Shown: in pieces, positions 1-64,000 of the stretch
How the letters are laid out: each line of letters begins with the position of its first letter
Position numbering within the stretch: the first letter of the stretch is position 1
Assembly: GCA_000091205.1 (NCBI GenBank)
Contig: AP006495.2
Strand: one strand, 5' to 3'
DNA: 64,000 nt
DNA from: Cyanidioschyzon merolae
Taxonomy: Eukaryota
The notes under the pieces: generated by a model
Database searches by the model: none
The model's input: only the letters and a program-made list of their open reading frames with translations
What the model was told of the DNA's origin: nothing
Program-made: the position numbers and the translations under genes

Positions 1-171
1 TCACAACACTTGGGAGCGATGCAAATGTTAGAGCGTACGCTCGGGTTCGCTGCGTCGATCTATACGGTTCCGGTTTCTGACGCTTGTGTAGCGGAATACG
101 ACGTCGGTAGTTGCGGTCGTGGACTGGCGATGCGCCGGCCACAGCCGCATGCGCGCTCATGATGTGACGCA

Positions 172-1191
172 ATGACCTGCTCGTACGTCTTGGACGCCTA
201 CACGCGTTGCCGCGAGACAATGAAAGAGGGAGCACTGGTGGACGGCAGTGAGCACACAGGCTCCAGCTTCACGCCGATCTGGCGGAGAGTGTTCTTCGTG
301 GGCACCGAATGGGACCAGATCGACGAGGTTTACAGGTTTCCGTGGGATTTCAGCCACCTCGACAGGGACGTGGTTCAGTTTCTGCAAGAGCCGTCGGCGT
401 TTCGGTGGTATCTCTTCGGGGCCACTGAACCGCAACTCGTGCACTGGCAGCAACAGGAGACCGTTCTGCCTATTCCGGTAGTCGTCGTCGTCCAAAGTAA
501 AGTGCCGCCGCCGGCACTCGTCGGCATCAAGTCCGTCCAGCGCACAACCGAGCAAGTCGTTCCGATGCGGGCCGTGAAAATGGAGTTCTTTCCACTCGAC
601 GTATCCGAGATGGATGCGCACAACCTAACGCCGTCTAAGAAAAAGCTCGAAACTCAGCAACGCGTGACCGATCGAGTCCAGATTTTGCAGTGCGAACAGC
701 GTCGAAGCAGTTTGCGGGCGCTGTCGGCGGAACGACTCCACCGCTATGACTACGTGCTGCCGTATGCGCTGCGGGCTGAGCTGCAGCAGGACGCCAACAC
801 GGACCTGGTTGTTGATACAACCGTCGACGGTATCGCTGAGATACCTGAGCGCCCCGGACAACCGGTCCTTTTTGAGTTCGACTGGGAGATGGATATTCTC
901 GAGGAATATATAACGGAACTGCTGGAGAGCGAGTCTCTGGCGAATACTGAAGCCAATCGAACAGCGCTGCGGCAAACGATTCAACAAGCTATTCAACAGA
1001 GACAGGCCGCATTGCGAGCGGAGCAGTCAGCGCGGGAACGACGCCTGCAAGCAATGACGCCCGCTGAGCGCGAGTCGTACCAGTCCATGCGTGTTATCAA
1101 GTATTATCCGCAGAATCGAGAGCCCAGTATTCAGGCCCTCAAAACAGCTTTCGTGAATCGTTATTACGGAAAAGCTGACGAGATACGATAA
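172..1191 (+). CDS. Hypothetical eukaryotic protein of 339 aa: Trp-rich N-terminal half, charged coiled-coil C-terminal half ending ...RVIKYYPQN...FVNRYYGKADEIR
   Basis: Real ATG at 172. Long non-repetitive ORF. Composition is protein-like and not low-complexity. The C-terminal basic/acidic coiled coil is typical of nucleolar or spliceosomal accessory proteins. No family recognised with confidence. Confidence 0.55.
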   Translation: MTCSYVLDAYTRCRETMKEGALVDGSEHTGSSFTPIWRRVFFVGTEWDQIDEVYRFPWDFSHLDRDVVQFLQEPSAFRWYLFGATEPQLVHWQQQETVLPIPVVVVVQSKVPPPALVGIKSVQRTTEQVVPMRAVKMEFFPLDVSEMDAHNLTPSKKKLETQQRVTDRVQILQCEQRRSSLRALSAERLHRYDYVLPYALRAELQQDANTDLVVDTTVDGIAEIPERPGQPVLFEFDWEMDILEEYITELLESESLANTEANRTALRQTIQQAIQQRQAALRAEQSARERRLQAMTPAERESYQSMRVIKYYPQNREPSIQALKTAFVNRYYGKADEIR

Positions 1192-1743
1192 CGAGGTTGA
1201 AGCGAGCATGAAGCGTTCTACGAAATCCCGTGGAGTGCGCTTGTCAGAGCCGTACACCAGCTGGCAATGAGCAGGAAGAAAAGCGGCCCGACGCTCGCGC
1301 CCTTATAGGTAAGCAGGCTTGCAAACGCGTCTCCATACCAAACGCATCCCTCGATATGATCCGGAATGGACGCGCGTACCAGTACAGCAGAGGCTTCCCG
1401 TGTCTATCCGGATGATGCGTTCGGCTTGGTGCATGGAAATTCGCCGGATTGATGAAGCATTCGTTCCTTCGCGGAATCTTGTTCTAAAGTCGGTGGAATT
1501 AGAAGCGTTACTGGGGGAGCTCAAGCGTTTTCCCTGTGCTAACCATTCATGCGCGCGCATGCATCCGAAGAAACCTGCTTCAGACCGAGAGAAAAAGAAC
1601 ACGAGGCCGTGCTGGCAGCTGCTGCAAACCGCAGACCGCCTCTGCTGCGGAACGGCAATCGCATACACACACACACACAGACACTGCTCGTGTCTCGTGA
1701 GAATGCTCGACGGGCGCCCAGGCTCCTACGTCGTGGAGCGGCG

Positions 1744-2766
1744 CTAGCTCCGAAGATCCAAGACCTCTGCGCTCTGCTCTATGATAGGAACAAATGCAAG
1801 TACACGATCCGCATCTGTACAATGGTAGGTAGCGCGCCACTGGGTGATGTCCTCGACCGACGTGCAAGCATTTGTCGGGGATACGCCCTCTGAGGCTTTG
1901 CATCCAGGCTCGGCAGCGTCTTCGTCGTCTTCGTTGTCCTTGTCGTCGGGACGGCATTGCATCGCCCCAGTGGACATCGAGGCATGCCAGCCAGATAGAA
2001 TGGCTCGCTGTACGGTTTCCATGCTCGCTTCGCGTCGCTGCACTTGACGAACTAGGACGCTGCTCCCGAATCGGTGAAAGTAGCGCGTATCGTAGATGCG
2101 TACGAGCTTGCGATCGATGCGAAGCCAGAACCGGGCCAACAAGTACCAAAAGGCTTGCCGCATGACCCGAATTCTCACGCTATAACTCGATATCCCCTGG
2201 TCATCGAGTTCATCTTCAAACAGAATTAACTCGGTATAAAATTCCGGCGGTATCTCACGCGACTGCAGCTCGGTTAGGGGCAGCGCTTTGGATACAGGCA
2301 CCGGTCGCCAGCTGCCTATCTGCAAGTGATCCGCCAGCGTACCTGCATAGGTCGTGGTGAAAGTCCAGTCCTTGGCGACCGTCAGCGGGACCCGCGCAAC
2401 GCTCGATACCTGCCGCTGCCAGGCGCTCGCTTCGTGGACTTGGGGCGGCGCTGCGGGTGCCGGCTGCACCTCGCGAAGCGCATCAACAGCGTTGAATCGA
2501 AGGATAGGCTGAAACCCTTCTGCAGCGTCATTACCGCAGTAACGCTCTATATGGATGTTGTTTTGCGTGAAAAGCATGCTAGGCAAGCTATGCAGGTCAC
2601 ACAAGCACGTCCGCTGCAGCAGCGAACGCTCCTCTTCGCCTGCGATGGCACCCCGCGTGACGCGTATCCGCCATTGACAGTGCTGGAAGTCTTGGCTCGA
2701 CGGAGAGGTCGGCAGCAGGTTCGACGCCGCCGGTTGCCTGGTGCCTGGGGTCTCCAAACTGCTCAT
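1744..2766 (-). CDS. TIP41: TIP41-like protein (TOR pathway / PP2A regulator TIPRL family)
   Basis: The track ORF 1744..3039 contains FYTELILFEDELDDQGISSYSVRIRVMRQAFWYLLARFWLRIDRKLVRIYDTRYFH, which aligns with the human TIPRL core [53 protein letters not shown]. Upstream, DFQHCQWRIRVT...LHSLPSMLF...ILRFNAVDALR aligns with DFCFGPWKLTAS..LHMPSLPEMMF..GIEFNATDALR. Start placed at the ATG encoding MSSLETPG. The first 91 aa of the track ORF are low-complexity and probably untranslated. Confidence 0.85.
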   Translation of the reverse strand: MSSLETPGTRQPAASNLLPTSPSSQDFQHCQWRIRVTRGAIAGEEERSLLQRTCLCDLHSLPSMLFTQNNIHIERYCGNDAAEGFQPILRFNAVDALREVQPAPAAPPQVHEASAWQRQVSSVARVPLTVAKDWTFTTTYAGTLADHLQIGSWRPVPVSKALPLTELQSREIPPEFYTELILFEDELDDQGISSYSVRIRVMRQAFWYLLARFWLRIDRKLVRIYDTRYFHRFGSSVLVRQVQRREASMETVQRAILSGWHASMSTGAMQCRPDDKDNEDDEDAAEPGCKASEGVSPTNACTSVEDITQWRATYHCTDADRVLAFVPIIEQSAEVLDLRS

Positions 2767-3106
2767 GTCAGCAGCCGACGCTGCGACGAGCTGCCCTGTA
2801 CCCGGAAGCGCTCCGCTGAGGCCGCTCCGCTGGCCAGCGCTGCCGTTGCCGTGGCCCTGCGGATCCACCGGAGCGGAGCGTTGCCGACGCAGTCGTCGAG
2901 GCTGTCTCGTGTCGGTTGTTGTCGTTACGGGACCGGGGAGTGCTCTAGTCTGTAAGAGGTGTTCGGAGGGCAACAATTGCAATTCTGCAGTAGATCGGGA
3001 ACGGTGCTCAGGGCAGAGCGCAAGAGGGTGCTTTTCCATAGAGGAGCAGTGAACGCCGCAGCCGCAGCTATTCGGCGAGTGGCTGGCAACGCAGTGCTCT
3101 GGGTCT

Positions 3107-3152
3107 CACGTGTGTGTGTGTGTGTGTGTGTGTTTGTGTGTGTGTTTGTGTC
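3107..3152. repeat. (GT)n microsatellite of about 45 bp with two TTT interruptions
   Basis: gtgtgtgtgtgtgtgtgtgtgtgtttgtgtgtgtgtttgtgtccgtg, read directly. Lies in the spacer between the divergent TIP41-like and RlmI-like genes. Confidence 0.9.
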
Positions 3153-3426
3153 CGTGAACGTTGACATTCTTCTTCGCATAATATTACTGCCGTCGCTGCG
3201 TAGTCATTTGCTGGCCAGTGGACAGAGAGTGACGAGTGCTTCGTTTCGTGGCTGTCTACGACAACGTTCTTGTTGCAGTCTGACTGCGTAGCAGCTTACG
3301 TACCGGAATCGTGCTCCGAACTGCACGCTGTGCCGTGGCTTGCTTGTAATGGAATACGAGGACTAGATCTATAGACAGGTTTGCACTGCAGATCAGAAGA
3401 CACTGCGAGTTTCTGAACGCAAGCCT

Positions 3427-3598
3427 ACGACGCACAGCGTACAGCACGCCTTCAAAGAGCAGGTTCATTCGCAGCTGTTTCGAGTTCGACACCCTTCCGT
3501 CACTTCGTAAGACGCACAGCGTACAGCACGCCTTCAAAGAGCAGGTTCATTCGCAGCTGTTTCGAGTTCGACACCCCTCCGTCGCTTCGGACGGGACG
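3427..3598. repeat. Tandem direct duplication of about 88 bp (2 copies, about 95% identical)
   Basis: The unit acgcacagcgtacagcacgccttcaaagagcaggttcattcgcagctgtttcgagttcgacaccc[t/c]tccgtc[a/g]cttcg occurs twice back to back. Both overlapping minus-strand track ORFs (3256..3537 and 3500..3913) show the same peptide NSKQLRMNLLFEGVLYAVR, which reflects the repeat. Confidence 0.85.
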
Positions 3599-3740
3599 TT
3601 GTTGAAGCCTGACCAGCCGCTCACCTCTATTCCTCGAGAGCAAGGCATCTGCCACGGGCGACGCATCGCCGTCCGACACGTGTCTCCAGAGACGGCAGTA
3701 GCGGAGCGCTGCAAGCAGACCTCCGGCACCACGTGTCAGC

Positions 3741-5594
3741 ATGGATGACGAAAGCGGCAGACTGCCGCAGTGCGCTGTCACTTGTACAGCGCTTCGTACG
3801 AGATCATTTTCGACTCGAGCAGTACAAGTCAGTGGTGGCTCTGGGGTTGCTTTTGTCACTGTCCGGCTTTTAGAGAGAATCCCTGGACGACGTACGTTGC
3901 TGGGCTCTCGCACGACGCTCGAGCGTGTCGTGCACGTACATCGTACATGCCCGGAACGTGCGAGGAATCAGTCTGCGCTCTGGATAATGCCTGCTTGCAT
4001 TGCCGCACGTTCTCGCTTCTGCTCGTCAACTCTCCAGTTGCAGTCGCGCAGACAGGTGCCGCTCACGAGACCGGCGTGCAGGTCACTGGCAGGCGGCACT
4101 TTTCGGAAATCATGGATCTGCAGCGTTTCGAATCGGGAATGTGAAAGCCACGGGACTACGAGCGCCCCGAATGTACCCACGGTGTACGTTCGCTCAGAAA
4201 AAGCGCACCTCTTCGCGCGACAAGTGCGGCCACTAATCTTTGGTAGAGCGATTGTAGTGCCTACCACGCGCCCGAACGGGACGTACGAGGCGCTCCAGCC
4301 GCGCACAGATGACCTGGTATGCGTTCGTTTGGCTACCTCTGGCCTAGAAGGGCAGGGAGGCCGCACCGATACGCCGGGTCCGGTCCTTGGCTATGGGTTT
4401 TACAATCCAGACTCCATGTATCGCGTGCGTTTGATCTGGCAGAATCGTTTGGACGGTGATTCCGTGCCGCTCCTGAAGTATCCAGATGGATCGTACCGCG
4501 TGGACCTGTTGCGTGTGCTCACGCGTCTTTTCACTGCAGCCTGGCGACTTCGAGAGAGACTGGGTCTCGTTGGTAGCGCCCATGCTGCGTGTCGTCTAAT
4601 CAACGGCGAGGGCGACCGCGTCAGCGGACTCTGTATTGACCTCTATGCACGGTACCTCGTTGTACAGAGCTCAGCGCGATGGGTCGAGCACCATCGACCC
4701 GTGATCGAGCAGGCGCTGCGCAACGTGACTAAGAATGCATACGAACTCGTGTGGCGGTCAAACTCGGATCGATTACGACAAGACGGTTTCGTGATGAGCG
4801 ACGACCCGAGTCGGGCTACAGCACCCGGGGCAGCGTCTACGATGACGCGCCGGGCATCGAGCACCGCTGCTACCTGGATTACAGAACACGGCCTCATGTA
4901 CGAAGTCGACATCATGCACGGCCAGAAAACAGGGCATTACTGCGACCAACGAGACAATCGACTCTTTATACGCCATCTTGTGCAAGAAGCGAGCATTCAG
5001 CGGGTCTTGGACCTCTGCACCTATACTGGCGGCTTTGCGCTGAACGCAGTGCTCGGCGGTGCGCTGCATGTCACTGCTGTAGACTCATCTGGCCAGGCCC
5101 TGATGCAAGCACATCGCAATGCAGAGCGCAATCAAGTATCATCGAGGCTGATTCTGGACAAGGAGCCGGGTATACCGGGTGAGTCGCCACCGACGCTATG
5201 GCTGGTGCGTGACGACGTGCAGCGTTTTTGTGAGCGCCTTGAATCACATATCGAGCATCACCCAGAGAGCACTCAACGCTACGATCTTGTGGTGCTGGAT
5301 CCGCCCAAACTGGCACCCACAGTGGAGAGCCTGCCCAGGGCTCGCCATCGGTATCGCAAAATGAATGCTGCAGCGTTGCGACTCGTTCGTTCGAGCGGCT
5401 TTCTCTTCACCTGCACGTGCTCTGCATCGATGACGCAAAGCGGTCAGTTCTCGGCGGTGCTCATGGAGGCTGCCCTCGACGCTGGAAGGAGGATAACCAT
5501 CTTGGCAGAGCGCGGTGCTGCTCTGGATCATGTCGTGTCGCCGGCCGCGCCAGAGGGTCGCTACCTCACCGCAATGCTCCTGGCCGTCGAATGA
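3741..5594 (+). CDS. RlmI-like rRNA (cytosine-C5) methyltransferase, PUA domain plus class I SAM-MTase, with a roughly 140 aa N-terminal extension that looks like an organellar presequence
   Basis: Real ATG at 3741. PUA-like segment: LVCVRLATSGLEGQ...PVLGYGFYNPDSMYRVRLI, compare RlmI GYYNPHSQIRVRL. SAM-MTase motifs: VLDLCTYTGGFALNA (motif I), YDLVVLDPPKLAP (motif IV). C-terminal FTCTCSASM...RYLTAMLLAV matches the RlmI/RlmK family. The N-terminal 140 aa are Arg/Ser-rich (MPACIAARSRFCSSTLQLQSRRQVPLTRPACRSLAGG). Confidence 0.8.
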   Translation: MDDESGRLPQCAVTCTALRTRSFSTRAVQVSGGSGVAFVTVRLLERIPGRRTLLGSRTTLERVVHVHRTCPERARNQSALWIMPACIAARSRFCSSTLQLQSRRQVPLTRPACRSLAGGTFRKSWICSVSNRECESHGTTSAPNVPTVYVRSEKAHLFARQVRPLIFGRAIVVPTTRPNGTYEALQPRTDDLVCVRLATSGLEGQGGRTDTPGPVLGYGFYNPDSMYRVRLIWQNRLDGDSVPLLKYPDGSYRVDLLRVLTRLFTAAWRLRERLGLVGSAHAACRLINGEGDRVSGLCIDLYARYLVVQSSARWVEHHRPVIEQALRNVTKNAYELVWRSNSDRLRQDGFVMSDDPSRATAPGAASTMTRRASSTAATWITEHGLMYEVDIMHGQKTGHYCDQRDNRLFIRHLVQEASIQRVLDLCTYTGGFALNAVLGGALHVTAVDSSGQALMQAHRNAERNQVSSRLILDKEPGIPGESPPTLWLVRDDVQRFCERLESHIEHHPESTQRYDLVVLDPPKLAPTVESLPRARHRYRKMNAAALRLVRSSGFLFTCTCSASMTQSGQFSAVLMEAALDAGRRITILAERGAALDHVVSPAAPEGRYLTAMLLAVE

Positions 5595-6772
5595 CGCCGT
5601 CTGGTCATGCTGGGACTTGCTGTGCAGCATTTCGCATCAGAGATAGCAGCAGGATCAGTGGTAGCACCGTTCATGACGAGCATACGCTTACCAGCATTGT
5701 TATGAGCGGAGCCTGGAAAACTCGCCGTCTACGTCTCTCGTTAAAAAGCGTTTGTGGCGTTGCAATGCGCGAGGAGGTGTGCGTAACCTCGAAACATTCC
5801 CGCAAGATGCGGTAAAGACGTTATGCTCGCAACGAGCAGCAGCACAGTGCGCTGCTGGTGCCACAAAAAAAACTCCCCGCAGTGTCTCGTGGAGCAAAAT
5901 TGTAGCATCGACGTCGCCAGTCGCTGGTTACAACGAGTCATTGCAGGACTATCGGCAGCGTGCTACAAAACATACAAGTCAAAGCGAACACGCACCGTAT
6001 CTGACTAGTGCAGAGCACCACGTTCTGGTAGCGCGAGGGAAAACTCTCCAAAAACGTACGTTTCCGTCTTTTCCGATCATGTCTATCACCAACCTTCTCG
6101 AGATATTTGCTGCGGTCGCAACTGCCATAAATTCTGTGCATTGCGCTCGTCGTAACGAAGCGCACTCTGCAATATCGATTCATCGGAACAAAGCTATTGA
6201 TCACCAGTTGCCCAGGGAAACGGTTGCCGGTGTACCTGGACCGCACCCCAGCATCACCGAATTCCTGAAGCGTACCATACCAGCGCCTGGCTCCGAACTC
6301 GAATCCACTGCTCTGTCTCCTGGTCACTGATCTATTTCATCAAAGGTCAGAAACATGTCATTTCCATGCTCACACTGAGTACTCAAAGATTCCATTCAAC
6401 GGTAGCTCGAAACAATGCCAGCTGTTAGTCGAAGCATTCAAGTCACGGTTTAGAAATCGCTTGCGTTCATCGTTGAGCATGGAATCACACGTCATTCCAC
6501 GGCTTTCATGTTCGAGTGCCGGGGATGCACTCCGCTGTTGCACGCCTGCGACAACAAGAAAGACACAAAAATTGAAGGCTCAGCGGATACTAGAGTTCCA
6601 GCATTCATTGCCCTGCGTAGAACGGAAAACGACGAACAGCCGCTGTCCAGCCATCAAGAGCGCTGCTTTGGACTGCGCGACCCGACCGTTCGAACGTACG
6701 CACGAACCATGCAGCAGACTCCACTTGGCGCTGCACTCCGACACCTCTCGGTTGGCTTTCGTCACTAAAGCG

Positions 6773-7402
6773 ATGTTGATTCGCACAACTCCCGTCCAAG
6801 AGACTGGGAACCACCAGCCAAAAACCGAGCCAGCGTCGTTTGCGTTTCCACCTTGGCACCAATACCCGCCACTGTATACGATCCAACCGTGTGCACGCAC
6901 GCGAGAAAGACAGCTTTATTTATGGAGGCGTCTGATTCTGGACTACTGTGAGCACTTTTGGATATTGACCCTGCGTTTGTATGATGCGGAAAGCCCCCAA
7001 ATGCCGTTATTTTGTAACCGTGCGATCCAGCGCCGGCTAAGTCGTTCAGCACTGCAGTGCATCTTCCAGGAACTCGTCTTGAGTGGAGACGCAGCTTGGA
7101 GCAACCCCGAGGAAAAAGAGGAGTTGCTTATTTTCTGGCGATCACCACGACTCTGGGCCGATGAACTGCTCCGCGTCGTGGCCCAGTACGGGCAGAACAA
7201 GGGCGGCGTGTTCACACTGCCAGAGTTAGCGAGCATGCTTGGTGAGCGCTGCTCGCTCGGACGACAGCAGCGCGCACAAGCCCTGCAAACAGCCATACCT
7301 ATCGCTTTTTTGGAGCATATTCTGGAGCTACTCGCAGCACAGGGCAAAGCGCGTGTGTTCAGCACGAATGAGGGACGCGGTGTGAAGTTTGATTTCTCAT
7401 AA
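6773..7402 (+). CDS. VPS25: ESCRT-II subunit Vps25 (EAP20)
   Basis: FPPWHQYPPLYTIQPCARTRERQLYLWRRLILDYC aligns with the human VPS25 N-terminus WPWQYRFPPFFTLQPNVDTRQKQLAAWCSLVLSFC. ...FWRSPRLWADELLRVVAQYGQNKGGVFTLPEL aligns with MWRRPEEWGKLIYQWVSRSGQNNSVFTLYEL. The C-terminal EGRGVKFDFS aligns with DGRGVKFF. The track ORF starts at 6461. Start moved to the ATG at 6773 (MLIRTTPVQ...) just upstream of the conserved domain. Confidence 0.85.
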   Translation: MLIRTTPVQETGNHQPKTEPASFAFPPWHQYPPLYTIQPCARTRERQLYLWRRLILDYCEHFWILTLRLYDAESPQMPLFCNRAIQRRLSRSALQCIFQELVLSGDAAWSNPEEKEELLIFWRSPRLWADELLRVVAQYGQNKGGVFTLPELASMLGERCSLGRQQRAQALQTAIPIAFLEHILELLAAQGKARVFSTNEGRGVKFDFS

Positions 7403-8036
7403 GCGGTCTAGTGCGGTTGCTGCTGCCGCTCCAATGAAAAGGTGGATGCGGAAACAGCCCGAGTCGTACGTGCACTATCACCAATAAGCAGCACCGGATG
7501 TGATTTTATGATGTCCGATCCATGAAGCGCACCGAATTCCCACGGATACGTCATCGATGTCCGTACCGAGGAAGCAGACCTCAATTTCTCAGCGGGCACT
7601 GCACAGCAGGGTGCCAGCTCGCTGTGCAGGCGTGTTCAGCATACACGCTACTCGGGAAGCAGGGTCGAGCCAGCGCGCGTGCTCCCTTTGGCCCAGTCGA
7701 CGTGTTGTGGGAGCACGTGCTGCACGAGGCCGTCGCAACTGCGGACGCACTCACACAGACACACATACGTAAACAACGCCTCGATAAGAAGCCTGCGACG
7801 TTGCCGCCAGCCACTTTTCTCCTTCCACGAATATGCATCGAGTGAGCGCGATGCAGCCTGGCAAATAACGAGCTCGACGTGATGATTCCTGGTGATGTTC
7901 CGCTGATCTCTAACCCCGATGCAACGGTTACCCCGGTAATTGTAGCTTCAGAGCGAGTACCGCCGATGTCTACGCAGACGAATGCAAAGCAGCACAACTT
8001 GAGATCAGCAAGGGACGCGGCGAGCAGCCCTGATGT

Positions 8037-9700
8037 CTAGGCAGTCTGATGCAACGCAGCGGCTGGCTGATTCAAAAAAGAACTGGGTTGGCCGGTGGAA
8101 CTCAGGAGGCGCGACCAGGTTCGATCCCGGATATCCACTCGTTGTTGCTGCCCAGCGACGTCCTGCAGAGGGATCATCGCGTGTCGACCGTTGACAGGTC
8201 CCACAGTGAAGGACGTGAAACCAGCCATAGCGCCGTGGATGGCGCTATGCGCCAGCACTGCACAGTACATCTGATCGCTCGCCGTCGCTGGCACTGCGCG
8301 TACCATGTACGTTGGATCGATGTACTTCATGGAGACTTCAATATTCTCCCGATTGAAATACGCCTGCAACCGTTCTTTCAGGTACAGTCCGATGTCGTTA
8401 AACTTGCGATTTCCACTAGCGTCGATTTCGGTGCTTGCGGCGAGGAGATCCTGGCCGGCGCCTTCCGCCACCACGAGCAGAAAATGGCCATTTTCCTGCA
8501 ATCGTTTTTCCACAAAGGCTGCCAGGCCATTCGGGCCCTCAATCTCAAAGGGCAACTCGGGTATCAAGCAGCAGTCCACATCGCGATTCGCAAGCGAAGC
8601 GTACATCGCGATGAAGCCCGAGTTGCGACCCATGAGGCGTACGATACCGATGCCGTTTGGGAAACAGGTGGCCTCGACGTGCGCCGCATTCAGCGCACGT
8701 TGCGCTTCCTCCACTGCAGTCATGAACCCAAAACTGTGATCAATGACTGGAATATCATTGTCGATTGTTTTGGGAATGCTCGCAACACTCACGCGAAGAC
8801 GCTCACGCATGCACGCCTCCGCTATTGCGGCAGCGCCCCGAATGGTACCGTCGCCTCCGATAATGTACAACTGGTTGAGGCCGTGGCGACGGATCGCACC
8901 GAGGATCTGCTCGAGGTCGAAGCCGCCTCGCGACGATCCCAGGATCGTACCACCCAGTCGATGGATACCGTCCACGGTTCGCGGGGAGAGCTCCAGGTAC
9001 GGGGTGCCATTGTAGAAGCCGCGGTATCCGCCGCGTATTCCGACGATACTGCGTACATCGTACAGGTGCCATAGGCCATCCGTCAGCTCTCGAATAACTG
9101 TATTGATGCCAGGACAGAGGCCGCCGCAGGTTACGATGGCAGCACGAACCTCTTCGGGTCGAAACGCAATCCAGCTTCGTGGACCGGCCCGTAGATAGCG
9201 GGCAAAGTTGCGACGCTTGTCGGGATTAATGACGGTCTGCTTCAAAACAACGTCGTTTGGCGATGTGTCGTAGTTGTCGAGCCCACGGAACGAAACTTTC
9301 GACGTAGCCGGGTTGCATACGCGGGGTATTTGACTTGCCGGCAAAAAGTCCTGCAGTCGTGGTATGGATTTTAAATATCTACCGCTGTCGATATCCGAGA
9401 TAGAGAGGCTTTGGTAGATTTCTGGTGAGAGGATGAAATCCGCGTCGTTTTCGTCGAAAGCTTCCCGTGCGTCCGAGCTACCACCTGGCCTTCCGTGCGT
9501 ACAGCTTATCTGGAAAGCCGAACGCCCTCTTGCTGGTTGTCCGCTCTGCGCAGTGCGACGCTGCAGTCGCACGAAGCCCTGCTTACCGAGTTGCAACGGG
9601 GTGCGCAACTTCCACTGCAACGGTTTTCGACTCGCACCGCAAGTGGAGTTTTGCCCCGATCTACCGAAGAAGCAACTAGGAACAAAGTTTAGTGCGAGCA
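8037..9700 (-). CDS. PFK: ATP-dependent 6-phosphofructokinase, plant-type (PFK_A long clade)
   Basis: [60 protein letters not shown] matches plant PFK [47 protein letters not shown]. Also present are the GGDGT and PKTIDNDI active-site motifs and MGRNSGFIA. The track ORF extends to 9887 with a GTG start. Start placed at the first in-frame ATG near 9700 (MLALNF...), so the exact start is uncertain. Confidence 0.85.
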
Positions 9701-11770
9701 TTCGAATCACGTGGATGATCGATAAGAAAAACAGCGCCTGCGCACACACACACGCACCTCGGCGAAGCGTTAAGGTATGGATATGGTGCAGCGGTCGCGA
9801 TCGCAGCGTTCCCGTTCGAATCAACGGAAGGAGGCCACGATATTTTGCGCTCCTGGATTCGCATCCCGAAGCTGATCGTTTTTCCACTGAATTCTATGAC
9901 ACATCCCGTACGTGAACTTGAAAGCTTTCTCGCGGTGTATAGCAGGCAACCGAAATCAATATGCAATGTTTTGTATAGATTGTCGATGAATTGCCTGTAG
10001 GATATGTCCTGTACTGAACAGTGCGCGGAGGACTGCATTCCTCCTGAAGGTCTGCTATACCACAGCACTCTGATGATTCAGGAACACTGGACGGAAAGAA
10101 GCAGATACGTTCATCGCCAAAAACTGGTATTGATAAAGTGTGCCTGACGTCTATGGTAGAACACGACACTTGATCGCATTACGGAAAGCAGAAGCTACGA
10201 CAGTAGCCACCACATGTGTGGCTGTTTCTCAACAGTTTGTTCGTGCGGACCTGAAATCACTGGGATGTAAACACAAAACCAGAGTTCTAGTTCACGAACG
10301 GCCATCCTTCACCGAAATGGCACCTACAGCGTGCCTGGAACGTCGCGACCGGTATGACGCACAAAGACGACGGCTTGTTTTGCACCTCGGTGATACCTCC
10401 GCCCGAAGAACCGGTCGAAGCGTGTGTGCGTATTCGCGGAGACGGGAGCCCGTTATATGTACGATCGATCCCGAAGGGAGCTCGGAAACCACTTTGTCGA
10501 ATCATTGAAGACTTTTCTTTCGACTTCTGGCGACGTCCTTCTTTCGTACAATATCGCAGTTAAACATTCGCTTTGGGTTCCAGCTTTTGCTGATGTTATC
10601 AGGGTAGAGTTGCTCTTCATTCCTCTGTACGCTCCGTAGATCAACCAAAATGAAACTGTCTTTTGTAATGTGAAATGTAATGAACGCCACGCTGGATTTT
10701 TTCTTTAACAAAATTTTTACATGGACCATGGATCCTGGATTGCGGGATGGATCGCAGCATTCGGGAAAGTGTCCACATGCAGCAACCGATGTTCCAGCTC
10801 CATAACCCATACCTCTCCTCGGATATACTGGTCGTTGCATACGCTCGATCGTGCGCCAAGCCTGCCGTGAGCGCCCGCGGCCCGTATAGCAATATTCGAC
10901 AGCGTGTCGTCCTGAAATGCGCTCTGGCTACCTCCCTGGTCACCGCGGGCATCAGCGAGCGTCGGACGTTTCGAGCTCTACCCGTGGACCCCGTATCAGT
11001 TCGTCTGTACATCGAAGCAGAACCCACACCAGATTATTCAGTTATTATGCAGGTGCCCTAAAAAGCACTCCAAGGCTGTCCTGTCTCGGTTTGATTCCAG
11101 CGGTAGAGCGTCCAGAGCTGGAGCAGGCGCCAGCGATAGACTCGGAACCCAGAACTTCGAATCACACTACACGAGCCGCTGTTCAAGAGGGCTTGTCTGA
11201 GTAAGGATTGATGGAACCTTGGCAAGTTTACTGAGGAACGAAAGCCTGTTTGGCGGCTATGAGCGGTGTTTTGCGCGCGACGGGCGCATCCACGGAATCC
11301 AACGGGAAGCAGCGATCCCTCTACGTAGAGGACGAACCGAGAAGTCGCTGTCCGTTCCGCGCGCCGATCCCAAATCGGACCCTGTGCCAGCGCCGTCGTA
11401 GTGCCCGCGAAATGCGCAACACCGCAAACTCCTTGTGAAACCGTTCATCGGAAGGCTGTAGGTGACAAGGCTCGTGTGAGACCTTACCTGGCGCTTAGAT
11501 AGTGCGAGAACCTCTCTGCCCGCGGGCCGTGTTCGCAAGCTGCTTTCAAGGTCGCAGGCGCGTGCGCAGCTGGTACACACCGCTTTCCGCGGAACGCATC
11601 ACGCTCTCGCGCACGCTGCGTCACGGCGAAGTGCGGCAACGAATAAGGCGAAGGGCGTTGCTCTCAGCGCACGCCCTGCCTTGCTTTCGAGGCAAAATAC
11701 TGGAGATAGTTCTGAAGTTGTGGCTTTAGAAGAAAAATCTTCGCCGGGGCTGCACTCGCTTCCTAAATAT

Positions 11771-12994
11771 ATGCCCGAACCAGGGAGTAACTCGCCAAGT
11801 GCGACACGAACGGGAGCACATGCCACAGAGTACCTGCGTGGGGAAGGCAGCATGCCGCGTGATAGCCCGAAAGATAAGGAGTTTGGCATTGTAGACGCTG
11901 GGGGCTTGACATCGCTGTCACTGAGCCCCTTTCTTCAAGGTCTCACTGGTGAAGACGCGCTCGTAGCGGTGCATGGCGCAAGCTTATGGGAGACAACCGC
12001 AACCGGCCGAACGAGGGACACACTCACGCAAGATATTACCATCCGAAAAGAGACATTGACCGAAGGCGATATGTCGCATGCCCCCTATGGCGAGCGTGCT
12101 GGAACCCAGAGGCGCGCTGCGTCACAAAAGCGCACGCAACCTGAACTGGAGGGTACTTTAGCGCCCGCGGCGAAAACACGTCACAGTCTATCGCGAACGG
12201 GATGCATACGCTCCAGTCGCAGGGCATCGCCGGGGTCGTCTGAGGCGGACTCTGACCCCCAAAACCATGGCGATAAAGTCAGGGAGATTCAGCGCCGCAA
12301 GCGGCTGCGGGAGCGGGAGCGTCGTGAATCGATGCGCACAAAATACAATGCGTTGATCGAGTTGCTTCGGCAAGGTCGCCGCAACCTCATGTCGTGGGAC
12401 CTCTACAGACGCCAGCGTAGCAATCGAGCAGATATACAGGTCTCTGCTGGCAAGTCGCTTGATGAGTCCGCAATGCCGCACAGCTTTGTTATTCCAAGCG
12501 ACAAAGACGCAGTGCTCTCTGAATGCATGGGCCAGCTGAATGCGTTTAACCGTCTTATGGCCGGCATCCGGGAGGAATTCGATACCCTGCATCATCAGCT
12601 GGATGAAATGCGGTCGGAAAAAGCAGATCTACGGAATGACAAGCTGTATCTACGGGAGGAGGTGCAGAGACTGCGGGATGAAGTTCGCCGGCTGCGCGAG
12701 GGTACGCTACAGATGTTTCTGGCGTCACGCAAGGGCGATATGGTCGCAGACGGGACTCTGGAAGCGGCATTGCGAAATCGAATTTTTGACTCGAACGATG
12801 AGCAACTTGATCTGCTGCTGGACCCGTCTACGAGCGTTCCGATGGGCTCTGTACCGTCCGGCGCAACGCCACAGATTCACCAGGAGCGCGATAAAACGTC
12901 TGCTATGCTTAGCAACGCGCGCGAGGGTTACTCGAGCTATGGAAAATGCCCTGATAACAGTGCTGATGAGCCGGATTATAGTACTTGTGCCTAG
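11771..12994 (+). CDS. Basic-helix plus leucine-zipper (bHLH-ZIP-like) transcription factor candidate
   Basis: Basic cluster REIQRRKRLRERERRESMRTKYNALIELL is followed, after a loop, by a heptad Leu/Met zipper L-x6-M-x6-L-x6-L-x6-L-x6-L (LHHQLDEMRSEKADLRNDKLYLREEVQRLRDEVRRLREG). The rest of the protein is Ser/Pro-rich and low-complexity. The track ORF begins at 11681 with TTG. The first in-frame ATG is near 11771. Confidence 0.55.
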   Translation: MPEPGSNSPSATRTGAHATEYLRGEGSMPRDSPKDKEFGIVDAGGLTSLSLSPFLQGLTGEDALVAVHGASLWETTATGRTRDTLTQDITIRKETLTEGDMSHAPYGERAGTQRRAASQKRTQPELEGTLAPAAKTRHSLSRTGCIRSSRRASPGSSEADSDPQNHGDKVREIQRRKRLRERERRESMRTKYNALIELLRQGRRNLMSWDLYRRQRSNRADIQVSAGKSLDESAMPHSFVIPSDKDAVLSECMGQLNAFNRLMAGIREEFDTLHHQLDEMRSEKADLRNDKLYLREEVQRLRDEVRRLREGTLQMFLASRKGDMVADGTLEAALRNRIFDSNDEQLDLLLDPSTSVPMGSVPSGATPQIHQERDKTSAMLSNAREGYSSYGKCPDNSADEPDYSTCA

Positions 12995-13411
12995 TGCGCA
13001 GCAAGTAGAGACGCGCTGAGCCAACAAGCTTGGAAGCGCAGCACCGAGTCGAGGATGCTTCGCCAATCAAGCATGGTTTAAGTAGGTATTTCGCCGAAGA
13101 TTCGAACTAAAATGCCTCTGAAATGGAAGCGCGCTCTCCATTTCCACGTTAGAAGGTATTGGGTTCACCATGTTCACACACTGAGTGTGATGCGCTCTGT
13201 ACCATCGACTCGTGGTGCTCCAAGATCCTTCCCGATGCATAGACTCGGCGCCTCAGGCCTGCTGCATTGGGAAACCGTATCATGTCAGTGCGTTACTGCA
13301 GACAAGAATCCAATGCTTGCTCCCTGGGAGACTGTTTTTTCCCGACGAAAGCCCTCAGAGTTTCAATACTTTGCCGACACGGCGCTCTGAATGCCGCTCT
13401 CGAACGTTCGC

Positions 13412-13819
13412 TCAGGACAAAGGCGCTTGACGGTACGGAAGCCCGAGTCCTTCGCGCATGATGAAGAAGGCTTTCAAGCGCAGATGACGATAGTGCTTGG
13501 GCGCATTTTGGCTGGCACAATCACCCCGTAACAAGCCTCGCAGCTTCGCCGTCTGACGTTTACTCATCGAACCGCAAACCATCGCATGTATCCATCTCTG
13601 TTTTACGCGCGACTTGTCTGCTAGTTTCAGCGCGTACTCTTGCTCATGATGCCGGGATATCGTCCCGAACTCATCGATGGGAATCGTGAACAATCGATTC
13701 CCACACTCGTTGCGTCCTCGAGTCCAGGACGACACAGTGCGGCCCGTGAGCGTTGCAGCAATGGCCAGCGCCATCACCACCACTGCCACCATCACTAAAC
13801 GACGTGTCGTGCCTCTCAT
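13412..13819 (-). CDS. Hypothetical small protein with an N-terminal signal peptide or signal anchor
   Basis: MRGTTRRLVMVAVVVMALAIAATLTG has a positive n-region and a hydrophobic h-region. It is followed by 110 aa of basic, non-repetitive sequence (..KQRWIHAMVCGSMSKRQTAKLRGLLRGD..HYRHLRLKAFFIMREG). No homolog recognised. This could be a lineage-specific protein or a spurious GC-rich ORF. Confidence 0.3.
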   Translation of the reverse strand: MRGTTRRLVMVAVVVMALAIAATLTGRTVSSWTRGRNECGNRLFTIPIDEFGTISRHHEQEYALKLADKSRVKQRWIHAMVCGSMSKRQTAKLRGLLRGDCASQNAPKHYRHLRLKAFFIMREGLGLPYRQAPLS

Positions 13820-16800
13820 GTCCGTTCCCAACTCAATCAACAAGTTGGCGAATGCTCACGTCTTGTCCCTGTGCAGTTGAAAGCTTTCGCGACCTCCGGG
13901 CGGTTGCAGCACTCTTGCCGAGGATGTTACGCCTAACCCATTCGGACGATCGAATCCTACATAAAGCGTGGCATTCCGTCCGGTAGCTCACGCTTTCCTG
14001 GGCCACTAGGATCAGGCTACAGCGCCCATAGGATGGGCCTCATGAAACCTTCGATATTTGCCTACATACGGTCTTGGTATTCGGTGTTGGTTTGATACAT
14101 TCGGAACCGGCGCTAGAGGTATTCTTATCGCCGGTGTGGAGCGTTAAAGCATCAAGATATTCTTGGGATACGCGTATGCAAATCGCTGGTCCTACGATGA
14201 AGACGTGTTGCACCGTTCGCGCCAAGCATCGGTTGCGTCGTCGCACGAAGGTTCGGGCACGAGCTTTGTTAAAAAACCGTGGACTATAGGTAGCTTTGTA
14301 TTCAGAATTCCTACGAATATTGGCGTGACGAAGTGCGTCGTAGCGAGGAAATCTCGGCGAGTCTTGCGCGCGTGGAAGGCAATACGATATTTCATGACGT
14401 GGTGGAGCTCAGTTTTTAAAAACTCCGCTTTTCATGCGTTTCCCTTGGAGGGATTCCAGAAAGGTGTTTCCGCTTCAATGGCTTTTCCTACCTGTCCCAT
14501 CTCGTCCTCTTTTGGTGATGATCTTTCTTTTCTTTCTCCCTAGGTTTCTACTGTTCCCCCGTTACCTCATTGCATGGCATGGATAAAGCAGCCATTCTCC
14601 AGGTAAGATACTCATCACGGGACTCAGACCCATTGAATTGAGTGTTGCACTGAAGTTTGCAATTTCCACGCTTGTGTCTACCATGCGCGAGGGACCTTTT
14701 TGTCACCTTGTCAGTTGCGAAAAACGTCCATGAACTGAAGCGCAACTTTCCGCTCCCTCGAGCGCACGAGTAGAGGAGCAACAGAGCTACTCAGAGCGAG
14801 AGTGGAACTGGAGAAGAACAATTTGCCAGAGAACGGTGCCACGGATGCGAGCGACGCGTCGATTCATCCGCGAGCGCCTGAATCGCGTTTTCGCAACAGA
14901 AAAGATGCGTTCGCGTGCATTGAACTCGGCAGCACTGGCTTGCACGATGAGCAACTTGCCGCCAATCTCAACAGCGCACATCATGATCGCTGCTGAGTGA
15001 ACGCAAGAGACGTACTCTAAGAACAGGATAGGGGAATACGGGAAGGAGGTACCACCTCGAGGTGCATCGACGAAGGATACGATGTTGAGCGATACTGTTC
15101 GTTTGGCGATTCGTAGACGAGCACACAATAACATCGTCGCAGGGGCTCGTGTTGTCGTGGTACTCGCATGTCTTTTCTTTGCCAATGGCGGTTTTTCCCT
15201 CATTGAATACGCATATGCTAGAGGTCAACGATGTATCCTGAATGCTATCTGATTGACTGTGGCGAACGCGTATTGTTTCGGTCAGATACGTTCGTGTTTC
15301 AGGGCAAAATCGATCAGATAAAGTTCCGTGCGTGACGGGTTCCCAGAGGGGTGCGCATTTTTTGTTTGTCCATCTGCGTCTCTCCATCATCGTTGGGAGC
15401 ACTGGACGGATACTTCACATTCTGCGGCTTCTTTGATGGTATTTCTCAGAAAAACATATGGTTTGGAATGGATTGGCAAGGAGACAGTCGTATAGATAAT
15501 GTCTGATACGTTCTGTATTCGATGCACGACGTTCAGGATAAGGGCGACGACAAGGGTGATTTTCATCAACCGTCTGACAGGATAAGGACTGCCATGGACA
15601 CTTGGGATCCTTTTTCTCCCGGGAGCGCGGTGGGTGCCTCAAGTCTATCAGCGACCTTGCTCCAATCTATCGGATACATCTTCTTTTGCTAGATACCCGC
15701 TGGAAACCATGCAAAGACAGACATTGCATCCTGAACCAGACATTCGGCAAGTCATTGCTCTGCGTATACCAGCGAATGCCATAGCGACTGTACGTAGCCC
15801 GGACGCGGCAACTCAGTATGTTGACGTCAGGCGACGGATGTCGAGTTCACCTTGGCCAGTGTGATCATCACAGCAATATCCAGGTACTGAAGATATCGTT
15901 TCCGCACGCCGCGTCAGCTAGCACCATGACACCCGCGGGGCCGCGACTGCCAGATCGCTTTCAGCGTTGCCTCGGTCAACGCTCCGGCGCATGTGGTCTA
16001 CTGTCGTTGCCTCCGGAGTCGTGCTTGTGTCGTGTGATGATTAGCATTCGCCAATACCCATAGCGTTGCGTAAATGAAAACCCCTACGCTAGCAACACTT
16101 CCCTGTATTCAGTGCTCATGATGGACGCCACTTCAGTGATACTCGTGTTCTTCTCGTCTGGACACGAGGTTTCATAACGTCTAAAGTTGTTGATGGGCGC
16201 TAGATCTACAGTATCTCTAATATTTACCCGTATTGATTATGTCTATTTCGAAATCTTCCATCAGGACCTGCTATTCATGTTCGCATCGGAGGCGACTGTC
16301 AACCCTATGGTTTATCTCAGCAGCCCATGCCGGCGACGCCGTTGGCTGAAAGCGATGGAATATAGGGAGTCTGGTGTCAGCCTTGAAAACAAAGCTGATA
16401 CCAGTTTGTTCTTGGACGTGTGCCTCGAACTGAACGTCACTTTGACGGAGCGACCTTCTAGGGATCGCCACGCTGGAATCGGGTCTAGGCGAGCGGCGAG
16501 ATGCACGTTGCGTCTGCCTCTCACGCAAGACACAGTTCCTGTACGCTTCGATATGGGCACTGGTGAGCGATGGCGTACAACAATATGTCGCCGCCGTCGC
16601 CAACAACGTCCGCGGAACAGATGAAGTTGTCGTGTTCCGTCAAAGATTGCTAGGTTTGGTAGAAAAAATTGCCTACTCCAGCACGATCAAGAAAGCATTG
16701 ATTGCGAGGCGTCCTGGCCCGTATCCGATCTCCAAAAGGTCCATCATAGAGATACATGCAGGGCAATGAGGTATGTATTCTGGACGGGGTCGTACACTAC

Positions 16801-18112
16801 CCATGGGATATATCGGGTACGAAGCACTGGTACAGTTCGTAAACCAAGACGAATGCGGTTCGATTCGGTGACGCCATCCATGGTATCACGAAGAACAGCA
16901 CTTTCACAGAATATAGTGTCTTCTTGCTCGTGTCGAAACGTGAATTTCGGATGCGGGAAATCAGGTGGACTGACGGGCAATCAACTCGTTGAGCGCTTGT
17001 GCTTTCTCCAAGGGGTGTTCTGTGTGGTGCGAGCGCCTAAACACGAATGTTCAGTACAGCGTGCAATGCTGATGGCCGCGTTTGCGCCCCATCGAATGGC
17101 AAACCAGCAAGCTCTTGCATGCGAGTGAAAACTTGAAGAATCCCGCGGGAGAAGATTGTCAGACGCATCGTTCCATGCAGATCAGCAGATTTAGTCGCTC
17201 GTATCGCACTGGCGTCCGACTCGCTGAATTTCGCGGTCATTAAAAAATCCCCGAGGTTTTCGTCTCCATACATGGCGCACTCGCACGGCAAGTGCAGCGA
17301 AGGAGCCACAGTTCAAGCATAGAAAATGACGCGAGCAAGCGACATGCGCCCGTCGTCAATGAAACGCGCGTTGTTTCCGAGAACCGTACGTTTTCAGGGC
17401 GCCTACGGCCTCAGATGAGTGTGTGATAAGTTGAGTTCCATTAAAAATCACGACGGAATGAGCTGATGAGATACCTGAAGCGTTCTGATACAGAAAACCC
17501 GCTCCTTGGGGTACTGGTAGTGGAGCTTGGGTTCGGCCCGCAGCTCAGTTCTCGTCAGTGTTGCGTGCACGCGTCGCTGGACCAGCTTGAAACGCAGCCA
17601 TTAAAAAGTCTTCTTGGATACAGTAACGGATACATCTATAGGTGATCAGTCTTGTACCGACAAGAGCTGGGTAAAGGATCCTCAAGAGTCGAGAGTACGC
17701 TCTCGGCGCAGATGCCTACAGAGCACTGCATGCTTGTAGCGTTGGCACTACCGCACTTGAATTGCAAGTCAAGCGCGGATTTTCTCTAGATAAAGTCAGT
17801 CGATTCCTGAAATCATGGAACTCGAGAACGCCAGGCTGCAGTGTGCAGGCTAGTCCGATAGAACTCTAGAGACCACAGCAGTTCCCCAGTGTGTTCTATG
17901 CCGAAGAAACGATCCGCTCGTTTCGCGAAGTTTCTAACCAATGCTATACGCGGCACATGATCTGCACGATGCGATCATGAAGACATCTTGGGTCAAGAAG
18001 TCCTGAAGTTCACGCAGCGCGGTGACAAACTGAAGTCGCAGCGCGTAGCCAAGCTGCAATGTTGCAAATATGCTTGCAATGGACGGAAGCGCTCGCAGGA
18101 GGCAGCGTCGGC

Positions 18113-18240
18113 GACATGTCCATTCCATACATTCATGTCGCAAAAGTATCAACAACGTCTAATAGCGTATGCAGCGTGCAGCATCGCCCTGGATGCGACA
18201 TGTCCTTGAAATGCATTGATGTCGCAAAAGCATTCACTCG
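18113..18240. repeat. Two tandem copies of a roughly 45 bp motif (gcgacatgtcc...cattcatgtcgcaaaag) about 83 bp apart
   Basis: Read directly at 18111-18158 and 18190-18238. Located just upstream of the CHCH gene start at 18328. Confidence 0.6.
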
Positions 18241-18327
18241 ATCAGATCGCTGGCGCTGTTTTTCTGCGGGTAGCTGCTTGCGCGTACCACAGTTGCTGGC
18301 CTGAGTGCCCTGTGTCGCGGTGATGCT

Positions 18328-18852
18328 ATGGACGCAGAAAACTTACCGGATCCGGGGAATATCCAAGGATTTACGATTCGGGTTACCGAAAGCTTGTTAA
18401 ATAGGCTAGGCGACGGATTTTCACGGCGTTCGCCGATGGAAGGAGACGTTGGTGTCCAGGTCCGGACACCTCGGGAGCGACAGCTCGTGGAGCAAGTTCA
18501 AGCAATAGAGCGACGTAAACGCATTGAGCTCGCGAAACGTGTTCAGTCACGTTTGCAGCAGCTCGAAGAACGAAGGCTCCTTCAGGCAAGGGAGGCAGCG
18601 GAGCGCAAGTTGCAGGAACTGGAGCAGAAGGACTATGCAGCTCCGGCACCGGTGGGCGCCCTGCCGTGTTCCGCTGAACGCCGAGCGCTCTTTCGCTGCT
18701 ATAAGGAAAACCCGAACCCCTTGCAGTGTGGTCTAGAGGTGTCAGCTTTTGAACAATGCGCGAAAGAGGTCGAGCTCCAGGTTCTGCGTAGGGAACTCGG
18801 GCCGCAGCACGCGGCGAACGTTGCCGCTGCCCGCAGCTCTGCGTCCGAGTGA
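18328..18852 (+). CDS. MICOS subunit Mic19/CHCHD3-like twin-Cx9C (CHCH) protein
   Basis: Real ATG. The C-terminus CSAERRALFRCYKENPNPLQCGLEVSAFEQC is two Cx9C pairs and aligns with human CHCHD3 CADLQAKILQCYRENTHQTLKCSALATQYMHC. The N-terminus GNIQGFTIRVTESLLNRLGD aligns with CHCHD3 ENITVVKGIRLSENVIDRMK. The central part is a charged coiled coil. Confidence 0.8.
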   Translation: MDAENLPDPGNIQGFTIRVTESLLNRLGDGFSRRSPMEGDVGVQVRTPRERQLVEQVQAIERRKRIELAKRVQSRLQQLEERRLLQAREAAERKLQELEQKDYAAPAPVGALPCSAERRALFRCYKENPNPLQCGLEVSAFEQCAKEVELQVLRRELGPQHAANVAAARSSASE

Positions 18853-19910
18853 AACGTTCGACGCGGTGCTGTGGCGAAGGACTGGTGCGCCATCAAATGT
18901 TTACCTAGATATCGTTCTGCAGGTATAGACTCGTCTCCAAGCAATGTAACGCTATATTTTCTGAAGACGCTGACAAAGCTTTTGAAGCGCGCGTGCTACA
19001 AGCCGGTGAAGAGGTCAGCAGCGGACACCTTGACAGCCGCCACTCGGCGTAGCGGTTTCATCCTGTCTGCTATCTGAGCAGATTATGAACTCCAGTTGTG
19101 CTGAGCCCGCGGGACATGTGACGGAACCAGCGAACCTGCATCATTTACGGAAGATTTGAAAAGAAAATCCCAAGCGCTGTTCGGAAACCGCAGGAGCCAT
19201 GCCACCAGCTTTCAAGTCGCACGCAAATGTGGGATCGTACTCACATCGGCTTTCGATGGATCACGCTGCCGCTACGTAGCTTTCCGGAGAAACGCCCCGT
19301 TCCAGTGCGTTCGATATGAAGTGTTGGATCGATACGCACTACACGTGCGGATCTGTTTGCGAACAACGCTCGATGCGCTTGAACGCCTCGTGGTTCAATG
19401 GAGATGCGCGTGTGCATCTTCGTGTGCGTTATGAATATATGACGTAGCGTTCGTCGTTCTTCGAGGAGGATGCATCCCCAGCGAACGGCGTTTCGGGAAG
19501 CGCTCCTGTACCGGACGATAGAGACATGGATGGCGAGGTTGCCGTCCGTCGCTCGCCTGAACAGAGCGCGCTCCACTCCGAGGCTACGCTCTAGAACCAA
19601 GTCGTATCTATCAGGCGTATGACGTAAAAACGCTCTGCTATGATGCTGTGCATAAAACCGCGTTCAGTATGGGGGCCAAGAGCGACGAACGTGGATCCAA
19701 GTGCGATGCGTGGAGCAAGCACCACAGCCGCAACCCGTGAGCTGATGACCCTCAAGTCCGGGGCGGGCGAGCTTGCCAGCAGTCCTGGGCTCGACTAGCA
19801 CACGATTCGCAGTGTTCCAGTCTTATGGCGTCAGAATGCGTGTTTACCAGTTTTACGGCCGCTCGCACCGACTAGGGCGCCTGCGGAAACGCCCACGGCT
19901 TATGTGTGGA

Positions 19911-21245
19911 CTACATGCGCGCATCTTCTGCTGTTGCCGATACTGGACGCGGTTCTCCGTTACTATCGATCCGCATGGCTGCTTTGGCTGCTTGCTTGTG
20001 AAGGCGCTTTGCCTCTTTGCCTACTGGCTGCTCGAGCAGTTGTCGGACATATGGGTCTTGAATTGTTTTCGAGCTTTTGACCCCAGTTGGAAAGGGCATC
20101 GTGGTGATGCGCTGCGTGTACGCTGGGAGGATGAGCGCAGTATACTTGAATCGGGCGATGTAATGGCCTTCTTTCTCATAGAGAACTGGGTAAGGGATGA
20201 CGAGGCCATGGCTCTGCATTTCTCCGATACCGAGCCGCGCAACCTTGTTCTCCGGATCATCCTGGACGATCCCCCGGAGCGTGAACGGAAAAACTGGTGA
20301 AGTTCGATTCACCTCGTTGAACAACTGGCGGGAGGCTTTCATTTTGAGCAAGTAATCCCGATCGATCGCTCGTTTGAACACCGTTGTCCTTGCATCGCCA
20401 GGCTTGACTTTGCCGGTCTCCGAGGTCGACATCACAACATCGATAGCGAAGACGCTGTTCACCTCAAACTCGCATTCCTCTACCCGCTGGTCGACTGTCG
20501 GCTTGCTTAAGATCACACGCCTCCCGTCTATGACATATCGTTTCATTTCATGGGAAAGCACACCCTCCACGACGGAACACCCGAAATCTGCGGCCACTTT
20601 AGCCAGGACCTCTGTCACTTGCGAATTCTTACACCCTGGTCTTAGAAGTCGCAAAGCAGCTTCCGCTGCATAGTAGGCAGCGCAAATTGCATCCGCTGCT
20701 CGCTCGGGAACCGCCGGTTGATCTTTTCCATTCCGTTCTACCTGCATGCTTTCAGTTTCCGAGGCTCCAGGTGCCTCCGAGGTCTCGTTGCGAGTCTTCG
20801 CCTCAGACCACGCAAAAAGTTCCAGGGGATGCGCCTGCCATTGGAGTCCAGATTCGGTAACGATGCCAGTGGCTGCCAGGAGCGCCACATAACCGTCGAT
20901 ATGGGCCCCCAGGTCGATACTGCAAACGTCGCCCTCCTTTACCGTGGTGTCCTCGGTTTCTAGCGGAGAAAAATGACCTGCACAGTTATTGATCCCGATA
21001 CAAGTCGGGAACGCCACGCCTTTTCCAATTGGTTCCCGCTTCTTCCCCTTGTTTTTGTTGAATACCGTTCCGCAGCGGTTGCGGATCGCTTCGTCACCCA
21101 GCCGACACAGCGCAGCGACGGACGCTCCTGGCCGTAGCGCTCGAGAGACAGCCTCTAACGCTTGGTTTGCGATATCCGCGGCTGTTTTATATTTCGTTAT
21201 CACATCAGGGTCCTCGATGTTGCGCTCCGGCGCGTCGTCTGCCAT
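19911..21245 (-). CDS. PA2G4: PA2G4/EBP1-like protein (peptidase M24 fold, non-catalytic MetAP2 paralogue; Arx1/EBP1 family)
   Basis: MADDAPERNIEDPDVITKYKTAADIANQALEAV...ALCRLGDEAI aligns with human PA2G4 [38 protein letters not shown]. Further conserved blocks: KGVAFPTCIGINNCAGHFSPL, EGDVCSIDLGAHIDGYVA, KPGCKNSQVTE, MLSHEMKRYVIDG. The track ORF has 25 extra N-terminal aa. Start moved to the ATG encoding MADDAPE at 21245. Confidence 0.88.
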   Translation of the reverse strand: MADDAPERNIEDPDVITKYKTAADIANQALEAVSRALRPGASVAALCRLGDEAIRNRCGTVFNKNKGKKREPIGKGVAFPTCIGINNCAGHFSPLETEDTTVKEGDVCSIDLGAHIDGYVALLAATGIVTESGLQWQAHPLELFAWSEAKTRNETSEAPGASETESMQVERNGKDQPAVPERAADAICAAYYAAEAALRLLRPGCKNSQVTEVLAKVAADFGCSVVEGVLSHEMKRYVIDGRRVILSKPTVDQRVEECEFEVNSVFAIDVVMSTSETGKVKPGDARTTVFKRAIDRDYLLKMKASRQLFNEVNRTSPVFPFTLRGIVQDDPENKVARLGIGEMQSHGLVIPYPVLYEKEGHYIARFKYTALILPAYTQRITTMPFPTGVKSSKTIQDPYVRQLLEQPVGKEAKRLHKQAAKAAMRIDSNGEPRPVSATAEDARM

Positions 21246-21520
21246 GTTCGTGAAGGAGGCGTTACGGCTGCGCGGATACGAAACGAGGGGTTCTACCTCT
21301 TGACCGAAAGAGGCTCTCAAACTCAGTTTCGGCCCTAAACAGCTCAGAAACAGGAAGCACTCACGAGGGCAACACGCTTTGACACAAAACCGGTGCCTAC
21401 GAGTCGCACGCTCTCACGCAGTCAAAGCTTGTGAGCGCTCACGCGCTGCCCCCGATAGCCTCGCCCCGCGTTTGTCAGTAGACGCCAGGTCGAGTCGGGT
21501 ACACACACGAGGTTGTCGTT

Positions 21521-21562
21521 GTCGTCGACGACGGCGGCGGCGGCGGCGGCGGCGGCCATCGC
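21521..21562. repeat. (GCG)n trinucleotide microsatellite
   Basis: gacgacgacggcggcggcggcggcggcggcggcc. Both strands translate to poly-Ala / poly-Arg in spurious ORFs. Confidence 0.85.
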
Positions 21563-23415
21563 TCGCCGCGCTCTCCTGGACACCATCCAGCAGAGCGCTT
21601 CGCCGAGCGGCCTCGCGGTACGTACGGGAATCGACCTGTTGTCCAGCGTCATTGAGGGCGTCGCGTTTTTGTCTACCGTTTTGCTGGCGCGTCTGTACGC
21701 GGGTGTCGATGCTGAACCTATCCCTAATTTTGACGAGGGCAGCGTACACCGCAGCGGCTTTTGATAGGAGAGGTGGTGATAGCGAAATCGGGACGCATGG
21801 GTAACACGCTCTCTCATGTGTGACGCATGCTCATTCCGGAGCGAGACTGGTGGATGAAAGGCAGTTCCAATGCATAGACGTGTCGCACATTCTCTCTTGC
21901 CTGTCGTGTGTGAGCGTTGTGGACCGGAGAGCGCGCGGCGACGGGTGCCTCACATGAACATACATACACTGGAGCGCATCGACGCATACATGCAGGTACA
22001 CAAGCAAGCATCCTAGATGGAGTTGGCATTTGTTGACAGTATCCGGCTCCGAACTAACGAATGCTAGACTGGTTGTATGGTCGCGCGGGGTGCACCAATC
22101 CGAAAGCACCATTGTGAGGTTGTGTGGCGCTGCAAGAGCCTTCGCGTAATGCGCGCAGCAGACCGGCACTCGCAACATGGTGAACATCTGCCCCGTGCCT
22201 AGAGGTGCATCTTGCAGCGGCTCTTCGCGAAAAAAGAATGCGTGTATTCGGTTGTCTAGGTACAAGGGATCCATACGGTCTTGAACCCTTTGCTTTAGGA
22301 TCTCTTGCTACGCATACGCTCGATCACTTGAAGCAATCGACATCGGGGTGTTTCACATGGAGCTCATGAAATGGATCGAGGTTACGCAGTATGCCATCAA
22401 AGAGACTCAATCGGTTCGGTCAGCTGAAATTTTTCAGCCGCTCGCGAGCATTGACGAGTCTGATGCAGAACATAGATACGAGGCGCACGCTTCGCCATGG
22501 AAAGAAAACAACTCTGCTCGCAGACTGTTTGATCTCTGTACATTAGAAGTAAACTGGAGCTTCCCTGTGCACCTGGGGAGATCGGCTCCGTGCGTCGTCT
22601 GCACAGTAATCGACAAATATCCAGAGCATTGGATAACATGTTATCGACTCTCGAACGACACAATCTAGAGACTCGCTTTCGTATAGATATGTAGATACGC
22701 ACTATGGCAGTGAAACGATCAAGTCCCGCGATAACAGCGTAAATGAATACCCGCCTGCAGACGCCTCCCAGCCTTTTTTGACCAGCGGCTTCTTATCGGT
22801 TCGCGTTTCTCCTTGGACATTTCGATCCTGGGAGTTTGCCCAAGAAAATAGATCGCGTCAGCTCTTCGGATCTCATCTGCAACATCATACATCATCTCAT
22901 ATAGCTGGCGATGTTGAAGTCTGTATTCACGAGATCCGCGCGTTTATTGCCTCTGGTTGAACGCACCATTGCAAGGATTCCTCTAATTCTTGCGCTCTGT
23001 GCTACGCCAGTATCATCATTGTCCCACTGAGCAAACGCCTTCTCTCGCGTATCGCCCTTCATATCGCTCGCCTCCTTCCTCTTCGTCACTCGCTCTTCTT
23101 CGCTCGCTGGTCGGCGAGAACTGGATTTTGCATTGTTTGTTTCTGTCAGGGAGCGACGTCTGCCTCCAAGATCCCTGTCTTTCATCTTCATACCTCCCCC
23201 TTGGATTTTCTATTTCTTCACAAGAACGCACTCGGAACACATTTGCTATGCACTGCGATAAAGCATTTGGTTACACGCATCTGCCTATGGAACACAATTC
23301 AGGTGAAACACTTGAACACACCCAGGTGCACTGCCGGCACGCAACTACGCTGAAAGCGCACGTGGAGCTGCAGTCGACTTTCACTGGACCGAAGCTCCCT
23401 GGCGAGCCAACAAGC

Positions 23416-24828
23416 ATGCAGGGAACTTGTTCAGTAGCTACAGAACGTTACGGCTTCGTCGCACCGAACCAGTTGCTTCAGCAGAACAAGCGCTGGCGAA
23501 CGCAGGCTCTTCGGCGAGCAGGCGTCTGGGACGTTCCCGAGGCCGTTGTTTCACTGAGAACGTTTCGGGTTGCTCGGAACGCGGGCAGTGGGCGCGTGCC
23601 CCGGGCCGGCTTCATACGTCGAGTGCTGGCACTCTCTGTGCGACACGCTCGGGAAGGGCAAACGCTTGACCCCAGCGCTGCGCCACGGTCCTCTCTAGAG
23701 TCGGGGACCTGGTTCAAGCTTATTTGCGGAGCTTCGTTCAACGAGGTGACAGAGATTGCTCCGCTCACGAGAGACTATGCGCTAGCAGGTGCTGATTGCG
23801 TAGACTGCGCGGCCGAGCCAGCCGTTGTTCAAGCAGTCCTGGACGGACTAGACGAGGCGGAGCGTCGGTGGCGGTGGACCCTCACCAGTGACTCGTCTTG
23901 CGCCCGTCCGGATCGATTGACGAAGAGCTTCGCACGTCCATGGATCATGGTGTCAATTACCGACGATGAGATGGAACCGCACTTTCGAAAAGCGCGTGTG
24001 CACGTCGACGCGCACGCACCTTGCTGGCAATGCCCTGCTCCGTGTGCTCAACTTTGTCCAGCGGACGCCCTCACGTTGCCAGCGACGGCGAAAAACGTGA
24101 ACCAATTCCAAATATTCGGCATTTCGAGCACCCGATGTTATGGTTGTGGGCGCTGCATCCCCGCCTGTCCGTATCATTTGATTGAGACGCACTCGAGCAA
24201 GCAGACCCCACAGCAAGTGATGGCACTCGTGCGCAATTATCCCATCGATGCAGTCGAGGTTCACACGCGTGATCCGCTTAGCGAGTCGTTTGCTGCCCTC
24301 TGGTACAGCGAAATCGGGCGCACCCTGCGAGCGACGATGAAACTCATCGCGATTAGCATGCCGGAGCCCAATGACTGGAGTGTTTTCGAGTACATTGCGC
24401 GGCTCGTGTACGGGGCGCACGTCGACGAGTCGGGAACTGTGCAGGAGGCACCAGCGACGCCACCGAGTACGCCCATTCTTCTGTGGCAGTGTGATGGTAA
24501 GCCTATGACCGGTGATCTGGGTGCACCTGCCACCACTCGGGCGACCGTGCGCTATGCCACCAGCTTAGCGGAATACTTTCGAAGGAATCCGCACTTGCTT
24601 GCCGCACGGGGATTCATTCAGTGTGCTGGCGGTACCAATGCCCATACGATTCCGCTCCTTGAGGGCGTGGACGGGGTCCACGGGGTAGCTTACGGTGGCT
24701 ACGCGCGTCGACTCGTTGCAACCGGCGGCTATGAGGCTGCGCAACGGTTGGTACAGCAGGTGAAAACGCGCTTGGTATCTCCGAAAGCTGCCAATCGAGA
24801 AGCTGTGCAACCCGAAACGAGTCTGTAA
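23416..24828 (+). CDS. LdpA-like 4Fe-4S dicluster protein (cyanobacterial circadian-input LdpA family architecture) with an N-terminal transit-peptide-like extension
   Basis: Ferredoxin-type cluster motifs: CWQCPAPCAQLCPADA and CYGCGRCIPACPY. N-terminal domain: WFKLICGASFNEV...YALAGADCVDCAAEPAVVQAV. Blocks RPWIMVSITDDEMEPHFRKA, IDAVEVHT, LLWQCDGKPMTGDLG and QCAGGTNAHT are recalled from memory as characteristic of LdpA and were not checked against a database. The track ORF starts at 22990 with TTG. Internal ATGs are at about 23248 and 23416. The 90 aa upstream of the domain are Arg/Ser/Ala-rich and presequence-like. Confidence 0.55.
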   Translation: MQGTCSVATERYGFVAPNQLLQQNKRWRTQALRRAGVWDVPEAVVSLRTFRVARNAGSGRVPRAGFIRRVLALSVRHAREGQTLDPSAAPRSSLESGTWFKLICGASFNEVTEIAPLTRDYALAGADCVDCAAEPAVVQAVLDGLDEAERRWRWTLTSDSSCARPDRLTKSFARPWIMVSITDDEMEPHFRKARVHVDAHAPCWQCPAPCAQLCPADALTLPATAKNVNQFQIFGISSTRCYGCGRCIPACPYHLIETHSSKQTPQQVMALVRNYPIDAVEVHTRDPLSESFAALWYSEIGRTLRATMKLIAISMPEPNDWSVFEYIARLVYGAHVDESGTVQEAPATPPSTPILLWQCDGKPMTGDLGAPATTRATVRYATSLAEYFRRNPHLLAARGFIQCAGGTNAHTIPLLEGVDGVHGVAYGGYARRLVATGGYEAAQRLVQQVKTRLVSPKAANREAVQPETSL

Positions 24829-27800
24829 AGGAATCTGCTTACTGAATGCAGGCGAGAACAGGAGCCGCCTTTCTCTCTGCATCCAGCATAGACGATGTTT
24901 GGGGTACATTTCGGGTAGCGGATCGTGCTTGGAACCAAATTGAATCGAAGAGTTCACCAGGAGCGGTGTGCGTTTTTTGCGGTGCAGTATCGAACTCCAC
25001 AACCTGGTATACACTTGTCAAGCGCGATGCGAAGCCGGTCTTGGCGAAGCGTATTGTTCGAGCCTCCCGAGACTTGCTCGCATTCATGGGAATATGTGGC
25101 GGCGCTTGTCGCTCGATACTATCGACGTGTAGCGAAGGACTCGTGTCGGGAATGCTCGCTCGTCGTGTACGATCAGACGACGGTACGCTTTGCGGCAGCC
25201 GACACGCTCTGAAGCTCGATCGCCTCCCGGGTTTGTCGGAGGACCTCGCATGGATGCTCTAGTGCCTGGTTTCTGCTCTTCTCCTCAAAGCAGTGAATTC
25301 TGGAACAGCAGTGCCAATGCACCCGTTTTAGTTTGTTTGTTTTCTCCCAGGTATTCAACAACAGGCATGCCTCCTGCAGAACAGAAATAGGTTCCGGGAA
25401 AAAGTTGTCCTGTCACCGCTCGGTGGAGAGAAAAATGACCGTACTTGTGCTAGTCAGGGATTCACTGGTCACCCGCTTGATGAACCAGCCTTCTCCCTGT
25501 ATGTATCCAGTGCGCATCGCACACCCAAAATAGAGCTTATCCAAGTGTATACCCAGCTGTATCTTCGTCAATTTGATCCCTTCCTTCCGTTCTCGAACAA
25601 GTGCTTTCAATGAAGCTAGGGGATGCGGAGCTTCTGTACCGTTTATGTGGACGGCAATGAAGACACCGGGTGGACGATGAAGAAAGCGCGCTTCCATGGC
25701 AGAGTGTCAAGCATCGAACAACACACACCGTGGATTCGGCACGGCAACGCGAATGCTTTATGCAGTAATGACGGATGTCGGTTTCAGTCGATGAGACTAC
25801 ATTTTGGAGAAATGTTAGACCGGCACATCGGCACCAAAAGAAACGCACACCGGTGTTCATAAACATGTCGCGAGCGAGCATGGAGGCCCTGTCTGCCCTA
25901 ACGGCAATATGATCGTATGCTTGCCACCAAGTCACGAAAACGGATACGATCGTTCAGCATCGCGTGTTTTGTCGAGACACTGTGCACGGCTTCTCTATCC
26001 TACATTCTTGTGCACTGTTACTTGGCGACGTCGCTTTCCACCTCTCAAAAGCAGTCGAGGAGTACACAGCTGAGACTCTTGTTGAGCTCCTCTTCGTGCA
26101 TGCCTATTCTTCCTGATTCAATCCCTTGAAGGCGTCTTCTCCGTTGTCAAACGCCATTTTTTCGTCGCCAGATCAAAAGAAGCGCCGTTCGCGTCCGCAA
26201 GGCCATGTTTCTACATGTCGTTCTCAGCGGTCGCCAGGCCTGAATGGCTCTGTCGCGTCTCTGGGCGTTCGTGGGAAGGTGCGAAAAGGTGCATTTCGAT
26301 TCGTGGGCATGCTCGCGACGAATATGGCGGGAAGGTGCTTGAAGAATGGTAAATACATGCACAGAAAGGGTGAGCTTCAATGCCATTCTCCACCCAGTGC
26401 GTTTGAATCCAAACGAATACAAACGCCTATGGAGTCAAGCGACCACATCCATATCATACCGCCAAAAAGGTAGAAGCAGGTTGGTCAAACGGACAAAGAG
26501 AAGAAAGAATCTTCCGAAAAGAGGACGAAGAGCGATGCGAAGAGACACGTTTCGGACGGGAGAGATCAGGCAGAACCTGTTGACAAGACCTTCCTATTAA
26601 ACTACATCAACGGGAAGCATCTACGAATATGTGGAATGCAGGATGCTGCCAAAGATAGCGAAGCTTCTCACTCGAGAAAGACTCGTCTAGCGTCTCTCGC
26701 TTTGATGTACCTTGTCAAGCACCTGCACGTATGCGTTCCGAACGCGGGGCTGTAAGCTGTAAAAATTTCTCTGGAAATTTTATGAACAATTCTTCATGCG
26801 AAAACACAAGTGGGTTTCAGGCCTCAAGAAGCAGTTCGGTCTGAATATTCCATGACCCGGTATTATACGGGGCCGTGTACCACGGACGCCAGCATAAAAA
26901 ACCAACAAGTGGCACGAGGGCGTCTGGACCAGTGCTCGAAGCCACGAGCACCGTACTGAGCAGAGGGCTTGCGTCGTATGCTTCATCCAGCGAGCACACG
27001 AGCGTCCAAATGACTCATGCGAACTATCTTTGCCTGGAGTGCGTGAGACTGCGTTGGAGTCGCAAATCGTTTCGGTTGTACGCAGCCGAGAGGCGTGCAA
27101 TAACCAACTTCTAGAGTGCAATAAAAACGGCAGTGACCGGACACTCGTCTTGATTGGCGGTGCTGCATCCCGGCGCTCGACGTACCGTCATGTGCAGAGG
27201 GTGCAGCTCTACTCCCGCGACGAAAGCTTGCAACGAGTGCAGGAATCGATTCTGTACGGTTCCCATCGATGCATTCGGGACGACGTATACGCATCACAGG
27301 CACAGCTGCTCGCTGGAAAAGTAGGAGAATACGAGCGTGAAATAGAGTCGGATGCACTGGATGGTGTTCGGGATGCAGCCCGAACGTCAGATGGCGAGGC
27401 AGTCATAGCTGAAAAGCATTCCATGGTGTGATTGCACCAGCAGCAGAGCGCATAGGCGCGCCCTGTACCGCGATCTCAGAGCCTTGATCAACATTCGGAA
27501 ATGTCTCATGCTGTCTGAGCGTCGAGCGGCTTGGTGTCGAGCGAACTTTCGAGCGGATGACTGAGTCCTCGGCGTTGACCTTCAGTTGAAACGCTGAAGA
27601 CATTTGACGAAAAAACAGAGAGCTATCTGTTACGACTAACTTCTCGCCTGGGCCAAGACACTGGTAGAGAGCGGTTCAGGAATTCAACAAGACTGAAGCG
27701 CCGGTTATAAACACCAAGAATGATTTTCCCGGTCAAATCTTCACTGATAATCGTATTCCATGGTTCAATATTTCTGAGCATATGCTGCTGTCGTGGCGAC

Positions 27801-28369
27801 GCGGATGCGGAATTCAGAACGATTGCTCGAAATATGACCAGCTGCAGCGGCGATGCAAGTTTATGACCGAGCCAGCCCTGCAACCGCTCTGCTCAGTACC
27901 CTGCTATTGTACAAGCCGTGGTGCAATGGCGCCGAGTTATAAGTGCAACGAGAACGAAACGACTTGGCTCTTGCGCGTTGCGCCCTCAGGCCGAGTAACG
28001 GAGTCCTTTTTTGTGCCAGAAATAATGACGCCTACGAATTTCGCGAAAACAGACCGACTGCTGTAGTTTCAGAGGACGGTCACCAGGGGTTTCGATACGC
28101 CAGAAACCGCTCGGTTGGAAGCGCGCTCCAAACGGAATTGGATGTAAAGGATCAGTGTCTGGGGCCAGCAAACCTCTCACACTGCGTACGCTGCAGGCTT
28201 CTCCAAGTCGCTACACTTTCTGCGGTTATCGGTTGGATCAGTCCGAAAGTAACCCCGAATATCTCTGTTCTCTGAAATCATTATCGCCACTGCCAGTCCT
28301 TCTTCCTAGATACAAATCCTAGGCGAAGCGTGCGCACTCCTATTCATACATTCGACACGGAAAGCGAGG

Positions 28370-31075
28370 TCATGACGTGAAAACCTCACCAACAAAGGGC
28401 GCCGCAAATGCCATCCATCCGTGCAGATGCGCTGCCAGCAACGCTTCCCGCTGGGCAGCCGAGAGCACCATCGCAAACTCATCCAGATATCGTTCGAAAT
28501 CGGCAGCATCTCCCGCCTTAAATGTCGACTCGAGGTAACGTTGAAACAAGTGCTCCTTCTGATCGCTTCGGAGACGGAAATGGTGCAGGAAGAGCTTGAC
28601 CACACTACGGGCCGTCGCCTGCGCATGCGATGACGCCCTGGATGCTGCGGCCCAAGTCAGACTCAGAGCAGCACTGGGACGCCCCCACAAGTCCTCCGCT
28701 GTAAAATCGTGCAACATCGTCGTATGATTCGGTTTCCGCAGCACCATACGAAGACGACGGATTGGACGTGGCCGGTACCAAGAGCTGGGGCATTCCGCTT
28801 GTAGGCGCTCAACGCTTACGACGTCTCCATGGACGCCTCCGATTTCAATTCGTAGCGCTAGATGTGGAACCTCAAGGGTGTTCTGTCGACCGGTTACTAT
28901 GGTTACTTTCAAAATCGCTTCGTTATTTGTTCGAATCAAGCGCAGTACGATTGCACCCTCACCTAGAAAGACATTCAGGCTAGACAACTCGCCAAAGCGG
29001 CGAAAACAAGTATCCGTCGGCAATGCTGTATTCCATACTGCGGAATCGTCGAGCGCTATGCCATCCAGGTCCGTGCAGGGATGCATCGTCGCAATGCCCT
29101 CATCCCAAGCAATCCATTGCCGATGTGGAGGTAGACACACGCTAACGGAGCTGAGTTGCGTGGATGCTTCGCGAGGGCTCAAGAAAGGAGCCACAATGAC
29201 CGTGTTGCCCCCGAGGTAATACTGGTTGGTCCAGCTGTCAAAAGCAGGTGGTGTCCAGCTCCGGCGCTCTGGTGCTTCGCTCCAGGAGAAATGATACATG
29301 GGTGCACAAATTGGGATATGCGCTGGAATCGATGCGAAAAACAGAGCAAGCGAAGCGCGCAGACTCAGAATCTTTCGAGCAATAGCCTCGATTTCGAAAG
29401 AGCCGAATGCCCAGGGCGTTCGACTCATGAATGGATTCTTGCTGCAATGCAGGCGCAAGATCGGCGAAAAACAGCCCCACTGAAGCCAGCGCACGTAAAG
29501 CTCGGGATCCTCGTAGCCTCCGTAGTGGCCACCAATGTCGTGCGACCAGTAGTAGAACCCCACGTTTGCCGCCATAGCGGTGAACGCCGGTTGCATCGCT
29601 AGAGAATCCCATGTTGCCAGGGTATCCCCTGAGAATCCCACGGGATAGCGATGTCCACCAAGACCTGGCCATCGCGACAGGATTACCGGCAGGAGACGTC
29701 CGTTGCGGGAGCCGTTCGCGGCCCAGAGGTAGTGGTAGTGGTTCAGCAGGGGCATCGGATCGAACCCGTCCCTCTTGGAGACGCCTTGTTGCCAATCAAC
29801 CCACCAGAAATCGACACCGTGTTTGATCATTCGCATTTCATTCGCAGCAATCTGATTCTCCAACGCGTTCAGGACGACGCTAAAGTATGCCTGACGAAAA
29901 CGGCAATCCATGATGTGGAATGGAATGTGTTCGGTTTCATTGTGCTCGGGGTATGCGAGTGCTCGAGCCTGCAGGAACATATCCTCATTTGGAGCAATCC
30001 CGTCTGCGGGGTGCAAGTTCAGCGCTACCCGCACCGGACACGGTCTGCTGTGCAACCATGCCATCAGGGCCTCTGGATCCGGAAACAAAGCTCGATTCCA
30101 GCTAAATCCGGTCCATTGATCTGGCTGATGCCAGTCCATATCGATAACGAAGATGGACAAGTCTACTGCCGGTAGGCGACATGGCTGCGAGGCGTTCGCC
30201 TGGCCTCGGTGCGGCGCGCTTTCGGGTTCCGATCTGTTTTCAAAGCGAAGGACAAGGTCCATAATATCCTGCTGACGATAGGGCCAGTAGCGACAAAACC
30301 ACACACCGAAAACCTCTAAGGGTGGCTTTGGGGGTGCCCCTATATATGGAAAGAGGTACTTGCGGAGAATTTCCGGGAAGCTCTGTTCGGGCCCTTTTGG
30401 ACTGTGCTCAAACAGTACTAGGTCCAGGTGATCGTGTGATCCACCGAAAAAAGCCGCTCGTGTGACAAACCCCTGCTCGTCGAGGGGATCGCTCCAGTTT
30501 TTGCCCGTGAATACCAACGAGTTACTATCATTGATGATCGCAAGTCCGTCGGCACTAAAAAATCCCTCTCCGATACCGTTTTGACGAATATCGACGAGCT
30601 TTCGGATGTGGTACCAACCATCGCATTCATCGAGCGTTTGAATCGTTCCGCCCTGATTCTGTGGGTCCCGTACTGTACGGTATTTCATCCGAGGTGGATC
30701 ATTTTTCGACGCTGCTGCGGTTTCGGCTGCATCCGCAACGCCCGAGTCGACGTATTCTAGGACTGTTTTGCGGCACTGCTGCGTCATCGCCAGCAGGTTA
30801 CCGCTCCTTGTGTCCAGGCAAAGTCGAAGTTGATGGCTCTCCGCCAGTACAATGAGATCGTCCTTTGCATGCCGCTCTGAACCGAGAGCGCTTTCCGTAA
30901 TGTCTGGTGCGGTTCCCAGGGCGCCGCTCCGCCCTATCGTGTAGATGCGGGGCTCAGACCTGGTAGCACGAGAGATGAAGGCAAACGATGGGCTATCGAG
31001 GAACCGGCCCCGTTCGTTGTACTCTACGCGCAAGAGTCGCTCGTTGAGCACCGTTATCCGACAGTTTCCCTCCAT
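28370..31075 (-). CDS. Glycoside hydrolase family 31 protein, about 900 aa, divergent subfamily
   Basis: GH31 signature region GGHRYPVGFSGDTLATWDSLAMQPAFTAMAANVGFYYWSHDIGGH corresponds to GAA G.GRY.GHWTGD..S.W..L......L.F...G.P.VGADVCGF. The nucleophile region reads FWWVDWQQG instead of the canonical WIDMNE. A single uninterrupted ORF. The first ATG (MEGNC...) is 20 codons inside the track ORF. No signal peptide. Confidence 0.75.
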   Translation of the reverse strand: MEGNCRITVLNERLLRVEYNERGRFLDSPSFAFISRATRSEPRIYTIGRSGALGTAPDITESALGSERHAKDDLIVLAESHQLRLCLDTRSGNLLAMTQQCRKTVLEYVDSGVADAAETAAASKNDPPRMKYRTVRDPQNQGGTIQTLDECDGWYHIRKLVDIRQNGIGEGFFSADGLAIINDSNSLVFTGKNWSDPLDEQGFVTRAAFFGGSHDHLDLVLFEHSPKGPEQSFPEILRKYLFPYIGAPPKPPLEVFGVWFCRYWPYRQQDIMDLVLRFENRSEPESAPHRGQANASQPCRLPAVDLSIFVIDMDWHQPDQWTGFSWNRALFPDPEALMAWLHSRPCPVRVALNLHPADGIAPNEDMFLQARALAYPEHNETEHIPFHIMDCRFRQAYFSVVLNALENQIAANEMRMIKHGVDFWWVDWQQGVSKRDGFDPMPLLNHYHYLWAANGSRNGRLLPVILSRWPGLGGHRYPVGFSGDTLATWDSLAMQPAFTAMAANVGFYYWSHDIGGHYGGYEDPELYVRWLQWGCFSPILRLHCSKNPFMSRTPWAFGSFEIEAIARKILSLRASLALFFASIPAHIPICAPMYHFSWSEAPERRSWTPPAFDSWTNQYYLGGNTVIVAPFLSPREASTQLSSVSVCLPPHRQWIAWDEGIATMHPCTDLDGIALDDSAVWNTALPTDTCFRRFGELSSLNVFLGEGAIVLRLIRTNNEAILKVTIVTGRQNTLEVPHLALRIEIGGVHGDVVSVERLQAECPSSWYRPRPIRRLRMVLRKPNHTTMLHDFTAEDLWGRPSAALSLTWAAASRASSHAQATARSVVKLFLHHFRLRSDQKEHLFQRYLESTFKAGDAADFERYLDEFAMVLSAAQREALLAAHLHGWMAFAAPFVGEVFTS

Positions 31076-31649
31076 ATTCCCGATTGATCGATCATCAACA
31101 CAAGTGTTGCTGTTCGTTGTGTCTCTTTGCAGCAAGCGGGTGCGCAGGGCGCCTCTGGGAAAAACGCTCTAGCTAGATCCAGTACGCCGCTGCTTTCGCT
31201 CACCTACACGAACACCGTATTCTGTCTCAAGTAAAAGGCCCCGTCTCGCCTTCAGGCTGCCCAGACTGTAAGTACTAGCTGCAGCGGTGCAACAAAAGCA
31301 CTGTGCCGCTTGGAGTCCGGCAGACTGTCTCGACCAGCCGGCTCCAGAAGCACCGCAGTACCAGCGACAGCGCTTGCGAAGCGAACGAACGCGAGCGAAA
31401 CTGAGAACCTCCCCTGCGAATGCCCAGGGGTTACGCACTTATTCTAAACACCGAACCAACTTGTCTCTCCGGCGTCAAATCTGTTCGTAGCACAATGCTC
31501 AACATAAAAGCTTCGCCTTTTGCGGTAGACCTATGGATGCATACAGTGGAACGTGTTCCTTGATCGAAGCGGGGGTATGCAAGCCAAAATTTGTGACTGC
31601 TCCCTTGGGTTTTCTATGTTCTCCTACTGTCAACGTGTCGATCTCTCGT

Positions 31650-32090
31650 TTCCCTCTTGCTCCGTATTCAACAGCCTAATGATGTTGATAGCAGTGTTAG
31701 AGATCTGATTGCGCTGTCTCGGGCTATTACCGACGCAGTTCCTGTAGAAAGAGAAGTTGCGATAAACGCTTCGGTAGCCATTTGCCATCTTCTTTGAAGA
31801 CAGCCTTGATGCGCCCATCGCAGCGGTGACACTAGGCTGTAGTCATATGTTGCCGTCTGTTCAACATGGTCCATCCTACGAAGGCATCCCTGTGGCGAGT
31901 GAATGCTCGCTTCCTCGCTCGGTACATGCCCTCTACGTATACAGAAGGTTAACCTCAATGCCTTCTTCCGTTTCCAATCCCGGGGCCGTACACTGCGCCC
32001 TGGGGCTCCTCACGGACGAACGCTTCGGCGATTAGCTTGTCCCCTGTACGAGCAAGCGCATGGTGTTCCATTCGATACGGGATTTGTGAA
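31650..32090. repeat. Dispersed repeat family, copy A (about 440 bp)
   Basis: About 80% nucleotide identity over about 440 bp to 37010..37455 in the same orientation. An example shared stretch is atgatgtt.a.agcag.gttagagatc.ga.tgcgctg.ctcgggct...cgacgcagttc ... tacgagcaagcgcatg.tgttccattcgat. The overlapping ORFs on both strands look alike only because of this DNA identity. Confidence 0.8.
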
Positions 32091-33163
32091 ACGCGATGTT
32101 GCTCATAATTAACGAACTGCCGGGAGGAAAATCCAGCCTGGAGACCGACTCACGAAATTTTTCGTCCATCCACGCTCGCTTCGTTCAAAGCGATAACGCA
32201 ATCTCCACCGACGACGATCGCTTCGATACCTCGAGTCCAAGAGTGCTTGCCATAAAAAGAGAGCAGACCGCAGCCTTTCGGAGGATATCCGGTAAGACGA
32301 ATGATGCTGCACTGGAATCCCATTTTCGTGACGGCCACAAAGAACGGAGGATTCGACTTTCGAACGGAATCGATATTTCGACTTGACGACTTCAATGAAT
32401 GTTCGCTATAGACTTGTGAAGAACCCGTCAAGACGAAGTCGATTTTTTTTCGTCATCAATCCAGCAGTACGAGTTGCTGTGCAAACGCGATGAAGCAGAA
32501 ACATCCAAAAAATGAAGAATCTGTGATTTGAACATCCTTCACATACGTAAAACTAGAATAGTCGAGGTTACTGCAGCGTCATTGATACAATGATAACGGT
32601 TGTTTTACGAACCCTTGTTGGAAAGCGTCGCGACTCCTCTTGATGACAGTGACGTAATGAGTTGCAGCGAAAACGCGTTGAAATAGCCTTTCCGATAAGA
32701 CGACCGATCATGCCAAACCGACGTATGATTCCATAAAACCCCTGTTGCTGTACTTCGAATATCGAAGCTGTAAATCCGAAAAAATTTGGAGAAAATGGCG
32801 CAAGGCAGGGACATAGCAACGCATCCAGTGTTCCGCTTCAACCTGACAGACGCGTAGCGCGCGCAGTACTGCGCAGCGTCTGGTGCACAGCAAGCGCAGG
32901 CGAAACGCACTGCGAATCCTTCGCTCCTGCTTGGTGTATGTGTATCGTGCTTCGCTCGAAAGGCAGTTTGCCCAGAACCCGCTCTTTAGGGCAAAGTTTG
33001 GCAGACTGCCGTGTAGAAGCGTCCACAGCGTACGCAAGCGTGCAGCGTTGGGTTCCTTTTTGACTCAATAGAACAAGTGGTGGAGAGAAGGACTGGGCAC
33101 AGCGAACGTCGTTTCGAGCAAGCGTCTCCGCTCTGCACGAGCGCGGTTTGTCCTGGGCGGACC

Positions 33164-35080
33164 ATGTCGGAAGTGACACTGATGAACGGTGTAAACTCGG
33201 CCCTGGTCGACGAACTGGTTGAAGAACACGTACAAGTACGGAAAGAGTACGGATCGCAACCAAAGTGTACAGTGCTAGAGCGAGTTCGTCAAGCGCTGCA
33301 GCAGGTCGATGTCGATGAACTTTGCCATGGCGAGCTTGCTCGAACCAGAGTTGGCGAGCGAGCTCTTCGTGTTTTCCATAACGAGCCGAATCTTTTGATG
33401 GGTTTACGAAAAGCGGCTCTAGCGGATCTGATACAACGGGAGCAGAAACGCGAGCGTCTTGCAGCGAGCGGGGATATCCAGAACCCGGTGCCGTGGACGA
33501 AAGTGCTCGAGTATTTGCGGCGCCCGACGCTGCTTGAGGAGGCGCTCGAGCTACACCCGGACGCTTTCGGCCACTTTAAGCAGATGCTACGCTTGATTCT
33601 GGATGATGCGGCGGTCGCGCGTACGCTCAGTCAGGAGAAGGATGCGATTGTTGAAAGCGTAACGGAGTTGTATCGTTGTTGCACGCCGATCCAGGTCTGC
33701 TCGCCAACGACGCTTGATGGCGATCATCGAGTGATGAAGGAATCCCTAGGCTATGATTGCATCCCACTGACACGACTTGAGGCTGTTCTCTACTATCTGG
33801 AACGCTATCGGGGGCGTGACTACCACCCAGACCAGGCGGCGGCGGCGGCGGCAGCAGCAGCTGGTGGTGGTGGTGGTGGTGGTGGTGACTCGACCCCGGT
33901 CCGGCGCATCGAGGCTCCACGCAAAGCCGAGCGTGTCGCCCCCGACAGCGACGTCATCAGCAAGGAAGAGAAGAAAGCGCTCCAGATCTGTCACGATGCG
34001 CTGGGAATATCTCAGTACTCTCTGGAATTGCTTCGATCTTATGTGAATGATTGGTGGGAAAGACCTCCCTCTGTCCGAGAGGCCCTGCCTCAGGTAGTTC
34101 TGCTGGAGTCCACGCGAACCGCTTTGCAACCTGAACTCCAGTCCGCGATCAAGACGTATGCACAGGAGCGACTTGGGCTCTTGAAGCGGGTCCGCGCACT
34201 CATCGAGCGTGGCGACTGGGCAGGGGTCGCGGAAATTACGCCCGCACACGATGCGGAACATATATTACCCATGCCGGGGTTACGAATAGAAACGCCCAGG
34301 TCTCCCTGGATTCTGAATTTTGTGCTGCTGTACATTCAGGCGCTACACGAGTTATCACTTGGTGAGTATGTTTCTCGACTTGCCTCGATAGCCCTGAACT
34401 CGCCAATGCTGTGGGCGATGTTTCGGCGCCTCGTAAGATTTCTCGTTCTTGCAGAGTACGAACGGGGCGCTGTGGCGGCCGACTCCGTACCCCGTCAGTG
34501 CCAGGTGCACGAGCGCCTTCCGCAGGACTTGTGCGTTGCCATTGCGAGCGCCGTCTGTTCGAGGGCATTAGGGACGAACTCCCCGCTTCGCACTCGCCTC
34601 GAATCTGATCTAGCCATGCGGCACGAGTGGTTGCAAAAAAGCGCACTGCGCACCGAGGAGCCGCTTTGGCATGAACAATGCTTACTCATTAGTGAAATAG
34701 AGCAGATTAATGTATTAGAAATGCCAATCCTCGATGAGCGACAGCTCTCTGCCGCAATACGCACATCCTATTGCTCCAGACTGGGCTGGTTGCAAGCGCG
34801 CTTAAGTTACCTCCTGAGCGATTCCGAGGCACCAGAACCGCTTCTGGTATCAAATCGCCTCGAGCTGATCCCCGACGACTCGAGAGATCACCAGGGTGCC
34901 CTGCATACGTCCGACTCGGAAACGAGTGCCGACATTGACGAGGAATTAGTTTCCGTGATTATGGAGTTTACTGACGTGACGCGCGCAGGAGCCATCTTCA
35001 TTCTGCAAGAGTACATGCGCCAGAATCCCGGCGGACGCATGTCCAACGCTCAGGAGATCCTCGACCGCCTCTTTCCCTAA
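33164..35080 (+). CDS. Hypothetical alpha-helical protein (about 640 aa) with a C-terminal UBA/CUE-like domain and an internal poly-Ala/poly-Gly tract
   Basis: The C-terminal 45 aa, EELVSVIMEFTDVTRAGAIFILQEYMRQNPGGRMSNAQEILDRLF, resemble UBA-like/UBX-N type ubiquitin-associated folds. A(9)G(10) is encoded by (GCG/GCA)n(GGT)n at about 33828-33895. The track ORF begins at 33077 with GTG. The first ATG is at 33164 (MSEVTLMNG...). Confidence 0.6.
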   Translation: MSEVTLMNGVNSALVDELVEEHVQVRKEYGSQPKCTVLERVRQALQQVDVDELCHGELARTRVGERALRVFHNEPNLLMGLRKAALADLIQREQKRERLAASGDIQNPVPWTKVLEYLRRPTLLEEALELHPDAFGHFKQMLRLILDDAAVARTLSQEKDAIVESVTELYRCCTPIQVCSPTTLDGDHRVMKESLGYDCIPLTRLEAVLYYLERYRGRDYHPDQAAAAAAAAAGGGGGGGGDSTPVRRIEAPRKAERVAPDSDVISKEEKKALQICHDALGISQYSLELLRSYVNDWWERPPSVREALPQVVLLESTRTALQPELQSAIKTYAQERLGLLKRVRALIERGDWAGVAEITPAHDAEHILPMPGLRIETPRSPWILNFVLLYIQALHELSLGEYVSRLASIALNSPMLWAMFRRLVRFLVLAEYERGAVAADSVPRQCQVHERLPQDLCVAIASAVCSRALGTNSPLRTRLESDLAMRHEWLQKSALRTEEPLWHEQCLLISEIEQINVLEMPILDERQLSAAIRTSYCSRLGWLQARLSYLLSDSEAPEPLLVSNRLELIPDDSRDHQGALHTSDSETSADIDEELVSVIMEFTDVTRAGAIFILQEYMRQNPGGRMSNAQEILDRLFP

Positions 35081-35929
35081 GTCTTCCGAATATATCGCAT
35101 GCTTCAGAGGTACCCGGCATCGCTCGAAATTTCGATTATATCGCCTCTTTCTGAGACGCATTATACCGTTGAAGGTATGTGCGCTGCTGTCCCGGTGCGG
35201 CGCGAGGCGACCGCGTATCCCACGGTGTACGGCGGGTTCTCGCGACGGCGCAACCGCGTCGCGAGAAGATGAACACAGCGGATATGCTGCATATTCTTCC
35301 GGGTATCTGAATGCAACGACCGAGGCGTTTGTATCTGCTATATTTGCTAATACTGCAAATCATCAGCAGAGGCACACAGCATCTGGCTCCATTCCTCGTC
35401 GTTATCGTCGTCGCTGTTGTATTCAGGGCATGCAAGAGTGCAAAGCTTGCTCCGAGCATACATTGACGCCACCGTGCCTGTGTGTGACGAAGCGTCTACA
35501 TCCGATACGAAATTTTCTTCTACATGACGACCTGCTTCTTTTGATAACTGGTTCAGCTCTGGAGAGCTGCGTATGCCTTGAGCTCCTGGATCGGAAGCAC
35601 TGGCGCTTGCTCGAACTCGTTAAAGCGCGCTCGCCGATGCTCGTCAGCGGTGATGATGGTAAAACTTGCCAAGGGATAGCCAATAGTTCCAGATGCTTCC
35701 ATCATAGCTTTCTTGAGCTGAAAGCAACTCGCTATCCGCTGTTGGTTGAATATCCCTGCTGAAGATGCCAAGGCTAGCGCTTTCCGTGGATAGATTCGGA
35801 CGGGAGAGATAGCGGTTTGCAGTCGCAATGCGCTCGGTGAAACCAAGCACTCGGGTATTCGTCGGTTCAGTGCAAGCTCCACTGGCTACTCTATTGTCTG
35901 TCAGCGTGACGGACTCTTTAACTGATATC

Positions 35930-36110
35930 GTAAAGCGAGCCGCTATTCAAACGCTTTTCCGTGTTTCTGCGATTGGCTACTTTTTCCAACCGTCGGTCTG
36001 GAATACGAAAGCAAGCCGCTACACACACGCTTTTCGTGCAAGTGCGAACGGCTTTTTTCCCGCCTGCCCGCTCGACACGGGAAAGCGAGCCGCTGTAAAG
36101 ACGCATTCCA
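35930..36110. repeat. Degenerate tandem repeat of about 75 bp, 3 copies, core aaagcgagccgct...acgcttttc.gtg
   Basis: The core recurs at about 35933, 36012 and 36083. The overlapping + ORF 35828..36244 shows the matching peptide periodicity (KRAAIQTLFRVSAIGYF / KASRYTHAFRASANGFF / KRAAVKTHS). Lies 3' of the LYR gene. Confidence 0.55.
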
Positions 36111-36209
36111 TACTTGTGCCCAGTGCTCGTGCTGCGTTAAACCTCCAGGGCAACGTCCCGTACCGAGGAAAGTTTCCGCAAGAGAGCCAGGTCTATTATG
36201 CCTGCTCAC

Positions 36210-36479
36210 TCACAGTTGAACGAACCAGTCTTTCTGCTTGCTAGGTTTTGAGGGGTCCTCGGCGTCGCGAGTTCCACGCCAGACTGAGAGCCTTTGGAGC
36301 TCGCATACCGCGAGTCGAAGCTGCTCTTCGGTTGCCTTTGGGTCTAGGTGACGGTTTCGCCGAAACTCCTCCCTTATAGCTTGGTATACAGCCTGGCGTC
36401 GGATGGAGGGATAGTGACTTGCCGCCCGGAGTAGCTTCCGATACAGTTCAAGGACCACTAGGCGCTGTGTCGAGCTCAT
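36210..36479 (-). CDS. LYR-motif (Complex1_LYR family) protein, ISD11/LYRM-like, 89 aa
   Basis: MSSTQRLVVLELYRKLLRAASHYPSIRRQAVYQAIREEFRRNRHLDPKATEEQL aligns with human LYRM4 [48 protein letters not shown]. L-Y-R tripeptide with a downstream F. Real ATG. Confidence 0.8.
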   Translation of the reverse strand: MSSTQRLVVLELYRKLLRAASHYPSIRRQAVYQAIREEFRRNRHLDPKATEEQLRLAVCELQRLSVWRGTRDAEDPSKPSKQKDWFVQL

Positions 36480-37009
36480 TCACCACCCAAGGAACCCCGT
36501 GGCTTCACAGCATTGGTAGCTTCCAGACTTGACCGAGGTGTAAAAGGAATGTGCGCACGGCAGACGGGGCGCTGACGCCGCACGAGTTCGCACACGAACG
36601 AGCGAGACGGAAATAGGAATTCGTTGCGCTGGAATGTGGATAAATGTTTTCGGTTTTCGCACTGCGACGCGGATGATCTTGAAGTATGTTGCAACATCTC
36701 ATGGAGTGTAGAAGAAGTTTATGGAGCTACCGGTTTTCCCGGTCGGTGGACCACGGTTCATGGTGGTTACGAACACGCGGTCGCTCACCGATACCTATGG
36801 CGGTATCAAATGGAACAGGACCACTTGACTAGCTCTGGCTTACACCGTATACCCATTTCAGAAAGACAGATAACAGCTGCTCTAACATGGGCGTGCATGC
36901 TGCACTTCTGGTGGCATCCAGATGGCATCAGCACAAGCCTTTATTGGCTTTTTCTCTGACTGGTTCCTTTTCGTGTTCTTTTTTGTCTCGAGTTTTAATT
37001 CGACGGTCA

Positions 37010-37455
37010 GGCCTGTCCATCCCGCTCCGTTTCCAAAAGTCGAATGATGTTCACAGCAGCGTTAGAGATCCGACTGCGCTGCCTCGGGCTGTTGTCGACG
37101 CAGTTCACGCAGAAGCCAGATTTGCGATCAACGCTTCGATAGCCATTGGTCATCTTCTGTGTGTACACAGCCTTGATGCATCCTTCGCAGCGGTGATAGT
37201 TGGCTCTAGTCAGATGTTCCTATAAATGCAGCATCGTCCATCTTAAGAAAGGCCTCCCTGTGGCGTGCGAACGCTCGCCTTCTCGCTCGGTACATGCCCT
37301 CTTCGCGTACAGAAGGCTAACCTGCCTGCATTCCTACGTGTTTGCGCCCGGCGCTGCATCCCACTGTAAGGGGCTTCTGCAGGGCGTATCCCTTTGACGA
37401 GTACGCTGTCCGCTGCACGAGCAAGCGCATGCTGTTCCATTCGATGCTGCATGAT
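37010..37455. repeat. Dispersed repeat family, copy B (about 440 bp)
   Basis: Partner of 31650..32090. See that entry. Confidence 0.8.
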
Positions 37456-39046
37456 CCGAATCTTCGCGCGCTCCTCTTTTCTGTGCACTCTTCCAATAAA
37501 TCATGTCGATTATCGTGCCGGGCTTCGAGGTATCTTAATCACCACTTTGCATCCTTTTCATACGTTCTATCCACTCATGGCAATGTGTCCTGGGGTTCTG
37601 CGACGCTGTTCTTCTTCCCTTGCTCGCTGGTCGGACACTTTTCTCATTTGTTCGCTTCCGCTGATGCAAAGATGACTTGCGTTTCAGTGGAACTTACGAC
37701 TGAAGGTCCAAGCAGCAGTTTCCAGGCTCGTAACTCGAGAGCACCGTCGCTTACCACATGGAGATTGGACTTCTCTTCGGATCTTACTGAAGCACAGGTG
37801 TAGATGTTTGCTCTCCACAGAACCTAGCAGATGCAGGTCACATTTCGGAGCAAACTCTCCAGGGCATGCGTCTTAACTGCTCGTTGTTTCTCCATGTATT
37901 GCCTCTGATGGTCAGGGGTGCATTAGCGATCTGAAACGGTGATGAACTGTGTAGTTAGTTCGCTAACGATGCTGATGGATACCCCAACAATACAGTCTCA
38001 ATGGAAAACAATAAATCTCCAAGCCGTTACAAAAAAAATTGAATATCTAACCTTTTCCTACATCTGTACATCTGTTTTTGCATTCAGTCGCTTGTCGCTC
38101 CTATGGTGCTTCATGAGTTCCTTCGAATCTTGGTACGGAAGCAGCATGGCTCGCTTCGGGAGCTCGATATTGGGATCAGCTCTTCTTCTTCAGCAGTTTC
38201 GTAATCCACGGGACGAATCGACTTCGCCTTTCCGAGGCCGTATGCCTTCTCAGCGAAGAAAAAACAGAACGATCAAAAACTTGAAAATCTGTGGTTTAGA
38301 CATACGCTCCGTAGGAGAAGCAGAAAGTTGGAAGCATGTGCATTCGATTTGGATCATGACGTTGGTTATTTCGTGAACCCCTGGTCGCGGCGTTGCGAGT
38401 CATCCTGATTCTGGTGATGTCACGAAATCCAGCGGCAAAGCGTCGAAGGCGTCACCCAGAAAAGTCAGTTGGGAATCTTCACGCTACAGAGATGTTTGTG
38501 AGCTCTGGCTGCCACACGTCGAGCGTCGAGACGACGCGTCTAAAAAAATTCGCAAGGGTCAGTGTGAGTGGTTTAGTGTTCCTTTCTAGTCTGGCAGAGG
38601 CGTAGGCCGGTCAGCTACGGGAAGCACCGTCCCTGAACACACACCCGATCCCGACTGCAGGGACTGCCGTCAGAGAGCCCCAAGCCAGAGCTCGCGCATG
38701 GACGGTAGGTTTGATCGGCCTAGTGTCCCGCTACAGGTCGTACGGATACAGGACGGCTTTTCATTGCGATGAAGGACCTGGTTTCATGTCACCTGTGAAG
38801 CAACGCAAGCCGATAAACAAGTAACGAGCAAACGGCGCCGTCGTTGTTGATTGCCACACGGACCTAATCGCAGACTGAAATCGGCAACCAGGACACAGTT
38901 CTTGCTCCGGTTATCAGCAGCGCTTGTGGACACGGTAGCGTCCGATCAAATTCGCGGAACTCTGTCGTTAAAAGGCACCAAAGCTCGACGCGGGACACAC
39001 GCCTCTGCGTTGGTGCACGCGAAGAGCTTGGCGCTTGAGCTGCTGC

Positions 39047-39068
39047 TGCTGCTGCTGCTGCTGCTGCC
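39047..39068. repeat. (CTG)n trinucleotide microsatellite, about 7-9 units
   Basis: gagctgctgctgctgctgctgctg(ctgctg)cccg, read directly. The two readings differ by a dinucleotide, and that stretch sits at a line boundary. Gives poly-Leu / poly-Ala in spurious ORFs. Confidence 0.85.
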
Positions 39069-39748
39069 CGCCACTTGCTTTGGATTTCAGAGAAATAATA
39101 CCTTCCGTTTATATATGCTGGTTGTGAACGTACCAGATATGCCCTACGGCAAAACCGAACTTTCCGTCCCCTGTCAAGTGGAAACCGCCATTCCGGCAAC
39201 TACGCTGCTTATCGATAGCTCGAAGTTGCCTCCTTCGTGCTTCTTTCCGCAGGGGCCACAGCGCACCGCAGTACGGGGAATGCAGCGGTGCGGGTATGAC
39301 GCGCCTCTGTTCAAGGTGGGTTGTGTGCGCAGAGCAGCCCGCGCCACGCTTCACCCTCTCGCGTTAGCGGTTAGACTACATTGAGGGCGGGTATTGGGTG
39401 AGCGTGCACCCCGCATTCCCCCTGTGTCTCCGACTCAGTAACGCTTCCATGCTTGCGCCAGTTTCACATGTGCGTGCCGCCGCCTTCCGCATTGCACTGC
39501 AATCTCACGGCTCGTTTTGTTATGCAGATGGCATCTCGCCGGCGTAACGATAATCGAAATGACTCGCGCACTCGATGTGATACGACTCTGGGAGAGATGC
39601 AGCCCCGACTTGACAGAGGCGCGCCCCCAACATCAGCACGGCGGAATCAGCGGGCCAACGTCTTAGCTTGTCTGCCCATGAGGCGCCCGCTTGCACCTGT
39701 CCTTCCTTTCCGGTTGCGCCGCTGTACACCAGCTCGAATCGTCGTTAT

Positions 39749-41050
39749 CTAATGCATCATCGCAGCAGCTTCTTGCATCACCAGTCTGGAGCCGGTGCCG
39801 CTGCCCACCACCACGGTGGAGGGGCCAGAGCTCGCCATCGGAGAGGCGACTGGACCCACTACCGTCGTTCCATCTGTAGAGGTCGTCGATCCACTCGAGG
39901 AAGATCCGTATGAGCTGCCGCTGCTGCCGGTAACGACGATGCCACCGCTGCTGCCGCTGCTGCCGCTGCTGCCGCTGCTGCCGGTAACGACGATGCCACC
40001 GCTGCTGCTGCTGCTGCTGCTGCTGCTTCCTGAAGACGGCTCCAGCTCAGTTTGAACCGGCTGCTGCTGGCCAGAGTTCTGGCTGTAAGGGTTGAACGGC
40101 TGCACCTGCTGCTTCGGGTAGTACTTCTTGTAATAACTCTTGTTGTAGTTGAACGGCCCAAAGACAGCAGTTGCGTTCCATCCGCTGGGAAAGTTGACCA
40201 CCGGATTCTTGTAGTAGCACCATGGAATATCCTGAGTCTGATACTTTTGCTGGAGGTACGGAGGCAGCAATATGGGATCGAAGCAGCAGTTACGCTCCAA
40301 GCACTGTTGCTCAGAAATGCCTGGGAAACCGCAGTTCTGGCGCTCCCGATAGGTGACGTTGCAGGTCATGAGCGGTTGATAGCAGAAGCCGTAGCTGTTG
40401 CCGAAGAAATTCACCTTCTGCTGCTTCTGCAGAGACTGACTGCTCGGGATAGAATCCTCATATGTCAGGTTCGGGTTCTGCTCCCAGCAGCAGCCCTGTG
40501 CCTCGCAATCCAGCTGGTTCATGTTATTCCAGCCGGAGTAGCATGGAACCTTGTAGTCGCCAACATTACAGCTCACATTGGGAAGTTGCTGCTGCGGTGG
40601 AGGCGAGTAGCCCACTGGAGCATAGCACCAGGGCCCGACCTCCGTCGGTGGAAGGGGATTCCAGCAGCCACCCTGCTGCAGACACTCTGCCGGAGTGATC
40701 TGCGGATAGCCGATCGCGACACGGTCGGCTGCGGAAATATTACAGATGGAGGTCGGCTCGTACGAGACGCAAACACCGTCTCCATTGTAGTTGAATCCCC
40801 AGTTCACCTGAGTCTGCCAGCAGCACTGGTAGTCGAAGCACTTCTGCTGGTCATTGCCAGCGTCACCACAGAGATAGATCGAGCAGGTTGTTCCAATATA
40901 GGTCGAGTTCAGGGAGCTCCACCGCTCCAGGTTGGAGTCCACCAGCATGGACGGCGCTGCGTTGACGCCGCCCATGGCGGCCACCATACACAGCAGCGCG
41001 AGCACTGCTGCTGCTGCCGCCGCTGAGATGAAAGAGAATAACTTACGCAT
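39749..41050 (-). CDS. Secreted multi-trefoil (P-domain) protein with a Ser/Gly/Thr-rich mucin-like C-terminal tail
   Basis: Real ATG. N-terminal signal peptide MRKLFSFISAAAAAAVLALLCMVAAMGGVNA. One module matches the PROSITE trefoil pattern exactly: RQNCGFPGISEQQCLERNCCFD, that is [KRH]-x2-C-x-[FY]-x3-[ST]-x3-C-x4-C-C-[FW]. Three further degenerate modules: KCFDYQCCWQT, GYPQITPAECLQQGGCWNP, CYSGWNNMNQLDCEAQGCCWEQ. The C-terminus is SSGSSSSSSSSSGGIVVTGSSGSSGSSGSSGGIVVTGSSGSS..., encoded by a (GCT/GCC)n microsatellite. Confidence 0.75.
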   Translation of the reverse strand: MRKLFSFISAAAAAAVLALLCMVAAMGGVNAAPSMLVDSNLERWSSLNSTYIGTTCSIYLCGDAGNDQQKCFDYQCCWQTQVNWGFNYNGDGVCVSYEPTSICNISAADRVAIGYPQITPAECLQQGGCWNPLPPTEVGPWCYAPVGYSPPPQQQLPNVSCNVGDYKVPCYSGWNNMNQLDCEAQGCCWEQNPNLTYEDSIPSSQSLQKQQKVNFFGNSYGFCYQPLMTCNVTYRERQNCGFPGISEQQCLERNCCFDPILLPPYLQQKYQTQDIPWCYYKNPVVNFPSGWNATAVFGPFNYNKSYYKKYYPKQQVQPFNPYSQNSGQQQPVQTELEPSSGSSSSSSSSSGGIVVTGSSGSSGSSGSSGGIVVTGSSGSSYGSSSSGSTTSTDGTTVVGPVASPMASSGPSTVVVGSGTGSRLVMQEAAAMMH

Positions 41051-41974
41051 GGGTAATTGATACGTTCTGTTACGAGATGTGCACTAGGTTTCCCTGTTGA
41101 ATGCAGAGGTTTCCCAAAACGATGAAACGAGCGCTTGCTTGATTCTTTGCAGCGTCACTTGCAGTTCACGATGTGCTGGTATGCGCGAGAGCGAACGACG
41201 AGCACTTCACGTACTGAGTCACAGACACTGAAAAAGAGGCGCTTCTCAAGAGATATGATTCGGCTTGCAGTCGATCGAGCAGATGAAACCGGTCGTTTTC
41301 GATCTGGATTCAGCTTCGCTCGTAAGTGCACACGAACACTCTCGACGACGAGAAAAAACAACACACGAATGCGGAAATCCCCGCGCGCTAAGTTGAGAAC
41401 GAATAATGAAAACGATTAGCACCCTTCGAAATGGAGTGCGCGCACGACGTGTATATGGTTCCAACGGTACCCAGATACACACACACACACCGATATATCG
41501 TCACGGGAGATCTGCGATCGAGAAGAGCACAGAGCCCAAGCGCTAAATGACGACCTGCTTAGAACGCTACACGCTACAACGAAATGCTAGATGCAGCAGC
41601 TGTGGAGAGCAGAGCGTGCACAGTTCCACACACACACTCACTCACGCGATGTTTAACGACAACAACAATACCTTCTCCGCATGAATTGCTGCAACATAGA
41701 CGGATTCATGCCGTGCAAGCGGTAGCATCACGAATGGGGCCGGCCGGTCCAAAACGTATCCATAGCAGGGCCGGCGTCACCAGTTTGGCCGCGTTGCAGT
41801 GCCGGCTGCGGCCCTGCGTCGGATCCAGCGCTGGGCCAAATGGCGTTACGCGCGATCGCGCGGGTGCGATGCGCAGCGTGCGATCGATCGCGAATGGCAT
41901 GCGCAGCGCCACCCGCGACTGGTGCGCGCAGCGCTGGAGCGGGATGATCATCTTTCACCTGAATGGTGTTCCAG

Positions 41975-42380
41975 TGCAGGTGCGTGTTATCAAATGCTTT
42001 TTCGGCGGTTTACGGCAATGCGTTCCAAGTGCGTTCGTTTTGGAGACATAGATAATCCAAGGGAAAGGTATGGACAGAAAATTCGGGGATCCTGGGTAAT
42101 GTCATCGCCAGTTGCGGGAGAGAAACAAAAAAATCCTGTTCTCCCTAAACACCGAGTGAAGAAGAGCAAGTGGCGAAGAGCTAGAAGAGGCAGAACGGGG
42201 ATCGAAGGATGCGGAAAGGATTTTTCGCCCTCTTTTGGCAGACGGCTACACCAGGCACCCAGTATCCCCGAATTTTCTGTCCATACCTTTCCCTCGGGTT
42301 TCTCTAGTTCTTCGCAGGAACGCACTTCGAATGCGTCTGCCGTAAACCGCGAAAAAGCATTTCATAACGCGCACCTCGGA
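41975..42380. repeat. Foldback / long inverted-repeat element: two 125 bp arms (about 85-90% complementary) around a 150 bp spacer
   Basis: Left arm 41975-42100: ggtgcgtgttatcaaatgctttttcggcggtttacggcaatgcgttccaagtgcgttcg...gggaaaggtatggacagaaaattcggggatcctgggt. Reverse complement of right arm 42251-42375: ggtgcgcgttatgaaatgctttttcgcggtttacggcagacgcattcgaagtgcgttcc...gggaaaggtatggacagaaaattcggggatactgggt. Only about 25 bp inside the arms diverges. Confidence 0.85.
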
Positions 42381-43342
42381 TGAAGCACAGTGCAGATAAA
42401 AGAGTATAACGACGCAGGTACCTGGCCTGCTGCACGAGTGCATCCCGTAGCGGGCAGATGCTGAACCCGTCGCAAGAACGCGACATGTGCCCGCTCGGCA
42501 TGCAGAGCAGAGACGATGCGTGCGCGGGTATCTGAATGCCACCGCGCGCACGGCGGCCCAGCGCAACGAACAGGCCTGCGAACATCATTTTCGTGGATCG
42601 ATGTACGTTCCATAAAGACGTGCTATGCTCGTGAGCACTGGCAGTCTACAATGCGTACTCAAAACCTTCACGATGAAAATCCCGACAAAGTTCCCGTGTT
42701 TGCAATACCGAATCGACGGATTGTTGTCATTGGCATCGATGAACCTGAATGGACCCCATCATAGAGGTGTCCGCTTCAGGGCGTGGAATTCAAGTCTCGT
42801 TTGCATGACACATGTTCTCGTTCGCTGTTCACGACGAATTACTGGGGAATTCGGGACCATGTGGCCTCAAGAACAATATCTCATTCGGAAGACGCCAGCT
42901 TTAGACGTATCCGCGGGTCAAGGTACGCAGTTGATTATCCTCTCACCATAAATGCCGGTCCGCTCGCACATGCTTCCTCGCATGCGCAGGTGTAGTTACA
43001 TGCCTTGGCACCGCTCGGTGCATATGCCAATTGGTTGTACAGCTGTCCTCGTGGCATGCACCTGCATCCCATGATGAGCGCTCGCTTCCCCGGCCAGAGA
43101 AGCGACCATGTGACTGGCATCTAAAACATCTGACCCTGAGTGCCCTATCTGGAGAATCGTGTCAACGCGCTGCAGAGGTGCGCGAAAACGCGGAGCGATC
43201 GCTGCGAATCGGGTCCTCGCAACAAACCACGTATTCCTCAGGCTCAGTCGTAGCGCTCTCTCGGGACGGAGTGTGCAACTTGCCAAGGTTGTGCGGGCAA
43301 GATGATTTCAAATGACTCGCACTGAGCGCCACTTTTTCCGAA

Positions 43343-43915
43343 ATGAACGGGGACGACGACGCGAAGCGCTCAGGGAAGCGGTTACCGGATCAACCCGCAA
43401 AGACACAGCGTACCAAAGGTCCCGTCTCCTTCCCTTCCACAGTCTCGCTTGCTAGTTTATGTGAAGAGGGCGCTACTGCGTCATCAAATCTGGACCTGCT
43501 TGCGTCCTGCTCGAGCGTTCAGGGCTCAGAGGACTGCGACTGCGAAGGACACCAGCCGGAGTCAGAACGCCGCTTGAAGAGGCCTCGCCAGGCTCCTTGG
43601 GCAGCGGAGCCAGCGAACCAGCGCCGGCCACCGTTCGATCACGGCAACTCTGAATCTATACCACCAGCCGGTGTGCAGTCGCAGGGGACTTCGGCAAGCA
43701 ACGGAACTGATTCCTCGGAGCGCAAGTCGACGGAAGCAACCTGGAGTAGGCAGTCCGTCGACTGCAGCACCGCGGAGAAGCTCGCTGGAAACCTGTGTGC
43801 AAACCAAGTGAGCGCTGAGCGCAGCGGCCAATTCTATACGAAAGTGAATGAGCTTCTCCATGATTTACACAAGGAAAGAGTCAGCCGACAATGCCGCTCG
43901 CCCCATGAATCCTAA
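43343..43915 (+). CDS. Hypothetical low-complexity Ser/Glu/Cys-rich protein (190 aa)
   Basis: Real ATG. The ORF lacks repeats at DNA level but is compositionally biased. No recognisable domain. Could be spurious. Confidence 0.3.
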   Translation: MNGDDDAKRSGKRLPDQPAKTQRTKGPVSFPSTVSLASLCEEGATASSNLDLLASCSSVQGSEDCDCEGHQPESERRLKRPRQAPWAAEPANQRRPPFDHGNSESIPPAGVQSQGTSASNGTDSSERKSTEATWSRQSVDCSTAEKLAGNLCANQVSAERSGQFYTKVNELLHDLHKERVSRQCRSPHES

Positions 43916-44320
43916 GACTGCCCTGCGACATGGACTGACCCTATGCGGCCTGGCGGATGCTGAAACCCTCTTTTGCTGATTTTATCCCATGAGGCTGCCT
44001 TTCAGAGACGAAGCGGGAACCTGGCAATAGGCTACGAGGCCTGCATGCTCTGACCCTGTCATCGACAGGCCCCGTGCTCACGAGCAATGTCGGTATCGTG
44101 GTATGCCGCCAGGGCCGTTTCACTTCATTGCAACCGCAACTCCAAGCGAGGATCATCGCTCGATACCTACAAGCCGAAGTAAAACAAGGCCAATCTTTTT
44201 ACGATGCAAGTGAAGCGTCTCCGGTGGATCCGCGACGCATTCGCTCGCGTAGCAGTATCCTTATACCGGAAGGCAGCCTTGCTCTTCCGACTCCAGTGTA
44301 AAATCGAGATCTCGGAACAT

Positions 44321-45841
44321 CTAGGGTGCGCGGATGTGCACCAGGCCAGCTCGTATGAGCATGCGAACTTGGTCTAAAGTGCACCCACTCGCCTCCATGA
44401 GTTCACGAGTTCTTCGCCGATTCGACAGTGCCCCACCTGACGAAGCGTCAGCGACCATCTGCTTTGCAAAGGCGACTTGTGCCGCGCTCAGCGACACCGG
44501 CCTATAATCGCGATCGAGGACAAGTTCAGACGGGGCGCCGTACGCGCATTCGCTCCATTCGGGAATGCTGGCAGCGATTTCATCATCCGTGGGCTCTGTC
44601 GAGGGAAACGGGTCGCGCGCTAGGAAGAACTCAAAGTGCGTGATGCGCTCGGGATCGAGAAGTTCCACCAATCTCCACCGCTCCGCGTCGCTGAGCCCCT
44701 GAACAAGCTGACGTACCTCGGGATCGTTCCCCAGCAAGTGGTCTAGATCAAAGTTTCGAGCATTCGACCAGCCCAGGAATCGCAGACCGCTTTTCTCCGC
44801 CAACGCCAAGACGGACGGTACATCGAAGTCGTGTTCCAATGGATGGACATACATATCCGCGAATGTGGCATCGGAGCGGTTGTCGTGTGCCCATCGCTCA
44901 TTCTCTCGTTTCTTTAAGCGATTCTCGTCCGGAAGCGCCCTAAAGAGTGCCCGACCGAGGGCGACTCCCTTTTTATAATCCCCTTTGCTGCCGGTAGCCT
45001 CTTGGATCAGGGCAATCGCTGCCTGCATCCGACGAATTTCCCACCGACCTGCCTCGGCGTAGACGAAAACATGCAGGATGCCACCGGGGGCTAGTTTTCC
45101 CGCCAGCATCTGCAGCGCTCTGGCTGGGTCTGGTGTATGATGAATCACGCCGACACAATTGATCATGTCAAATCGACCGCTTATTTCTCCGTCCTCGAGA
45201 TCGAAAATGGACTTGCAGTACAGGCTGGTGCGATGCCGGGCATCGGGGACCGACAGCTCGAGGCGCTCACGTGCAGTCGCCAGGGCTGTCGGCGACAGGT
45301 CAAAAGCAACCACTTCTGCCTGCGGGTTCAAGTGAACCAGATACTCCGTGCCGCAGCCGGTTCCACAGCCGGCGTCCAGAATACGAACTTTCGTTGTCGC
45401 TGGAACGCGACCCTTGGCACAAAAAGCGTACGCCGTGGGGTAGTGCCAGCGCCAGTTATAGCCTGGTGGAGCCCCGCTCGTAGGCGGATCCGGCGGAAAC
45501 GGGTATGCGTTGTACAGCTTCTGGACAGCCTCTGTAGCGGAATCTAGCTTACGACCCGACTCGCGCTGCTCGAGCGAGGCTACAAGTGTCCAGACTCGAC
45601 TTGGGCGTTGGTGTACTCTGAAAGAAAGGCCTCGTCCGCCGTGAAGCAGCCTACGTAGTCTCGGCTGTGCGAGCGTTTTACCTGCAACAAAACTAGAAAC
45701 GCTCAAGAACGCAGTTGCCTGAGTCTTTTTCGTACCGGTATCCATCCAGGTTGAAACTCTCGCCTGTTGCGGCACAAAACAGCAGGCGTGGTTATCGGAA
45801 CAGAAGGATTTCACGACTAGAGGGTAAATGGATGCTGCCAT
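44321..45841 (-). CDS. Class I SAM-dependent methyltransferase (Methyltransf_12/25-like, bacterial/cyanobacterial type) with an N-terminal presequence-like extension
   Basis: Motif I: VRILDAGCGTGCGTEYL. Post-I acidic: EVVAFDLSPTAL. Motif II/III: FDMINCVGVIHHTPDP...LAPGGILHV. The N-terminal 90 aa are S/T/R-rich. There is an ATG at 45841, but the first 15 codons overlap, in another frame, the tail of the Fanzor-like remnant. An alternative start is MDTGTKK about 32 codons downstream. Confidence 0.75.
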   Translation of the reverse strand: MAASIYPLVVKSFCSDNHACCFVPQQARVSTWMDTGTKKTQATAFLSVSSFVAGKTLAQPRLRRLLHGGRGLSFRVHQRPSRVWTLVASLEQRESGRKLDSATEAVQKLYNAYPFPPDPPTSGAPPGYNWRWHYPTAYAFCAKGRVPATTKVRILDAGCGTGCGTEYLVHLNPQAEVVAFDLSPTALATARERLELSVPDARHRTSLYCKSIFDLEDGEISGRFDMINCVGVIHHTPDPARALQMLAGKLAPGGILHVFVYAEAGRWEIRRMQAAIALIQEATGSKGDYKKGVALGRALFRALPDENRLKKRENERWAHDNRSDATFADMYVHPLEHDFDVPSVLALAEKSGLRFLGWSNARNFDLDHLLGNDPEVRQLVQGLSDAERWRLVELLDPERITHFEFFLARDPFPSTEPTDDEIAASIPEWSECAYGAPSELVLDRDYRPVSLSAAQVAFAKQMVADASSGGALSNRRRTRELMEASGCTLDQVRMLIRAGLVHIRAP

Positions 45842-47552
45842 GCTGACGCCTCACGGTCTTTTTGGGCCGGCCACCTGCTATCGACTTCATCTTCTTCCCG
45901 TAAAATTCCACACTGAGAGGCTGCTCCACAAAGTTGGCTCTCGTCAGCTCTTTGGGTCTCTTCTCCATTACGACACATCTCCGTATAGTGATGGCGGCAT
46001 GAAAGTCTCGGGTCACAGCCTCCATGCGTTTCTTGCCGCCGCTGGTTGTACTCACCAGTGCAGGGTGTCCTCGAACTCATGCCCTCTGTGGCATTTTCTG
46101 TTCCGCCAGCGCTCCGTACTTTTCGATATCCGCAGGGCTCCTGTGAAACTTTTCCATCTCGAACCTCTGAAGCGTACACCTCAGTTCGTGGTGCACATAC
46201 GATGTTCGGAACTCTTATGTATGTATTGTGAAAAAACGGTGTGCATACTCTTTGTACGCTCTTGTCGACGGAGCTGGTGCACATCCTTTTTTATGCGTCA
46301 AGCGCCCTGTTCCGAGTGCTATCACGAGTCGTTGACTCTTGTCCTCCTTGAGGGCGCTCAACTTATTGAACAAGTTGGCGAATGCACGCTGCTTCCCACA
46401 GTCCAAGTCGATACGCTGACGAGCGCACCGGCGCTTGGTGTACTCTTTCCACATCTCCTCGGAATGAGCAACGCGAATTTTCACGGACTCCTGAAAAGCT
46501 TGAAAGCTCGCACCTCGGCTCGTCACATTGCGGAACTCCTTCTTCCTGACATCGTACTCCAGACTGATCTCCCTCGTGATGCCGTAAAGGGCTCTGGAGC
46601 CAATTGTCACCAAGTGCGACTTGATGTTGCGTATGGGAACGACATTGAAGCGCTTCTCTAGTAGGGAAGCGTTCCGTTTCTCCGACTCTTCATTTGCTTC
46701 CACATCCTGCTCCATTGCGGCCTTGCGATCGAGTTGCCGGTTCAGGACCACAAAATAGCACAGCATCAGAGGATAACTTTTCTTAATCTCTGATACCTTT
46801 TCTGCTGGGTTGACCAGCCCCAAGACCGCCCGATGCTCTTAAATAGCCACACGGATCGCAGAAGCTTCATTCGTGCTTCTGCGTGATGTCTTCTTGTCGA
46901 CGAACTCGATCCCCTGTTCGTGCTGGGGATCGTTCATGATGCCATTGATGATGGCCCATGTTCCTTTGCGAGAGAGGCCTGGGTAGAGTGGAAGAATGGA
47001 GCGTATCATGAAACGTTTGAGGTTCACGATCATGTGGTTCTTCAGGCCCATGAGGTACTTGATTGCCCCTCATCCGTAAACGCACAAGTTACCCTTGTAT
47101 CGAGTACTGTTGAAGCGGAATTCGGGGTGATATTCGTGGCGGGCGTGCACTCGCTCATTTCTCCGCGAGGTTTCCCACGTGCTAACCTTCAGGTGGCTGA
47201 TGAAGCTCTAGTCGTAAAATTCTTCCGGAACCTCGACTGTTTTGATGGCCGTCACGTCGCGATACATCTCCCTCGCCAAATGCATTAGTCCTGACGACGC
47301 CTATGTAATACTCTTGGAGTACGAATCGACATGGTTTCTGATAGCGTCTCGCAGCTTTTGCTTGTACGGATTTTTGATATATTTAAGAAGACAGGCTTTC
47401 ACCACAGTCTCGTTGTACTGTGGTCTTTCTTGCAGCCATTGACGTCGGACCTCCTGCCTTCGCTTCTTCGTCTTCTCCAGTCCCTCTCTGCTTGGGACTG
47501 TTTTTCGTTTTTTTCCGCTAGCCGGCGACACGAATCCTCCAGGATCCTCCAC
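45795..47552 (-). mobile_element. Decayed Fanzor/TnpB-like (OrfB_IS605-family RuvC) nuclease gene: NLS-bearing N-terminus, C-terminal RuvC-III motif, several frameshifts and stops (pseudogene)
   Basis: A chain of ORFs in three minus-strand frames: 47301..47552 (MEDPGGFVSPASGKKRKTVPSREGLEKTKKRRQEV..., basic NLS-like), 46839..47051, 46215..46823, 45817..46284 and 45792..46055. The last reads GGKKRMEAVTRDFHAAITIRR, which is the D-x-N-A-A-x-N-I RuvC-III hallmark of TnpB/Fanzor. It is preceded by a degenerate Cys-pair region (EPCGYRKV...TPCTGEY). The C-terminal 200 nt are about 75% identical at DNA level to 59265..59465. An in-frame TGA lies 5 codons upstream of the 46839 ORF. Confidence 0.5.
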
Positions 47553-48663
47553 TTGCTTCTAGATAAGTATCGTTTTTTATTTTTGAAAACGAACCCACTT
47601 CGAACGCTTCTCCTATAAACCACGAAAAAGCACTCGAATACACTAATGTGAGGGTTGGCACCCTACCGAACTGAAAGACTATACTTTGCTACAACTCGAA
47701 CGCTAGTACATCTTGTACAGCAGAACACCACGCTAATGATCAGGATCGCGTTTTCCTCCATAGGCGGCATTTGCGTCATCTCTCATGCCTGCCAGATATC
47801 GACGTGCATATATCGACGACGCTATAGAAAGAAGGAAAAGAAAAGAACCACGTACTAGCAACTCAATTAGAAATTCTTTCTTTCTGTGCGGTATACATTA
47901 GAAAGGGGAGCAAGCTTTCCGAACACTCGAACGTTTATCTTCTAGGCGGAAGGTTTCTCGAGCCTGACGAGTCTGCCGCGCTCGTGTTTCATGCTCCTCC
48001 TGGTGGCGGGTGCTGTACTGAGCTCCGAGCAGCTGTCCGTAACGCAGGTTATTCTGGGACTTGGAGCCGGTAAGCGGCATCTGGATATCGCCCTAGTCGC
48101 GGTGACCTCTTTGTATATCGCTTCGCGCTGTCGCAGGCCGTACGCTTTTCTACACAGTTTGCTGCCTCCGAGAATGATAGTGCATCCCGAATCCGTATTG
48201 AATGAAGCACGACTCGAGCCTTGACTCTCGGTGGTGTGGCAACGCCTTCTGTCTCTATGCTGCATCCGCACCTGCGGTATGGGTGCCATTGCGGTTGCTC
48301 ACGGCAGGCTCGTCGGTCGATACAACGTTTGAAACGACCACTATATCCGAGAAGAAGTATGACTCATGGAACTTGGTAGCAGGGTGTGTTACAAGCGATG
48401 CTTCATGGCGCTAATGTCAAGCGTACACTCGGCAAAAAACACTGGCCTGTCAACGTTCTATCAATGAAAAATAAAAATCATTCGGTTGTTCGACCTGCGC
48501 AATTCTGCCCGTCTACTCGCGCCCAGCACCAAGCAGCAGCGCACACCACACGCACCTGCTTCGAGCGAGACTTTTACCAGGCCAAAACACTGGTCCGTTC
48601 TCTATGGCGAGTTTATTGGAGCGTGAAGAATTAGAGTGATAGAGACGTGGTACCCGAGCTCAG

Positions 48664-49110
48664 ATGGCGCTCAGTGGCCGTGCCGAGGAAGGTCGCACCT
48701 TGATGGCAGTGGACTTGGCGCTTCAGCCAGCGCCGGCGTTGCCAAAGGATGGCGGCGCTGAGGTTACTGCAGCGATCGACCTATGCGCAGAGCAACTGCA
48801 GCTCATGATTCAGTGTTTACTCGAGCGTGAAGCGGACGAGTTTTGTCAAGAGTCGTTGCTGCTCTTCGCCGCTTGCAAAGAACGAAGGGACAACGCACTG
48901 CGAACCAGGATCCTGGGGTACGACAGGCGGCACGGTGTACAGGTATCAACGCTTGAGCGAGAGTCTCAGGAGGTGGCACAAGCGCTCGATCGGGAGAAAC
49001 AAAGACAAGGAGAGAGGGAAACGCTCGGCGTAGTCCACCTCACGTCGCGTCTGCAGGACTTGAGGGCGCGCATCAAGGCGCTCACCAACGGCACCGAATC
49101 AACGGACTGA
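48664..49110 (+). CDS. Hypothetical small coiled-coil protein (148 aa)
   Basis: Real ATG. Non-repetitive. Heptad-rich C-terminal half (QEVAQALDREKQRQGERETLGVVHLTSRLQDLRARIKALTNG). Size and composition resemble small coiled-coil complex subunits of the BLOC-1 or Mediator type. No family assigned. Confidence 0.4.
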   Translation: MALSGRAEEGRTLMAVDLALQPAPALPKDGGAEVTAAIDLCAEQLQLMIQCLLEREADEFCQESLLLFAACKERRDNALRTRILGYDRRHGVQVSTLERESQEVAQALDREKQRQGERETLGVVHLTSRLQDLRARIKALTNGTESTD

Positions 49111-49681
49111 ACCGCCACAATATGCTGGGTTCGAGCCCGCCTCACCTGCGCCATGACGAGTAAAGCACCTGAGGCGGTCTTGGACGCGCACTGCGGAACA
49201 GCGGACTGCGCATCCTGTTCACTTGGATCAGTGGCCTCAGTCGGCTGCTCCTTCACCCTGCACGGTGTCCGTCATACACCCACGCAAACAGGGAGGTGGC
49301 GCGAATGCTGCCCGCTCGGCCAAGGCGGACTCGCACGTATCGACCCGTGTCGTTCGCGCCGTGCCGCTCTTAGTACGGTAAAAATCCCACAACGGTATCC
49401 ACGCCAGCACTCTGAAGCGCCCTGGTTGACATCGGGCATCAGACATTCGCGGTCGAGCGTCTCTGTCTTGGATTCCCGAGGTTTCATGCTGGCGCGGTAA
49501 CTCCAGCGTGGCGCTCTGACGGTATCCGCTGGTGACGACACATGCTCGCTCGAGCCGCTTCGCATGGATACGATCGCAACGAACTGCGGACTGGAGGTGT
49601 GTCCGCGAATTTCAACCAACGAAATGCAGCACCCGGACACATTCCAGTAGTCTTTGACTACTTCGTCTAGAGTTAAACCCT

Positions 49682-50446
49682 TTAAACATCTGAAGCGTAG
49701 CACTGTCGACAGTCGACCGGGGGCTCTGTATAATCAATGCCAGCATGCTGCATCCGAACGGCCATATCGAAAAGATAATCCAAGCACTCGGTCACTGTCT
49801 TGGCCTCGACATCGTCACGACCCCAAGCGTAGAGACCGTGACGTCGAACCAGAACTGCCGGTGATTTCGGATAGCGCTGCATGGCTTTGGCCATATCCCC
49901 TGCCAGCTCCTCTTCGTGCGCCGTATTGTCGATCACGGGAATAACCAGCGTGTCATGATACCCGTGCAAAGGGATCCCTTTTATCATTTCCAAATGGGTA
50001 ATTCTGAACTCCGCGTCTGCTTGCGTACGGGGCAGCAGCGTTACCATAACAGCGGCTGGAGAGTGCGTGTGAATGCACGCACCAGCATCCCGCAGTCGAA
50101 AAGCGTTGTAAAATAGAGGGCAACACTGCGAGACCCGTAGCGACGGCGTACTCACGGGACGCTGGAGGATCTCCCCCGTCTCCAGGTCGAGCACAAAGAT
50201 GTCTTGACGTCGAATTCGCTCCTTTTGTACTCCACTCGGCGCCATGTAGACGCAGCGACCCTGTCGCACGGAGATGCCCCCGCCAGTGCCAGTCACCCAG
50301 CCGAGCTGGTAAAACTGCCTACAGAGCCCAGTTATGACGGAAACCGGGTCCTCGTGACCTTCTTCATACATTCGGTCAAGAGGGCGCTCCGTGTCAACGT
50401 GACGATCGTCGCAGCAGCAGCAGCCCGCGCCGTTCGCCAGCTCCAT
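49682..50446 (-). CDS. Methylthioribulose-1-phosphate dehydratase (MtnB/APIP; class II aldolase/adducin fold), methionine salvage
   Basis: Real ATG. ITGLCRQFYQLGWVTGTGGGISVR, CVYMAPSGVQKERIRRQDIFVLD, GACIHTHSPAAVMVT, ITHLEMIKG, AVLVRRHGLYAWGRD(-)VEAKTVTECLDYLFDMAV. These blocks, in this order, match the MtnB family. Confidence 0.85.
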   Translation of the reverse strand: MELANGAGCCCCDDRHVDTERPLDRMYEEGHEDPVSVITGLCRQFYQLGWVTGTGGGISVRQGRCVYMAPSGVQKERIRRQDIFVLDLETGEILQRPVSTPSLRVSQCCPLFYNAFRLRDAGACIHTHSPAAVMVTLLPRTQADAEFRITHLEMIKGIPLHGYHDTLVIPVIDNTAHEEELAGDMAKAMQRYPKSPAVLVRRHGLYAWGRDDVEAKTVTECLDYLFDMAVRMQHAGIDYTEPPVDCRQCYASDV

Positions 50447-50493
50447 AGTGCCTCAACCAGCGCCCTAGGCGGCACAGGGCAAAGTCGTGGTCG

Positions 50494-53400
50494 TTAGCGC
50501 GCACGCATCGCCGGCTGATCGACGGCACCCGCCGCTGGCAATTCGTCGATGCGCCCGTCGCCCTCGACACCGAAGCACACCGCGAGGAGCTTTCGGCGAT
50601 CTACGAATTGGAATCCGCGTTGTAAGTAGAGGATTTGTTTGTGAGAGGCTTCATAGTATTGCGAGAGTGCTTGAAATGCTCGCAGCTCTGAAACGGTGAT
50701 ACCGTTCGGAACACATACTAGAATGAGGTCGTGGTCGCGGAGTTGTGGGACGTTGGAGTTGGACGCCTGCGCTCCGCGTGACTCGCGTGGAAAGCCTATG
50801 ATTTCAGCGATCGCAGCGAGCGCGCTTCCTTTTCGTCGTGGGTGAAAACTCAGATTCGTGTTGGCACCCTCGAGTGAGGCAAATAATAAGGCCGGCAGGG
50901 TCAAGACGCCCATGCTTTGCGTCGCGTTTGCCGTGCCGCTCTGCACAGCCTCAACCAGTGTGCTATTGAGCCAGTTTGTCCAAACGCTTGCAACAGCTTC
51001 ATAATCCGGTCCATTGTGGGCTGAAATGCTGCTCAATTCAAAGAGGCGATCTACAAGCAGGTTTGCGGTGTCTCGTATCCAGGCATCCCCGGCTCGCGTC
51101 GCGGCAGCTTCAATAGCCCCGGACAAGCGGGTACGCTCGGCCTCGGATGCGTCCGCCTTCCAGTCCAGTACCGAGCACGTGTATGCAAGGAACGGTAGCA
51201 CCACTCGGTGGAGATTCTGGTTTGAAATGACATCAAGGAGCTCGTCCATGATGTGATGCAATGAAAAGCCGGCAGAGGCCCAGTTCCGAGCCAGCTGGAG
51301 CAGCGACTGCAGTCTTTGTTCATCGGTGCATGCCGCCTCGACGCTGGGGTCTGCATGCTGCTTCGTGTCCGCATCCTGGAGCATTGTCGCCGCGCACCAT
51401 ATCGCAGTGGCAGCGTAGATGAATAGGCCACTCTGGCGAACGCGCTGGCGAGGTTCCAGAGCATCCCAGACGCTTTCGATCAGCGTACGCATCTGCTCAA
51501 CCTGATCTCCAAGACTTGCGGTTTTTTCCACTGATGACGCATTTGCAATTTCCGTATCTGGATGAGACATCGCACTGGGTACCGCTTGTGAATTTTCTAC
51601 GCCAACGCCAGCGGTGGAAACGCGCCCCAGACGTGTGGCGCCCAGTTTTCGGCGTGGCGGACGTGGCGGCCCTGCTATCGATGAACAACGGACAGTCTCT
51701 GCAGGCCGTGTGTGCACCGCCTTGTTGGCTAAGGTCTGCTGCGGCGTCGCCAAAAAAGAAAGCTGCTTCTTCACAAAGGAAAGAAACGCTGCCACATCGT
51801 GCTGCCGCTCGAGCAACGCTTCGGTGAATTCACCAGTCGAGAGAAGCGCCCTTGTCCCGGAAACACCCCCCAGCGGCGCAATGAACCAGTCGAGATCAGA
51901 GCCAGCATCGGATTCAGAATATAGAAACCGACGAGATACCTTCTCCAATACGTGTCCCTGCGACGCCAATAGACATCCGAACCAGTCATGGATCGCTGGA
52001 TCCATGCCGTTCGCGTGTCGAACCGCTGACGCAACGTCCAACAGCCGATCCATAAACACTACACACATGCGCACGGGGGTAGCACTCAAATCCGACTCGA
52101 GGCGTTGAAGGTCATCGATCCGTAATCCTTCGTAATTCGCGAGTTCGAGGTCCGCCATTTCCGATTCTGCACATTCTAAAGATTCTACGAAGCGTTTCGC
52201 GATAGCATCTGCGACTGGAGCACGCCCGAGTACAAACGCTCCCGTGCACGAGCACTTCAACGCTGCGCATAGAGCAGCGACTTCGCGTGACACCCGTAGA
52301 GCGGCATCGGCGAGAGAATCCGTCAGACTTTGCTCAAAAAGTATCCTTGGATGGGTCCAGGGCTTAACGTCGTCCCCAAAGCCGATACATTGATACCAAG
52401 CACACGATCCTGGAGATAACACCCCCAAGTTCTGACTCGGAAAAGCCGAATACATCGCCAAAAGAGGTGCGTACAGTATCCAGCTCTGCACGTCAAGATC
52501 CCGTCGGTGACGCTGACAAGGAATCTCCCCTGGTGAACCGCGACACGCCGCACAGGTTGCGGTGTAGCGACGAAGCACCTCTCGCTCGATACGTGCCTTA
52601 AGCGCTGCGTAAGGAAAAAGTTCACCAAGGGATTCTCGCGAAGTTTCACCACGCCCGACATCGCGAGACAATTCAGAGGAATGGTGCATCTCGGAGGCGC
52701 TCCAGGACGTTGCAGACTGACGTACTCGCCAGGCTTGGGCGGCCTCGGCGTTCGTCCAAGTCGTAAAGAGCAACACCCGGAGCTGCAGTGCGTCTGCGAC
52801 GCTCGGGTCAGTGTCTCGTTCAGTGACGATACTGAGGGGCTCTATGACAGCGAGAACACGCTCGACAATAGCTGAGATTAGACCGTCCTCGAGCAAACTC
52901 GGCACCTCACACCCGATCAAAAATATGATGGGAATAACTGCTCCTACCTGGCTGGTCCAGAGTTCGCGCACTGCCAGCTCTCGCACGGGCGTTTCCCAGT
53001 CGTAGATCGCCGCTATGTCAACAGGCAGTTCTAAGAGCTCATGTAGCGGTAGAACACTCGACAGCGCCAGCCAACTCGATCTGTCTCCAAATATGACACT
53101 GCCCCTTTGCATGTATTGTCTACAGAAACTCCGAGCCAACTTTTTCAGTACCTCGTGTACTGTTCGACCGCCGCTGAAACGGCGCATTTCTGTGCCGGGT
53201 ACGGAAAGACGCAAAAAAAACACCAACCGAGGATCGAACCAGTGAAGGTTGTCCTCTACCGTGCAAAGGTTTCTGTACGCATCACCTGGAGAGATCGACT
53301 CGCAGCTCGTCGTCGGTAGACGTAGGTTCGGCTCCAGCGACCGCAGGCAGGTTTCGGGAATCCACCAGCGGGAATGAGCGGGTGGTGCATCCCATGCGCC

Positions 53401-53562
53401 CGGGCGGTTTTCAGCCAGCCAGCCGGCGTGCGCGCCATCCACCAGCGATCGCTTTCGCACGGAGCGCCCAGCGGCAGCTCCAGAGCATCCTCGGACTGCG
53501 GGACCTACGTCAGAACAAAATGAAACGGGGCCACCTGGCAAACTCGGGCGTACAGAATACAC
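50494..53562 (-). CDS. Large (about 1000 aa) hypothetical alpha-helical protein, no recognised domain
   Basis: Single 3 kb uninterrupted ORF. Leu/Ala-rich with predicted helical repeats. No low-complexity runs. No motif I can name. The track start is GTG, so the true start is unknown and may be internal or in an upstream exon. Confidence 0.6.
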   Translation of the reverse strand: MYSVRPSLPGGPVSFCSDVGPAVRGCSGAAAGRSVRKRSLVDGAHAGWLAENRPGAWDAPPAHSRWWIPETCLRSLEPNLRLPTTSCESISPGDAYRNLCTVEDNLHWFDPRLVFFLRLSVPGTEMRRFSGGRTVHEVLKKLARSFCRQYMQRGSVIFGDRSSWLALSSVLPLHELLELPVDIAAIYDWETPVRELAVRELWTSQVGAVIPIIFLIGCEVPSLLEDGLISAIVERVLAVIEPLSIVTERDTDPSVADALQLRVLLFTTWTNAEAAQAWRVRQSATSWSASEMHHSSELSRDVGRGETSRESLGELFPYAALKARIEREVLRRYTATCAACRGSPGEIPCQRHRRDLDVQSWILYAPLLAMYSAFPSQNLGVLSPGSCAWYQCIGFGDDVKPWTHPRILFEQSLTDSLADAALRVSREVAALCAALKCSCTGAFVLGRAPVADAIAKRFVESLECAESEMADLELANYEGLRIDDLQRLESDLSATPVRMCVVFMDRLLDVASAVRHANGMDPAIHDWFGCLLASQGHVLEKVSRRFLYSESDAGSDLDWFIAPLGGVSGTRALLSTGEFTEALLERQHDVAAFLSFVKKQLSFLATPQQTLANKAVHTRPAETVRCSSIAGPPRPPRRKLGATRLGRVSTAGVGVENSQAVPSAMSHPDTEIANASSVEKTASLGDQVEQMRTLIESVWDALEPRQRVRQSGLFIYAATAIWCAATMLQDADTKQHADPSVEAACTDEQRLQSLLQLARNWASAGFSLHHIMDELLDVISNQNLHRVVLPFLAYTCSVLDWKADASEAERTRLSGAIEAAATRAGDAWIRDTANLLVDRLFELSSISAHNGPDYEAVASVWTNWLNSTLVEAVQSGTANATQSMGVLTLPALLFASLEGANTNLSFHPRRKGSALAAIAEIIGFPRESRGAQASNSNVPQLRDHDLILVCVPNGITVSELRAFQALSQYYEASHKQILYLQRGFQFVDRRKLLAVCFGVEGDGRIDELPAAGAVDQPAMRAR

Positions 53563-53740
53563 CTAGATCGGCGTTAAATATAAGCGTTCATGAAACACGG
53601 TCGTACACGCTGAAATGTGGGTCTCTTCCACCAGTCATGAACACCGGCGTTTGAGCGCCTCAAGTGCGACTGCCTTCATTTCCTGTCTCTAAATACGCTT
53701 GTTGACGAAGGCGGTCTCTCATGACTATCCAGCTCCGTTG

Positions 53741-54061
53741 TCAGTAGTCGAGCGATGGTGATGGCTGCGTTTCAGTGATAGCTTCTGAATTCTGGCTGCA
53801 GTCGACGCATATCATGCACAGACGCAGGTCGCGATCTGGGCTGCGCTCGCCGTTTCCCTGTTCCTTTTTGTACATAGACTCTGTGCACTCTCCGCAGCAA
53901 TGACACTTGACTCTGGTCGGGTGTTCCCATATGTCCACTACACCTCTTATTCCTCTGAGGGCCGCTCTGTGACGCGTGAACGCTTGCCTAATCGCTCGGT
54001 ACCTGTCCGTGTCGGGTACAGAAGTCTCCCCTTGGTGCCCGCCTCCGTTTCCGTGCCCCAT
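53741..54061 (-). CDS. Candidate small zinc-ribbon protein (106 aa) with two CxxC-type clusters
   Basis: HPTRVKCHCCGECTESMY ... LCMICVDCSQN gives a two Cys-pair arrangement about 30 aa apart. The N-terminus is Gly/His-rich. Low confidence: GC-rich DNA generates many ORFs of this size. Confidence 0.25.
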   Translation of the reverse strand: MGHGNGGGHQGETSVPDTDRYRAIRQAFTRHRAALRGIRGVVDIWEHPTRVKCHCCGECTESMYKKEQGNGERSPDRDLRLCMICVDCSQNSEAITETQPSPSLDY

Positions 54062-55971
54062 GCCCTGCCCTACTGCAGTCAGGAGCCTCCTCTGAGAGAT
54101 TATCGTCTCGAGTACGCTGACCGCTGCGCTCGTAAGCGTACGTTGTTCCTTTCGATAGTGGATTTATAGAATGCGTTGCTGTCCATGATGAACAGGTACC
54201 GCACGGAAAATCCAGGTTATAGTACAAGCCGCGAATCTTCGATTCGTCTGCACGCGCTCCAAACGAATCCGAAACACAGTCCCCGCTGAAATCGATCGCA
54301 GTGGTGACTCATGACCGAGTACAAGACTCTACGCCATGCAAACACAGAGGTCGCGAGCCTCCGGCATCGAATTCCATGAGGAGTATCAAGCTGCGCTCGA
54401 ATACCGTCTCGTCGACGGCCACAGAGAGAGGAGGACATGCTCTTCGAACGAAATCTAATATTGGCATGGAGGAACATAGTGCATTCTGGGCATGATTTTG
54501 TGAAGATGTCGTCACGGGTCACGATCGCGTTGCATTTTCCCTGTCAACCCAGCAGGGAGCATTGCTGCGCCTATGAGTTGCCTCGGATCGGAAAAGTGGA
54601 AGACTTTAGAGATGGCTGATTTGAGCATGCTACACCTAAAGAAAGACAGAGCGTGGACGCTCGTACACAAGAATCGATTGATCATATTGGTTATTTAATA
54701 GACGCTTTTTCGATGGCGTCACAGATCATCCTGATGACGGTCATGCAACGAATTCCAGCGTCAAAGATTCCAAACCGCCACTAGGAAATGGTGCCCGAGA
54801 ACCCCAAATCTACGTGCCATACGATCGCACCTCCTCCTGCATGTCGAATGTCGAGGATCTACATCTAAAAAACACGCGGAAAGAAAATCGAAAAGTAGGA
54901 ATAGAGCAATCAGCCAAGTGTTTCCGTTCAGCCTAATACCGGTGTAGGGAACCGACGAGTCGGCACCGTTCAGCGCGCGAAAGTTTTCCTGGCTGCGGCT
55001 CGGTTCCCTGCGAGCCCTCTCAAGTCCACGACACTAAGAAACCTTCTTGCCATCATTTCCAAAAGCGACGTTGAATGCAGAATGTCTCGCGGGCTCGGGT
55101 AGTTCGCTTGGCGGTGCGTTGTGGTTCCAGGCAGGGCGAGCGCTGCAGCACCGCTCGAGCGCCCTCCACCAGTCCATGGACGATGCCGTGGGAAGCGCGC
55201 TCTGCGCTCAGGCCGCGTCCCCGTCGCCGAGTTCCTCCAGCGTATTGGCCTGCTCACCCAGCCATGGACCCGCTTGTACAGCCGTTCAGCGTCCGGATGG
55301 ACAAGGAGACTCACGGCAGTGGGCCGCATATAATGGACCGTACGAGCCAGCATCCGCAGAGGCAATGTGTACCCATTCTGTCGCTGTGCGGCGCCTGCGT
55401 GTTCGCTGGATCCATCAAGCCCTTACTCCATAGATCATCAATGCTCTAGGGCTCTTGGAACATAACGGCATCTGCGGAAGCGTCCAGCTTCATGTCCTGT
55501 TTACCAGCCGCACTCGCGTACGCACGAGAAGCGTATTCCATTCTGCTATCTGGCAGCATTGGAAAAAACGCAGTGCGGCCATAAAGTGTTTGTGCGTCGC
55601 ATAGCCCCCAGACGCGCCGACATTGGATATCACGCACCGACTCCGTTCCGTTAAGGTGCAATCGAATACTGAAGAGGTGACGTTTGCGCCTCCTGCCGAA
55701 AACCTGCCGAGTACAAGCAAACGGAATCGTTTGGTATGCAGAAGCCATCGGAGGCTCCGCTGAAGATTCAGGCGCCTGGCCAGCGCTCGCTCATCACCGT
55801 CATGTCTTCGTATGCCTCTGGACGAGCGGATACGTCGCGAGATTCCTCGACGACGTTGCAACGGTGAAAAAAATGCGATCAAGCGACGCTTCAGCTGGCC
55901 GAGACGCGGTGCCTGCTGCATTAATGATCCTGCTCGCACTCGTGTACTGCGCTGTGCCGTACTCTGCCTGA

Positions 55972-57735
55972 TTAAGACTTTTGTCTCGTCCAACTGAAGA
56001 CGGATAGGGACTCTGGAGCCACAGCCGCGAAAACGCCCAGCCTCTCATCCGCAACCACGTTCGGTACGAACCGCTGTTCTGAACCGCGCTCACACGCAAC
56101 GCCGAGGTTCAGGCAAAAGGATTCTGAAATAACTCCTGGCGCCCAACAGCGGAGCGCTCCAGGCGATTTCGCGTCACCGGACAGGAGCAGAGGCACAGGA
56201 TCGTCCTCGGGTGCCTGTCGGTTCGGCAACATCGCGAAATCCGTGCTGCAGAGCTGAGGACCGGGCTGGAAGCCACTCGCTCTGTGTACGACGAGCGGTT
56301 GTCCACTGGGATGGTCAACGTCCACGAGCACGTGCTCTCCATCGGAGGCCAGGCCGCGGCGTCCCGAAAGAAGCATGAAGCGCCTGTGGACTCGCATGCA
56401 ATACATCTGTGTCGGGCTTGAAAACAAGTCAGGGAAGCGATACGCCTCGACAGCATGATTCCCGGAAAGCGTGCTCCACGAAAACTCTACCGTATGTAAC
56501 GATTGCAGCGTGCAAAAGTTAAGTTGCTCGCTGCAGGAGTCTCCCACAGAATCCAAATGCATCGAGTGGATACCGCCAGAAGGGACAGCGCAGCGGAAAA
56601 TACCGAGTGGCTCCAGCGTTTTGCGCAGATCAAAGAGTCGCAGGAGACCACGTTGCGATCCGACAGCAATTCCGTGTTCCCACGAATTCGCGAACTTAAC
56701 GGACCACAGCGGCTCTCCGACGAAAATCTTTGCGGCAAACAGACGCGTTTGCATATCCACGAGGGACACATTACCGTCCAGCGACGCAGATGCGAGCAGC
56801 TGTCCGTTTGAAGTGACGTCTCGAATGGGGCCTCGATGGAGGTCCGGATCCAACGCGGGCACCACCGGAGACGACATGAGCTCTAGTGGAATCTCTTTCA
56901 GCGTATAGGTTTGCGCATCGTGGACTCCCTTCATGTCCGATACCGCTGTCGATACGTAAATGCTTGCGCGATCGGCATGAATGTACGCAATGCGAGCTCG
57001 ATCGAGCAGACAACGCGTCTGGCCGCAGAATCGAATATTCAAACGTTCGAGCATCGAGTAATCTGACGAGGCGGCAGCACGCTCTCTGGGGTCTACACTC
57101 ACCATTGCAGGGGGCAGTTCTGCCGTACCCGCTGCCCCTGGTATCTGGGCACTAGTGCACAATCGCTCTGGCTCTGATTTTCGCTGTTCGCGTCCTGATG
57201 ATGCTTGAAGCGTGCGCAATTCATTCCTCACACGACAGAGCTCTAGCTCCATCCTGACCCGCCTTTTACGCTCCACCCGCAATGCATTGCGAAGCTCTTC
57301 GCATTCATCCACCTCTCTTGTAACAAGCTGAACGGTAGCAGGGTCTCTCTGAACGTGACTGAGCTGACGCTCGTCTGCAGCTCCGGTGCGATTTCCACCT
57401 GGTCGAGCGTCACGCTCCATGTGCGTACCTGGTACGTAGAGGAGACGGATATCGCAGAGCTGTGCCCGCTGCTTGCACTGTGGACAGCAACGGTCACTTG
57501 CGCGCCGTTGCTGACGCAGCCATCGTTCCAGACACGAGCGCCCGAAGATATGGCCACAACGCAAGCAGCATATCTGGTGGGCACCAGCGCTGGCAAGCTG
57601 CTCGAAACAGATGGGGCACTCTGAGGCACAAATAATGGCGCTGGGTCTCGAGACTGCCTCGAGGTCAGGTTCGGGGGCCTCGCGCAGACCGGGGTGCGTC
57701 GGGCTCACCCCAGAACCCTGAGCACTGAGGTCCAT
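55972..57735 (-). CDS. RFWD3: RING-finger plus WD40 E3 ubiquitin ligase, RFWD3-like
   Basis: C3HC4 RING: CPICFEQLASAGAHQICCLRCGHIFGRSCLERWLRQQRRASDRCCPQCKQ. Then a coiled coil (ELRNALRVERKRRVRMELELCRVRNELRTLQ). Then a C-terminal region with WD-repeat-like blocks (GQLLASASLDGNVSLVDMQT, GIAVGSQRGLLRLFDLR). This RING, coiled-coil, WD40 order is that of RFWD3. The track start is GTG at 57795. The first ATG is at 57735 (MDLSAQG...). Confidence 0.7.
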   Translation of the reverse strand: MDLSAQGSGVSPTHPGLREAPEPDLEAVSRPSAIICASECPICFEQLASAGAHQICCLRCGHIFGRSCLERWLRQQRRASDRCCPQCKQRAQLCDIRLLYVPGTHMERDARPGGNRTGAADERQLSHVQRDPATVQLVTREVDECEELRNALRVERKRRVRMELELCRVRNELRTLQASSGREQRKSEPERLCTSAQIPGAAGTAELPPAMVSVDPRERAAASSDYSMLERLNIRFCGQTRCLLDRARIAYIHADRASIYVSTAVSDMKGVHDAQTYTLKEIPLELMSSPVVPALDPDLHRGPIRDVTSNGQLLASASLDGNVSLVDMQTRLFAAKIFVGEPLWSVKFANSWEHGIAVGSQRGLLRLFDLRKTLEPLGIFRCAVPSGGIHSMHLDSVGDSCSEQLNFCTLQSLHTVEFSWSTLSGNHAVEAYRFPDLFSSPTQMYCMRVHRRFMLLSGRRGLASDGEHVLVDVDHPSGQPLVVHRASGFQPGPQLCSTDFAMLPNRQAPEDDPVPLLLSGDAKSPGALRCWAPGVISESFCLNLGVACERGSEQRFVPNVVADERLGVFAAVAPESLSVFSWTRQKS

Positions 57736-58745
57736 TAGCGCGTAGTTCCGGGCGATCCCGCCATGGTACAACCGGGGGCGTAAACCCGCTCGCACTGCGA
57801 CGACTCACGCCGGTGTTCTCTCCAAGGTAAAGGCCCTGGGAGCGCCCTCGTCCCGAAGACCAACTGGACCCGCACCGCTGAACGCACAAGTCGCCGCCTG
57901 AAGAAGGTACCTTGAGGGGCTGCTTTCGAATATCGAGACTGCTTTTGGAATGCGGTGCACAGCAGCTCTATCCAAAGCGGCAACTTTCCACAGTGCCAGC
58001 AGTTCAAGTGTATGTACAGCGCCGTCGACTAAAACAGGCACGGAACGGCGAACGCCCACAGTTCAAATACCGCTTCGGAAATGCAGCTTGGAATCAATTT
58101 TTCGTTGACGAAACGATTACGTTGATCTTGGATCCCAGACTGAACGATGAATTTTGGTATCCTGGTATGCGTTCATCGAGCTATACCCTACCTTCAAGTT
58201 CCATTACTTATACGTTGTTCCGGATGTACCGACTGTTTTGTACGTTCCACTGTGTACCAAGCCCGCCGTGAGCACCCCCAACAGCGATTATACTGCTGGT
58301 GCATATGTATGACGGAGACAGAGCGGCTTTGCCATTCCACTGCGGGCGTCGGATGGAGGAATGCTATGCCTGACACGGAATCAGGGCTAATGGTCATTCT
58401 GGGAACCTGAAATATGCGCAGAGAAACTTACTGCCTGCGGCAGCGCCAAGCGATATGCTAGGAGATAACTGCAACATGGGCGATGCCCAGACGCAGCCTA
58501 CCCGCTCCTAGTCCCAGAATAACCCGCGTTGCGGACGAGTCGCTCAGGTCTCATTACAACATCCGCCACTGGAGGGGACGCGAAGCACGGGCCTGGTAGA
58601 CAAGTTCGGCTCGCGGGACCTTCCGCCTGGGAGATAAGCTTTCGAGAATACGGAAAATTTTTCCCTTTCAAAGGTTACCATGAAGGTGGCACCAGAATGC
58701 TATCGAGTTGCTCGTTAATGGATATTTTCTGTTCTTTTTACACAT

Positions 58746-59019
58746 TTGCAGCTAGTACGTCACGTGTTTCTGTTGTTACCACCACGGATACTTCGTGGAA
58801 CCCTTGAAGACTTTTCCCTGGCGTCAGGCGACATCCTTCTTTTTCACAACATGGCATTTCACCCTTCGAGTTCGAACTTTTACCGATTCTATATGGGTAG
58901 ACCTGCATTTCATTCCGCCATATTCGCCGTACTTCAACCGCATCGAAGAATTCTTTTCTATGTTGAAACGTAATGATCGCTCAGATGGAAGAATCGCTGA
59001 AGATTTCAGCGCACGGTGA
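58746..59019 (+). mobile_element. Tc1/mariner-superfamily DDE transposase remnant: C-terminal catalytic half with a frameshift (pseudogene)
   Basis: Frame 1 reads ILLFHNMAFHPSSSNF, compare the Tc1 VVFQQDNAPCHTAK block containing the second catalytic D. Frame 2 reads VDLHFIPPYSPYFNRIEEFFSMLKRN, compare the Tc1 [22 protein letters not shown] block containing the catalytic E. The two pieces are in different frames and no intact N-terminal DNA-binding half is present. Confidence 0.6.
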
Positions 59020-59264
59020 CACACCGGACCATATGTCGTCTCTCTTCCGCGGGTCCTTCTCCCTCTGGGAAGGTCCCTACCTCAGGGCATTAGCACGTGC
59101 GTTCATTTAAAGAAATAAAAAATCCAAGCGATGAGCTGCGCTGTACACTGCAGAGGGTCGAGATGCAGAAGGGCCGGCAGAGCGCTCAGTGGATTGAAAA
59201 GTACGCAACGCTGACAGAGCAGAAACTGGCGCAAAGGGCATGAGTTTTAGCAATCCTTGCAATA

Positions 59265-59465
59265 ATGCGTTCTAGTAGAGGCAAGAAGCGCATGGAGTTC
59301 GTGAACCGAACCTTGAACGCCGCCATCAATATCAGACGATTTGCGATGCTGGGGAGAGAAAGCCCAGGAGTTGACGCGAGCCAACGTTGTGGAGCAGCCT
59401 CTCAGGTTCAAAGTATACAAGGAAAATCTATAACCAGTAACATGCGGCCGGTCAAAAAAGGCTAG
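59265..59465 (+). pseudogene. Fanzor/TnpB-like C-terminal fragment (RuvC-III region); second copy of the element at 45795..47552
   Basis: SSRGKKRMEFVNRTLNAAINIRRFAMLGRE carries the NAAINI motif, with catalytic D replaced by L. About 75% nucleotide identity to the minus-strand segment about 45840-46075, including ...agccaac[g/t]ttgtggagcagcctctcag.... Lies 250 bp downstream of the Tc1-like remnant on the same strand. Confidence 0.5.
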
Positions 59466-59865
59466 GAGGCGTCTGTGAGTGGTTTCCAGGGTACCCTCTC
59501 GAGCCGATGCCCTCTGCGATATGGCAACGCCGACCTCTGTCCGTGCCATGACCGCACCGGCACTACAGGCGCTATTCCGGACATTCAGGCCATGCACTAC
59601 GCCCGAGGTAGAACGTCTGAAGCGGCCAGTATATCCGGGAAGGGTTAGAAGTTATGGAACTTGGGAGTAGAGCGCGCAATGATGGATGCTTCACTGTGCC
59701 CTGATATCGAGCGCCCAGTCGCAGAACGCTGGTCTAGGTCCAGGTTTCATGGAATTCAAGAATGCAACATTTCACGCCGACTCTGTCGGAAACCGCGCCC
59801 GCGCAATACCTCTTCGATAGCTTGTGGAGCTCGCTTCTGTATTGAAGCTGGGACACGCACTCGAA

Positions 59866-60561
59866 ATGGACGTGGCAAATATGAAAGTTGCCGAGCTACG
59901 CTGCGAGCTCGAGAGAAGAGGCCTCGATACCACGGGGAAAAAGCAGGAGTTACAGGAGAGACTTCAGAAAGCGCTTGAGCAGGAGGCGCACGGAGAAACT
60001 TCCGCAGCAGAAGCAGTGCCTTCGAAAGGCGACAAAGAGGCCGAGGCGGAGTCTGCTGAGCATGGCACCAGACCAGAACGTGGAGATCAGCAAAGTGCTT
60101 CGAACCAGGAGCAGGGCGCTCTGGAGGCGGGCGCAGAGGACACAGGAACCGGGAACCTCGACACTACGAGTGCGCCAAGAGCATCAGCGCCCGCACCGGA
60201 AAACTCCTCTTCACCTGAGAAGGAAACAAGAAAACTTACGGACGAAGAACTTGAGCAGTTTCTCACGCCCGCCGAGCGAGAGGAAGTTGCGAAAACCATG
60301 GCGCGAGCTGCTCGGTTTGGGGTGCCCTATGGGGGTCTGCCGGCGGAGCTCCGGCGCGCCGCTCTCAACCGGTACCGCAAACGAAGGCGTTTCGAGAAAG
60401 CACTAGAGAAACACGGAGGCCTCGTCCCGGTTGATGAGGCGGAAGAGGAACGGCGGCGGAAACGCATGGAACGTTTCGGCCTGTCCAAGCCAGTACTTGA
60501 ACTCGAAGCGGAGGAACGCGAGCGGAAGCGTTATGAGAACAAGCCGGAAAAGACCAGATAG
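59866..60561 (+). CDS. SARNP: SAP-domain ribonucleoprotein, SARNP/CIP29/Tho1-like (mRNA export, TREX-associated)
   Basis: N-terminal SAP motif MKVAELRCELERRGLDTTGKKQELQERLQKAL, compare human SARNP LKLAELKQECLARGLETKGIKQDLIHRLQAYL. C-terminal repeated R-x-E/A-RFG motifs (MARAARFGVPYGG, RRKRMERFGLS), as in SARNP RAERFNV / RAARFGI / RAQRFGL / RKERFGI. The track ORF starts at 59824 with GTG. The first ATG is at about 59866 (MDVANMKVAEL). Confidence 0.75.
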   Translation: MDVANMKVAELRCELERRGLDTTGKKQELQERLQKALEQEAHGETSAAEAVPSKGDKEAEAESAEHGTRPERGDQQSASNQEQGALEAGAEDTGTGNLDTTSAPRASAPAPENSSSPEKETRKLTDEELEQFLTPAEREEVAKTMARAARFGVPYGGLPAELRRAALNRYRKRRRFEKALEKHGGLVPVDEAEEERRRKRMERFGLSKPVLELEAEERERKRYENKPEKTR

Positions 60562-60953
60562 ATACGTCATTCCGAAAAATATTACAACAACACGAAAAGA
60601 CAACACTTTATCCTCGCCAAGCGGCACAGAACATGAGCAACAATGCGGTGCAAGTTCCCCTGACACGCGAGTCAGTTATGGAAGCAACCAGCATGGCGTC
60701 GTGGCATCCTACGTTCGAATGCATCCTCACGGATGACACACTTGGAAGCGTCATCGTGCCTGGGTGTGGACGCCATGCCTTCGCGTTGCGCGGCCAAAGG
60801 GCGATGATCCGTCGTTGACCCTGGGCACCCAGGTCGCGTCTACTGTATCCTCCAACCCTCCATTGTCGAGCGCCCGTCCACGGAAAATCCCTTTAAAGTT
60901 CCTGGTCACCTTGAGAAGTATCGGCAATGACTTCGCACAGCACCGCTAGCAAA

Positions 60954-61295
60954 CTAGTGGCGATCCTCTCGCACGTAGATTTGACGGCCGTCCAAAGTGG
61001 TTTCGTTCAACTCACGTATCGCCCGTTGCGCTGAGGCCTCGTCCTCATATTCCACCACCCCACAACCCCTCGAGCGCCGCGTCTCTTTGTCTAAGTAAAC
61101 GTCTGCGTAGGTGACTTCGCCGGCGCTGCGCATGTGGTCCTTCAGACCGCGCCACGTCGTCCGCCAGGCGAGGTTACTAACGTAGACCCGGCACGCAGGG
61201 TTCCGCTGGTGGCGTTTATCCGATTTGAGCTCCTGCGCCGCCACCTCCTCCGTCTTCAGATCTCCCTCAAGCTCGCTCTCCTGATACCCGTTCAT
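60954..61295 (-). CDS. Small RNA-binding protein with one RRM, hnRNP-M/MYEF2-type (113 aa)
   Basis: CRVYVSNLAWRTTWRGLKDHMRSAGEVTYADVYLDKETRRSRGCGVVEYEDEASAQRAIRELNETTLDGRQIYVRED aligns with hnRNP M RRM1 FRAFISNIPFDVKWQSLKDLVKEKVGEVTYVELLMDAEGKSRGCAVVEFKMEESMKKAAEVLNKHSLSGRPLKVKED. RNP2 is VYVSNL and RNP1 is RGCGVVEY. The track ORF continues upstream to 62150, but that part is compositionally non-protein. Start set at the ATG for MNGYQESE. Upstream exons cannot be excluded. Confidence 0.65.
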   Translation of the reverse strand: MNGYQESELEGDLKTEEVAAQELKSDKRHQRNPACRVYVSNLAWRTTWRGLKDHMRSAGEVTYADVYLDKETRRSRGCGVVEYEDEASAQRAIRELNETTLDGRQIYVREDRH

Positions 61296-64000
61296 AACGG
61301 AACACGAACGTGCGACACAACGCGAACTCTTCCGCACTACACTACCTGCCGAGTGCTGGATGCGATCAGCCCTGCGATCGCTTGCGCGATATTGTACACT
61401 GCGCGGGGACGAATGCGTCAGCGCGCACGCAGATAGACACGTGCCGTTGATGCTGCACGATGCGCCACGTGGCGCGCTGTGCGATGCGATGACGCATCGA
61501 GTGCTCACCCATGCAGCGGTTGTAGCGGCGGCGCTGTGCCGTCTGCGCATGCGTCCGCTGATTCGGTGCTGGCCGGTGCTGTGCGCGCGTATCGCACTGG
61601 GAACGGCGCGCCGCTGGGGCTGCGGAGCGATACGCTCCTCGGTGCAGCGGGGAGAGATGGTCGCTCGCGTGGCGTCCATGTCGCTGTGTATGTGTCTGGA
61701 TGTTATCTGATTAGGGTGCAGCCTGTACAAACGTTTGATCCGTGTCCGTATGCCTTGCAGACGATCGTCTCGACCGTAGATAATGCAGCGTGAGCGAATA
61801 GTCGGCGGGAGACAAAGGCCTGTGCGACACTGGCGTTTCGCTTGTGAACAGAAATAGACGAAGCGCGATGCATGGCGGTACCGAACTGGTGTCGAATGGA
61901 CGCTCGGTTTCGCACAGAGCGATCCAGCATGGAACCATGTATGCTCGGTGTTTGGGTGTATGGAGAGTATGCGTGCTTCCGGAGCAACGATACGGAACCT
62001 TGGGATGCATGCTCGTCGCTGAACGATAGCACTCTTGGAGGTGCCGATCTTTTCTGGATACCTGACTTTTGATGTTGTCCGGATGCTCTCCAGAGACGTG
62101 TGCGTTGAACCTGTCCGATGTACTTGCCAGACCGGCTCGGCACGGGCCATGCACTCGCACTGACAGCAGAGTGTAGGGCAAAACGACTATAGAATCGGAC
62201 TCGAAGTGTTCCGTCTCCAAGGTTTCCGCCCCCCGATGTTTGGAGCGGTACTTCTAGGCGAAGCTCATCATGCATCACTTGCGGTAGCCCAAAAGGGCAA
62301 CGCGAAGCTGTCTCGCATGCTTGTGAGGCAGCAGCAAAGCCTCCAATGCCAAAGAAAAAGCATCCCCAGGAGAATCTGGTACCCAGGTGGGCGCTGAATC
62401 GATTCGGTCCAAGTCGTCTTAAGTGAGGCTCGCTTCGAATGGCGCATCTTGGAAGCGACCGGTACAACACGCCAATGGCTTGCGTGGTAAACCAAGAATC
62501 ACATTGGCAAATCCGATGGGATCTGGTTAGGCGTGCAGCGACGAATGCTGGAAGGGACATTCGGACGTGATCTTGCTAATATTACTTGTTTCTCTCACAG
62601 ACGTTCAACAAAAGAAACGGATCCTGCAGATTCGACAGACATAGCAGATACACTCTACACAAGCGCTGCTAACATGCGAATCAATGGGGCTTACCTCTAG
62701 CGTGCAGGCATTCTACGTTCAGCACTTTGGTGAACCAGTACTCTCTAGGGCCGTGCGCTAAACGTCGAGCACCCGAACAGAGCCTCTGCAACGCCGTCAA
62801 CGCGACAGTCGTCCGAGCAGTCCATTCCGCTCCATCCATGCGTGCCGCACCAAATACGACCAGACAAGCCACAGAATATGAATGCTCCGCCCAGGTGCGA
62901 CGGACGCTCCTGAGGCGACGCCCCCGGGGAAAGCAAAAAGCACGCCGAACAACACAGACCGGTGACTTCCGACTGAGACGCGAACGCTGCGTGCAGCAAG
63001 CACGGGTTCCCGCCGCACTCGGCACGACTGTATCCGGGCGAGACGCCACACCGCCTCCACAAGGGCATTCAAAGAGCGAGCAACATGCCGCTGGGCGTCT
63101 ACAGAAGACCAGCCAGCATGCCGACTGCATCAGCCACTGCGGCGATTCGGTCGAGCGGTCGCTTGCAACTCGCCAAACGCGCGAAATCCTTCTAGAGCCG
63201 GTCCTTCGTCGGTGCACGCTTCGTCGCTTCTCCTTCACACATGCCGCTGCCCTGCCCCGAGACAACGACGACGCCCATCACTGAAAATCAGCGGAGGAGT
63301 GCGCAGCTTGTCTGGCGTTCCCGCCCCTCATTCCGAGAACGTTGCTAGGCGTTCCAGACGCGGGGCTGCCAGCGGTCCGCGTCCCTCAGAGAGCCTGCGA
63401 TCCAACGTTCGTGGGGCACTGCAGCTGACGCTCGGCACCCCAGGGACAATACGAGTTCATTCTTCCAGGGCGTGGTAGCATCGGGAGTCGGGCGCGACGG
63501 ATGCCACCAGGCCTATCGACGAGCGGAGTGACGGCCCCAGGACCCGTGTGGACGCGCTGAGAGTGCCGTATCGAGCAGCGCGGGATGCGCTTCACGCTTC
63601 GCTCAGGGAGTACGCGAGACTCTGGATGACTCACGCGGACAGTCTATTGATCGAGTCCACGAGACAGCGCAATGGAGTCGCCGGCCGTTGCGGCCGTACG
63701 GGGCCAGTGAGCGTGCCCTCGCCAACATGTTCCATGACCACGAAGGGCAACTGGCCGATATATCGTTTCGCTCGATGGTGGTGATGGCGGTGGGCGTAGC
63801 GGCACCCGCTGGCACTGGGCGTGCCGGGGCACCCAAGCGCTGCACGCCTCTGCTCCCTCGACGAGCGTTTCCAACGAGTGCAGGACTCGATGCCATGCGA
63901 TTCCCGTGATTGGCTTTCCGACGACATCCACGCGTCACGGGCTCGGGTGCTCGCTGATCCCCAGGTAGCGAAGAAGCACATGAAGCAGAGACGGATGCAC

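What the first reader, a model, noticed from the sequence alone, without database searches (positions are those of the whole stretch)
22990..24828. LdpA-like Fe-S redox-sensor protein encoded in a eukaryotic nuclear context with a presequence-like N-terminus
In cyanobacteria, LdpA is a redox-sensitive 4Fe-4S input component of the circadian clock. Here an LdpA-architecture ORF (ferredoxin dicluster motif plus N-terminal and C-terminal LdpA-type blocks) carries about 90-230 extra N-terminal residues rich in R/S/A. That is expected for a plastid or mitochondrial targeting peptide on an endosymbiont-derived nuclear gene. Two more bacterial-type genes with similar extensions lie in the window: RlmI-like at 3741 and a class I MTase at 44321. 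The plant-type PFK is also present. This points to a plastid-bearing lineage and possibly an organellar redox-sensing function. My family assignment relies on recalled LdpA motifs (WFKLICGAS, PHFRKA, LWQ.DGRPM.GD.G) and needs database confirmation.
Basis: partly seen in the sequence, partly recalled or inferred. Interest (0 to 1): 0.55.

Follow-up and report, generated by a model that had tools for sequence, protein, structure and literature searches.

The report
Red-alga nuclear LdpA Fe-S gene
This is the already-annotated nuclear gene of the red alga Cyanidioschyzon merolae for a cyanobacterium-derived LdpA-type iron-sulfur protein with an organelle-targeting extension; such genes are common in plants and algae, so it is ordinary, though nobody knows what it does in organisms that lack the cyanobacterial clock.

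Summary
ORF 22990..24828(+) exists and matches Pfam LdpA_C (9.8e-28) and LdpA_Fe-S-bd (3.5e-15). It keeps all eight cluster cysteines and the WFKLICGAS, HFRKA and GGTN blocks.

The window is Cyanidioschyzon merolae 10D nuclear DNA. The gene is already annotated as BAM81051.1 / XP_005537087.1 / UniProt M1UTE2, 526 aa, starting at nt 23248. The TTG at 22990 is only a mechanical ORF start.

Orthologs sit in the same gene order in Cyanidiococcus and Cyanidium. Homologs occur across streptophytes, and a 2023 preprint already counted 248 streptophyte reciprocal best hits.

All 27 named eukaryotic homologs carry N-terminal extensions: median 59 residues before the conserved Trp, against 15 in cyanobacteria. 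Here it is 154 from M87, and the last 88 residues are Arg/Ala-rich (net +10). No targeting predictor could be run, so plastid targeting is inferred.

An AlphaFold model (pLDDT 85) shows a phosphate-binding-type TIM barrel with an inserted 2x[4Fe-4S] domain. This looks like an enzyme.

In cyanobacteria, ldpA is followed by an AAA/R3H ATPase gene, probably ycf45, in 73 of 77 species. Together with retention in hosts I take (from general knowledge, untested) to lack Kai, this suggests a conserved function outside the clock.

The parts
22990..23247 (+). In-frame stretch upstream of the first ATG. It is not part of the protein and is probably 5' UTR or promoter.
   Evidence: No ATG lies in frame before 23248. 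GC1/2/3 is 0.53/0.53/0.47 and the codon score is about -0.02, as in non-coding DNA. The deposited protein starts at 23248.
23248..24828 (+). Coding sequence of the LdpA-family protein (526 aa plus stop), identical to BAM81051.1 / XP_005537087.1 / UniProt M1UTE2 of C. merolae 10D.
   Evidence: Exact sequence look-up. Pfam and NCBIfam matches.
23248..23415 (+). First part of the N-terminal extension (M87-S142). It is His-rich, not basic, and has Phe at +7 (MHCDKAFGY).
   Evidence: Net charge -2, R 2%. The in-frame codon score is 0.105 with both other frames at or below -0.1. This pattern occurs in 1.1% of non-coding and 30% of coding 168-nt windows. It aligns weakly with the N-termini of the Cyanidiococcus and Cyanidium orthologs.
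23416..23679 (+). Second part of the extension (M143-A230). This is the basic, Arg/Ala-rich presequence-like segment with GFVAP at +12 to +16, and M143 is an alternative start.
   Evidence: R 16%, A 12%, net +10. FV[AP] is rare in the window's proteins (6 in 8,887 aa), and 4 of the 6 lie in N-terminal extensions of LdpA, PFK and the MTase. No cyanobacterial homolog has a counterpart of this segment.
23680..24027 (+). N-terminal LdpA block, strands beta1-beta3 of the barrel. It carries WFKLICGAS, GADC(V/I)D and HFRKA.
   Evidence: Invariant columns W11, K13, C16, C40, D42, H101, F102, R103 and K104 in 119 sequences. Strands predicted at core residues 11-15, 40-44 and 88-94.
24028..24198 (+). 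Inserted ferredoxin-like 2x[4Fe-4S] domain. Motif 1 is C-x2-C-x3-C-x3-CP and motif 2 is C-x2-C-x2-C-x3-CP.
   Evidence: PF25160 at aa 347-403, plus Fer4_7 and Fer4_9. Seven of the eight cluster Cys are invariant columns. In Cyanidiales the first Cys is shifted by 3 positions, and other homologs have C-x3-C there. This is the only part of the protein with PDB sequence relatives.
24229..24762 (+). LdpA_C domain, strands beta4-beta8 of the barrel. It carries EIHT, WQxDGxPMxGD, Q(C/L)AGGTN and GVAYGGYAR. Cyanidiales-specific insertions lie before ILLWQ and at RNPHLLAARGF.
   Evidence: PF12617 at aa 414-591. Invariant residues sit at or just after the C-terminal ends of predicted strands. The insertions are visible in the alignment.

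Best explanation
The feature is the intact, already-annotated nuclear gene of Cyanidioschyzon merolae 10D for an LdpA-family iron-sulfur protein.

Shown by tools:
- It descends from the cyanobacterial ldpA lineage. All prokaryotic relatives found are cyanobacterial, apart from unclassified 'uncultured bacterium' bins and one bin labelled Sericytochromatia.
- It sits at a fixed chromosomal position between an M24 peptidase gene and a GH31 glycosidase gene in three Cyanidiales genera.
- It has an N-terminal extension that no cyanobacterial homolog has.
- The mature part keeps eight Cys for two [4Fe-4S] clusters.
- It is predicted with high confidence to be a (beta/alpha)8 barrel of the phosphate-binding type, with the ferredoxin-like dicluster domain inserted after the third strand.

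Inferred:
- The extension is an organellar presequence, most likely a plastid transit peptide, so the protein works in the plastid stroma.
- There the two clusters exchange electrons with a photosynthetic carrier (ferredoxin or something linked to the quinone pool). They pass them to, or gate, a ligand site at the C-terminal face of the barrel.
- That site is formed by the invariant Lys/Cys (beta1), Cys/Asp (beta2), Glu/His/Thr (beta4) and Gln/Asp (beta6), with the beta7/beta8 GGTN and G-x-Y-A-R phosphate-binding motifs.
- Red algae and plants lack KaiABC and CikA (general knowledge, not tested here). The conserved role therefore cannot be input to the Kai clock. It is more likely a redox-linked enzymatic or sensing step shared by cyanobacteria and plastids, possibly acting with the Ycf45-type AAA/R3H ATPase whose gene follows ldpA in nearly all cyanobacteria.
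For: Identity and family:
- Exact match to BAM81051.1 / XP_005537087.1.
- Both LdpA-specific Pfam domains score above their cut-offs.
- NCBIfam CircClkLdpA covers 317 of 360 profile positions.
- There are 58 invariant columns across 119 homologs, including the cluster Cys.

Nuclear and stable:
- The neighbours are eukaryotic genes.
- The M24 / LdpA / GH31 order is kept in Cyanidiococcus (L008) and Cyanidium (L009). In Cyanidium the ESCRT-II and PFK genes upstream and the Trefoil gene downstream are kept as well.
- Codon-position GC of the core (0.63/0.53/0.62) matches the neighbouring genes (0.64/0.48/0.62).
- The gene is present and intact in many hot-spring metagenome populations.

Cyanobacterial origin:
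- The best non-eukaryotic hits are cyanobacteria at 37-42% identity.
- 573 confirmed stretches were found in species genomes. Among the 80 best, every classified record is cyanobacterial except one Sericytochromatia-labelled bin; some are unclassified 'uncultured bacterium' bins.

Presequence:
- Residues before the conserved Trp: median 59 (range 48-179) in 27 named eukaryotic homologs, against 15 (range 8-24) in 20 cyanobacteria.
- Angiosperm N-termini look like classic chloroplast transit peptides: they start MALS, are about 20% Ser/Thr and have 0-2 acidic residues.
- The C. merolae M143-A230 segment has net charge +10.
- Phe-containing N-terminal motifs (AFG at +6 to +8, GFVAP) fit the Phe requirement described for glaucophyte and red-lineage plastid import (PMC2222254).

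Fold:
- AlphaFold2 gives pLDDT 85.3 and pTM 0.86 with an alternating strand/helix pattern.
- Foldseek finds only generic TIM barrels.

Non-clock role:
- The mechanism by which LdpA acts on CikA is explicitly unknown (PMC13421787).
- ldpA is retained in diatom endosymbiont cyanobacteria, which I understand to be non-photosynthetic.
- An AAA/R3H ATPase gene lies directly downstream on the same strand in 73 of 77 cyanobacterial species.
Against: - No localisation predictor or experiment was available, so plastid targeting is inferred.
- The basic part of the extension, with its amphipathic stretch GFIRRVLALSVRHAR (hydrophobic moment 0.54), would also suit a mitochondrial presequence.
- The first 56 residues of the annotated protein are acidic and His-rich, which is unusual for a transit peptide.
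- The protein scores far below the NCBIfam equivalog cut-off (263.7 against 450), so functional equivalence to S. elongatus LdpA is not supported.
- The enzyme-like reading rests on a predicted fold and on conservation patterns. No ligand is identified, and the nearest solved barrels share only 8-15% identity.
- The NJ tree does not resolve whether red-algal and plant genes share a single transfer: red plus plant monophyly appeared in 7 of 60 bootstraps.
- Gene linkage with the ycf45-like gene was shown only in cyanobacteria. I did not show that C. merolae has that partner.
Confidence: 0.75

Rival explanations
1. The protein is imported into the mitochondrion, or is dually targeted, rather than into the plastid.
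For: The M143-A230 segment is Arg-rich (16%), net +10, with only 11% Ser/Thr. It contains a strongly amphipathic stretch at aa 207-224 (hydrophobic moment 0.54), which is typical of mitochondrial presequences. No predictor could be run.
Against: - All prokaryotic relatives found are cyanobacterial or unclassified. Cyanobacterium-derived nuclear genes typically serve the plastid (general knowledge).
- Angiosperm orthologs have Ser/Thr-rich, acid-poor, MALS-type N-termini like chloroplast transit peptides.
- The Cyanidium ortholog starts MGFV, and C. merolae has Phe at +7 and a GFVAP motif. Both fit the Phe-dependent plastid import of the red and glaucophyte lineage.
Confidence: 0.15
2. Translation starts at M143 (nt 23416), and 23248-23415 is 5' UTR. 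This would give a 470-aa precursor with a typical basic presequence of about 83 residues and Phe at +14.
For: - M87-S142 is not presequence-like (net -2, 7 His, 1 Arg), whereas M143-A230 is.
- The ATG context at 23416 (agcATGc) resembles the cagcATGg context of two neighbouring annotated genes.
- An extension of 83 residues would be closer to the orthologs' roughly 82-96 residues beyond the cyanobacterial median.
Against: - The 168 nt before 23416 have coding-like codon statistics in this frame only (0.105 against -0.11 and -0.24). That pattern occurs in 1.1% of non-coding and 30% of coding windows.
- The segment aligns weakly with the orthologs' N-termini.
- The only database member called from M143 (P0129) comes from a contig that begins 53 nt upstream of that ATG, so that call is a truncation artefact.
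- Closely related strains differ too little (0-2 substitutions in this segment) to decide.
Confidence: 0.25
3. It acts as in Synechococcus elongatus: a redox sensor that feeds the state of the plastoquinone pool into a circadian oscillator, here that of the red alga or its plastid.
For: Family membership and the conserved dicluster domain. [quoted passage not shown]
Against: - The known partners (CikA, KaiA) are, to my knowledge, absent from eukaryotes. This is general knowledge and was not tested here.
- KaiA reciprocal best hits are confined to cyanobacteria, while LdpA has 248 in Streptophyta (10.1101/2023.09.04.556229).
- The protein is below the equivalog cut-off.
- Even in cyanobacteria, loss of ldpA only alters period length (PMC5520375), and the link to CikA is mechanistically unexplained.
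- The barrel with a conserved pocket points to a small-molecule site.
Confidence: 0.07
4. The gene is a cyanobacterial contaminant in the assembly, or a recent horizontal acquisition rather than an ancient endosymbiotic transfer.
For: The closest prokaryotic relatives are cyanobacteria. The NJ tree does not resolve red plus plant monophyly.
Against: - The gene is embedded between eukaryotic genes on an 867-kb chromosome.
- The same position is conserved in three genera whose proteins are 51-61% identical.
- Its codon usage is that of the host.
- It has a eukaryote-type N-terminal extension.
- It is only 37-42% identical to any cyanobacterial protein.
Confidence: 0.02

Closest known systems
LdpA (light-dependent period A) of Synechococcus elongatus PCC 7942 and other cyanobacteria (Pfam PF12617 + PF25160; NCBIfam NF045992)
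   Same: Same three-part architecture: an N-terminal WFKLICGAS/HFRKA block, an inserted 2x[4Fe-4S] domain, and LdpA_C with GGTN. All cluster Cys are present, and identity is 37-45% over the whole core.
   Different: - The gene is nuclear and carries an N-terminal extension of about 139 residues (83 from M143).
- The first cluster motif is C-x2-C instead of C-x3-C.
- There is a 20-30-residue insertion before LLWQ, a 6-residue insertion before GFIQCAGG, and the helix segment before the C-terminal LVxxVK is missing.
- The score is below the equivalog cut-off.
- There is no adjacent ycf45-like or ndhN gene.
- The host lacks the Kai/CikA partners (general knowledge, not tested).
Uncharacterised nuclear LdpA homologs of streptophytes (e.g. 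Marchantia MPTK1_3g01080, Chara CBR_g50285, angiosperm '4Fe-4S ferredoxin-type domain-containing protein')
   Same: Nuclear genes with the same domain set and an N-terminal presequence-like extension. Identity is 34-39%. Their existence was already noted as 248 streptophyte reciprocal best hits (10.1101/2023.09.04.556229).
   Different: The plant proteins form their own fully supported clade (60 of 60 bootstraps). They keep the cyanobacterial C-x3-C spacing and the C-terminal helix. Whether they and the Cyanidiales genes come from a single transfer is unresolved.
Cyanidiococcus yangmingshanensis F1559_003328 and Cyanidium caldarium CDCA07G2142
   Same: True orthologs: 61% and 51% identity, the same flanking genes, and the same lineage-specific insertions and Cys spacing.
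   Different: Their extensions are shorter, with the conserved Trp at residues 111 and 97 against 155 in C. merolae. Cyanidium begins with MGFV.
Phosphate-binding (beta/alpha)8 barrels (PdxJ, IGPS/TrpC, HPS, TrpA, ThiE, RPE)
   Different: Identity is only 8-15%, there are no Pfam or sequence hits, and none of them carries an inserted dicluster ferredoxin domain. This is a resemblance of fold, not family membership.
Dihydropyrimidine dehydrogenase / PreA-type barrels with 2x[4Fe-4S] domains, and the CdhD/AcsD corrinoid Fe-S protein
   Same: The general idea of a TIM barrel combined with ferredoxin-type clusters.

Membership tests
LdpA family (Pfam LdpA_C / LdpA_Fe-S-bd) | LdpA_C domain (PF12617) above the gathering score | tested here: met
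   97.4 bits against a cut-off of 22.2, E 9.8e-28, aa 414-591 matching profile positions 2-162 of 184.
LdpA family (Pfam LdpA_C / LdpA_Fe-S-bd) | LdpA-specific Fe-S cluster-binding domain (PF25160) above the gathering score | tested here: met
   56 bits against a cut-off of 27.6, E 3.5e-15, aa 347-403.
LdpA family (Pfam LdpA_C / LdpA_Fe-S-bd) | Eight cysteines able to ligate two [4Fe-4S] clusters | tested here: met
   The motifs are C-x2-C-x3-C-x3-CP and C-x2-C-x2-C-x3-CP. Seven Cys are invariant columns, and the first is shifted by three positions in Cyanidiales. Actual cluster binding was not tested.
LdpA family (Pfam LdpA_C / LdpA_Fe-S-bd) | Conserved N-terminal block (WFKLICGAS, GADC-x-D, HFRKA) and GGTN motif | tested here: met
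   All are invariant in the 119-sequence alignment and present in the window protein.
Circadian clock protein LdpA, functional equivalog (NCBIfam NF045992) | Score at or above the curated equivalog cut-off | tested here: not met
   263.7 bits against a cut-off of 450. The protein is a homolog, but functional equivalence is not supported.
Circadian clock protein LdpA, functional equivalog (NCBIfam NF045992) | Acts with CikA/KaiA and modulates the circadian period according to light or redox state | not testable with these tools
   This needs genetics and biochemistry. Reviews describe these roles only for S. elongatus. KaiA reciprocal best hits are confined to cyanobacteria.
Circadian clock protein LdpA, functional equivalog (NCBIfam NF045992) | Typical cyanobacterial gene context, with an AAA/R3H ycf45-like gene directly downstream | tested here: not met
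   The context holds in 73 of 77 cyanobacterial species. In the window the neighbours are an M24 peptidase and GH31. This is expected for a gene transferred to the nucleus.
Nuclear gene of endosymbiotic (cyanobacterial) origin for an imported organellar protein | Prokaryotic relatives are cyanobacterial | tested here: met
   All named prokaryotic hits are cyanobacteria. There were 573 confirmed stretches in species genomes. Among the 80 best, classified records are cyanobacterial except one Sericytochromatia-labelled bin, and some are unclassified 'uncultured bacterium' bins. PMC5520375 found LdpA only in cyanobacteria among 11,264 prokaryotic genomes.
Nuclear gene of endosymbiotic (cyanobacterial) origin for an imported organellar protein | Located in nuclear DNA among host genes | tested here: met
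   Exact matches to six C. merolae 10D nuclear proteins on one chromosome. Synteny is conserved in two other genera.
Nuclear gene of endosymbiotic (cyanobacterial) origin for an imported organellar protein | N-terminal extension relative to the bacterial homologs | tested here: met
   154 residues (98 from M143) before the conserved Trp, against a median of 15 (range 8-24) in cyanobacteria.
Nuclear gene of endosymbiotic (cyanobacterial) origin for an imported organellar protein | Extension recognised as a transit peptide by a dedicated predictor, or localisation shown experimentally | not testable with these tools
   No TargetP, ChloroP, HECTAR or PredAlgo was available. Only composition and motifs were examined.
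Nuclear gene of endosymbiotic (cyanobacterial) origin for an imported organellar protein | Monophyly of the eukaryotic copies, nested in or sister to cyanobacteria | tested here: inconclusive
   In the NJ bootstrap, Cyanidiales were recovered 60 of 60 times, the plant clade 60 of 60 times, and red plus plants only 7 of 60 times.

The most novel reading that the evidence does not exclude
LdpA is not primarily a clock protein. On this reading it is a conserved redox-driven TIM-barrel enzyme, or small-molecule sensor, of cyanobacteria and plastids. It would work together with the Ycf45-type AAA/R3H ATPase, whose gene follows ldpA in about 95% of the cyanobacterial species sampled, and sometimes with NDH-1 (ndhN lies upstream in about a quarter). 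The circadian period phenotype in S. elongatus would then be a secondary consequence. The C. merolae gene, in a genetically tractable host that I take to lack Kai, would be the place to find the real function.
Probability: 0.35. Interest if true: 0.6.

Novelty: already known. Interest (0 to 1): 0.27.

Why it matters
As a finding it adds little. The gene is a deposited, conserved 'hypothetical protein' of a model red alga. Its LdpA domains are already precomputed in public resources, and plant LdpA homologs have been counted in a preprint.

The open question it points to is more interesting. A protein known only as an input component of the cyanobacterial Kai clock has been kept for over a billion years in plastid-bearing eukaryotes that have no Kai clock, and also in diatom endosymbiont cyanobacteria, which I understand to be non-photosynthetic. 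Clock reviews still describe its mechanism as unknown. Surveys limited to prokaryotes call it cyanobacteria-specific.

Three observations made here suggest a biochemical role independent of the clock:
- the predicted barrel with an inserted dicluster domain;
- a conserved pocket with a phosphate-binding signature;
- the near-universal ldpA / ycf45-like gene pair in cyanobacteria.

C. merolae can be modified by homologous recombination, so this could be tested directly there.

Tried and rejected
1. Choosing the start codon from close strains. Seven metagenome or Logan loci are less than 1% divergent, with 0-2 substitutions in 23248-23415, so this was uninformative.
2. Treating the 470-aa database member P0129 as evidence for an M143 start. 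Its contig begins 53 nt upstream of that ATG, so the call is a truncation artefact.
3. NJ phylogeny with 60 bootstraps. The Cyanidiales and plant clades are solid, but their relationship to each other and to cyanobacteria is unresolved. No ML tool was available.
4. PDB sequence search. Only the ferredoxin insert has relatives, and no LdpA structure exists.
5. Foldseek against the PDB. It found only generic TIM barrels at E of about 1e-4.
6. AFDB50 fold search. The library was not installed.
7. The original LdpA papers (PMC142860, PMC556408) are not held in the library. The algal plastid Fe-S inventory (PMC8003979) and the GreenCut paper (PMC2947710) do not mention this protein.
8. I could not identify the Arabidopsis ortholog or any localisation data for a plant homolog.
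9. DPD-like or CdhD-like assignment, contamination and pseudogene readings were all considered and rejected.
10. I did not verify that the cyanobacterial AAA/R3H neighbour is ycf45 by name. The name rests on my memory, supported by the matching size of Synechocystis ycf45 (slr0692, 1770 nt). NCBIfam gives only a distant SpoIIIAA-type match.

Full report
**1. The observation**

- Pfam-A assigns LdpA_C (PF12617; E 9.8e-28; 97.4 bits against a cut-off of 22.2; aa 414-591). It also assigns the LdpA-specific Fe-S-binding domain (PF25160; E 3.5e-15; aa 347-403), plus generic Fer4 dicluster families.
- NCBIfam's circadian clock protein LdpA model (NF045992) aligns aa 231-578 to profile positions 4-320 of 360 (E 2.4e-78). 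The score of 263.7 bits is well below the equivalog cut-off of 450.
- All other NCBIfam hits are weak matches of the ferredoxin insert.

The family assignment is therefore confirmed at the homology level. The refutation conditions (no LdpA_C hit; DPD-like or CdhD-like family) are not met.

**2. Where the window comes from**

Six window proteins were found letter for letter in the public collection as Cyanidioschyzon merolae strain 10D entries, all on one 866,983-bp record.

- The LdpA-like protein from the ATG at 23248 is BAM81051.1 / XP_005537087.1 / UniProt M1UTE2. It is annotated as 'hypothetical protein, conserved' and '4Fe-4S ferredoxin-type domain-containing protein', 526 aa.
- The forms starting at the second and third in-frame ATGs are not on record.
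- The neighbours are ordinary eukaryotic nuclear genes: TIP41, ESCRT-II, PFK, M24 peptidase, GH31, a Trefoil-domain protein, methylthioribulose-1-phosphate dehydratase, RING/WD40, SAP and RRM proteins.
- GC is about 0.50-0.59 throughout.

The gene itself is an existing database entry.

**3. Relatives**

The homolog search returned 557 proteins.

- After near-identical environmental variants, the closest are Cyanidiococcus yangmingshanensis (61%, 485 aa) and Cyanidium caldarium (51%, 456 aa).
- Next come streptophyte proteins (Marchantia, Riccia, ferns, Chara, mosses, many angiosperms; 34-39%), interleaved with cyanobacterial LdpA (37-42%).
- The gene order M24 peptidase (-) / LdpA (+) / GH31 (-) is the same in Cyanidiococcus and Cyanidium. 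In Cyanidium the ESCRT-II and PFK genes upstream and a Trefoil gene downstream are also collinear with the window.
- Codon-position GC of the LdpA core (0.63/0.53/0.62) equals that of neighbouring genes (0.64/0.48/0.62).

Contamination or recent transfer is thus excluded.

A scan of one genome per prokaryotic species found 573 confirmed stretches. Among the 80 best, every classified record is cyanobacterial except one bin labelled Sericytochromatia; some are unclassified 'uncultured bacterium' bins.

In an NJ tree with 60 bootstraps:
- Cyanidiales were recovered 60 of 60 times.
- A plant clade (25 named plus 8 unnamed sequences) was recovered 60 of 60 times.
- Red plus plant monophyly appeared in only 7 of 60 replicates.

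A single endosymbiotic transfer is therefore plausible but not shown.

**4. Prior knowledge**

- A survey of 11,264 prokaryotic genomes called LdpA exclusive to cyanobacteria (PMC5520375). That survey did not include eukaryotes.
- The CATHI preprint (10.1101/2023.09.04.556229) reports 268 non-cyanobacterial reciprocal best hits for LdpA. Of these, 248 are in Streptophyta, from 68 genera (88% of streptophytes surveyed). It calls this an intriguing pattern.
- I found no paper on the function or localisation of any eukaryotic homolog.
- Inventories of algal plastid Fe-S proteins and of GreenCut proteins do not mention it.
- Reviews state that LdpA's clusters sense plastoquinone-pool redox state and modulate CikA abundance in S. 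elongatus, and that how it does so is unknown.

**5. The N-terminal extension and the start codon**

The conserved Trp of WFKLICGAS is preceded by a median of 15 residues (range 8-24) in 20 named cyanobacterial proteins. In 27 named eukaryotic homologs the median is 59 (range 48-179). In C. merolae it is 154 from M87 or 98 from M143.

Angiosperm extensions have the classic look of chloroplast transit peptides: they start MALS, are about 20% Ser/Thr, have 0-2 acidic residues and are net positive.

In C. merolae the extension has two parts:
- M87-S142 is His-rich, with one Arg and net charge -2.
- M143-A230 is 16% Arg and 12% Ala, with net charge +10.

Which ATG is used?
- Closely related environmental strains are too similar to tell.
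- The one database member called from M143 is a truncated contig.
- Codon statistics favour the annotated start. The segment 23248-23415 scores 0.105 in frame, against -0.11 and -0.24 out of frame, like the core (0.111). The stretch 22990-23247 is non-coding-like.
- That signature occurs in 1.1% of 8,566 non-coding windows and in 30% of coding windows from genes not used for training. This is a ratio of about 27 to 1.

I therefore accept 23248 as the start, with about 25% left for 23416.

Both forms offer a Phe near the N-terminus: AFG at +6 to +8 from M87, and GFVAP at +12 to +16 from M143. The Cyanidium ortholog starts MGFV. An N-terminal Phe is described as a requirement for import into glaucophyte and red-lineage plastids (PMC2222254).

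FV[AP] occurs only 6 times in 8,887 residues of the window's large ORFs. Four of the six lie in the N-terminal extensions of LdpA, the PFK (MLALNFVPS) and the class I methyltransferase. This is suggestive, but the sample is small.

No targeting predictor was available. An amphipathic Arg-rich stretch (aa 207-224, hydrophobic moment 0.54) leaves a mitochondrial reading open. I put it at about 15%.

**6. Anatomy of the mature protein**

All eight cluster cysteines are present.
- Cyanidiales have C-x2-C-x3-C-x3-CP where cyanobacteria and plants have C-x3-C-x3-C-x3-CP.
- The second motif is the canonical C-x2-C-x2-C-x3-CP.

Further invariant residues include Lys and Cys in WFKLICGAS, Cys and Asp in GADC-x-D, HFRK, E-x-HT, WQ-x-DG-x-x-M-x-GD, Q-x-AGGTN and G-x-A-x-G-x-x-x-R.

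Cyanidiales also have a 20-30-residue insertion before LLWQ and a 6-residue insertion before GFIQCAGG. They lack a helix segment near the C-terminus.

No solved structure shares sequence similarity with the scaffold.

AlphaFold2 with the 119-sequence alignment gives pLDDT 85.3 and pTM 0.86. The model has alternating strands and helices, interrupted after the third strand by the ferredoxin-like domain (core residues about 107-168).

The invariant residues fall at or just after the C-terminal ends of the predicted strands. The Gly-rich GGTN and G-x-Y-A-R motifs follow strands 7 and 8, which is where such barrels bind substrate phosphate. This last point is my inference plus established knowledge of TIM barrels.

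The protein therefore looks like an enzyme, or a small-molecule sensor, with a built-in two-cluster electron wire. It does not look like a simple ferredoxin.

**7. Context in cyanobacteria (outside the window)**

In four hand-picked genomes, ldpA is followed on the same strand by a gene of about 600 aa with Spore_III_AA/AAA, PF25516 and R3H domains. The genomes are Leptolyngbya O-77, the Rhopalodia endosymbiont, Calothrix and Thermostichus. In two of them ldpA is preceded by ndhN.

Across the 80 species loci:
- The ATPase gene lies directly downstream (gap 19-619 bp) in 73 of the 77 loci with enough sequence.
- ndhN lies directly upstream in 17 of 74.

From memory this ATPase is Ycf45. That fits Synechocystis ycf45 (slr0692, 1770 nt), which acquired three independent mutations, including frameshifts, in a fluctuating-light evolution experiment (PMC13139465). 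ycf45 is listed among plastid-genome genes of red algae, diatoms and haptophytes. I did not verify the name by homology; NCBIfam gives only a distant SpoIIIAA-type match. I also did not show that C. merolae has the partner.

**8. Explanation and verdict**

The best-supported reading is a nuclear gene of cyanobacterial ancestry whose product is imported, most likely into the plastid. It acts there as a redox-linked Fe-S barrel protein.

By general knowledge, the host lacks KaiABC and CikA; I did not test this. The protein scores below the equivalog threshold. I therefore do not file it as a functional equivalent of the clock protein, only as a family member.

The most novel reading not excluded is that LdpA's conserved role, in cyanobacteria as well, is a non-clock biochemical one coupled to Ycf45.

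However, they concern a gene that is already deposited and a distribution that is already reported. Novelty is 'already known', and interest is low to moderate (0.27). Most of that interest comes from the function being unknown and testable in C. merolae.

Noticed in passing
Loci L010-L093 (cyanobacterial genomes; e.g. L013:6027-7928, L010:6544-8439): ldpA is followed directly, on the same strand, by an AAA/R3H ATPase gene of about 600 aa (Spore_III_AA + PF25516 + R3H; probably ycf45). This holds in 4 of 4 hand-picked genomes and in 73 of 77 species loci. The pair looks like a conserved operon.
   Followed up: partly
L010:4210-4707, L013:4469-4912 and 17 of 74 loci among L014-L093: ndhN, which encodes a subunit of the photosynthetic NDH-1 complex, lies directly upstream of ldpA on the same strand in about a quarter of cyanobacterial species. 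These include the early-branching Thermostichus. C. merolae is listed as lacking NDH.
   Followed up: partly
window 8037-9887 (-): This is a PRK06830-type ATP-dependent phosphofructokinase (506 bits, cut-off 400). The homology starts at about aa 164 of the protein read from the first ATG. The N-terminus reads MLALNFVPS, with Phe at +6, so it is a candidate plastid-targeted PFK.
   Followed up: partly
window 3741-5594 (+) and 44321-45841 (-): The RlmI-type 23S rRNA C5-methyltransferase homolog (homology from about aa 261 of 617) has a long, basic N-terminal extension: net +13 in the first 120 residues. The class I methyltransferase (domain at aa 155-256 of 506) has one too, at net +9, and carries two FV[AP] motifs at residues 22 and 51. 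Both are annotated C. merolae proteins, BAM81045 and BAM81057.
   Followed up: partly
window 6461-41050 compared with L009 (Cyanidium caldarium): The gene order ESCRT-II, PFK, unknown, M24 peptidase, LdpA, GH31, unknown, Trefoil-domain protein is collinear between C. merolae and Cyanidium. It spans about 35 kb in the window and about 13 kb in Cyanidium. The C. merolae intergenic regions are therefore much longer; for example, there is no ORF of 200 aa or more between about 13000 and 19900.
   Followed up: no
window 39749-41050 (-): This protein has two Trefoil (P-type) domains (E 1.2e-26), which is an unusual family for a red alga. It lies about 9 kb from the GH31 glycosidase gene at 28370-31135, and a Trefoil gene is also present at the end of the Cyanidium locus. 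The exact sequence from the first ATG is not in the protein collection, so the deposited gene model may differ.
   Followed up: no
L001-L007, L094 (hot-spring metagenomes, JGI 3300050354/355/360/385, 3300005573, 3300053682; ENA ERZ27247235; SRR29605864): Environmental Cyanidioschyzon populations carry this locus at less than 1% nucleotide divergence from strain 10D. The core coding region is the least variable part, at 0.17-0.35% against 0.5-1.5% in the flanks.
   Followed up: partly
L044 (DATNQT010000267.1): A metagenome bin labelled Candidatus Sericytochromatia, a non-photosynthetic sister group of cyanobacteria, carries ldpA with the ycf45-like gene downstream and ndhN 2.3 kb upstream. Either the bin is mislabelled, or the module predates oxygenic cyanobacteria.
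   Followed up: no
Hit list; L011, L015, L066: The endosymbiont cyanobacteria (spheroid bodies) of Rhopalodia and Epithemia diatoms, which I understand to be non-photosynthetic, retain both ldpA and the downstream ATPase gene. This argues that the function does not depend on a light-driven plastoquinone pool.
   Followed up: partly
Hit list: No Galdieria, other red-algal, glaucophyte, chlorophyte or secondary-alga homolog appears among the best 120 hits, although Cyanidiales and streptophytes do. The list is truncated, so absence is not shown. The distribution within algae remains open.
   Followed up: no

Follow-up and report, generated by a model that had tools for sequence, protein, structure and literature searches.

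A palindromic locus in a 64-kb algal DNA window is probably a decaying relic of the CMe-1A Fanzor1 transposon family

What kind of element is the foldback structure at positions 41975-42380 of the window, that is, the whole 64-kb stretch of DNA analysed here? An earlier note had described it as a perfect hairpin with 125-bp arms and a 150-bp loop, and had proposed either a MITE or foldback transposon or a hairpin-RNA locus processed by Dicer. G+C content of the window is about 55%, and its ORFs are long and without interruption; one of them encodes LdpA, which is typically found in cyanobacteria and in eukaryotes with plastids. Among named organisms, the closest LdpA proteins are those of Cyanidiococcus yangmingshanensis (61% identity) and Cyanidium caldarium (51%); the corresponding values for the methyltransferase encoded to the right of the locus are 70% and 65%. 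Near-identical proteins and contigs turned up in JGI metagenomes only, and the alga was accordingly placed among uncultured red algae of the Cyanidiophyceae, apart from C. merolae strain 10D.

An inverted repeat is indeed present at this position (Table 1). Its arms of 147 nt each match at 81% of the columns of a gapped alignment, with 6 small gaps and a 159-nt spacer, so the hairpin is not a perfect one: the stem is mismatched or gapped at about 1 position in 5. The best-kept part found by BLAST (41978-42097/42257-42376, 84.4% over 122 columns) is close to the 125-bp arms first described, but pairing reaches further both ways. Inward of the main stem, weaker pairing continues to about 195 nt in the extended arm alignment, which implies that the true unpaired loop is only about 60 nt. 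The repeat search splits the stem into an 86-nt block at 71% and the innermost 44 nt, where complementarity reaches 93%; the longest perfect run is 31 nt. A more divergent patch at ~42037-42053/42301-42317 corresponds to the ~25-bp internal patch already noticed.

The inverted repeat is far beyond chance. Its alignment score was 143, whereas none of 271 other 462-nt windows taken from the 64 kb scored above 27, and it was the sole inverted repeat of at least 40 nt within 2 kb across the whole window. The predicted RNA fold of the locus had an energy of -238 kcal/mol compared with -132.6 ± 5.6 in shuffled sequences (z = -18.8), and the opposite strand gave z = -15.3, so that a long stem is predicted from either strand, as had been suggested. 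The palindrome did not extend into its flanks (flank score 23 vs a null mean of 19.5). No direct repeat or target-site duplication was visible flanking 41947/42408, although decay of this degree could have erased a duplication of 2-4 bp. Tandem Repeats Finder detected no tandem subrepeats inside 41947-42408; the only array (41852-41886) is outside the arms. The two ORFs called across the palindrome (41799..42383 + and 41990..42325 -) do exist as reading frames; neither matched Pfam and neither was called as a gene in six orthologous contigs. An Rfam scan of 41000-43500 at E <= 1 returned a chance-level match only, outside the locus.

Table 1 Features of the palindromic locus and related transposon copies in the window.
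Feature	Position	Strand	Basis
Left unit of palindrome	41947..42218	+	nhmmer 41949-42209; pairwise alignment to CMe-1A covers 41953-42218, 66%
Right unit of palindrome	42221..42408	-	Inverted, shorter copy; nhmmer 42408-42222; pairwise alignment 68% identical
Left arm, clearly paired stem	41951..42097	.	121/150 columns pair with 42257-42403
Right arm, clearly paired stem	42257..42403	.	Gapped alignment, BLAST, repeat search
'Loop'	42098..42256	.	nhmmer alignments; extended arm alignment, 76% over 196 columns
Short non-autonomous derivative, 5' piece 23313-23094 and 3' piece 22997-22754	22721..23313	-	nhmmer; BLAST to foldback, 74%, and to short copies in L038, L040/L041 and L064
CMe-1A-type Fanzor1 pseudogene including TE-N2-like 5' part	45835..48376	-	BLAST to consensus, 80.7% and 78.6%; protein 70%
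Complete TE-N2_CMe-like copy, CMe-1A positions 1-636	58103..58737	+	BLAST, 78% over 640 nt
Isolated 3' fragment of Fanzor element	59126..59476	+	nhmmer E = 4e-55; BLAST to CMe-1A 2737-3083
TE-N2 fragments	10708-10878, 59498-59691		BLAST to CMe-1A

The arm sequence occurs again in the window. A self-search located it at 23079-23308 and at 47586-47643, the latter directly upstream of a long minus-strand frame running from 47552 to ~45795. The protein of this frame, a pseudogene, has 33 homologues, all from JGI metagenomes, and a scan of metagenome contigs gave 328 stretches encoding a relative. We fetched 80 of these loci, and the window together with 91 loci (~1.1 Mb; L-numbers below denote loci) formed the search space for palindromic copies. 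From the fetched loci, 33 full-length elements were combined into a nucleotide profile for an nhmmer search of the window. The profile matched the palindrome twice, at 41949-42209 (+, E = 5.2e-18) and 42408-42222 (-, E = 1.1e-16), both matches covering profile positions 269-520 on opposite strands.

The parent family has been published. The main-text passages and supplementary files of Bao and Jurka (2013, Mob DNA 4:12; PMC3627910) that deal with it describe CMe-1A as a Fanzor1 (eukaryotic TnpB-like) family of Cyanidioschyzon merolae with about 150 copies, each ~80% identical to a consensus of ~3.2 kb; they report no terminal inverted repeats (TIRs), give the target-site duplication as undetermined and the classification as unknown, and identify the first 635 bp as a second element, TE-N2_CMe. 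The consensus DNA (Additional file 2) and protein of CMe-1 were taken from these supplementary files. Against this consensus the arms gave BLAST E values of 1e-10 and 3e-11, and pairwise alignment assigned the left unit to positions 793-1045 and the right unit to 786-969. The Fanzor start codon is at consensus position 906, and the duplicated segment comprises ~120 nt upstream of the ATG, the ATG and the first codons. About 20 Fanzor codons are retained in the right unit and about 45 in the left unit, whose start-codon relic lies within GGAAAGGTATGGAC near 42073. In full-length copies the stretch upstream of Fanzor is well conserved, with a 'TATATAA' motif. The segment is internal to the 3169-bp consensus, the Fanzor module of the full-length element beginning near 640. 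Judged by these matches, both arms are copies of one CMe-1A segment, and the locus is a rearranged member of this published transposon family.

The two unit copies face each other (convergent), are unequal in length and abut within ~12 nt, with the last ~10 nt of the left unit assignable to either unit and no trace of a 3' piece. The 'loop' is not foreign DNA. Both units simply run on inward through it, pairing weakly, with more of the sequence coming from the left unit, and it consists of the A-rich, purine-rich start of the Fanzor ORF.

Two parts of the window pseudogene align with CMe-1A at 91-1949 (48376-46533, 80.7%) and 2400-3091 (46526-45835, 78.6%), and its protein is 70% identical to CMe-1p with residues 349-498 (150 aa) deleted. 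By this identity and the published classification, the parent protein is assigned to Fanzor1. The pseudogene (48376-45835) has 6 in-frame stops and no frameshift; by eye, the motifs 'DEFRTS' and 'RDFNAA' are present and 'GADPGN' (RuvC-I region) has been lost in the deletion. We also considered whether all six stops were C-to-T changes and rejected this, as on our own reading several face lysine or aspartate codons of the consensus protein. Homologues of the pseudogene protein had no match in Pfam, sequence searches of the PDB with this protein, by phmmer and by profile, returned no match, and an AlphaFold2 model from 33 close homologues had a pLDDT of 37.7, too low for a fold search. At its 3' end the pseudogene directly adjoins the methyltransferase ORF, whose ATG is at 45841, and four metagenome assemblies (L085-L088) break no more than ~90 nt from there.

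Copies of the family are 65-85% identical to each other, and end alignments of the full-length elements revealed no terminal inverted repeat. The copies in the window thus resemble CMe-1A as described in the published passages: they are old and diverged, have no TIRs and have no determinable target-site duplication. The palindrome differs from an ordinary CMe-1A copy in consisting of two inverted 5' fragments. The 64-kb window is generally rich in this pair of Fanzor1 and TE-N2 families.

The copy at 23 kb is a short element of ~590 bp, in which the 5' piece is joined to the last ~250 nt of the Fanzor gene and then a specific tail. The same 5'+3' architecture was found in L038, L040/L041 (twice), L042/L078 and L064 (twice), and these short elements evidently constitute a multi-copy, non-autonomous derivative family. 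Before the ATG, the arms and the short copies (23 kb, L038, L040) have in common an insertion, ATCCAAGGG, that is missing from the full-length consensus. The outer ends of the arms are the 5' boundary of the short copies (23313; L040/L041), at CMe-1A ~786-789; the L038 short copy was traced only from ~25 positions further in. This shared insertion and boundary place the palindrome units in the short subfamily. The idea that the short copies are retro-copies from a transcription start was set aside because of their specific, non-poly(A) 3' tail. The short derivative at 22721-23313 sits in a non-conserved 5' extension of the LdpA ORF (22990-24828), and the JGI start codon of a 99%-identical LdpA protein falls within it.

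Within this subfamily the arms are each other's closest relative, with 81% identity along the stem and 76% along 196 columns, whereas their identity to other copies does not exceed 73%. They alone share derived states such as GGTTTACGGCA, GGACAGAAAATTCGGGGAT and 'CTGGGT', which the other copies do not have. In our judgement the locus is quite probably a decaying palindromic transposon relic, for which a single inverted duplication of one short copy would be the most economical origin. One short copy would have inserted between the trefoil gene and the methyltransferase gene, and its 3' half would then have been replaced, in a single event, by an inverted copy of its own 5' half. The likeliest route would be snap-back or template-switch synthesis at a break in the purine-rich sequence with which the 5' piece ends on its inner side; this formation step is suggested by the geometry only, the junction at ~42203-42222 being too decayed to show microhomology.

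To place these events in time, we compared the window with six other JGI metagenome contigs that are 98-99.4% identical to it, giving a set of seven haplotypes (the window and six independently assembled contigs). All six carry the locus, with no indel. No empty-site allele was found among the seven haplotypes, and divergence from the related species is too great for an empty site to be defined there. The gene order around the methyltransferase and trefoil genes is kept in Cyanidiococcus yangmingshanensis (L089) and in a second species (L090/L091), and no inverted repeat or CMe-1A sequence was found in the methyltransferase-trefoil intervals of either. This absence from syntenic intervals despite a conserved non-coding block next to the locus indicates that the palindrome is lineage-specific. 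The duplication would thus have arisen in the lineage of the window alga later than its separation from Cyanidiococcus and long before divergence within the present population.

Variation among the haplotypes bears on what has happened since. Fourteen of the 22 SNPs in the surrounding 1 kb lie in the 462-nt locus, a density of 3.0% vs 1.5% in the flanks. Five of the nine arm SNPs break a pair, one makes a pair, one is neutral, two are in bulges and none is compensatory. This pattern points to neutral decay and not to a selected RNA stem, and both arms would have drifted neutrally to their present divergence of ~19-24%. The locus is now most likely functionless: it encodes nothing, gives no sign of having been moved in one piece and is not maintained as a hairpin RNA. 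All that is intrinsic to it is most likely that its DNA, or any transcript reading through it, can fold back.

The neighbourhood of the palindrome has features of its own. The protein encoded on the minus strand at 39749-41050 looks secreted and has three trefoil (P-type) domains plus a tail rich in Ser and Gly; Cyanidiococcus has kept both this gene and its place beside the methyltransferase gene. A non-coding block at 41574-41872 is 68-79% identical to L089 14136-14230 and L090 14195-14477. It is situated upstream of the trefoil gene, at a distance of ~500-800 nt, and is ~75 nt away from the palindrome; it has no Rfam match and may represent a promoter element or a small RNA gene not described before. 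The stretch 41852-41934, directly to the left of the palindrome, contains short GC-rich direct repeats, with three ~21-nt copies ('CGCG..TG..ATGCGCAGCG') and a 14-nt tandem unit; these repeats lie outside the transposon-derived sequence and are absent from the related species.

Could the locus instead be a mobile, non-autonomous element of the foldback or MITE type, in which two inverted left ends were moved as a unit by the machinery of the family? The proposal of such a transposon was right in that the arms are homologous to a dispersed transposon family, and like a MITE the locus is short, non-coding, derived from a larger element and situated between genes. Both of its outer ends coincide with the 5' boundary of other, well-preserved short copies, the short 5'+3' derivatives are clearly multi-copy, and a second palindromic derivative is known (L025/L026/L078, described below). 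Should the boundary at ~786 be a genuine transposon end, a structure having two left ends in inverted orientation might still be mobilisable. However, MITEs have short TIRs that copy the ends of an autonomous element, a target-site duplication and many copies, whereas this locus has 150-200-nt copies of internal sequence (786-969 of 3169 bp), no visible duplication and one known site. With internal arms and a family described as lacking TIRs in the published passages (PMC3627910), a TIR-dependent cut-and-paste process is not indicated. The arm sequence recurs elsewhere in the window, but a search of the window and 91 loci (~1.1 Mb) revealed no further pair of inverted 5' pieces. The same site is occupied in all seven haplotypes, and at 19-24% divergence of the arms any activity would be ancient.

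Nor does the locus fit the Drosophila foldback (FB) elements. These are multi-copy, have target-site duplications and have arms built of tandem subrepeats. The locus resembles them in its long inverted arms and short middle, but its arms have no tandem repeats and the structure was found once. We regard mobility as a unit as unlikely.

A further alternative is that the palindrome results from two independent insertions, a second short element or fragment having inserted in inverted orientation and deletions having left two facing 5' pieces. The maize 'double Ds' structures offer a parallel; they consist of complete elements and are active in chromosome breakage. As in 'double Ds', inverted copies or fragments are found at one site, arising from insertion or rearrangement and not encoded by the family, but the present locus keeps only heavily mutated 5' fragments. 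The family has inserted many times, the two units are unequal in length, and the left arm matches the 23-kb copy at 73%, hardly less than the 76% at which it matches the right arm over 196 columns, all of which would fit two insertions. Against this, the derived states named above are common to both arms and lacking elsewhere, and the arms are mutual best matches over the 147-nt stem. Moreover, the units have the same start position and abut with no 3' piece between them, so that two matching truncations would be needed. Two insertions are accordingly an improbable source, and a single inverted duplication is preferred.

The locus might also be an endogenous hairpin-RNA locus, whose transcribed stem is diced into small RNAs that silence Fanzor elements through their matching 5' ends. 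It shares with hpRNA and endo-siRNA loci an inverted duplication of transposon sequence, with a long though imperfect stem predicted from either strand and including the 31-bp perfect stretch, and arms that match the 5' end of a multi-copy transposon are a typical configuration of a silencing trigger. Such loci, however, need Dicer and Argonaute, both of which are reported missing in C. merolae and in Galdieria, of the same algal class (PMC11376382), a loss presumably shared by the alga of the window. The stem is 19-24% mismatched, and the arms are only 63-67% identical to full-length 5' regions in the available loci, too diverged for effective pairing. Selection on pairing left no trace among the nine arm SNPs of the seven haplotypes: those that break pairs are uncompensated, and SNPs are denser than in the flanks. 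The locus is also absent at the syntenic loci of related species. The suggested role as a Dicer substrate thus finds no support, and we consider it very improbable. Inverted chimeras are an artefact of some library and assembly methods, but a chimeric junction is effectively refuted here, as six other independently assembled contigs that differ by SNPs carry the same structure with no indel, and the arms differ at ~1 position in 5 where artefacts give identical arms.

The search for palindromic copies revealed another derivative, in which two 3' pieces are inverted (L025 5043-5654; the same locus is L026 3729-4340 and L078 13519-14130). Its arms of ~170-230 nt are ~71% complementary and are separated by a 92-134-nt spacer. 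It is the mirror image of the palindrome in the window, and its centre lies in the same part of the element, the purine-rich inner stretch of the 5' piece. Two cases make this suggestive at most; such structures may stem from a regular process and not from accident. That both palindromes are reciprocal by-products of a regular process in TIR-less Fanzor1 elements is a speculative and distinctly doubtful reading. If they were recurrent, a preferred double-strand break or a hairpin intermediate inside the element, repaired by snap-back synthesis, would be implied, which would be a clue to how CMe-1A-type elements are cut or copied.

The 3' ends of the family were examined as well. For TnpB and Fanzor, the omegaRNA is encoded at the transposon end where the nuclease gene has its 3' end, beside that gene end or in overlap with it (PMC10432273). 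The palindrome was rejected as an omegaRNA, since its arms represent the region upstream of and including the start codon and not the 3' end. A conserved region of ~110 nt spans the Fanzor stop codon (GGAGACGTCTTGTCTAGGGCG...CGCCACTACTGTACAC...CGTTCGACTTTCGAACGGCG) and has several possible hairpins (L021 12530-12640, L009 4460-4571; CMe-1A consensus 3092-3169); it is a candidate guide-RNA (omegaRNA) scaffold or right end. Clear covariation was discounted for the 3' end of full-length elements, RNAalifold giving -7.5 kcal/mol with a covariation term of ~0. In copies of the window lineage and in all short derivatives, a variant 3' tail of ~50 nt, TGGGTATTCATTTACCCTCTATTGTCGTGAAACGTTTTCGTTTCACTGA, replaces the published consensus 3' end (window 45770-45835, 22700-22754 and 59476-59530; L022, L025, L038, L040, L064 and L065), so that the family has 3' modules of two alternative kinds. 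In some short copies the 5' module, too, is of an alternative kind. The main-text passages and Additional files 1-3 of PMC3627910 make no mention of a short 5'+3' subfamily or a variant 3' tail.

The palindrome is of little importance in itself, although its assignment removes a candidate MITE or small-RNA locus and explains two spurious ORFs. The CMe-1A Fanzor1 family was known from C. merolae; in uncultured relatives from hot springs it is abundant and has diversified, with short 5'+3' derivatives, 3' ends of two kinds and rearrangements into palindromes. Dozens of full-length copies can be used to define the termini, the guide RNA and the mechanism of transposition, and because C. merolae is genetically tractable, experimental tests are feasible. 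Other sequences in the window (53896-54317, 32592-32862, 32038-32136 and 37398-37445) are 67-88% identical to unrelated parts of the locus L001, which points to further dispersed repeat families in these algae.

Follow-up and report, generated by a model that had tools for sequence, protein, structure and literature searches.

Two decayed copies of a Fanzor/TnpB-like RuvC nuclease gene, lying in a 64,000-nucleotide stretch of Cyanidioschyzon merolae 10D (contig AP006495.2; hereafter the window), are, judged by sequence comparison, copies of the known Fanzor1 repeat CMe-1A. Copy 1 is very probably a dead CMe-1A of a deletion subfamily and copy 2 a piece of the element's 3' end within a mosaic that also contains TE-N2 and DDE_3 pieces, with intact relatives that are Fanzor1 proteins; neither copy is able to make a nuclease or a guide RNA. 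Among eukaryotes, Fanzor1 is the relative of TnpB, a bacterial RuvC endonuclease guided by RNA.

CMe-1A in Cyanidioschyzon merolae

CMe-1A is an old, unclassified repeat of ~3.2 kb whose sole gene encodes a Fanzor1 protein. Bao & Jurka (2013, Mobile DNA 4:12; PMC3627910) described ~150 copies of ~3 kb with ~80% identity to their consensus, without TIRs and without a transposase, and equated the first 635 bp at the 5' end with TE-N2_CMe. What the family is, where it occurs and that it is a Fanzor1 element have been known since that publication, and the window copies are typical fossils of it. Blastn of the retrieved published consensus (3,169 bp) against the window gave 80.7% identity to copy 1 over 1,863 nt (consensus nt 91-1949) and 78.6% over 692 nt (nt 2400-3091), the ~80% DNA identity to a published Fanzor1 element spanning 2.5 kb, and 73.9% to copy 2 over nt 2737-3083 (Table 1). 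Copy 1 shares with CMe-1A the same organism, a DNA identity (79-81%) matching the published ~80%, a TE-N2_CMe-like 5' module, a single Fanzor1 ORF (69% protein identity) and the lack of TIRs, an inverted repeat joining its two ends having been looked for and not found; it differs in lacking consensus nt 1-83, 1950-2399 and 3092-3169 and in carrying a different 45-nt 3' tail. Copy 2 differs in being only a 345-bp 3' fragment, and its DDE_3 mosaic is absent from the description of Bao & Jurka. The earlier note on this DNA had placed the copies on opposite strands with ~75% identity over ~200 nt; the opposite orientation holds, at a spacing of ~11.7 kb, but the identity measured was 69% over 344 nt (45,845..46,187 with 59,473..59,133).

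Table 1. Transposon-derived features and the adjoining host gene, in window coordinates
Feature	Position	Strand	Details
Copy 3, CMe-1A 3' fragment	22756..22997	-	Consensus nt 2840-3085; not listed in the earlier note
Host SAM-dependent methyltransferase BAM81057	44321..45841	-	Annotated ATG and first ~16 codons inside element 3' end
Type B alternative 3' tail, CATTTACCCTCTAGTCGTGAAA...TTCC	45790..45834	-	Stands in place of the last 78 nt of the consensus
Copy 1, Fanzor1 pseudogene	45792..47552	-	Single frame of 586 codons with six in-frame stops; free of frameshifts
Copy 1, internally deleted CMe-1A	45835..48383	-	Consensus nt 84-1949 and 2400-3091; blastn, ends refined by local alignment
Copy 1 RuvC-III motif, RDFHAAITIRR	45978..46010	-	Aspartate kept; alignment to CMe-1
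Copy 1 RuvC-II region, EFRTSYVHHELRC	46176..46214	-	Glutamate kept; preceding codon is a stop
Copy 1 450-bp deletion junction	46526..46533	-	Consensus nt 1950-2399, residues 349-496; in frame
Copy 1 basic N-terminal stretch, GKKRKTVPSREGLEKTKKRRQEVRRQ	47439..47516	-	Alignment to CMe-1; conserved in family consensus
Copy 1 5' module, TE-N2_CMe equivalent	47830..48383	-	Consensus nt 84 to ~636; inner edge ~47,830 extrapolated from alignment
Complete TE-N2_CMe-like unit	58103..58737	+	Consensus nt 1-636; blastn 78.1% over 640 nt; directly upstream of DDE_3 remnant
Tc1/mariner/IS630-type DDE_3 transposase, C-terminal remnant	58746..59019	+	Pfam DDE_3 (PF13358)
Copy 2, CMe-1A 3' fragment, 345 bp	59131..59475	+	Consensus nt 2737-3083; TGA stop and 1-nt frameshift
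Copy 2 RuvC-III motif, RTLNAAINIRR	59307..59339	+	D to T; L replaces F (consensus NRDFNAAINIRR)
Inverted TE-N2-like fragment	59498..59691	-	Consensus nt 65-255; directly after copy 2

Anatomy and decay of copy 1

The boundaries of copy 1 were identical when it was compared with 71 related loci, and the copy probably extends to ~45,790, including a type B tail that is common to copy 1, copy 3 and locus L072 and weaker in copy 2. Aligned over 578 residues, its conceptual translation is 69.4% identical to the CMe-1 consensus protein, and it matches the 562-aa relative P0001 at E = 4e-192, with 94% of the query covered. Two indels separate copy 1 from the consensus, of 12 nt and 450 nt, both in frame, and the reading frame is interrupted by TAG at 47,303, TAG at 47,210, TGA at 47,072, TAA at 46,841, TAA at 46,217 and TGA at 46,079. 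The larger deletion takes out the RuvC-I motif GADPGNTNI with the first catalytic aspartate, leaving an incomplete triad in which the glutamate (EFRTS) and the last aspartate (RDF) are retained; directly after RuvC-II, the degenerate zinc-finger region has its second cysteine replaced by F (EMEKFHR; consensus EMEKCQR). The basic N-terminal stretch is a candidate for a nuclear-localisation role.

Both RuvC-III motifs and the basic N-terminus on which the initial reading had been founded are present at the positions of Table 1, although its inventory of lesions needs amendment. Stop codons occur in both copies (six in copy 1, one in copy 2), but a frameshift was found only in copy 2, as a 1-nt insertion near 59,345, and the proposed change of a catalytic aspartate to L in copy 1 was misplaced: copy 1 keeps its RuvC-III aspartate, whereas copy 2 has lost it to T, with the L standing in place of the F, and is also missing the first two residues of the triad. 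Syntenic metagenome contigs (L073-L076) carry the copy 1 relic at 99.3-99.5% identity with the same lesions, the only exception being the stop at 46,217, which reads CAA in L074; the window copies are fixed genomic fossils, with fixation seen in natural populations.

The start codon of a host methyltransferase

Copy 1 abuts a host gene start, as had been claimed: by blastn and local alignment, element homology runs through the annotated ATG of BAM81057 (45,839..45,841). This ATG sits at consensus nt 3085-3087 and arose by mutation within the element, since the homologous consensus positions read CAC. The arrangement fits a reading in which the copy 1 3' end was exapted to supply the start codon, an N-terminal extension, a leader or a promoter of BAM81057, the relic being functionally retained, and the 506-aa model with the annotated start does recur in near-identical strains. 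A 474-aa model starting at Met33 is also present, however (P0092), and the strains compared are 99-100% identical, so that conservation of the start is uninformative; differences from the syntenic contigs are moreover spread over the relic, intergenic DNA and neighbour genes, with no evident deficit in the relic. Exaptation is on balance unlikely, although an annotated start within transposon-derived sequence warrants checking. Five window ORFs, BAM81057 among them, are identical to C. merolae 10D proteins, the others being BAM81043, BAM81044, BAM81045 and BAM81059.

Copy 2 and the DDE_3 mosaic

Copy 2 is part of a recurrent mosaic in which it is the Fanzor 3' fragment, the other pieces being a TE-N2_CMe unit, a DDE_3 remnant and a TE-N2 fragment in inverted orientation. 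The transposase remnant reported beside it is real (E = 1.3e-6; 28.7 bits, just over the curated cut-off of 28.6), and a second Pfam DDE_3 remnant lies in the window at 10,472..10,690. The juxtaposition of DDE_3 remnant and Fanzor 3' fragment is not a chance one, because the same unit recurs at five other paralogous loci (L010, L056, L058, L057/L069 and L013).

From this neighbourhood a past Tc1/mariner-like family with Fanzor1 cargo had been proposed, copies 1 and 2 being its remains and the DDE remnant its transposase. Fanzor1 genes do lie inside Mariner elements in other organisms (PMC3627910), and the order of DDE_3 remnant, ~110-300 bp spacer and Fanzor 3' fragment is kept at ~70%-identical paralogous loci. 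The window pair resembles the Mariner/Tc1 elements with Fanzor1 (PGv-1, PUl-1, PUl-4; Bao & Jurka 2013) in that the DDE_3 remnant lies ~110 bp upstream of the Fanzor1 fragment, in the same orientation and in a pairing that recurs, but differs from them in that the composite has no TIRs and only the last ~115 Fanzor codons, and in that the long Fanzor copies fetched are unlinked to any transposase. A TIR search in 57,900..59,900 found a sole inverted pair, internal, of 20 nt at 80%. Next to the DDE remnant, no more of the Fanzor gene than its final ~345 nt is ever seen; upstream of the long CMe-1A copies fetched there is a TE-N2-like 5' module or 5' UTR rather than a transposase, and directly upstream of the window DDE remnant itself stands a separate TE-N2_CMe-like unit. 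Copy 1 is without DDE sequence, the neighbouring TE-N2 pieces differ in orientation between loci, and the published family has neither TIRs nor transposase (PMC3627910). Among the 71 related loci no DDE_3 gene was found inside a long Fanzor copy, DDE_3 remnants occurring in only three of them, each beside a truncated Fanzor 3' fragment. As far as these alignments go, a Fanzor-carrying Tc1 element family is not supported, because no TIRs were found and no transposase lies inside the long Fanzor copies fetched, and it is regarded as distinctly unlikely.

A deletion subfamily

Locus L077 carries a deletion junction identical to that of copy 1 (EF|S/R-x-VTSRG), although the DNA identity of the two is only 72%, and retains an intact 562-aa ORF (P0001) that carries a substitution of the RuvC-II glutamate as well (IDMFRTS). 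Copy 1 belongs to a subfamily from which residues 349-496 were deleted, the first catalytic aspartate among them, and it then gained its six stop codons; the final 78 nt of the consensus are also absent from it. One reading of the in-frame deletion form is a nuclease-dead Fanzor1 derivative under selection, now or formerly, with copy 1 as a dead member; such a form might be to eukaryotes what the TnpB-derived RNA-guided regulators are to bacteria. The junction shared despite a 28% DNA difference, the intact P0001 ORF with its substituted glutamate, the in-frame nature of both copy 1 indels and a dN/dS of 0.445 (copy 1 versus L077, at dS 0.56) are in keeping with it. Only two members are known, however, one of them, copy 1, itself dead; the dN/dS is the same as that between full-length copies (0.38-0.44), and a similar pattern could arise if gene conversion had taken place with full-length copies, or if the L077 copy were of recent origin. 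Selection on a nuclease-dead derivative is considered very unlikely on this evidence, and the related loci collected allow a test of this unusual form.

Fanzor1 membership

Pfam and NCBIfam searches of the conceptual translations, the profile check that had been suggested, returned no match to the relic itself, and family relatives reach PF07282 (Cas12f1-like TNB, formerly OrfB_Zn_ribbon) at E = 0.0023 to 0.23, below threshold; Fanzor1 membership therefore rests on a chain leading from the window to the family and from the family to solved structures. An exhaustive profile search of the family gathered 1,569 relatives, and across 68 diverse members the RuvC D-E-D residues (D484, E656 and D725 in P0002 numbering) show no variation at the first two positions and at least 90% conservation at the third. 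Searched against the PDB, the profile of these 68 members matched Parasitella 9cf0 (E = 7.7e-21), Spizellomyces 8gkh (2.1e-13) and Guillardia 9cer (7.6e-9), and nothing beyond Fanzor1 chains. The fold comparison, for the Fanzor1 architecture of REC/WED and a split RuvC into which a nuclease lobe is inserted, used the intact relative P0002, not the window pseudogene; its AlphaFold model (pLDDT 82, pTM 0.81) has Fanzor1 proteins (SpuFz, PpFz, GtFz) as all seven of its best PDB matches (E = 1.5e-16 to 6e-14), with TM 0.72-0.73 normalised to SpuFz and Cas12 proteins ranking after the Fanzor1 chains. On profile and predicted fold, the Fanzor reading of the copies is correct, because the profile matches solved Fanzor1 proteins and the P0002 model best matches Fanzor1 chains; the claim of a decayed Fanzor/TnpB-like nuclease gene is thus upheld by the P0001 match, the 69% identity to CMe-1 and the Fanzor1 profile and fold.

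The solved Fanzor1 proteins are those of Spizellomyces punctatus (SpuFz1; 8GKH, 9CEU-9CEZ), Parasitella parasitica (PpFz1; 9CF0-9CF3) and Guillardia theta (GtFz1; 9CER-9CET). Family profile matches to them (E = 8e-21 to 8e-9) cover the RuvC-I DPG, DEFRT and NRD-NAA-NI motifs with the D-E-D conserved, whereas the CMe-1A clade has only 13-16% sequence identity to them, does not conserve the zinc-finger cysteines and has a consensus ORF stop only ~60 nt before the element end, the window copies being dead besides. With bacterial TnpB (IS200/IS605, IS607; omega/right-end RNA) the family shares the RuvC D-E-D core, the absence of TIRs, a gene ending near the element right end and, in intact CMe-1A, a predicted structured 3' terminus that overlaps the ORF end and closes with a terminal hairpin; CMe-1A differs in having no TnpA partner, a eukaryotic nuclear host, a long helical N-terminal half and Pfam TNB/OrfB matches that stay below threshold.

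A chance origin of the NAAxNI strings, or membership of the region in an unrelated protein family, would agree with the missing Pfam and NCBIfam matches, but its probability is vanishingly small, as it is refuted by the P0001 match, the identity to the published consensus and the agreement with solved Fanzor1 structures in both profile and fold.

The 3' end and a putative guide RNA

By analogy with the solved Fanzor1 proteins, an RNA would be transcribed from the 3' end of intact CMe-1A, where a structured ~125 nt is predicted to overlap the end of the reading frame and to finish in a terminal hairpin, and this RNA would direct the CMe-1 protein to matching DNA, which it would cut. In intact-type copies, a conserved ~125-nt 3' stretch folds more stably than shuffles do (z = -2.1 to -5.8), with covariation tests that were not significant; the stretch is a candidate for the guide RNA, so far undescribed, of a red-algal Fanzor1. 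The 3' flanks of the window copies, where remains of guide scaffolds had been expected, do not hold it. In all three window 3' ends (copies 1, 2 and 3) the match to the consensus breaks off at nt 3083-3091, ~80 nt short of its end, and a different tail follows; the consensus 3' terminus (...TTTTGAAAGGCG) was absent from these copies by blastn, tail HMM and local alignment, the HMM reaching them only to model position 41-48 of 125. Folding of the window 3' ends was no better than that of shuffles (z = +0.6 and +1.4), and the type B tail of copy 1 likewise folded no better than shuffled sequence.

Implications for red-algal Fanzor1

The window holds at least four further relics besides copies 1 and 2, giving at least six Fanzor1-derived relics in 64 kb, plus TE-N2 and DDE_3 debris. 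The C. merolae genome is roughly 16.5 Mb, and this relic density is above the expectation from ~150 copies in a genome of that size. The copies themselves hold little new biology. Among the related loci collected are one intact ORF of 752 aa and ~50 copies that possess 3' tails; these loci are a data set for the 3'-end RNA and the target-site preference of a red-algal Fanzor1.

Identity of the relics and Fanzor1 membership

By alignment, copies 1 and 2 are a textbook pair of copies of CMe-1A, the published Fanzor1 repeat element of Cyanidioschyzon merolae, which has been described as comprising ∼150 copies of ∼3 kb with ∼80% identity to their consensus and without terminal inverted repeats (TIRs), its transposon class being given as unknown and its 5′ 635 bp as the separate repeat TE-N2_CMe (PMC3627910). 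The 3,169-bp consensus (Additional file 2, Bao & Jurka 2013, PMC3627910) was aligned to the window (table), in which five long ORFs are identical to C. merolae 10D proteins BAM81043, BAM81044, BAM81045, BAM81057 and BAM81059. In JGI and ENA metagenomes the copy 1 translation matches 37 proteins, led by the 562-aa P0001 (59% identity, 94% query coverage, E = 4e-192); longer relatives, for example the intact 752-aa P0002, have an additional internal segment with the motif GADPGNTNI.

Relics and associated features in the window
Feature	Window position	Strand	CMe-1A consensus nt	Identity to consensus or remark
Copy 1, 5′ part	48,376..46,533	minus	91-1949	80.7%
Copy 1, 3′ part	46,526..45,835	minus	2400-3091	78.6%
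Basic N-terminus, copy 1	47,439..47,516	minus		
EFRTSYVHHELRC, copy 1	46,176..46,214	minus		RuvC-II region
RDFHAAITIRR, copy 1	45,978..46,010	minus		RuvC-III motif
TE-N2-like unit	58,103..58,737			
DDE_3 remnant	58,746..59,019			
Spacer	59,020..59,130			
Copy 2, 3′ fragment	59,131..59,475	plus	2737-3083	73.9%
RTLNAAINIRR, copy 2	59,307..59,339	plus		
Inverted TE-N2 fragment	59,498..59,691			
Copy 3, 3′ fragment	22,756..22,997	minus	2840-3085	67%
Older Fanzor1-like relic	26,477..27,663	plus		stops present; mid-gene missing
Older Fanzor1-like relic	13,328..13,918	minus		stops present
Older Fanzor1-like relic	63,434..63,956	plus		stops present

The earlier note had recognised two Fanzor relics and proposed a profile search of their translations; the relics are real, and the search succeeded at the level of the family, not of the single translation. 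Neither conceptual translation was recognised in Pfam and NCBIfam scans, and an alignment limited to 24 close relatives gave no match in a PDB profile search and an AlphaFold model with a pLDDT of 31. An exhaustive profile search yielded 1,569 relatives, and with the diverse relatives thus gathered both the PDB search and AlphaFold succeeded. Across 68 diverse full-length members, the RuvC residues D484 and E656 (P0002 numbering) never vary and D725 shows at least 90% conservation; they lie within the motifs GxDPGxxNI, VDEFRT and NRDxNAAxNI, respectively. In the PDB the 68-member profile matched nothing but Fanzor1 chains, which fall into three sets, from Parasitella (9cf0, E = 7.7e-21), from Spizellomyces (8gkh, 2.1e-13) and from Guillardia (9cer, 7.6e-9). 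The deeper alignment gave a P0002 model with pLDDT 82 and pTM 0.81, whose top seven PDB matches are the Fanzor1 structures of the same three genera (E = 1.5e-16 to 6e-14), followed by Cas12 enzymes.

Decay of the copies and the adjoining host gene

Copy 1 reads as a single frame of 586 codons (45,792..47,552, minus) without the frameshifts previously attributed to it. Its six in-frame stops, TAG 47,303, TAG 47,210, TGA 47,072, TAA 46,841, TAA 46,217 and TGA 46,079, fall at K88, K119, Y165, Q242, D602 and K648 of the 734-aa CMe-1 protein, to which it is 69.4% identical and relative to which it lacks residues 349-496, including the RuvC-I motif. In local alignment its 5′ end reaches consensus nt 84 at window 48,383. 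The basic N-terminus and both RuvC-III strings quoted earlier are present; the loss of the aspartate had been assigned to the wrong copy, since copy 1 reads RDFHAAITIRR and copy 2 RTLNAAINIRR. Copies 1 and 2 are 69% identical over 344 nt, and both carry TGA at K648. An intron or common descent behind this shared stop is disfavoured, as only some copies have it; at this position the subfamily has CGA or AGA, and recurrent C-to-T change at CpG explains the TGA better. A 20-nt inverted match (90%) links the alternative 3′ tail of copy 1 (45,803..45,822) with the interior of its own ORF (47,206..47,225), taking in a mutated TAG codon, with a roughly estimated chance expectation of ∼0.01.

Element-derived sequence spans the annotated ATG (45,839..45,841, minus) of methyltransferase BAM81057, where on the element coding strand the consensus has CAC and the window CAT; the annotated start codon thus arose when this CAC of the element mutated. 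BAM81057 also has a 474-aa model, which starts at Met33.

Association with Tc1/mariner sequences

A Tc1/mariner element had been proposed as the host of the Fanzor gene. The transposase remnant beside copy 2 is real (Pfam DDE_3, E = 1.3e-6), and the same order of remnant, spacer and Fanzor 3′ fragment is found again, ∼70% identical, in loci L010, L056, L058, L057/L069 and L013, so that the unit is a repeated mosaic and not a chance adjacency. The proposal of a host element fared less well: no TIRs enclose the mosaic at 58-59 kb, no transposase lies inside the long Fanzor copies among the fetched loci, and only the last ∼115 Fanzor codons are ever included in the mosaics. A second DDE_3 remnant (10,472..10,690, plus; Pfam E = 0.04), which shares 40% protein identity with that at 58.8 kb, is directly followed by a TE-N2-like fragment (10,708..10,878, plus; consensus nt 6-178, 80%).

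The 3′ end and guide RNA

The consensus and intact-type copies run ∼80 nt beyond the point where the window copies cease to match, with the ORF stop at consensus nt 3108-3110, ∼60 nt from the element end, and the 3′ end of intact copies reading ...GAAAGGCG(TT). The last ∼125 nt of intact-type copies are predicted to fold (z = -2.1 to -5.8) into two parts: internal hairpins enclosed by a stem that pairs AGUAGUGG with CCACUACU, and a terminal hairpin of 10-15 bp. RNAalifold predicted almost no structure in this tail, and a hand-drawn structure did no better than shuffles; a ribosum-scored consensus gave 88% paired cells against 40-62% in slid controls and a covariation score above every shuffle, with no excess of compensatory-change positions. 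Covariation has little power here because repeat copies decay neutrally, and the 3′-end RNA structure is a prediction, not claimed as proven.

The 3′ flanks had been named as the place where any guide scaffolds would have resided, and the window retains none. Copies 1, 2 and 3 stop at the same consensus position, matching a tail HMM only to position 41-48 of 125; beyond this they share a different ∼45-nt tail, also found in L072, which folds no better than shuffled sequence. A 13-nt match to the terminal-hairpin motif at 32,352 is probably chance, having no flanking similarity and being equalled in 10 of 100 shuffles, and searches of the window gave no tRNA and no Rfam family. In the 3′ flanks of 22 CMe-1A-type copies (L003-L069), the 8 nt past the consensus end favour TTTGTTGT, the TT being almost invariant, which reflects either an element that extends a few bases past the consensus or a target-sequence preference.

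Older relics and other repeats

Three much older Fanzor1-like relics (table) share 29-36% protein identity with family members and gave no match to CMe-1A consensus DNA; for that at 26.5-27.7 kb, CMe-1A-like relatives and more distant ones give equal scores. They are either very old copies of CMe-1A or members of a second Fanzor1 lineage; a single Fanzor1 family is listed for C. merolae by Bao & Jurka (PMC3627910). Consensus nt 826-969 (leader and first codons) recur as three short fragments (23,135..23,276, 41,984..42,132 and 42,221..42,362), the two at 42 kb forming an inverted pair, 84% complementary. The window also contains three copies of an unrelated dispersed repeat (31,651..32,076, 37,016..37,445 and 53,791..54,156), ∼370-430 bp long with 66-76% identity between them, and an 82-bp tandem duplication (3426..3507 and 3508..3589, 96% identical) just upstream of ORF 3741..5594.

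A shared deletion derivative

A metagenome scan with P0002 yielded 71 loci; the same metagenomes include contigs that match window 44,000..50,844, with the relic, at 99.3-99.5% identity, so the loci effectively represent further copies in the genomes of C. merolae populations. The copy 1 relic is fixed, with one strain carrying CAA in place of TAA at 46,217, and only L001 and L002 among the 71 retain an intact full-length ORF. At the site of the copy 1 deletion, 440-830 bp are present in every locus except L077, whose junction is exactly that of copy 1. A 75-bp (25-residue) tandem repeat within the Fanzor ORF lies just ahead of the RuvC-I motif (L001 11,146..11,450 and the equivalent region elsewhere) and probably accounts for this length range; the P0002 model is disordered there (residues 385-469).

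P0001 is encoded by L077 (422..2110) as an intact ORF with the same in-frame RuvC-I-region deletion, and its RuvC-II glutamate is replaced by methionine. The dN/dS values, 0.445 for copy 1 against L077 and 0.38-0.44 for other pairs, indicate that much of the family divergence arose under protein-level constraint, as suspected by Bao & Jurka (PMC3627910). With the family already described and both copies dead, these relics offer little that is new beyond corrections to several details of the earlier note. The sole lead with some novelty is the in-frame deletion derivative common to copy 1 and L077, its only two known members, in which the ORF has been conserved; judged by its sequence, P0001 may be a candidate nuclease-dead derivative of Fanzor1.
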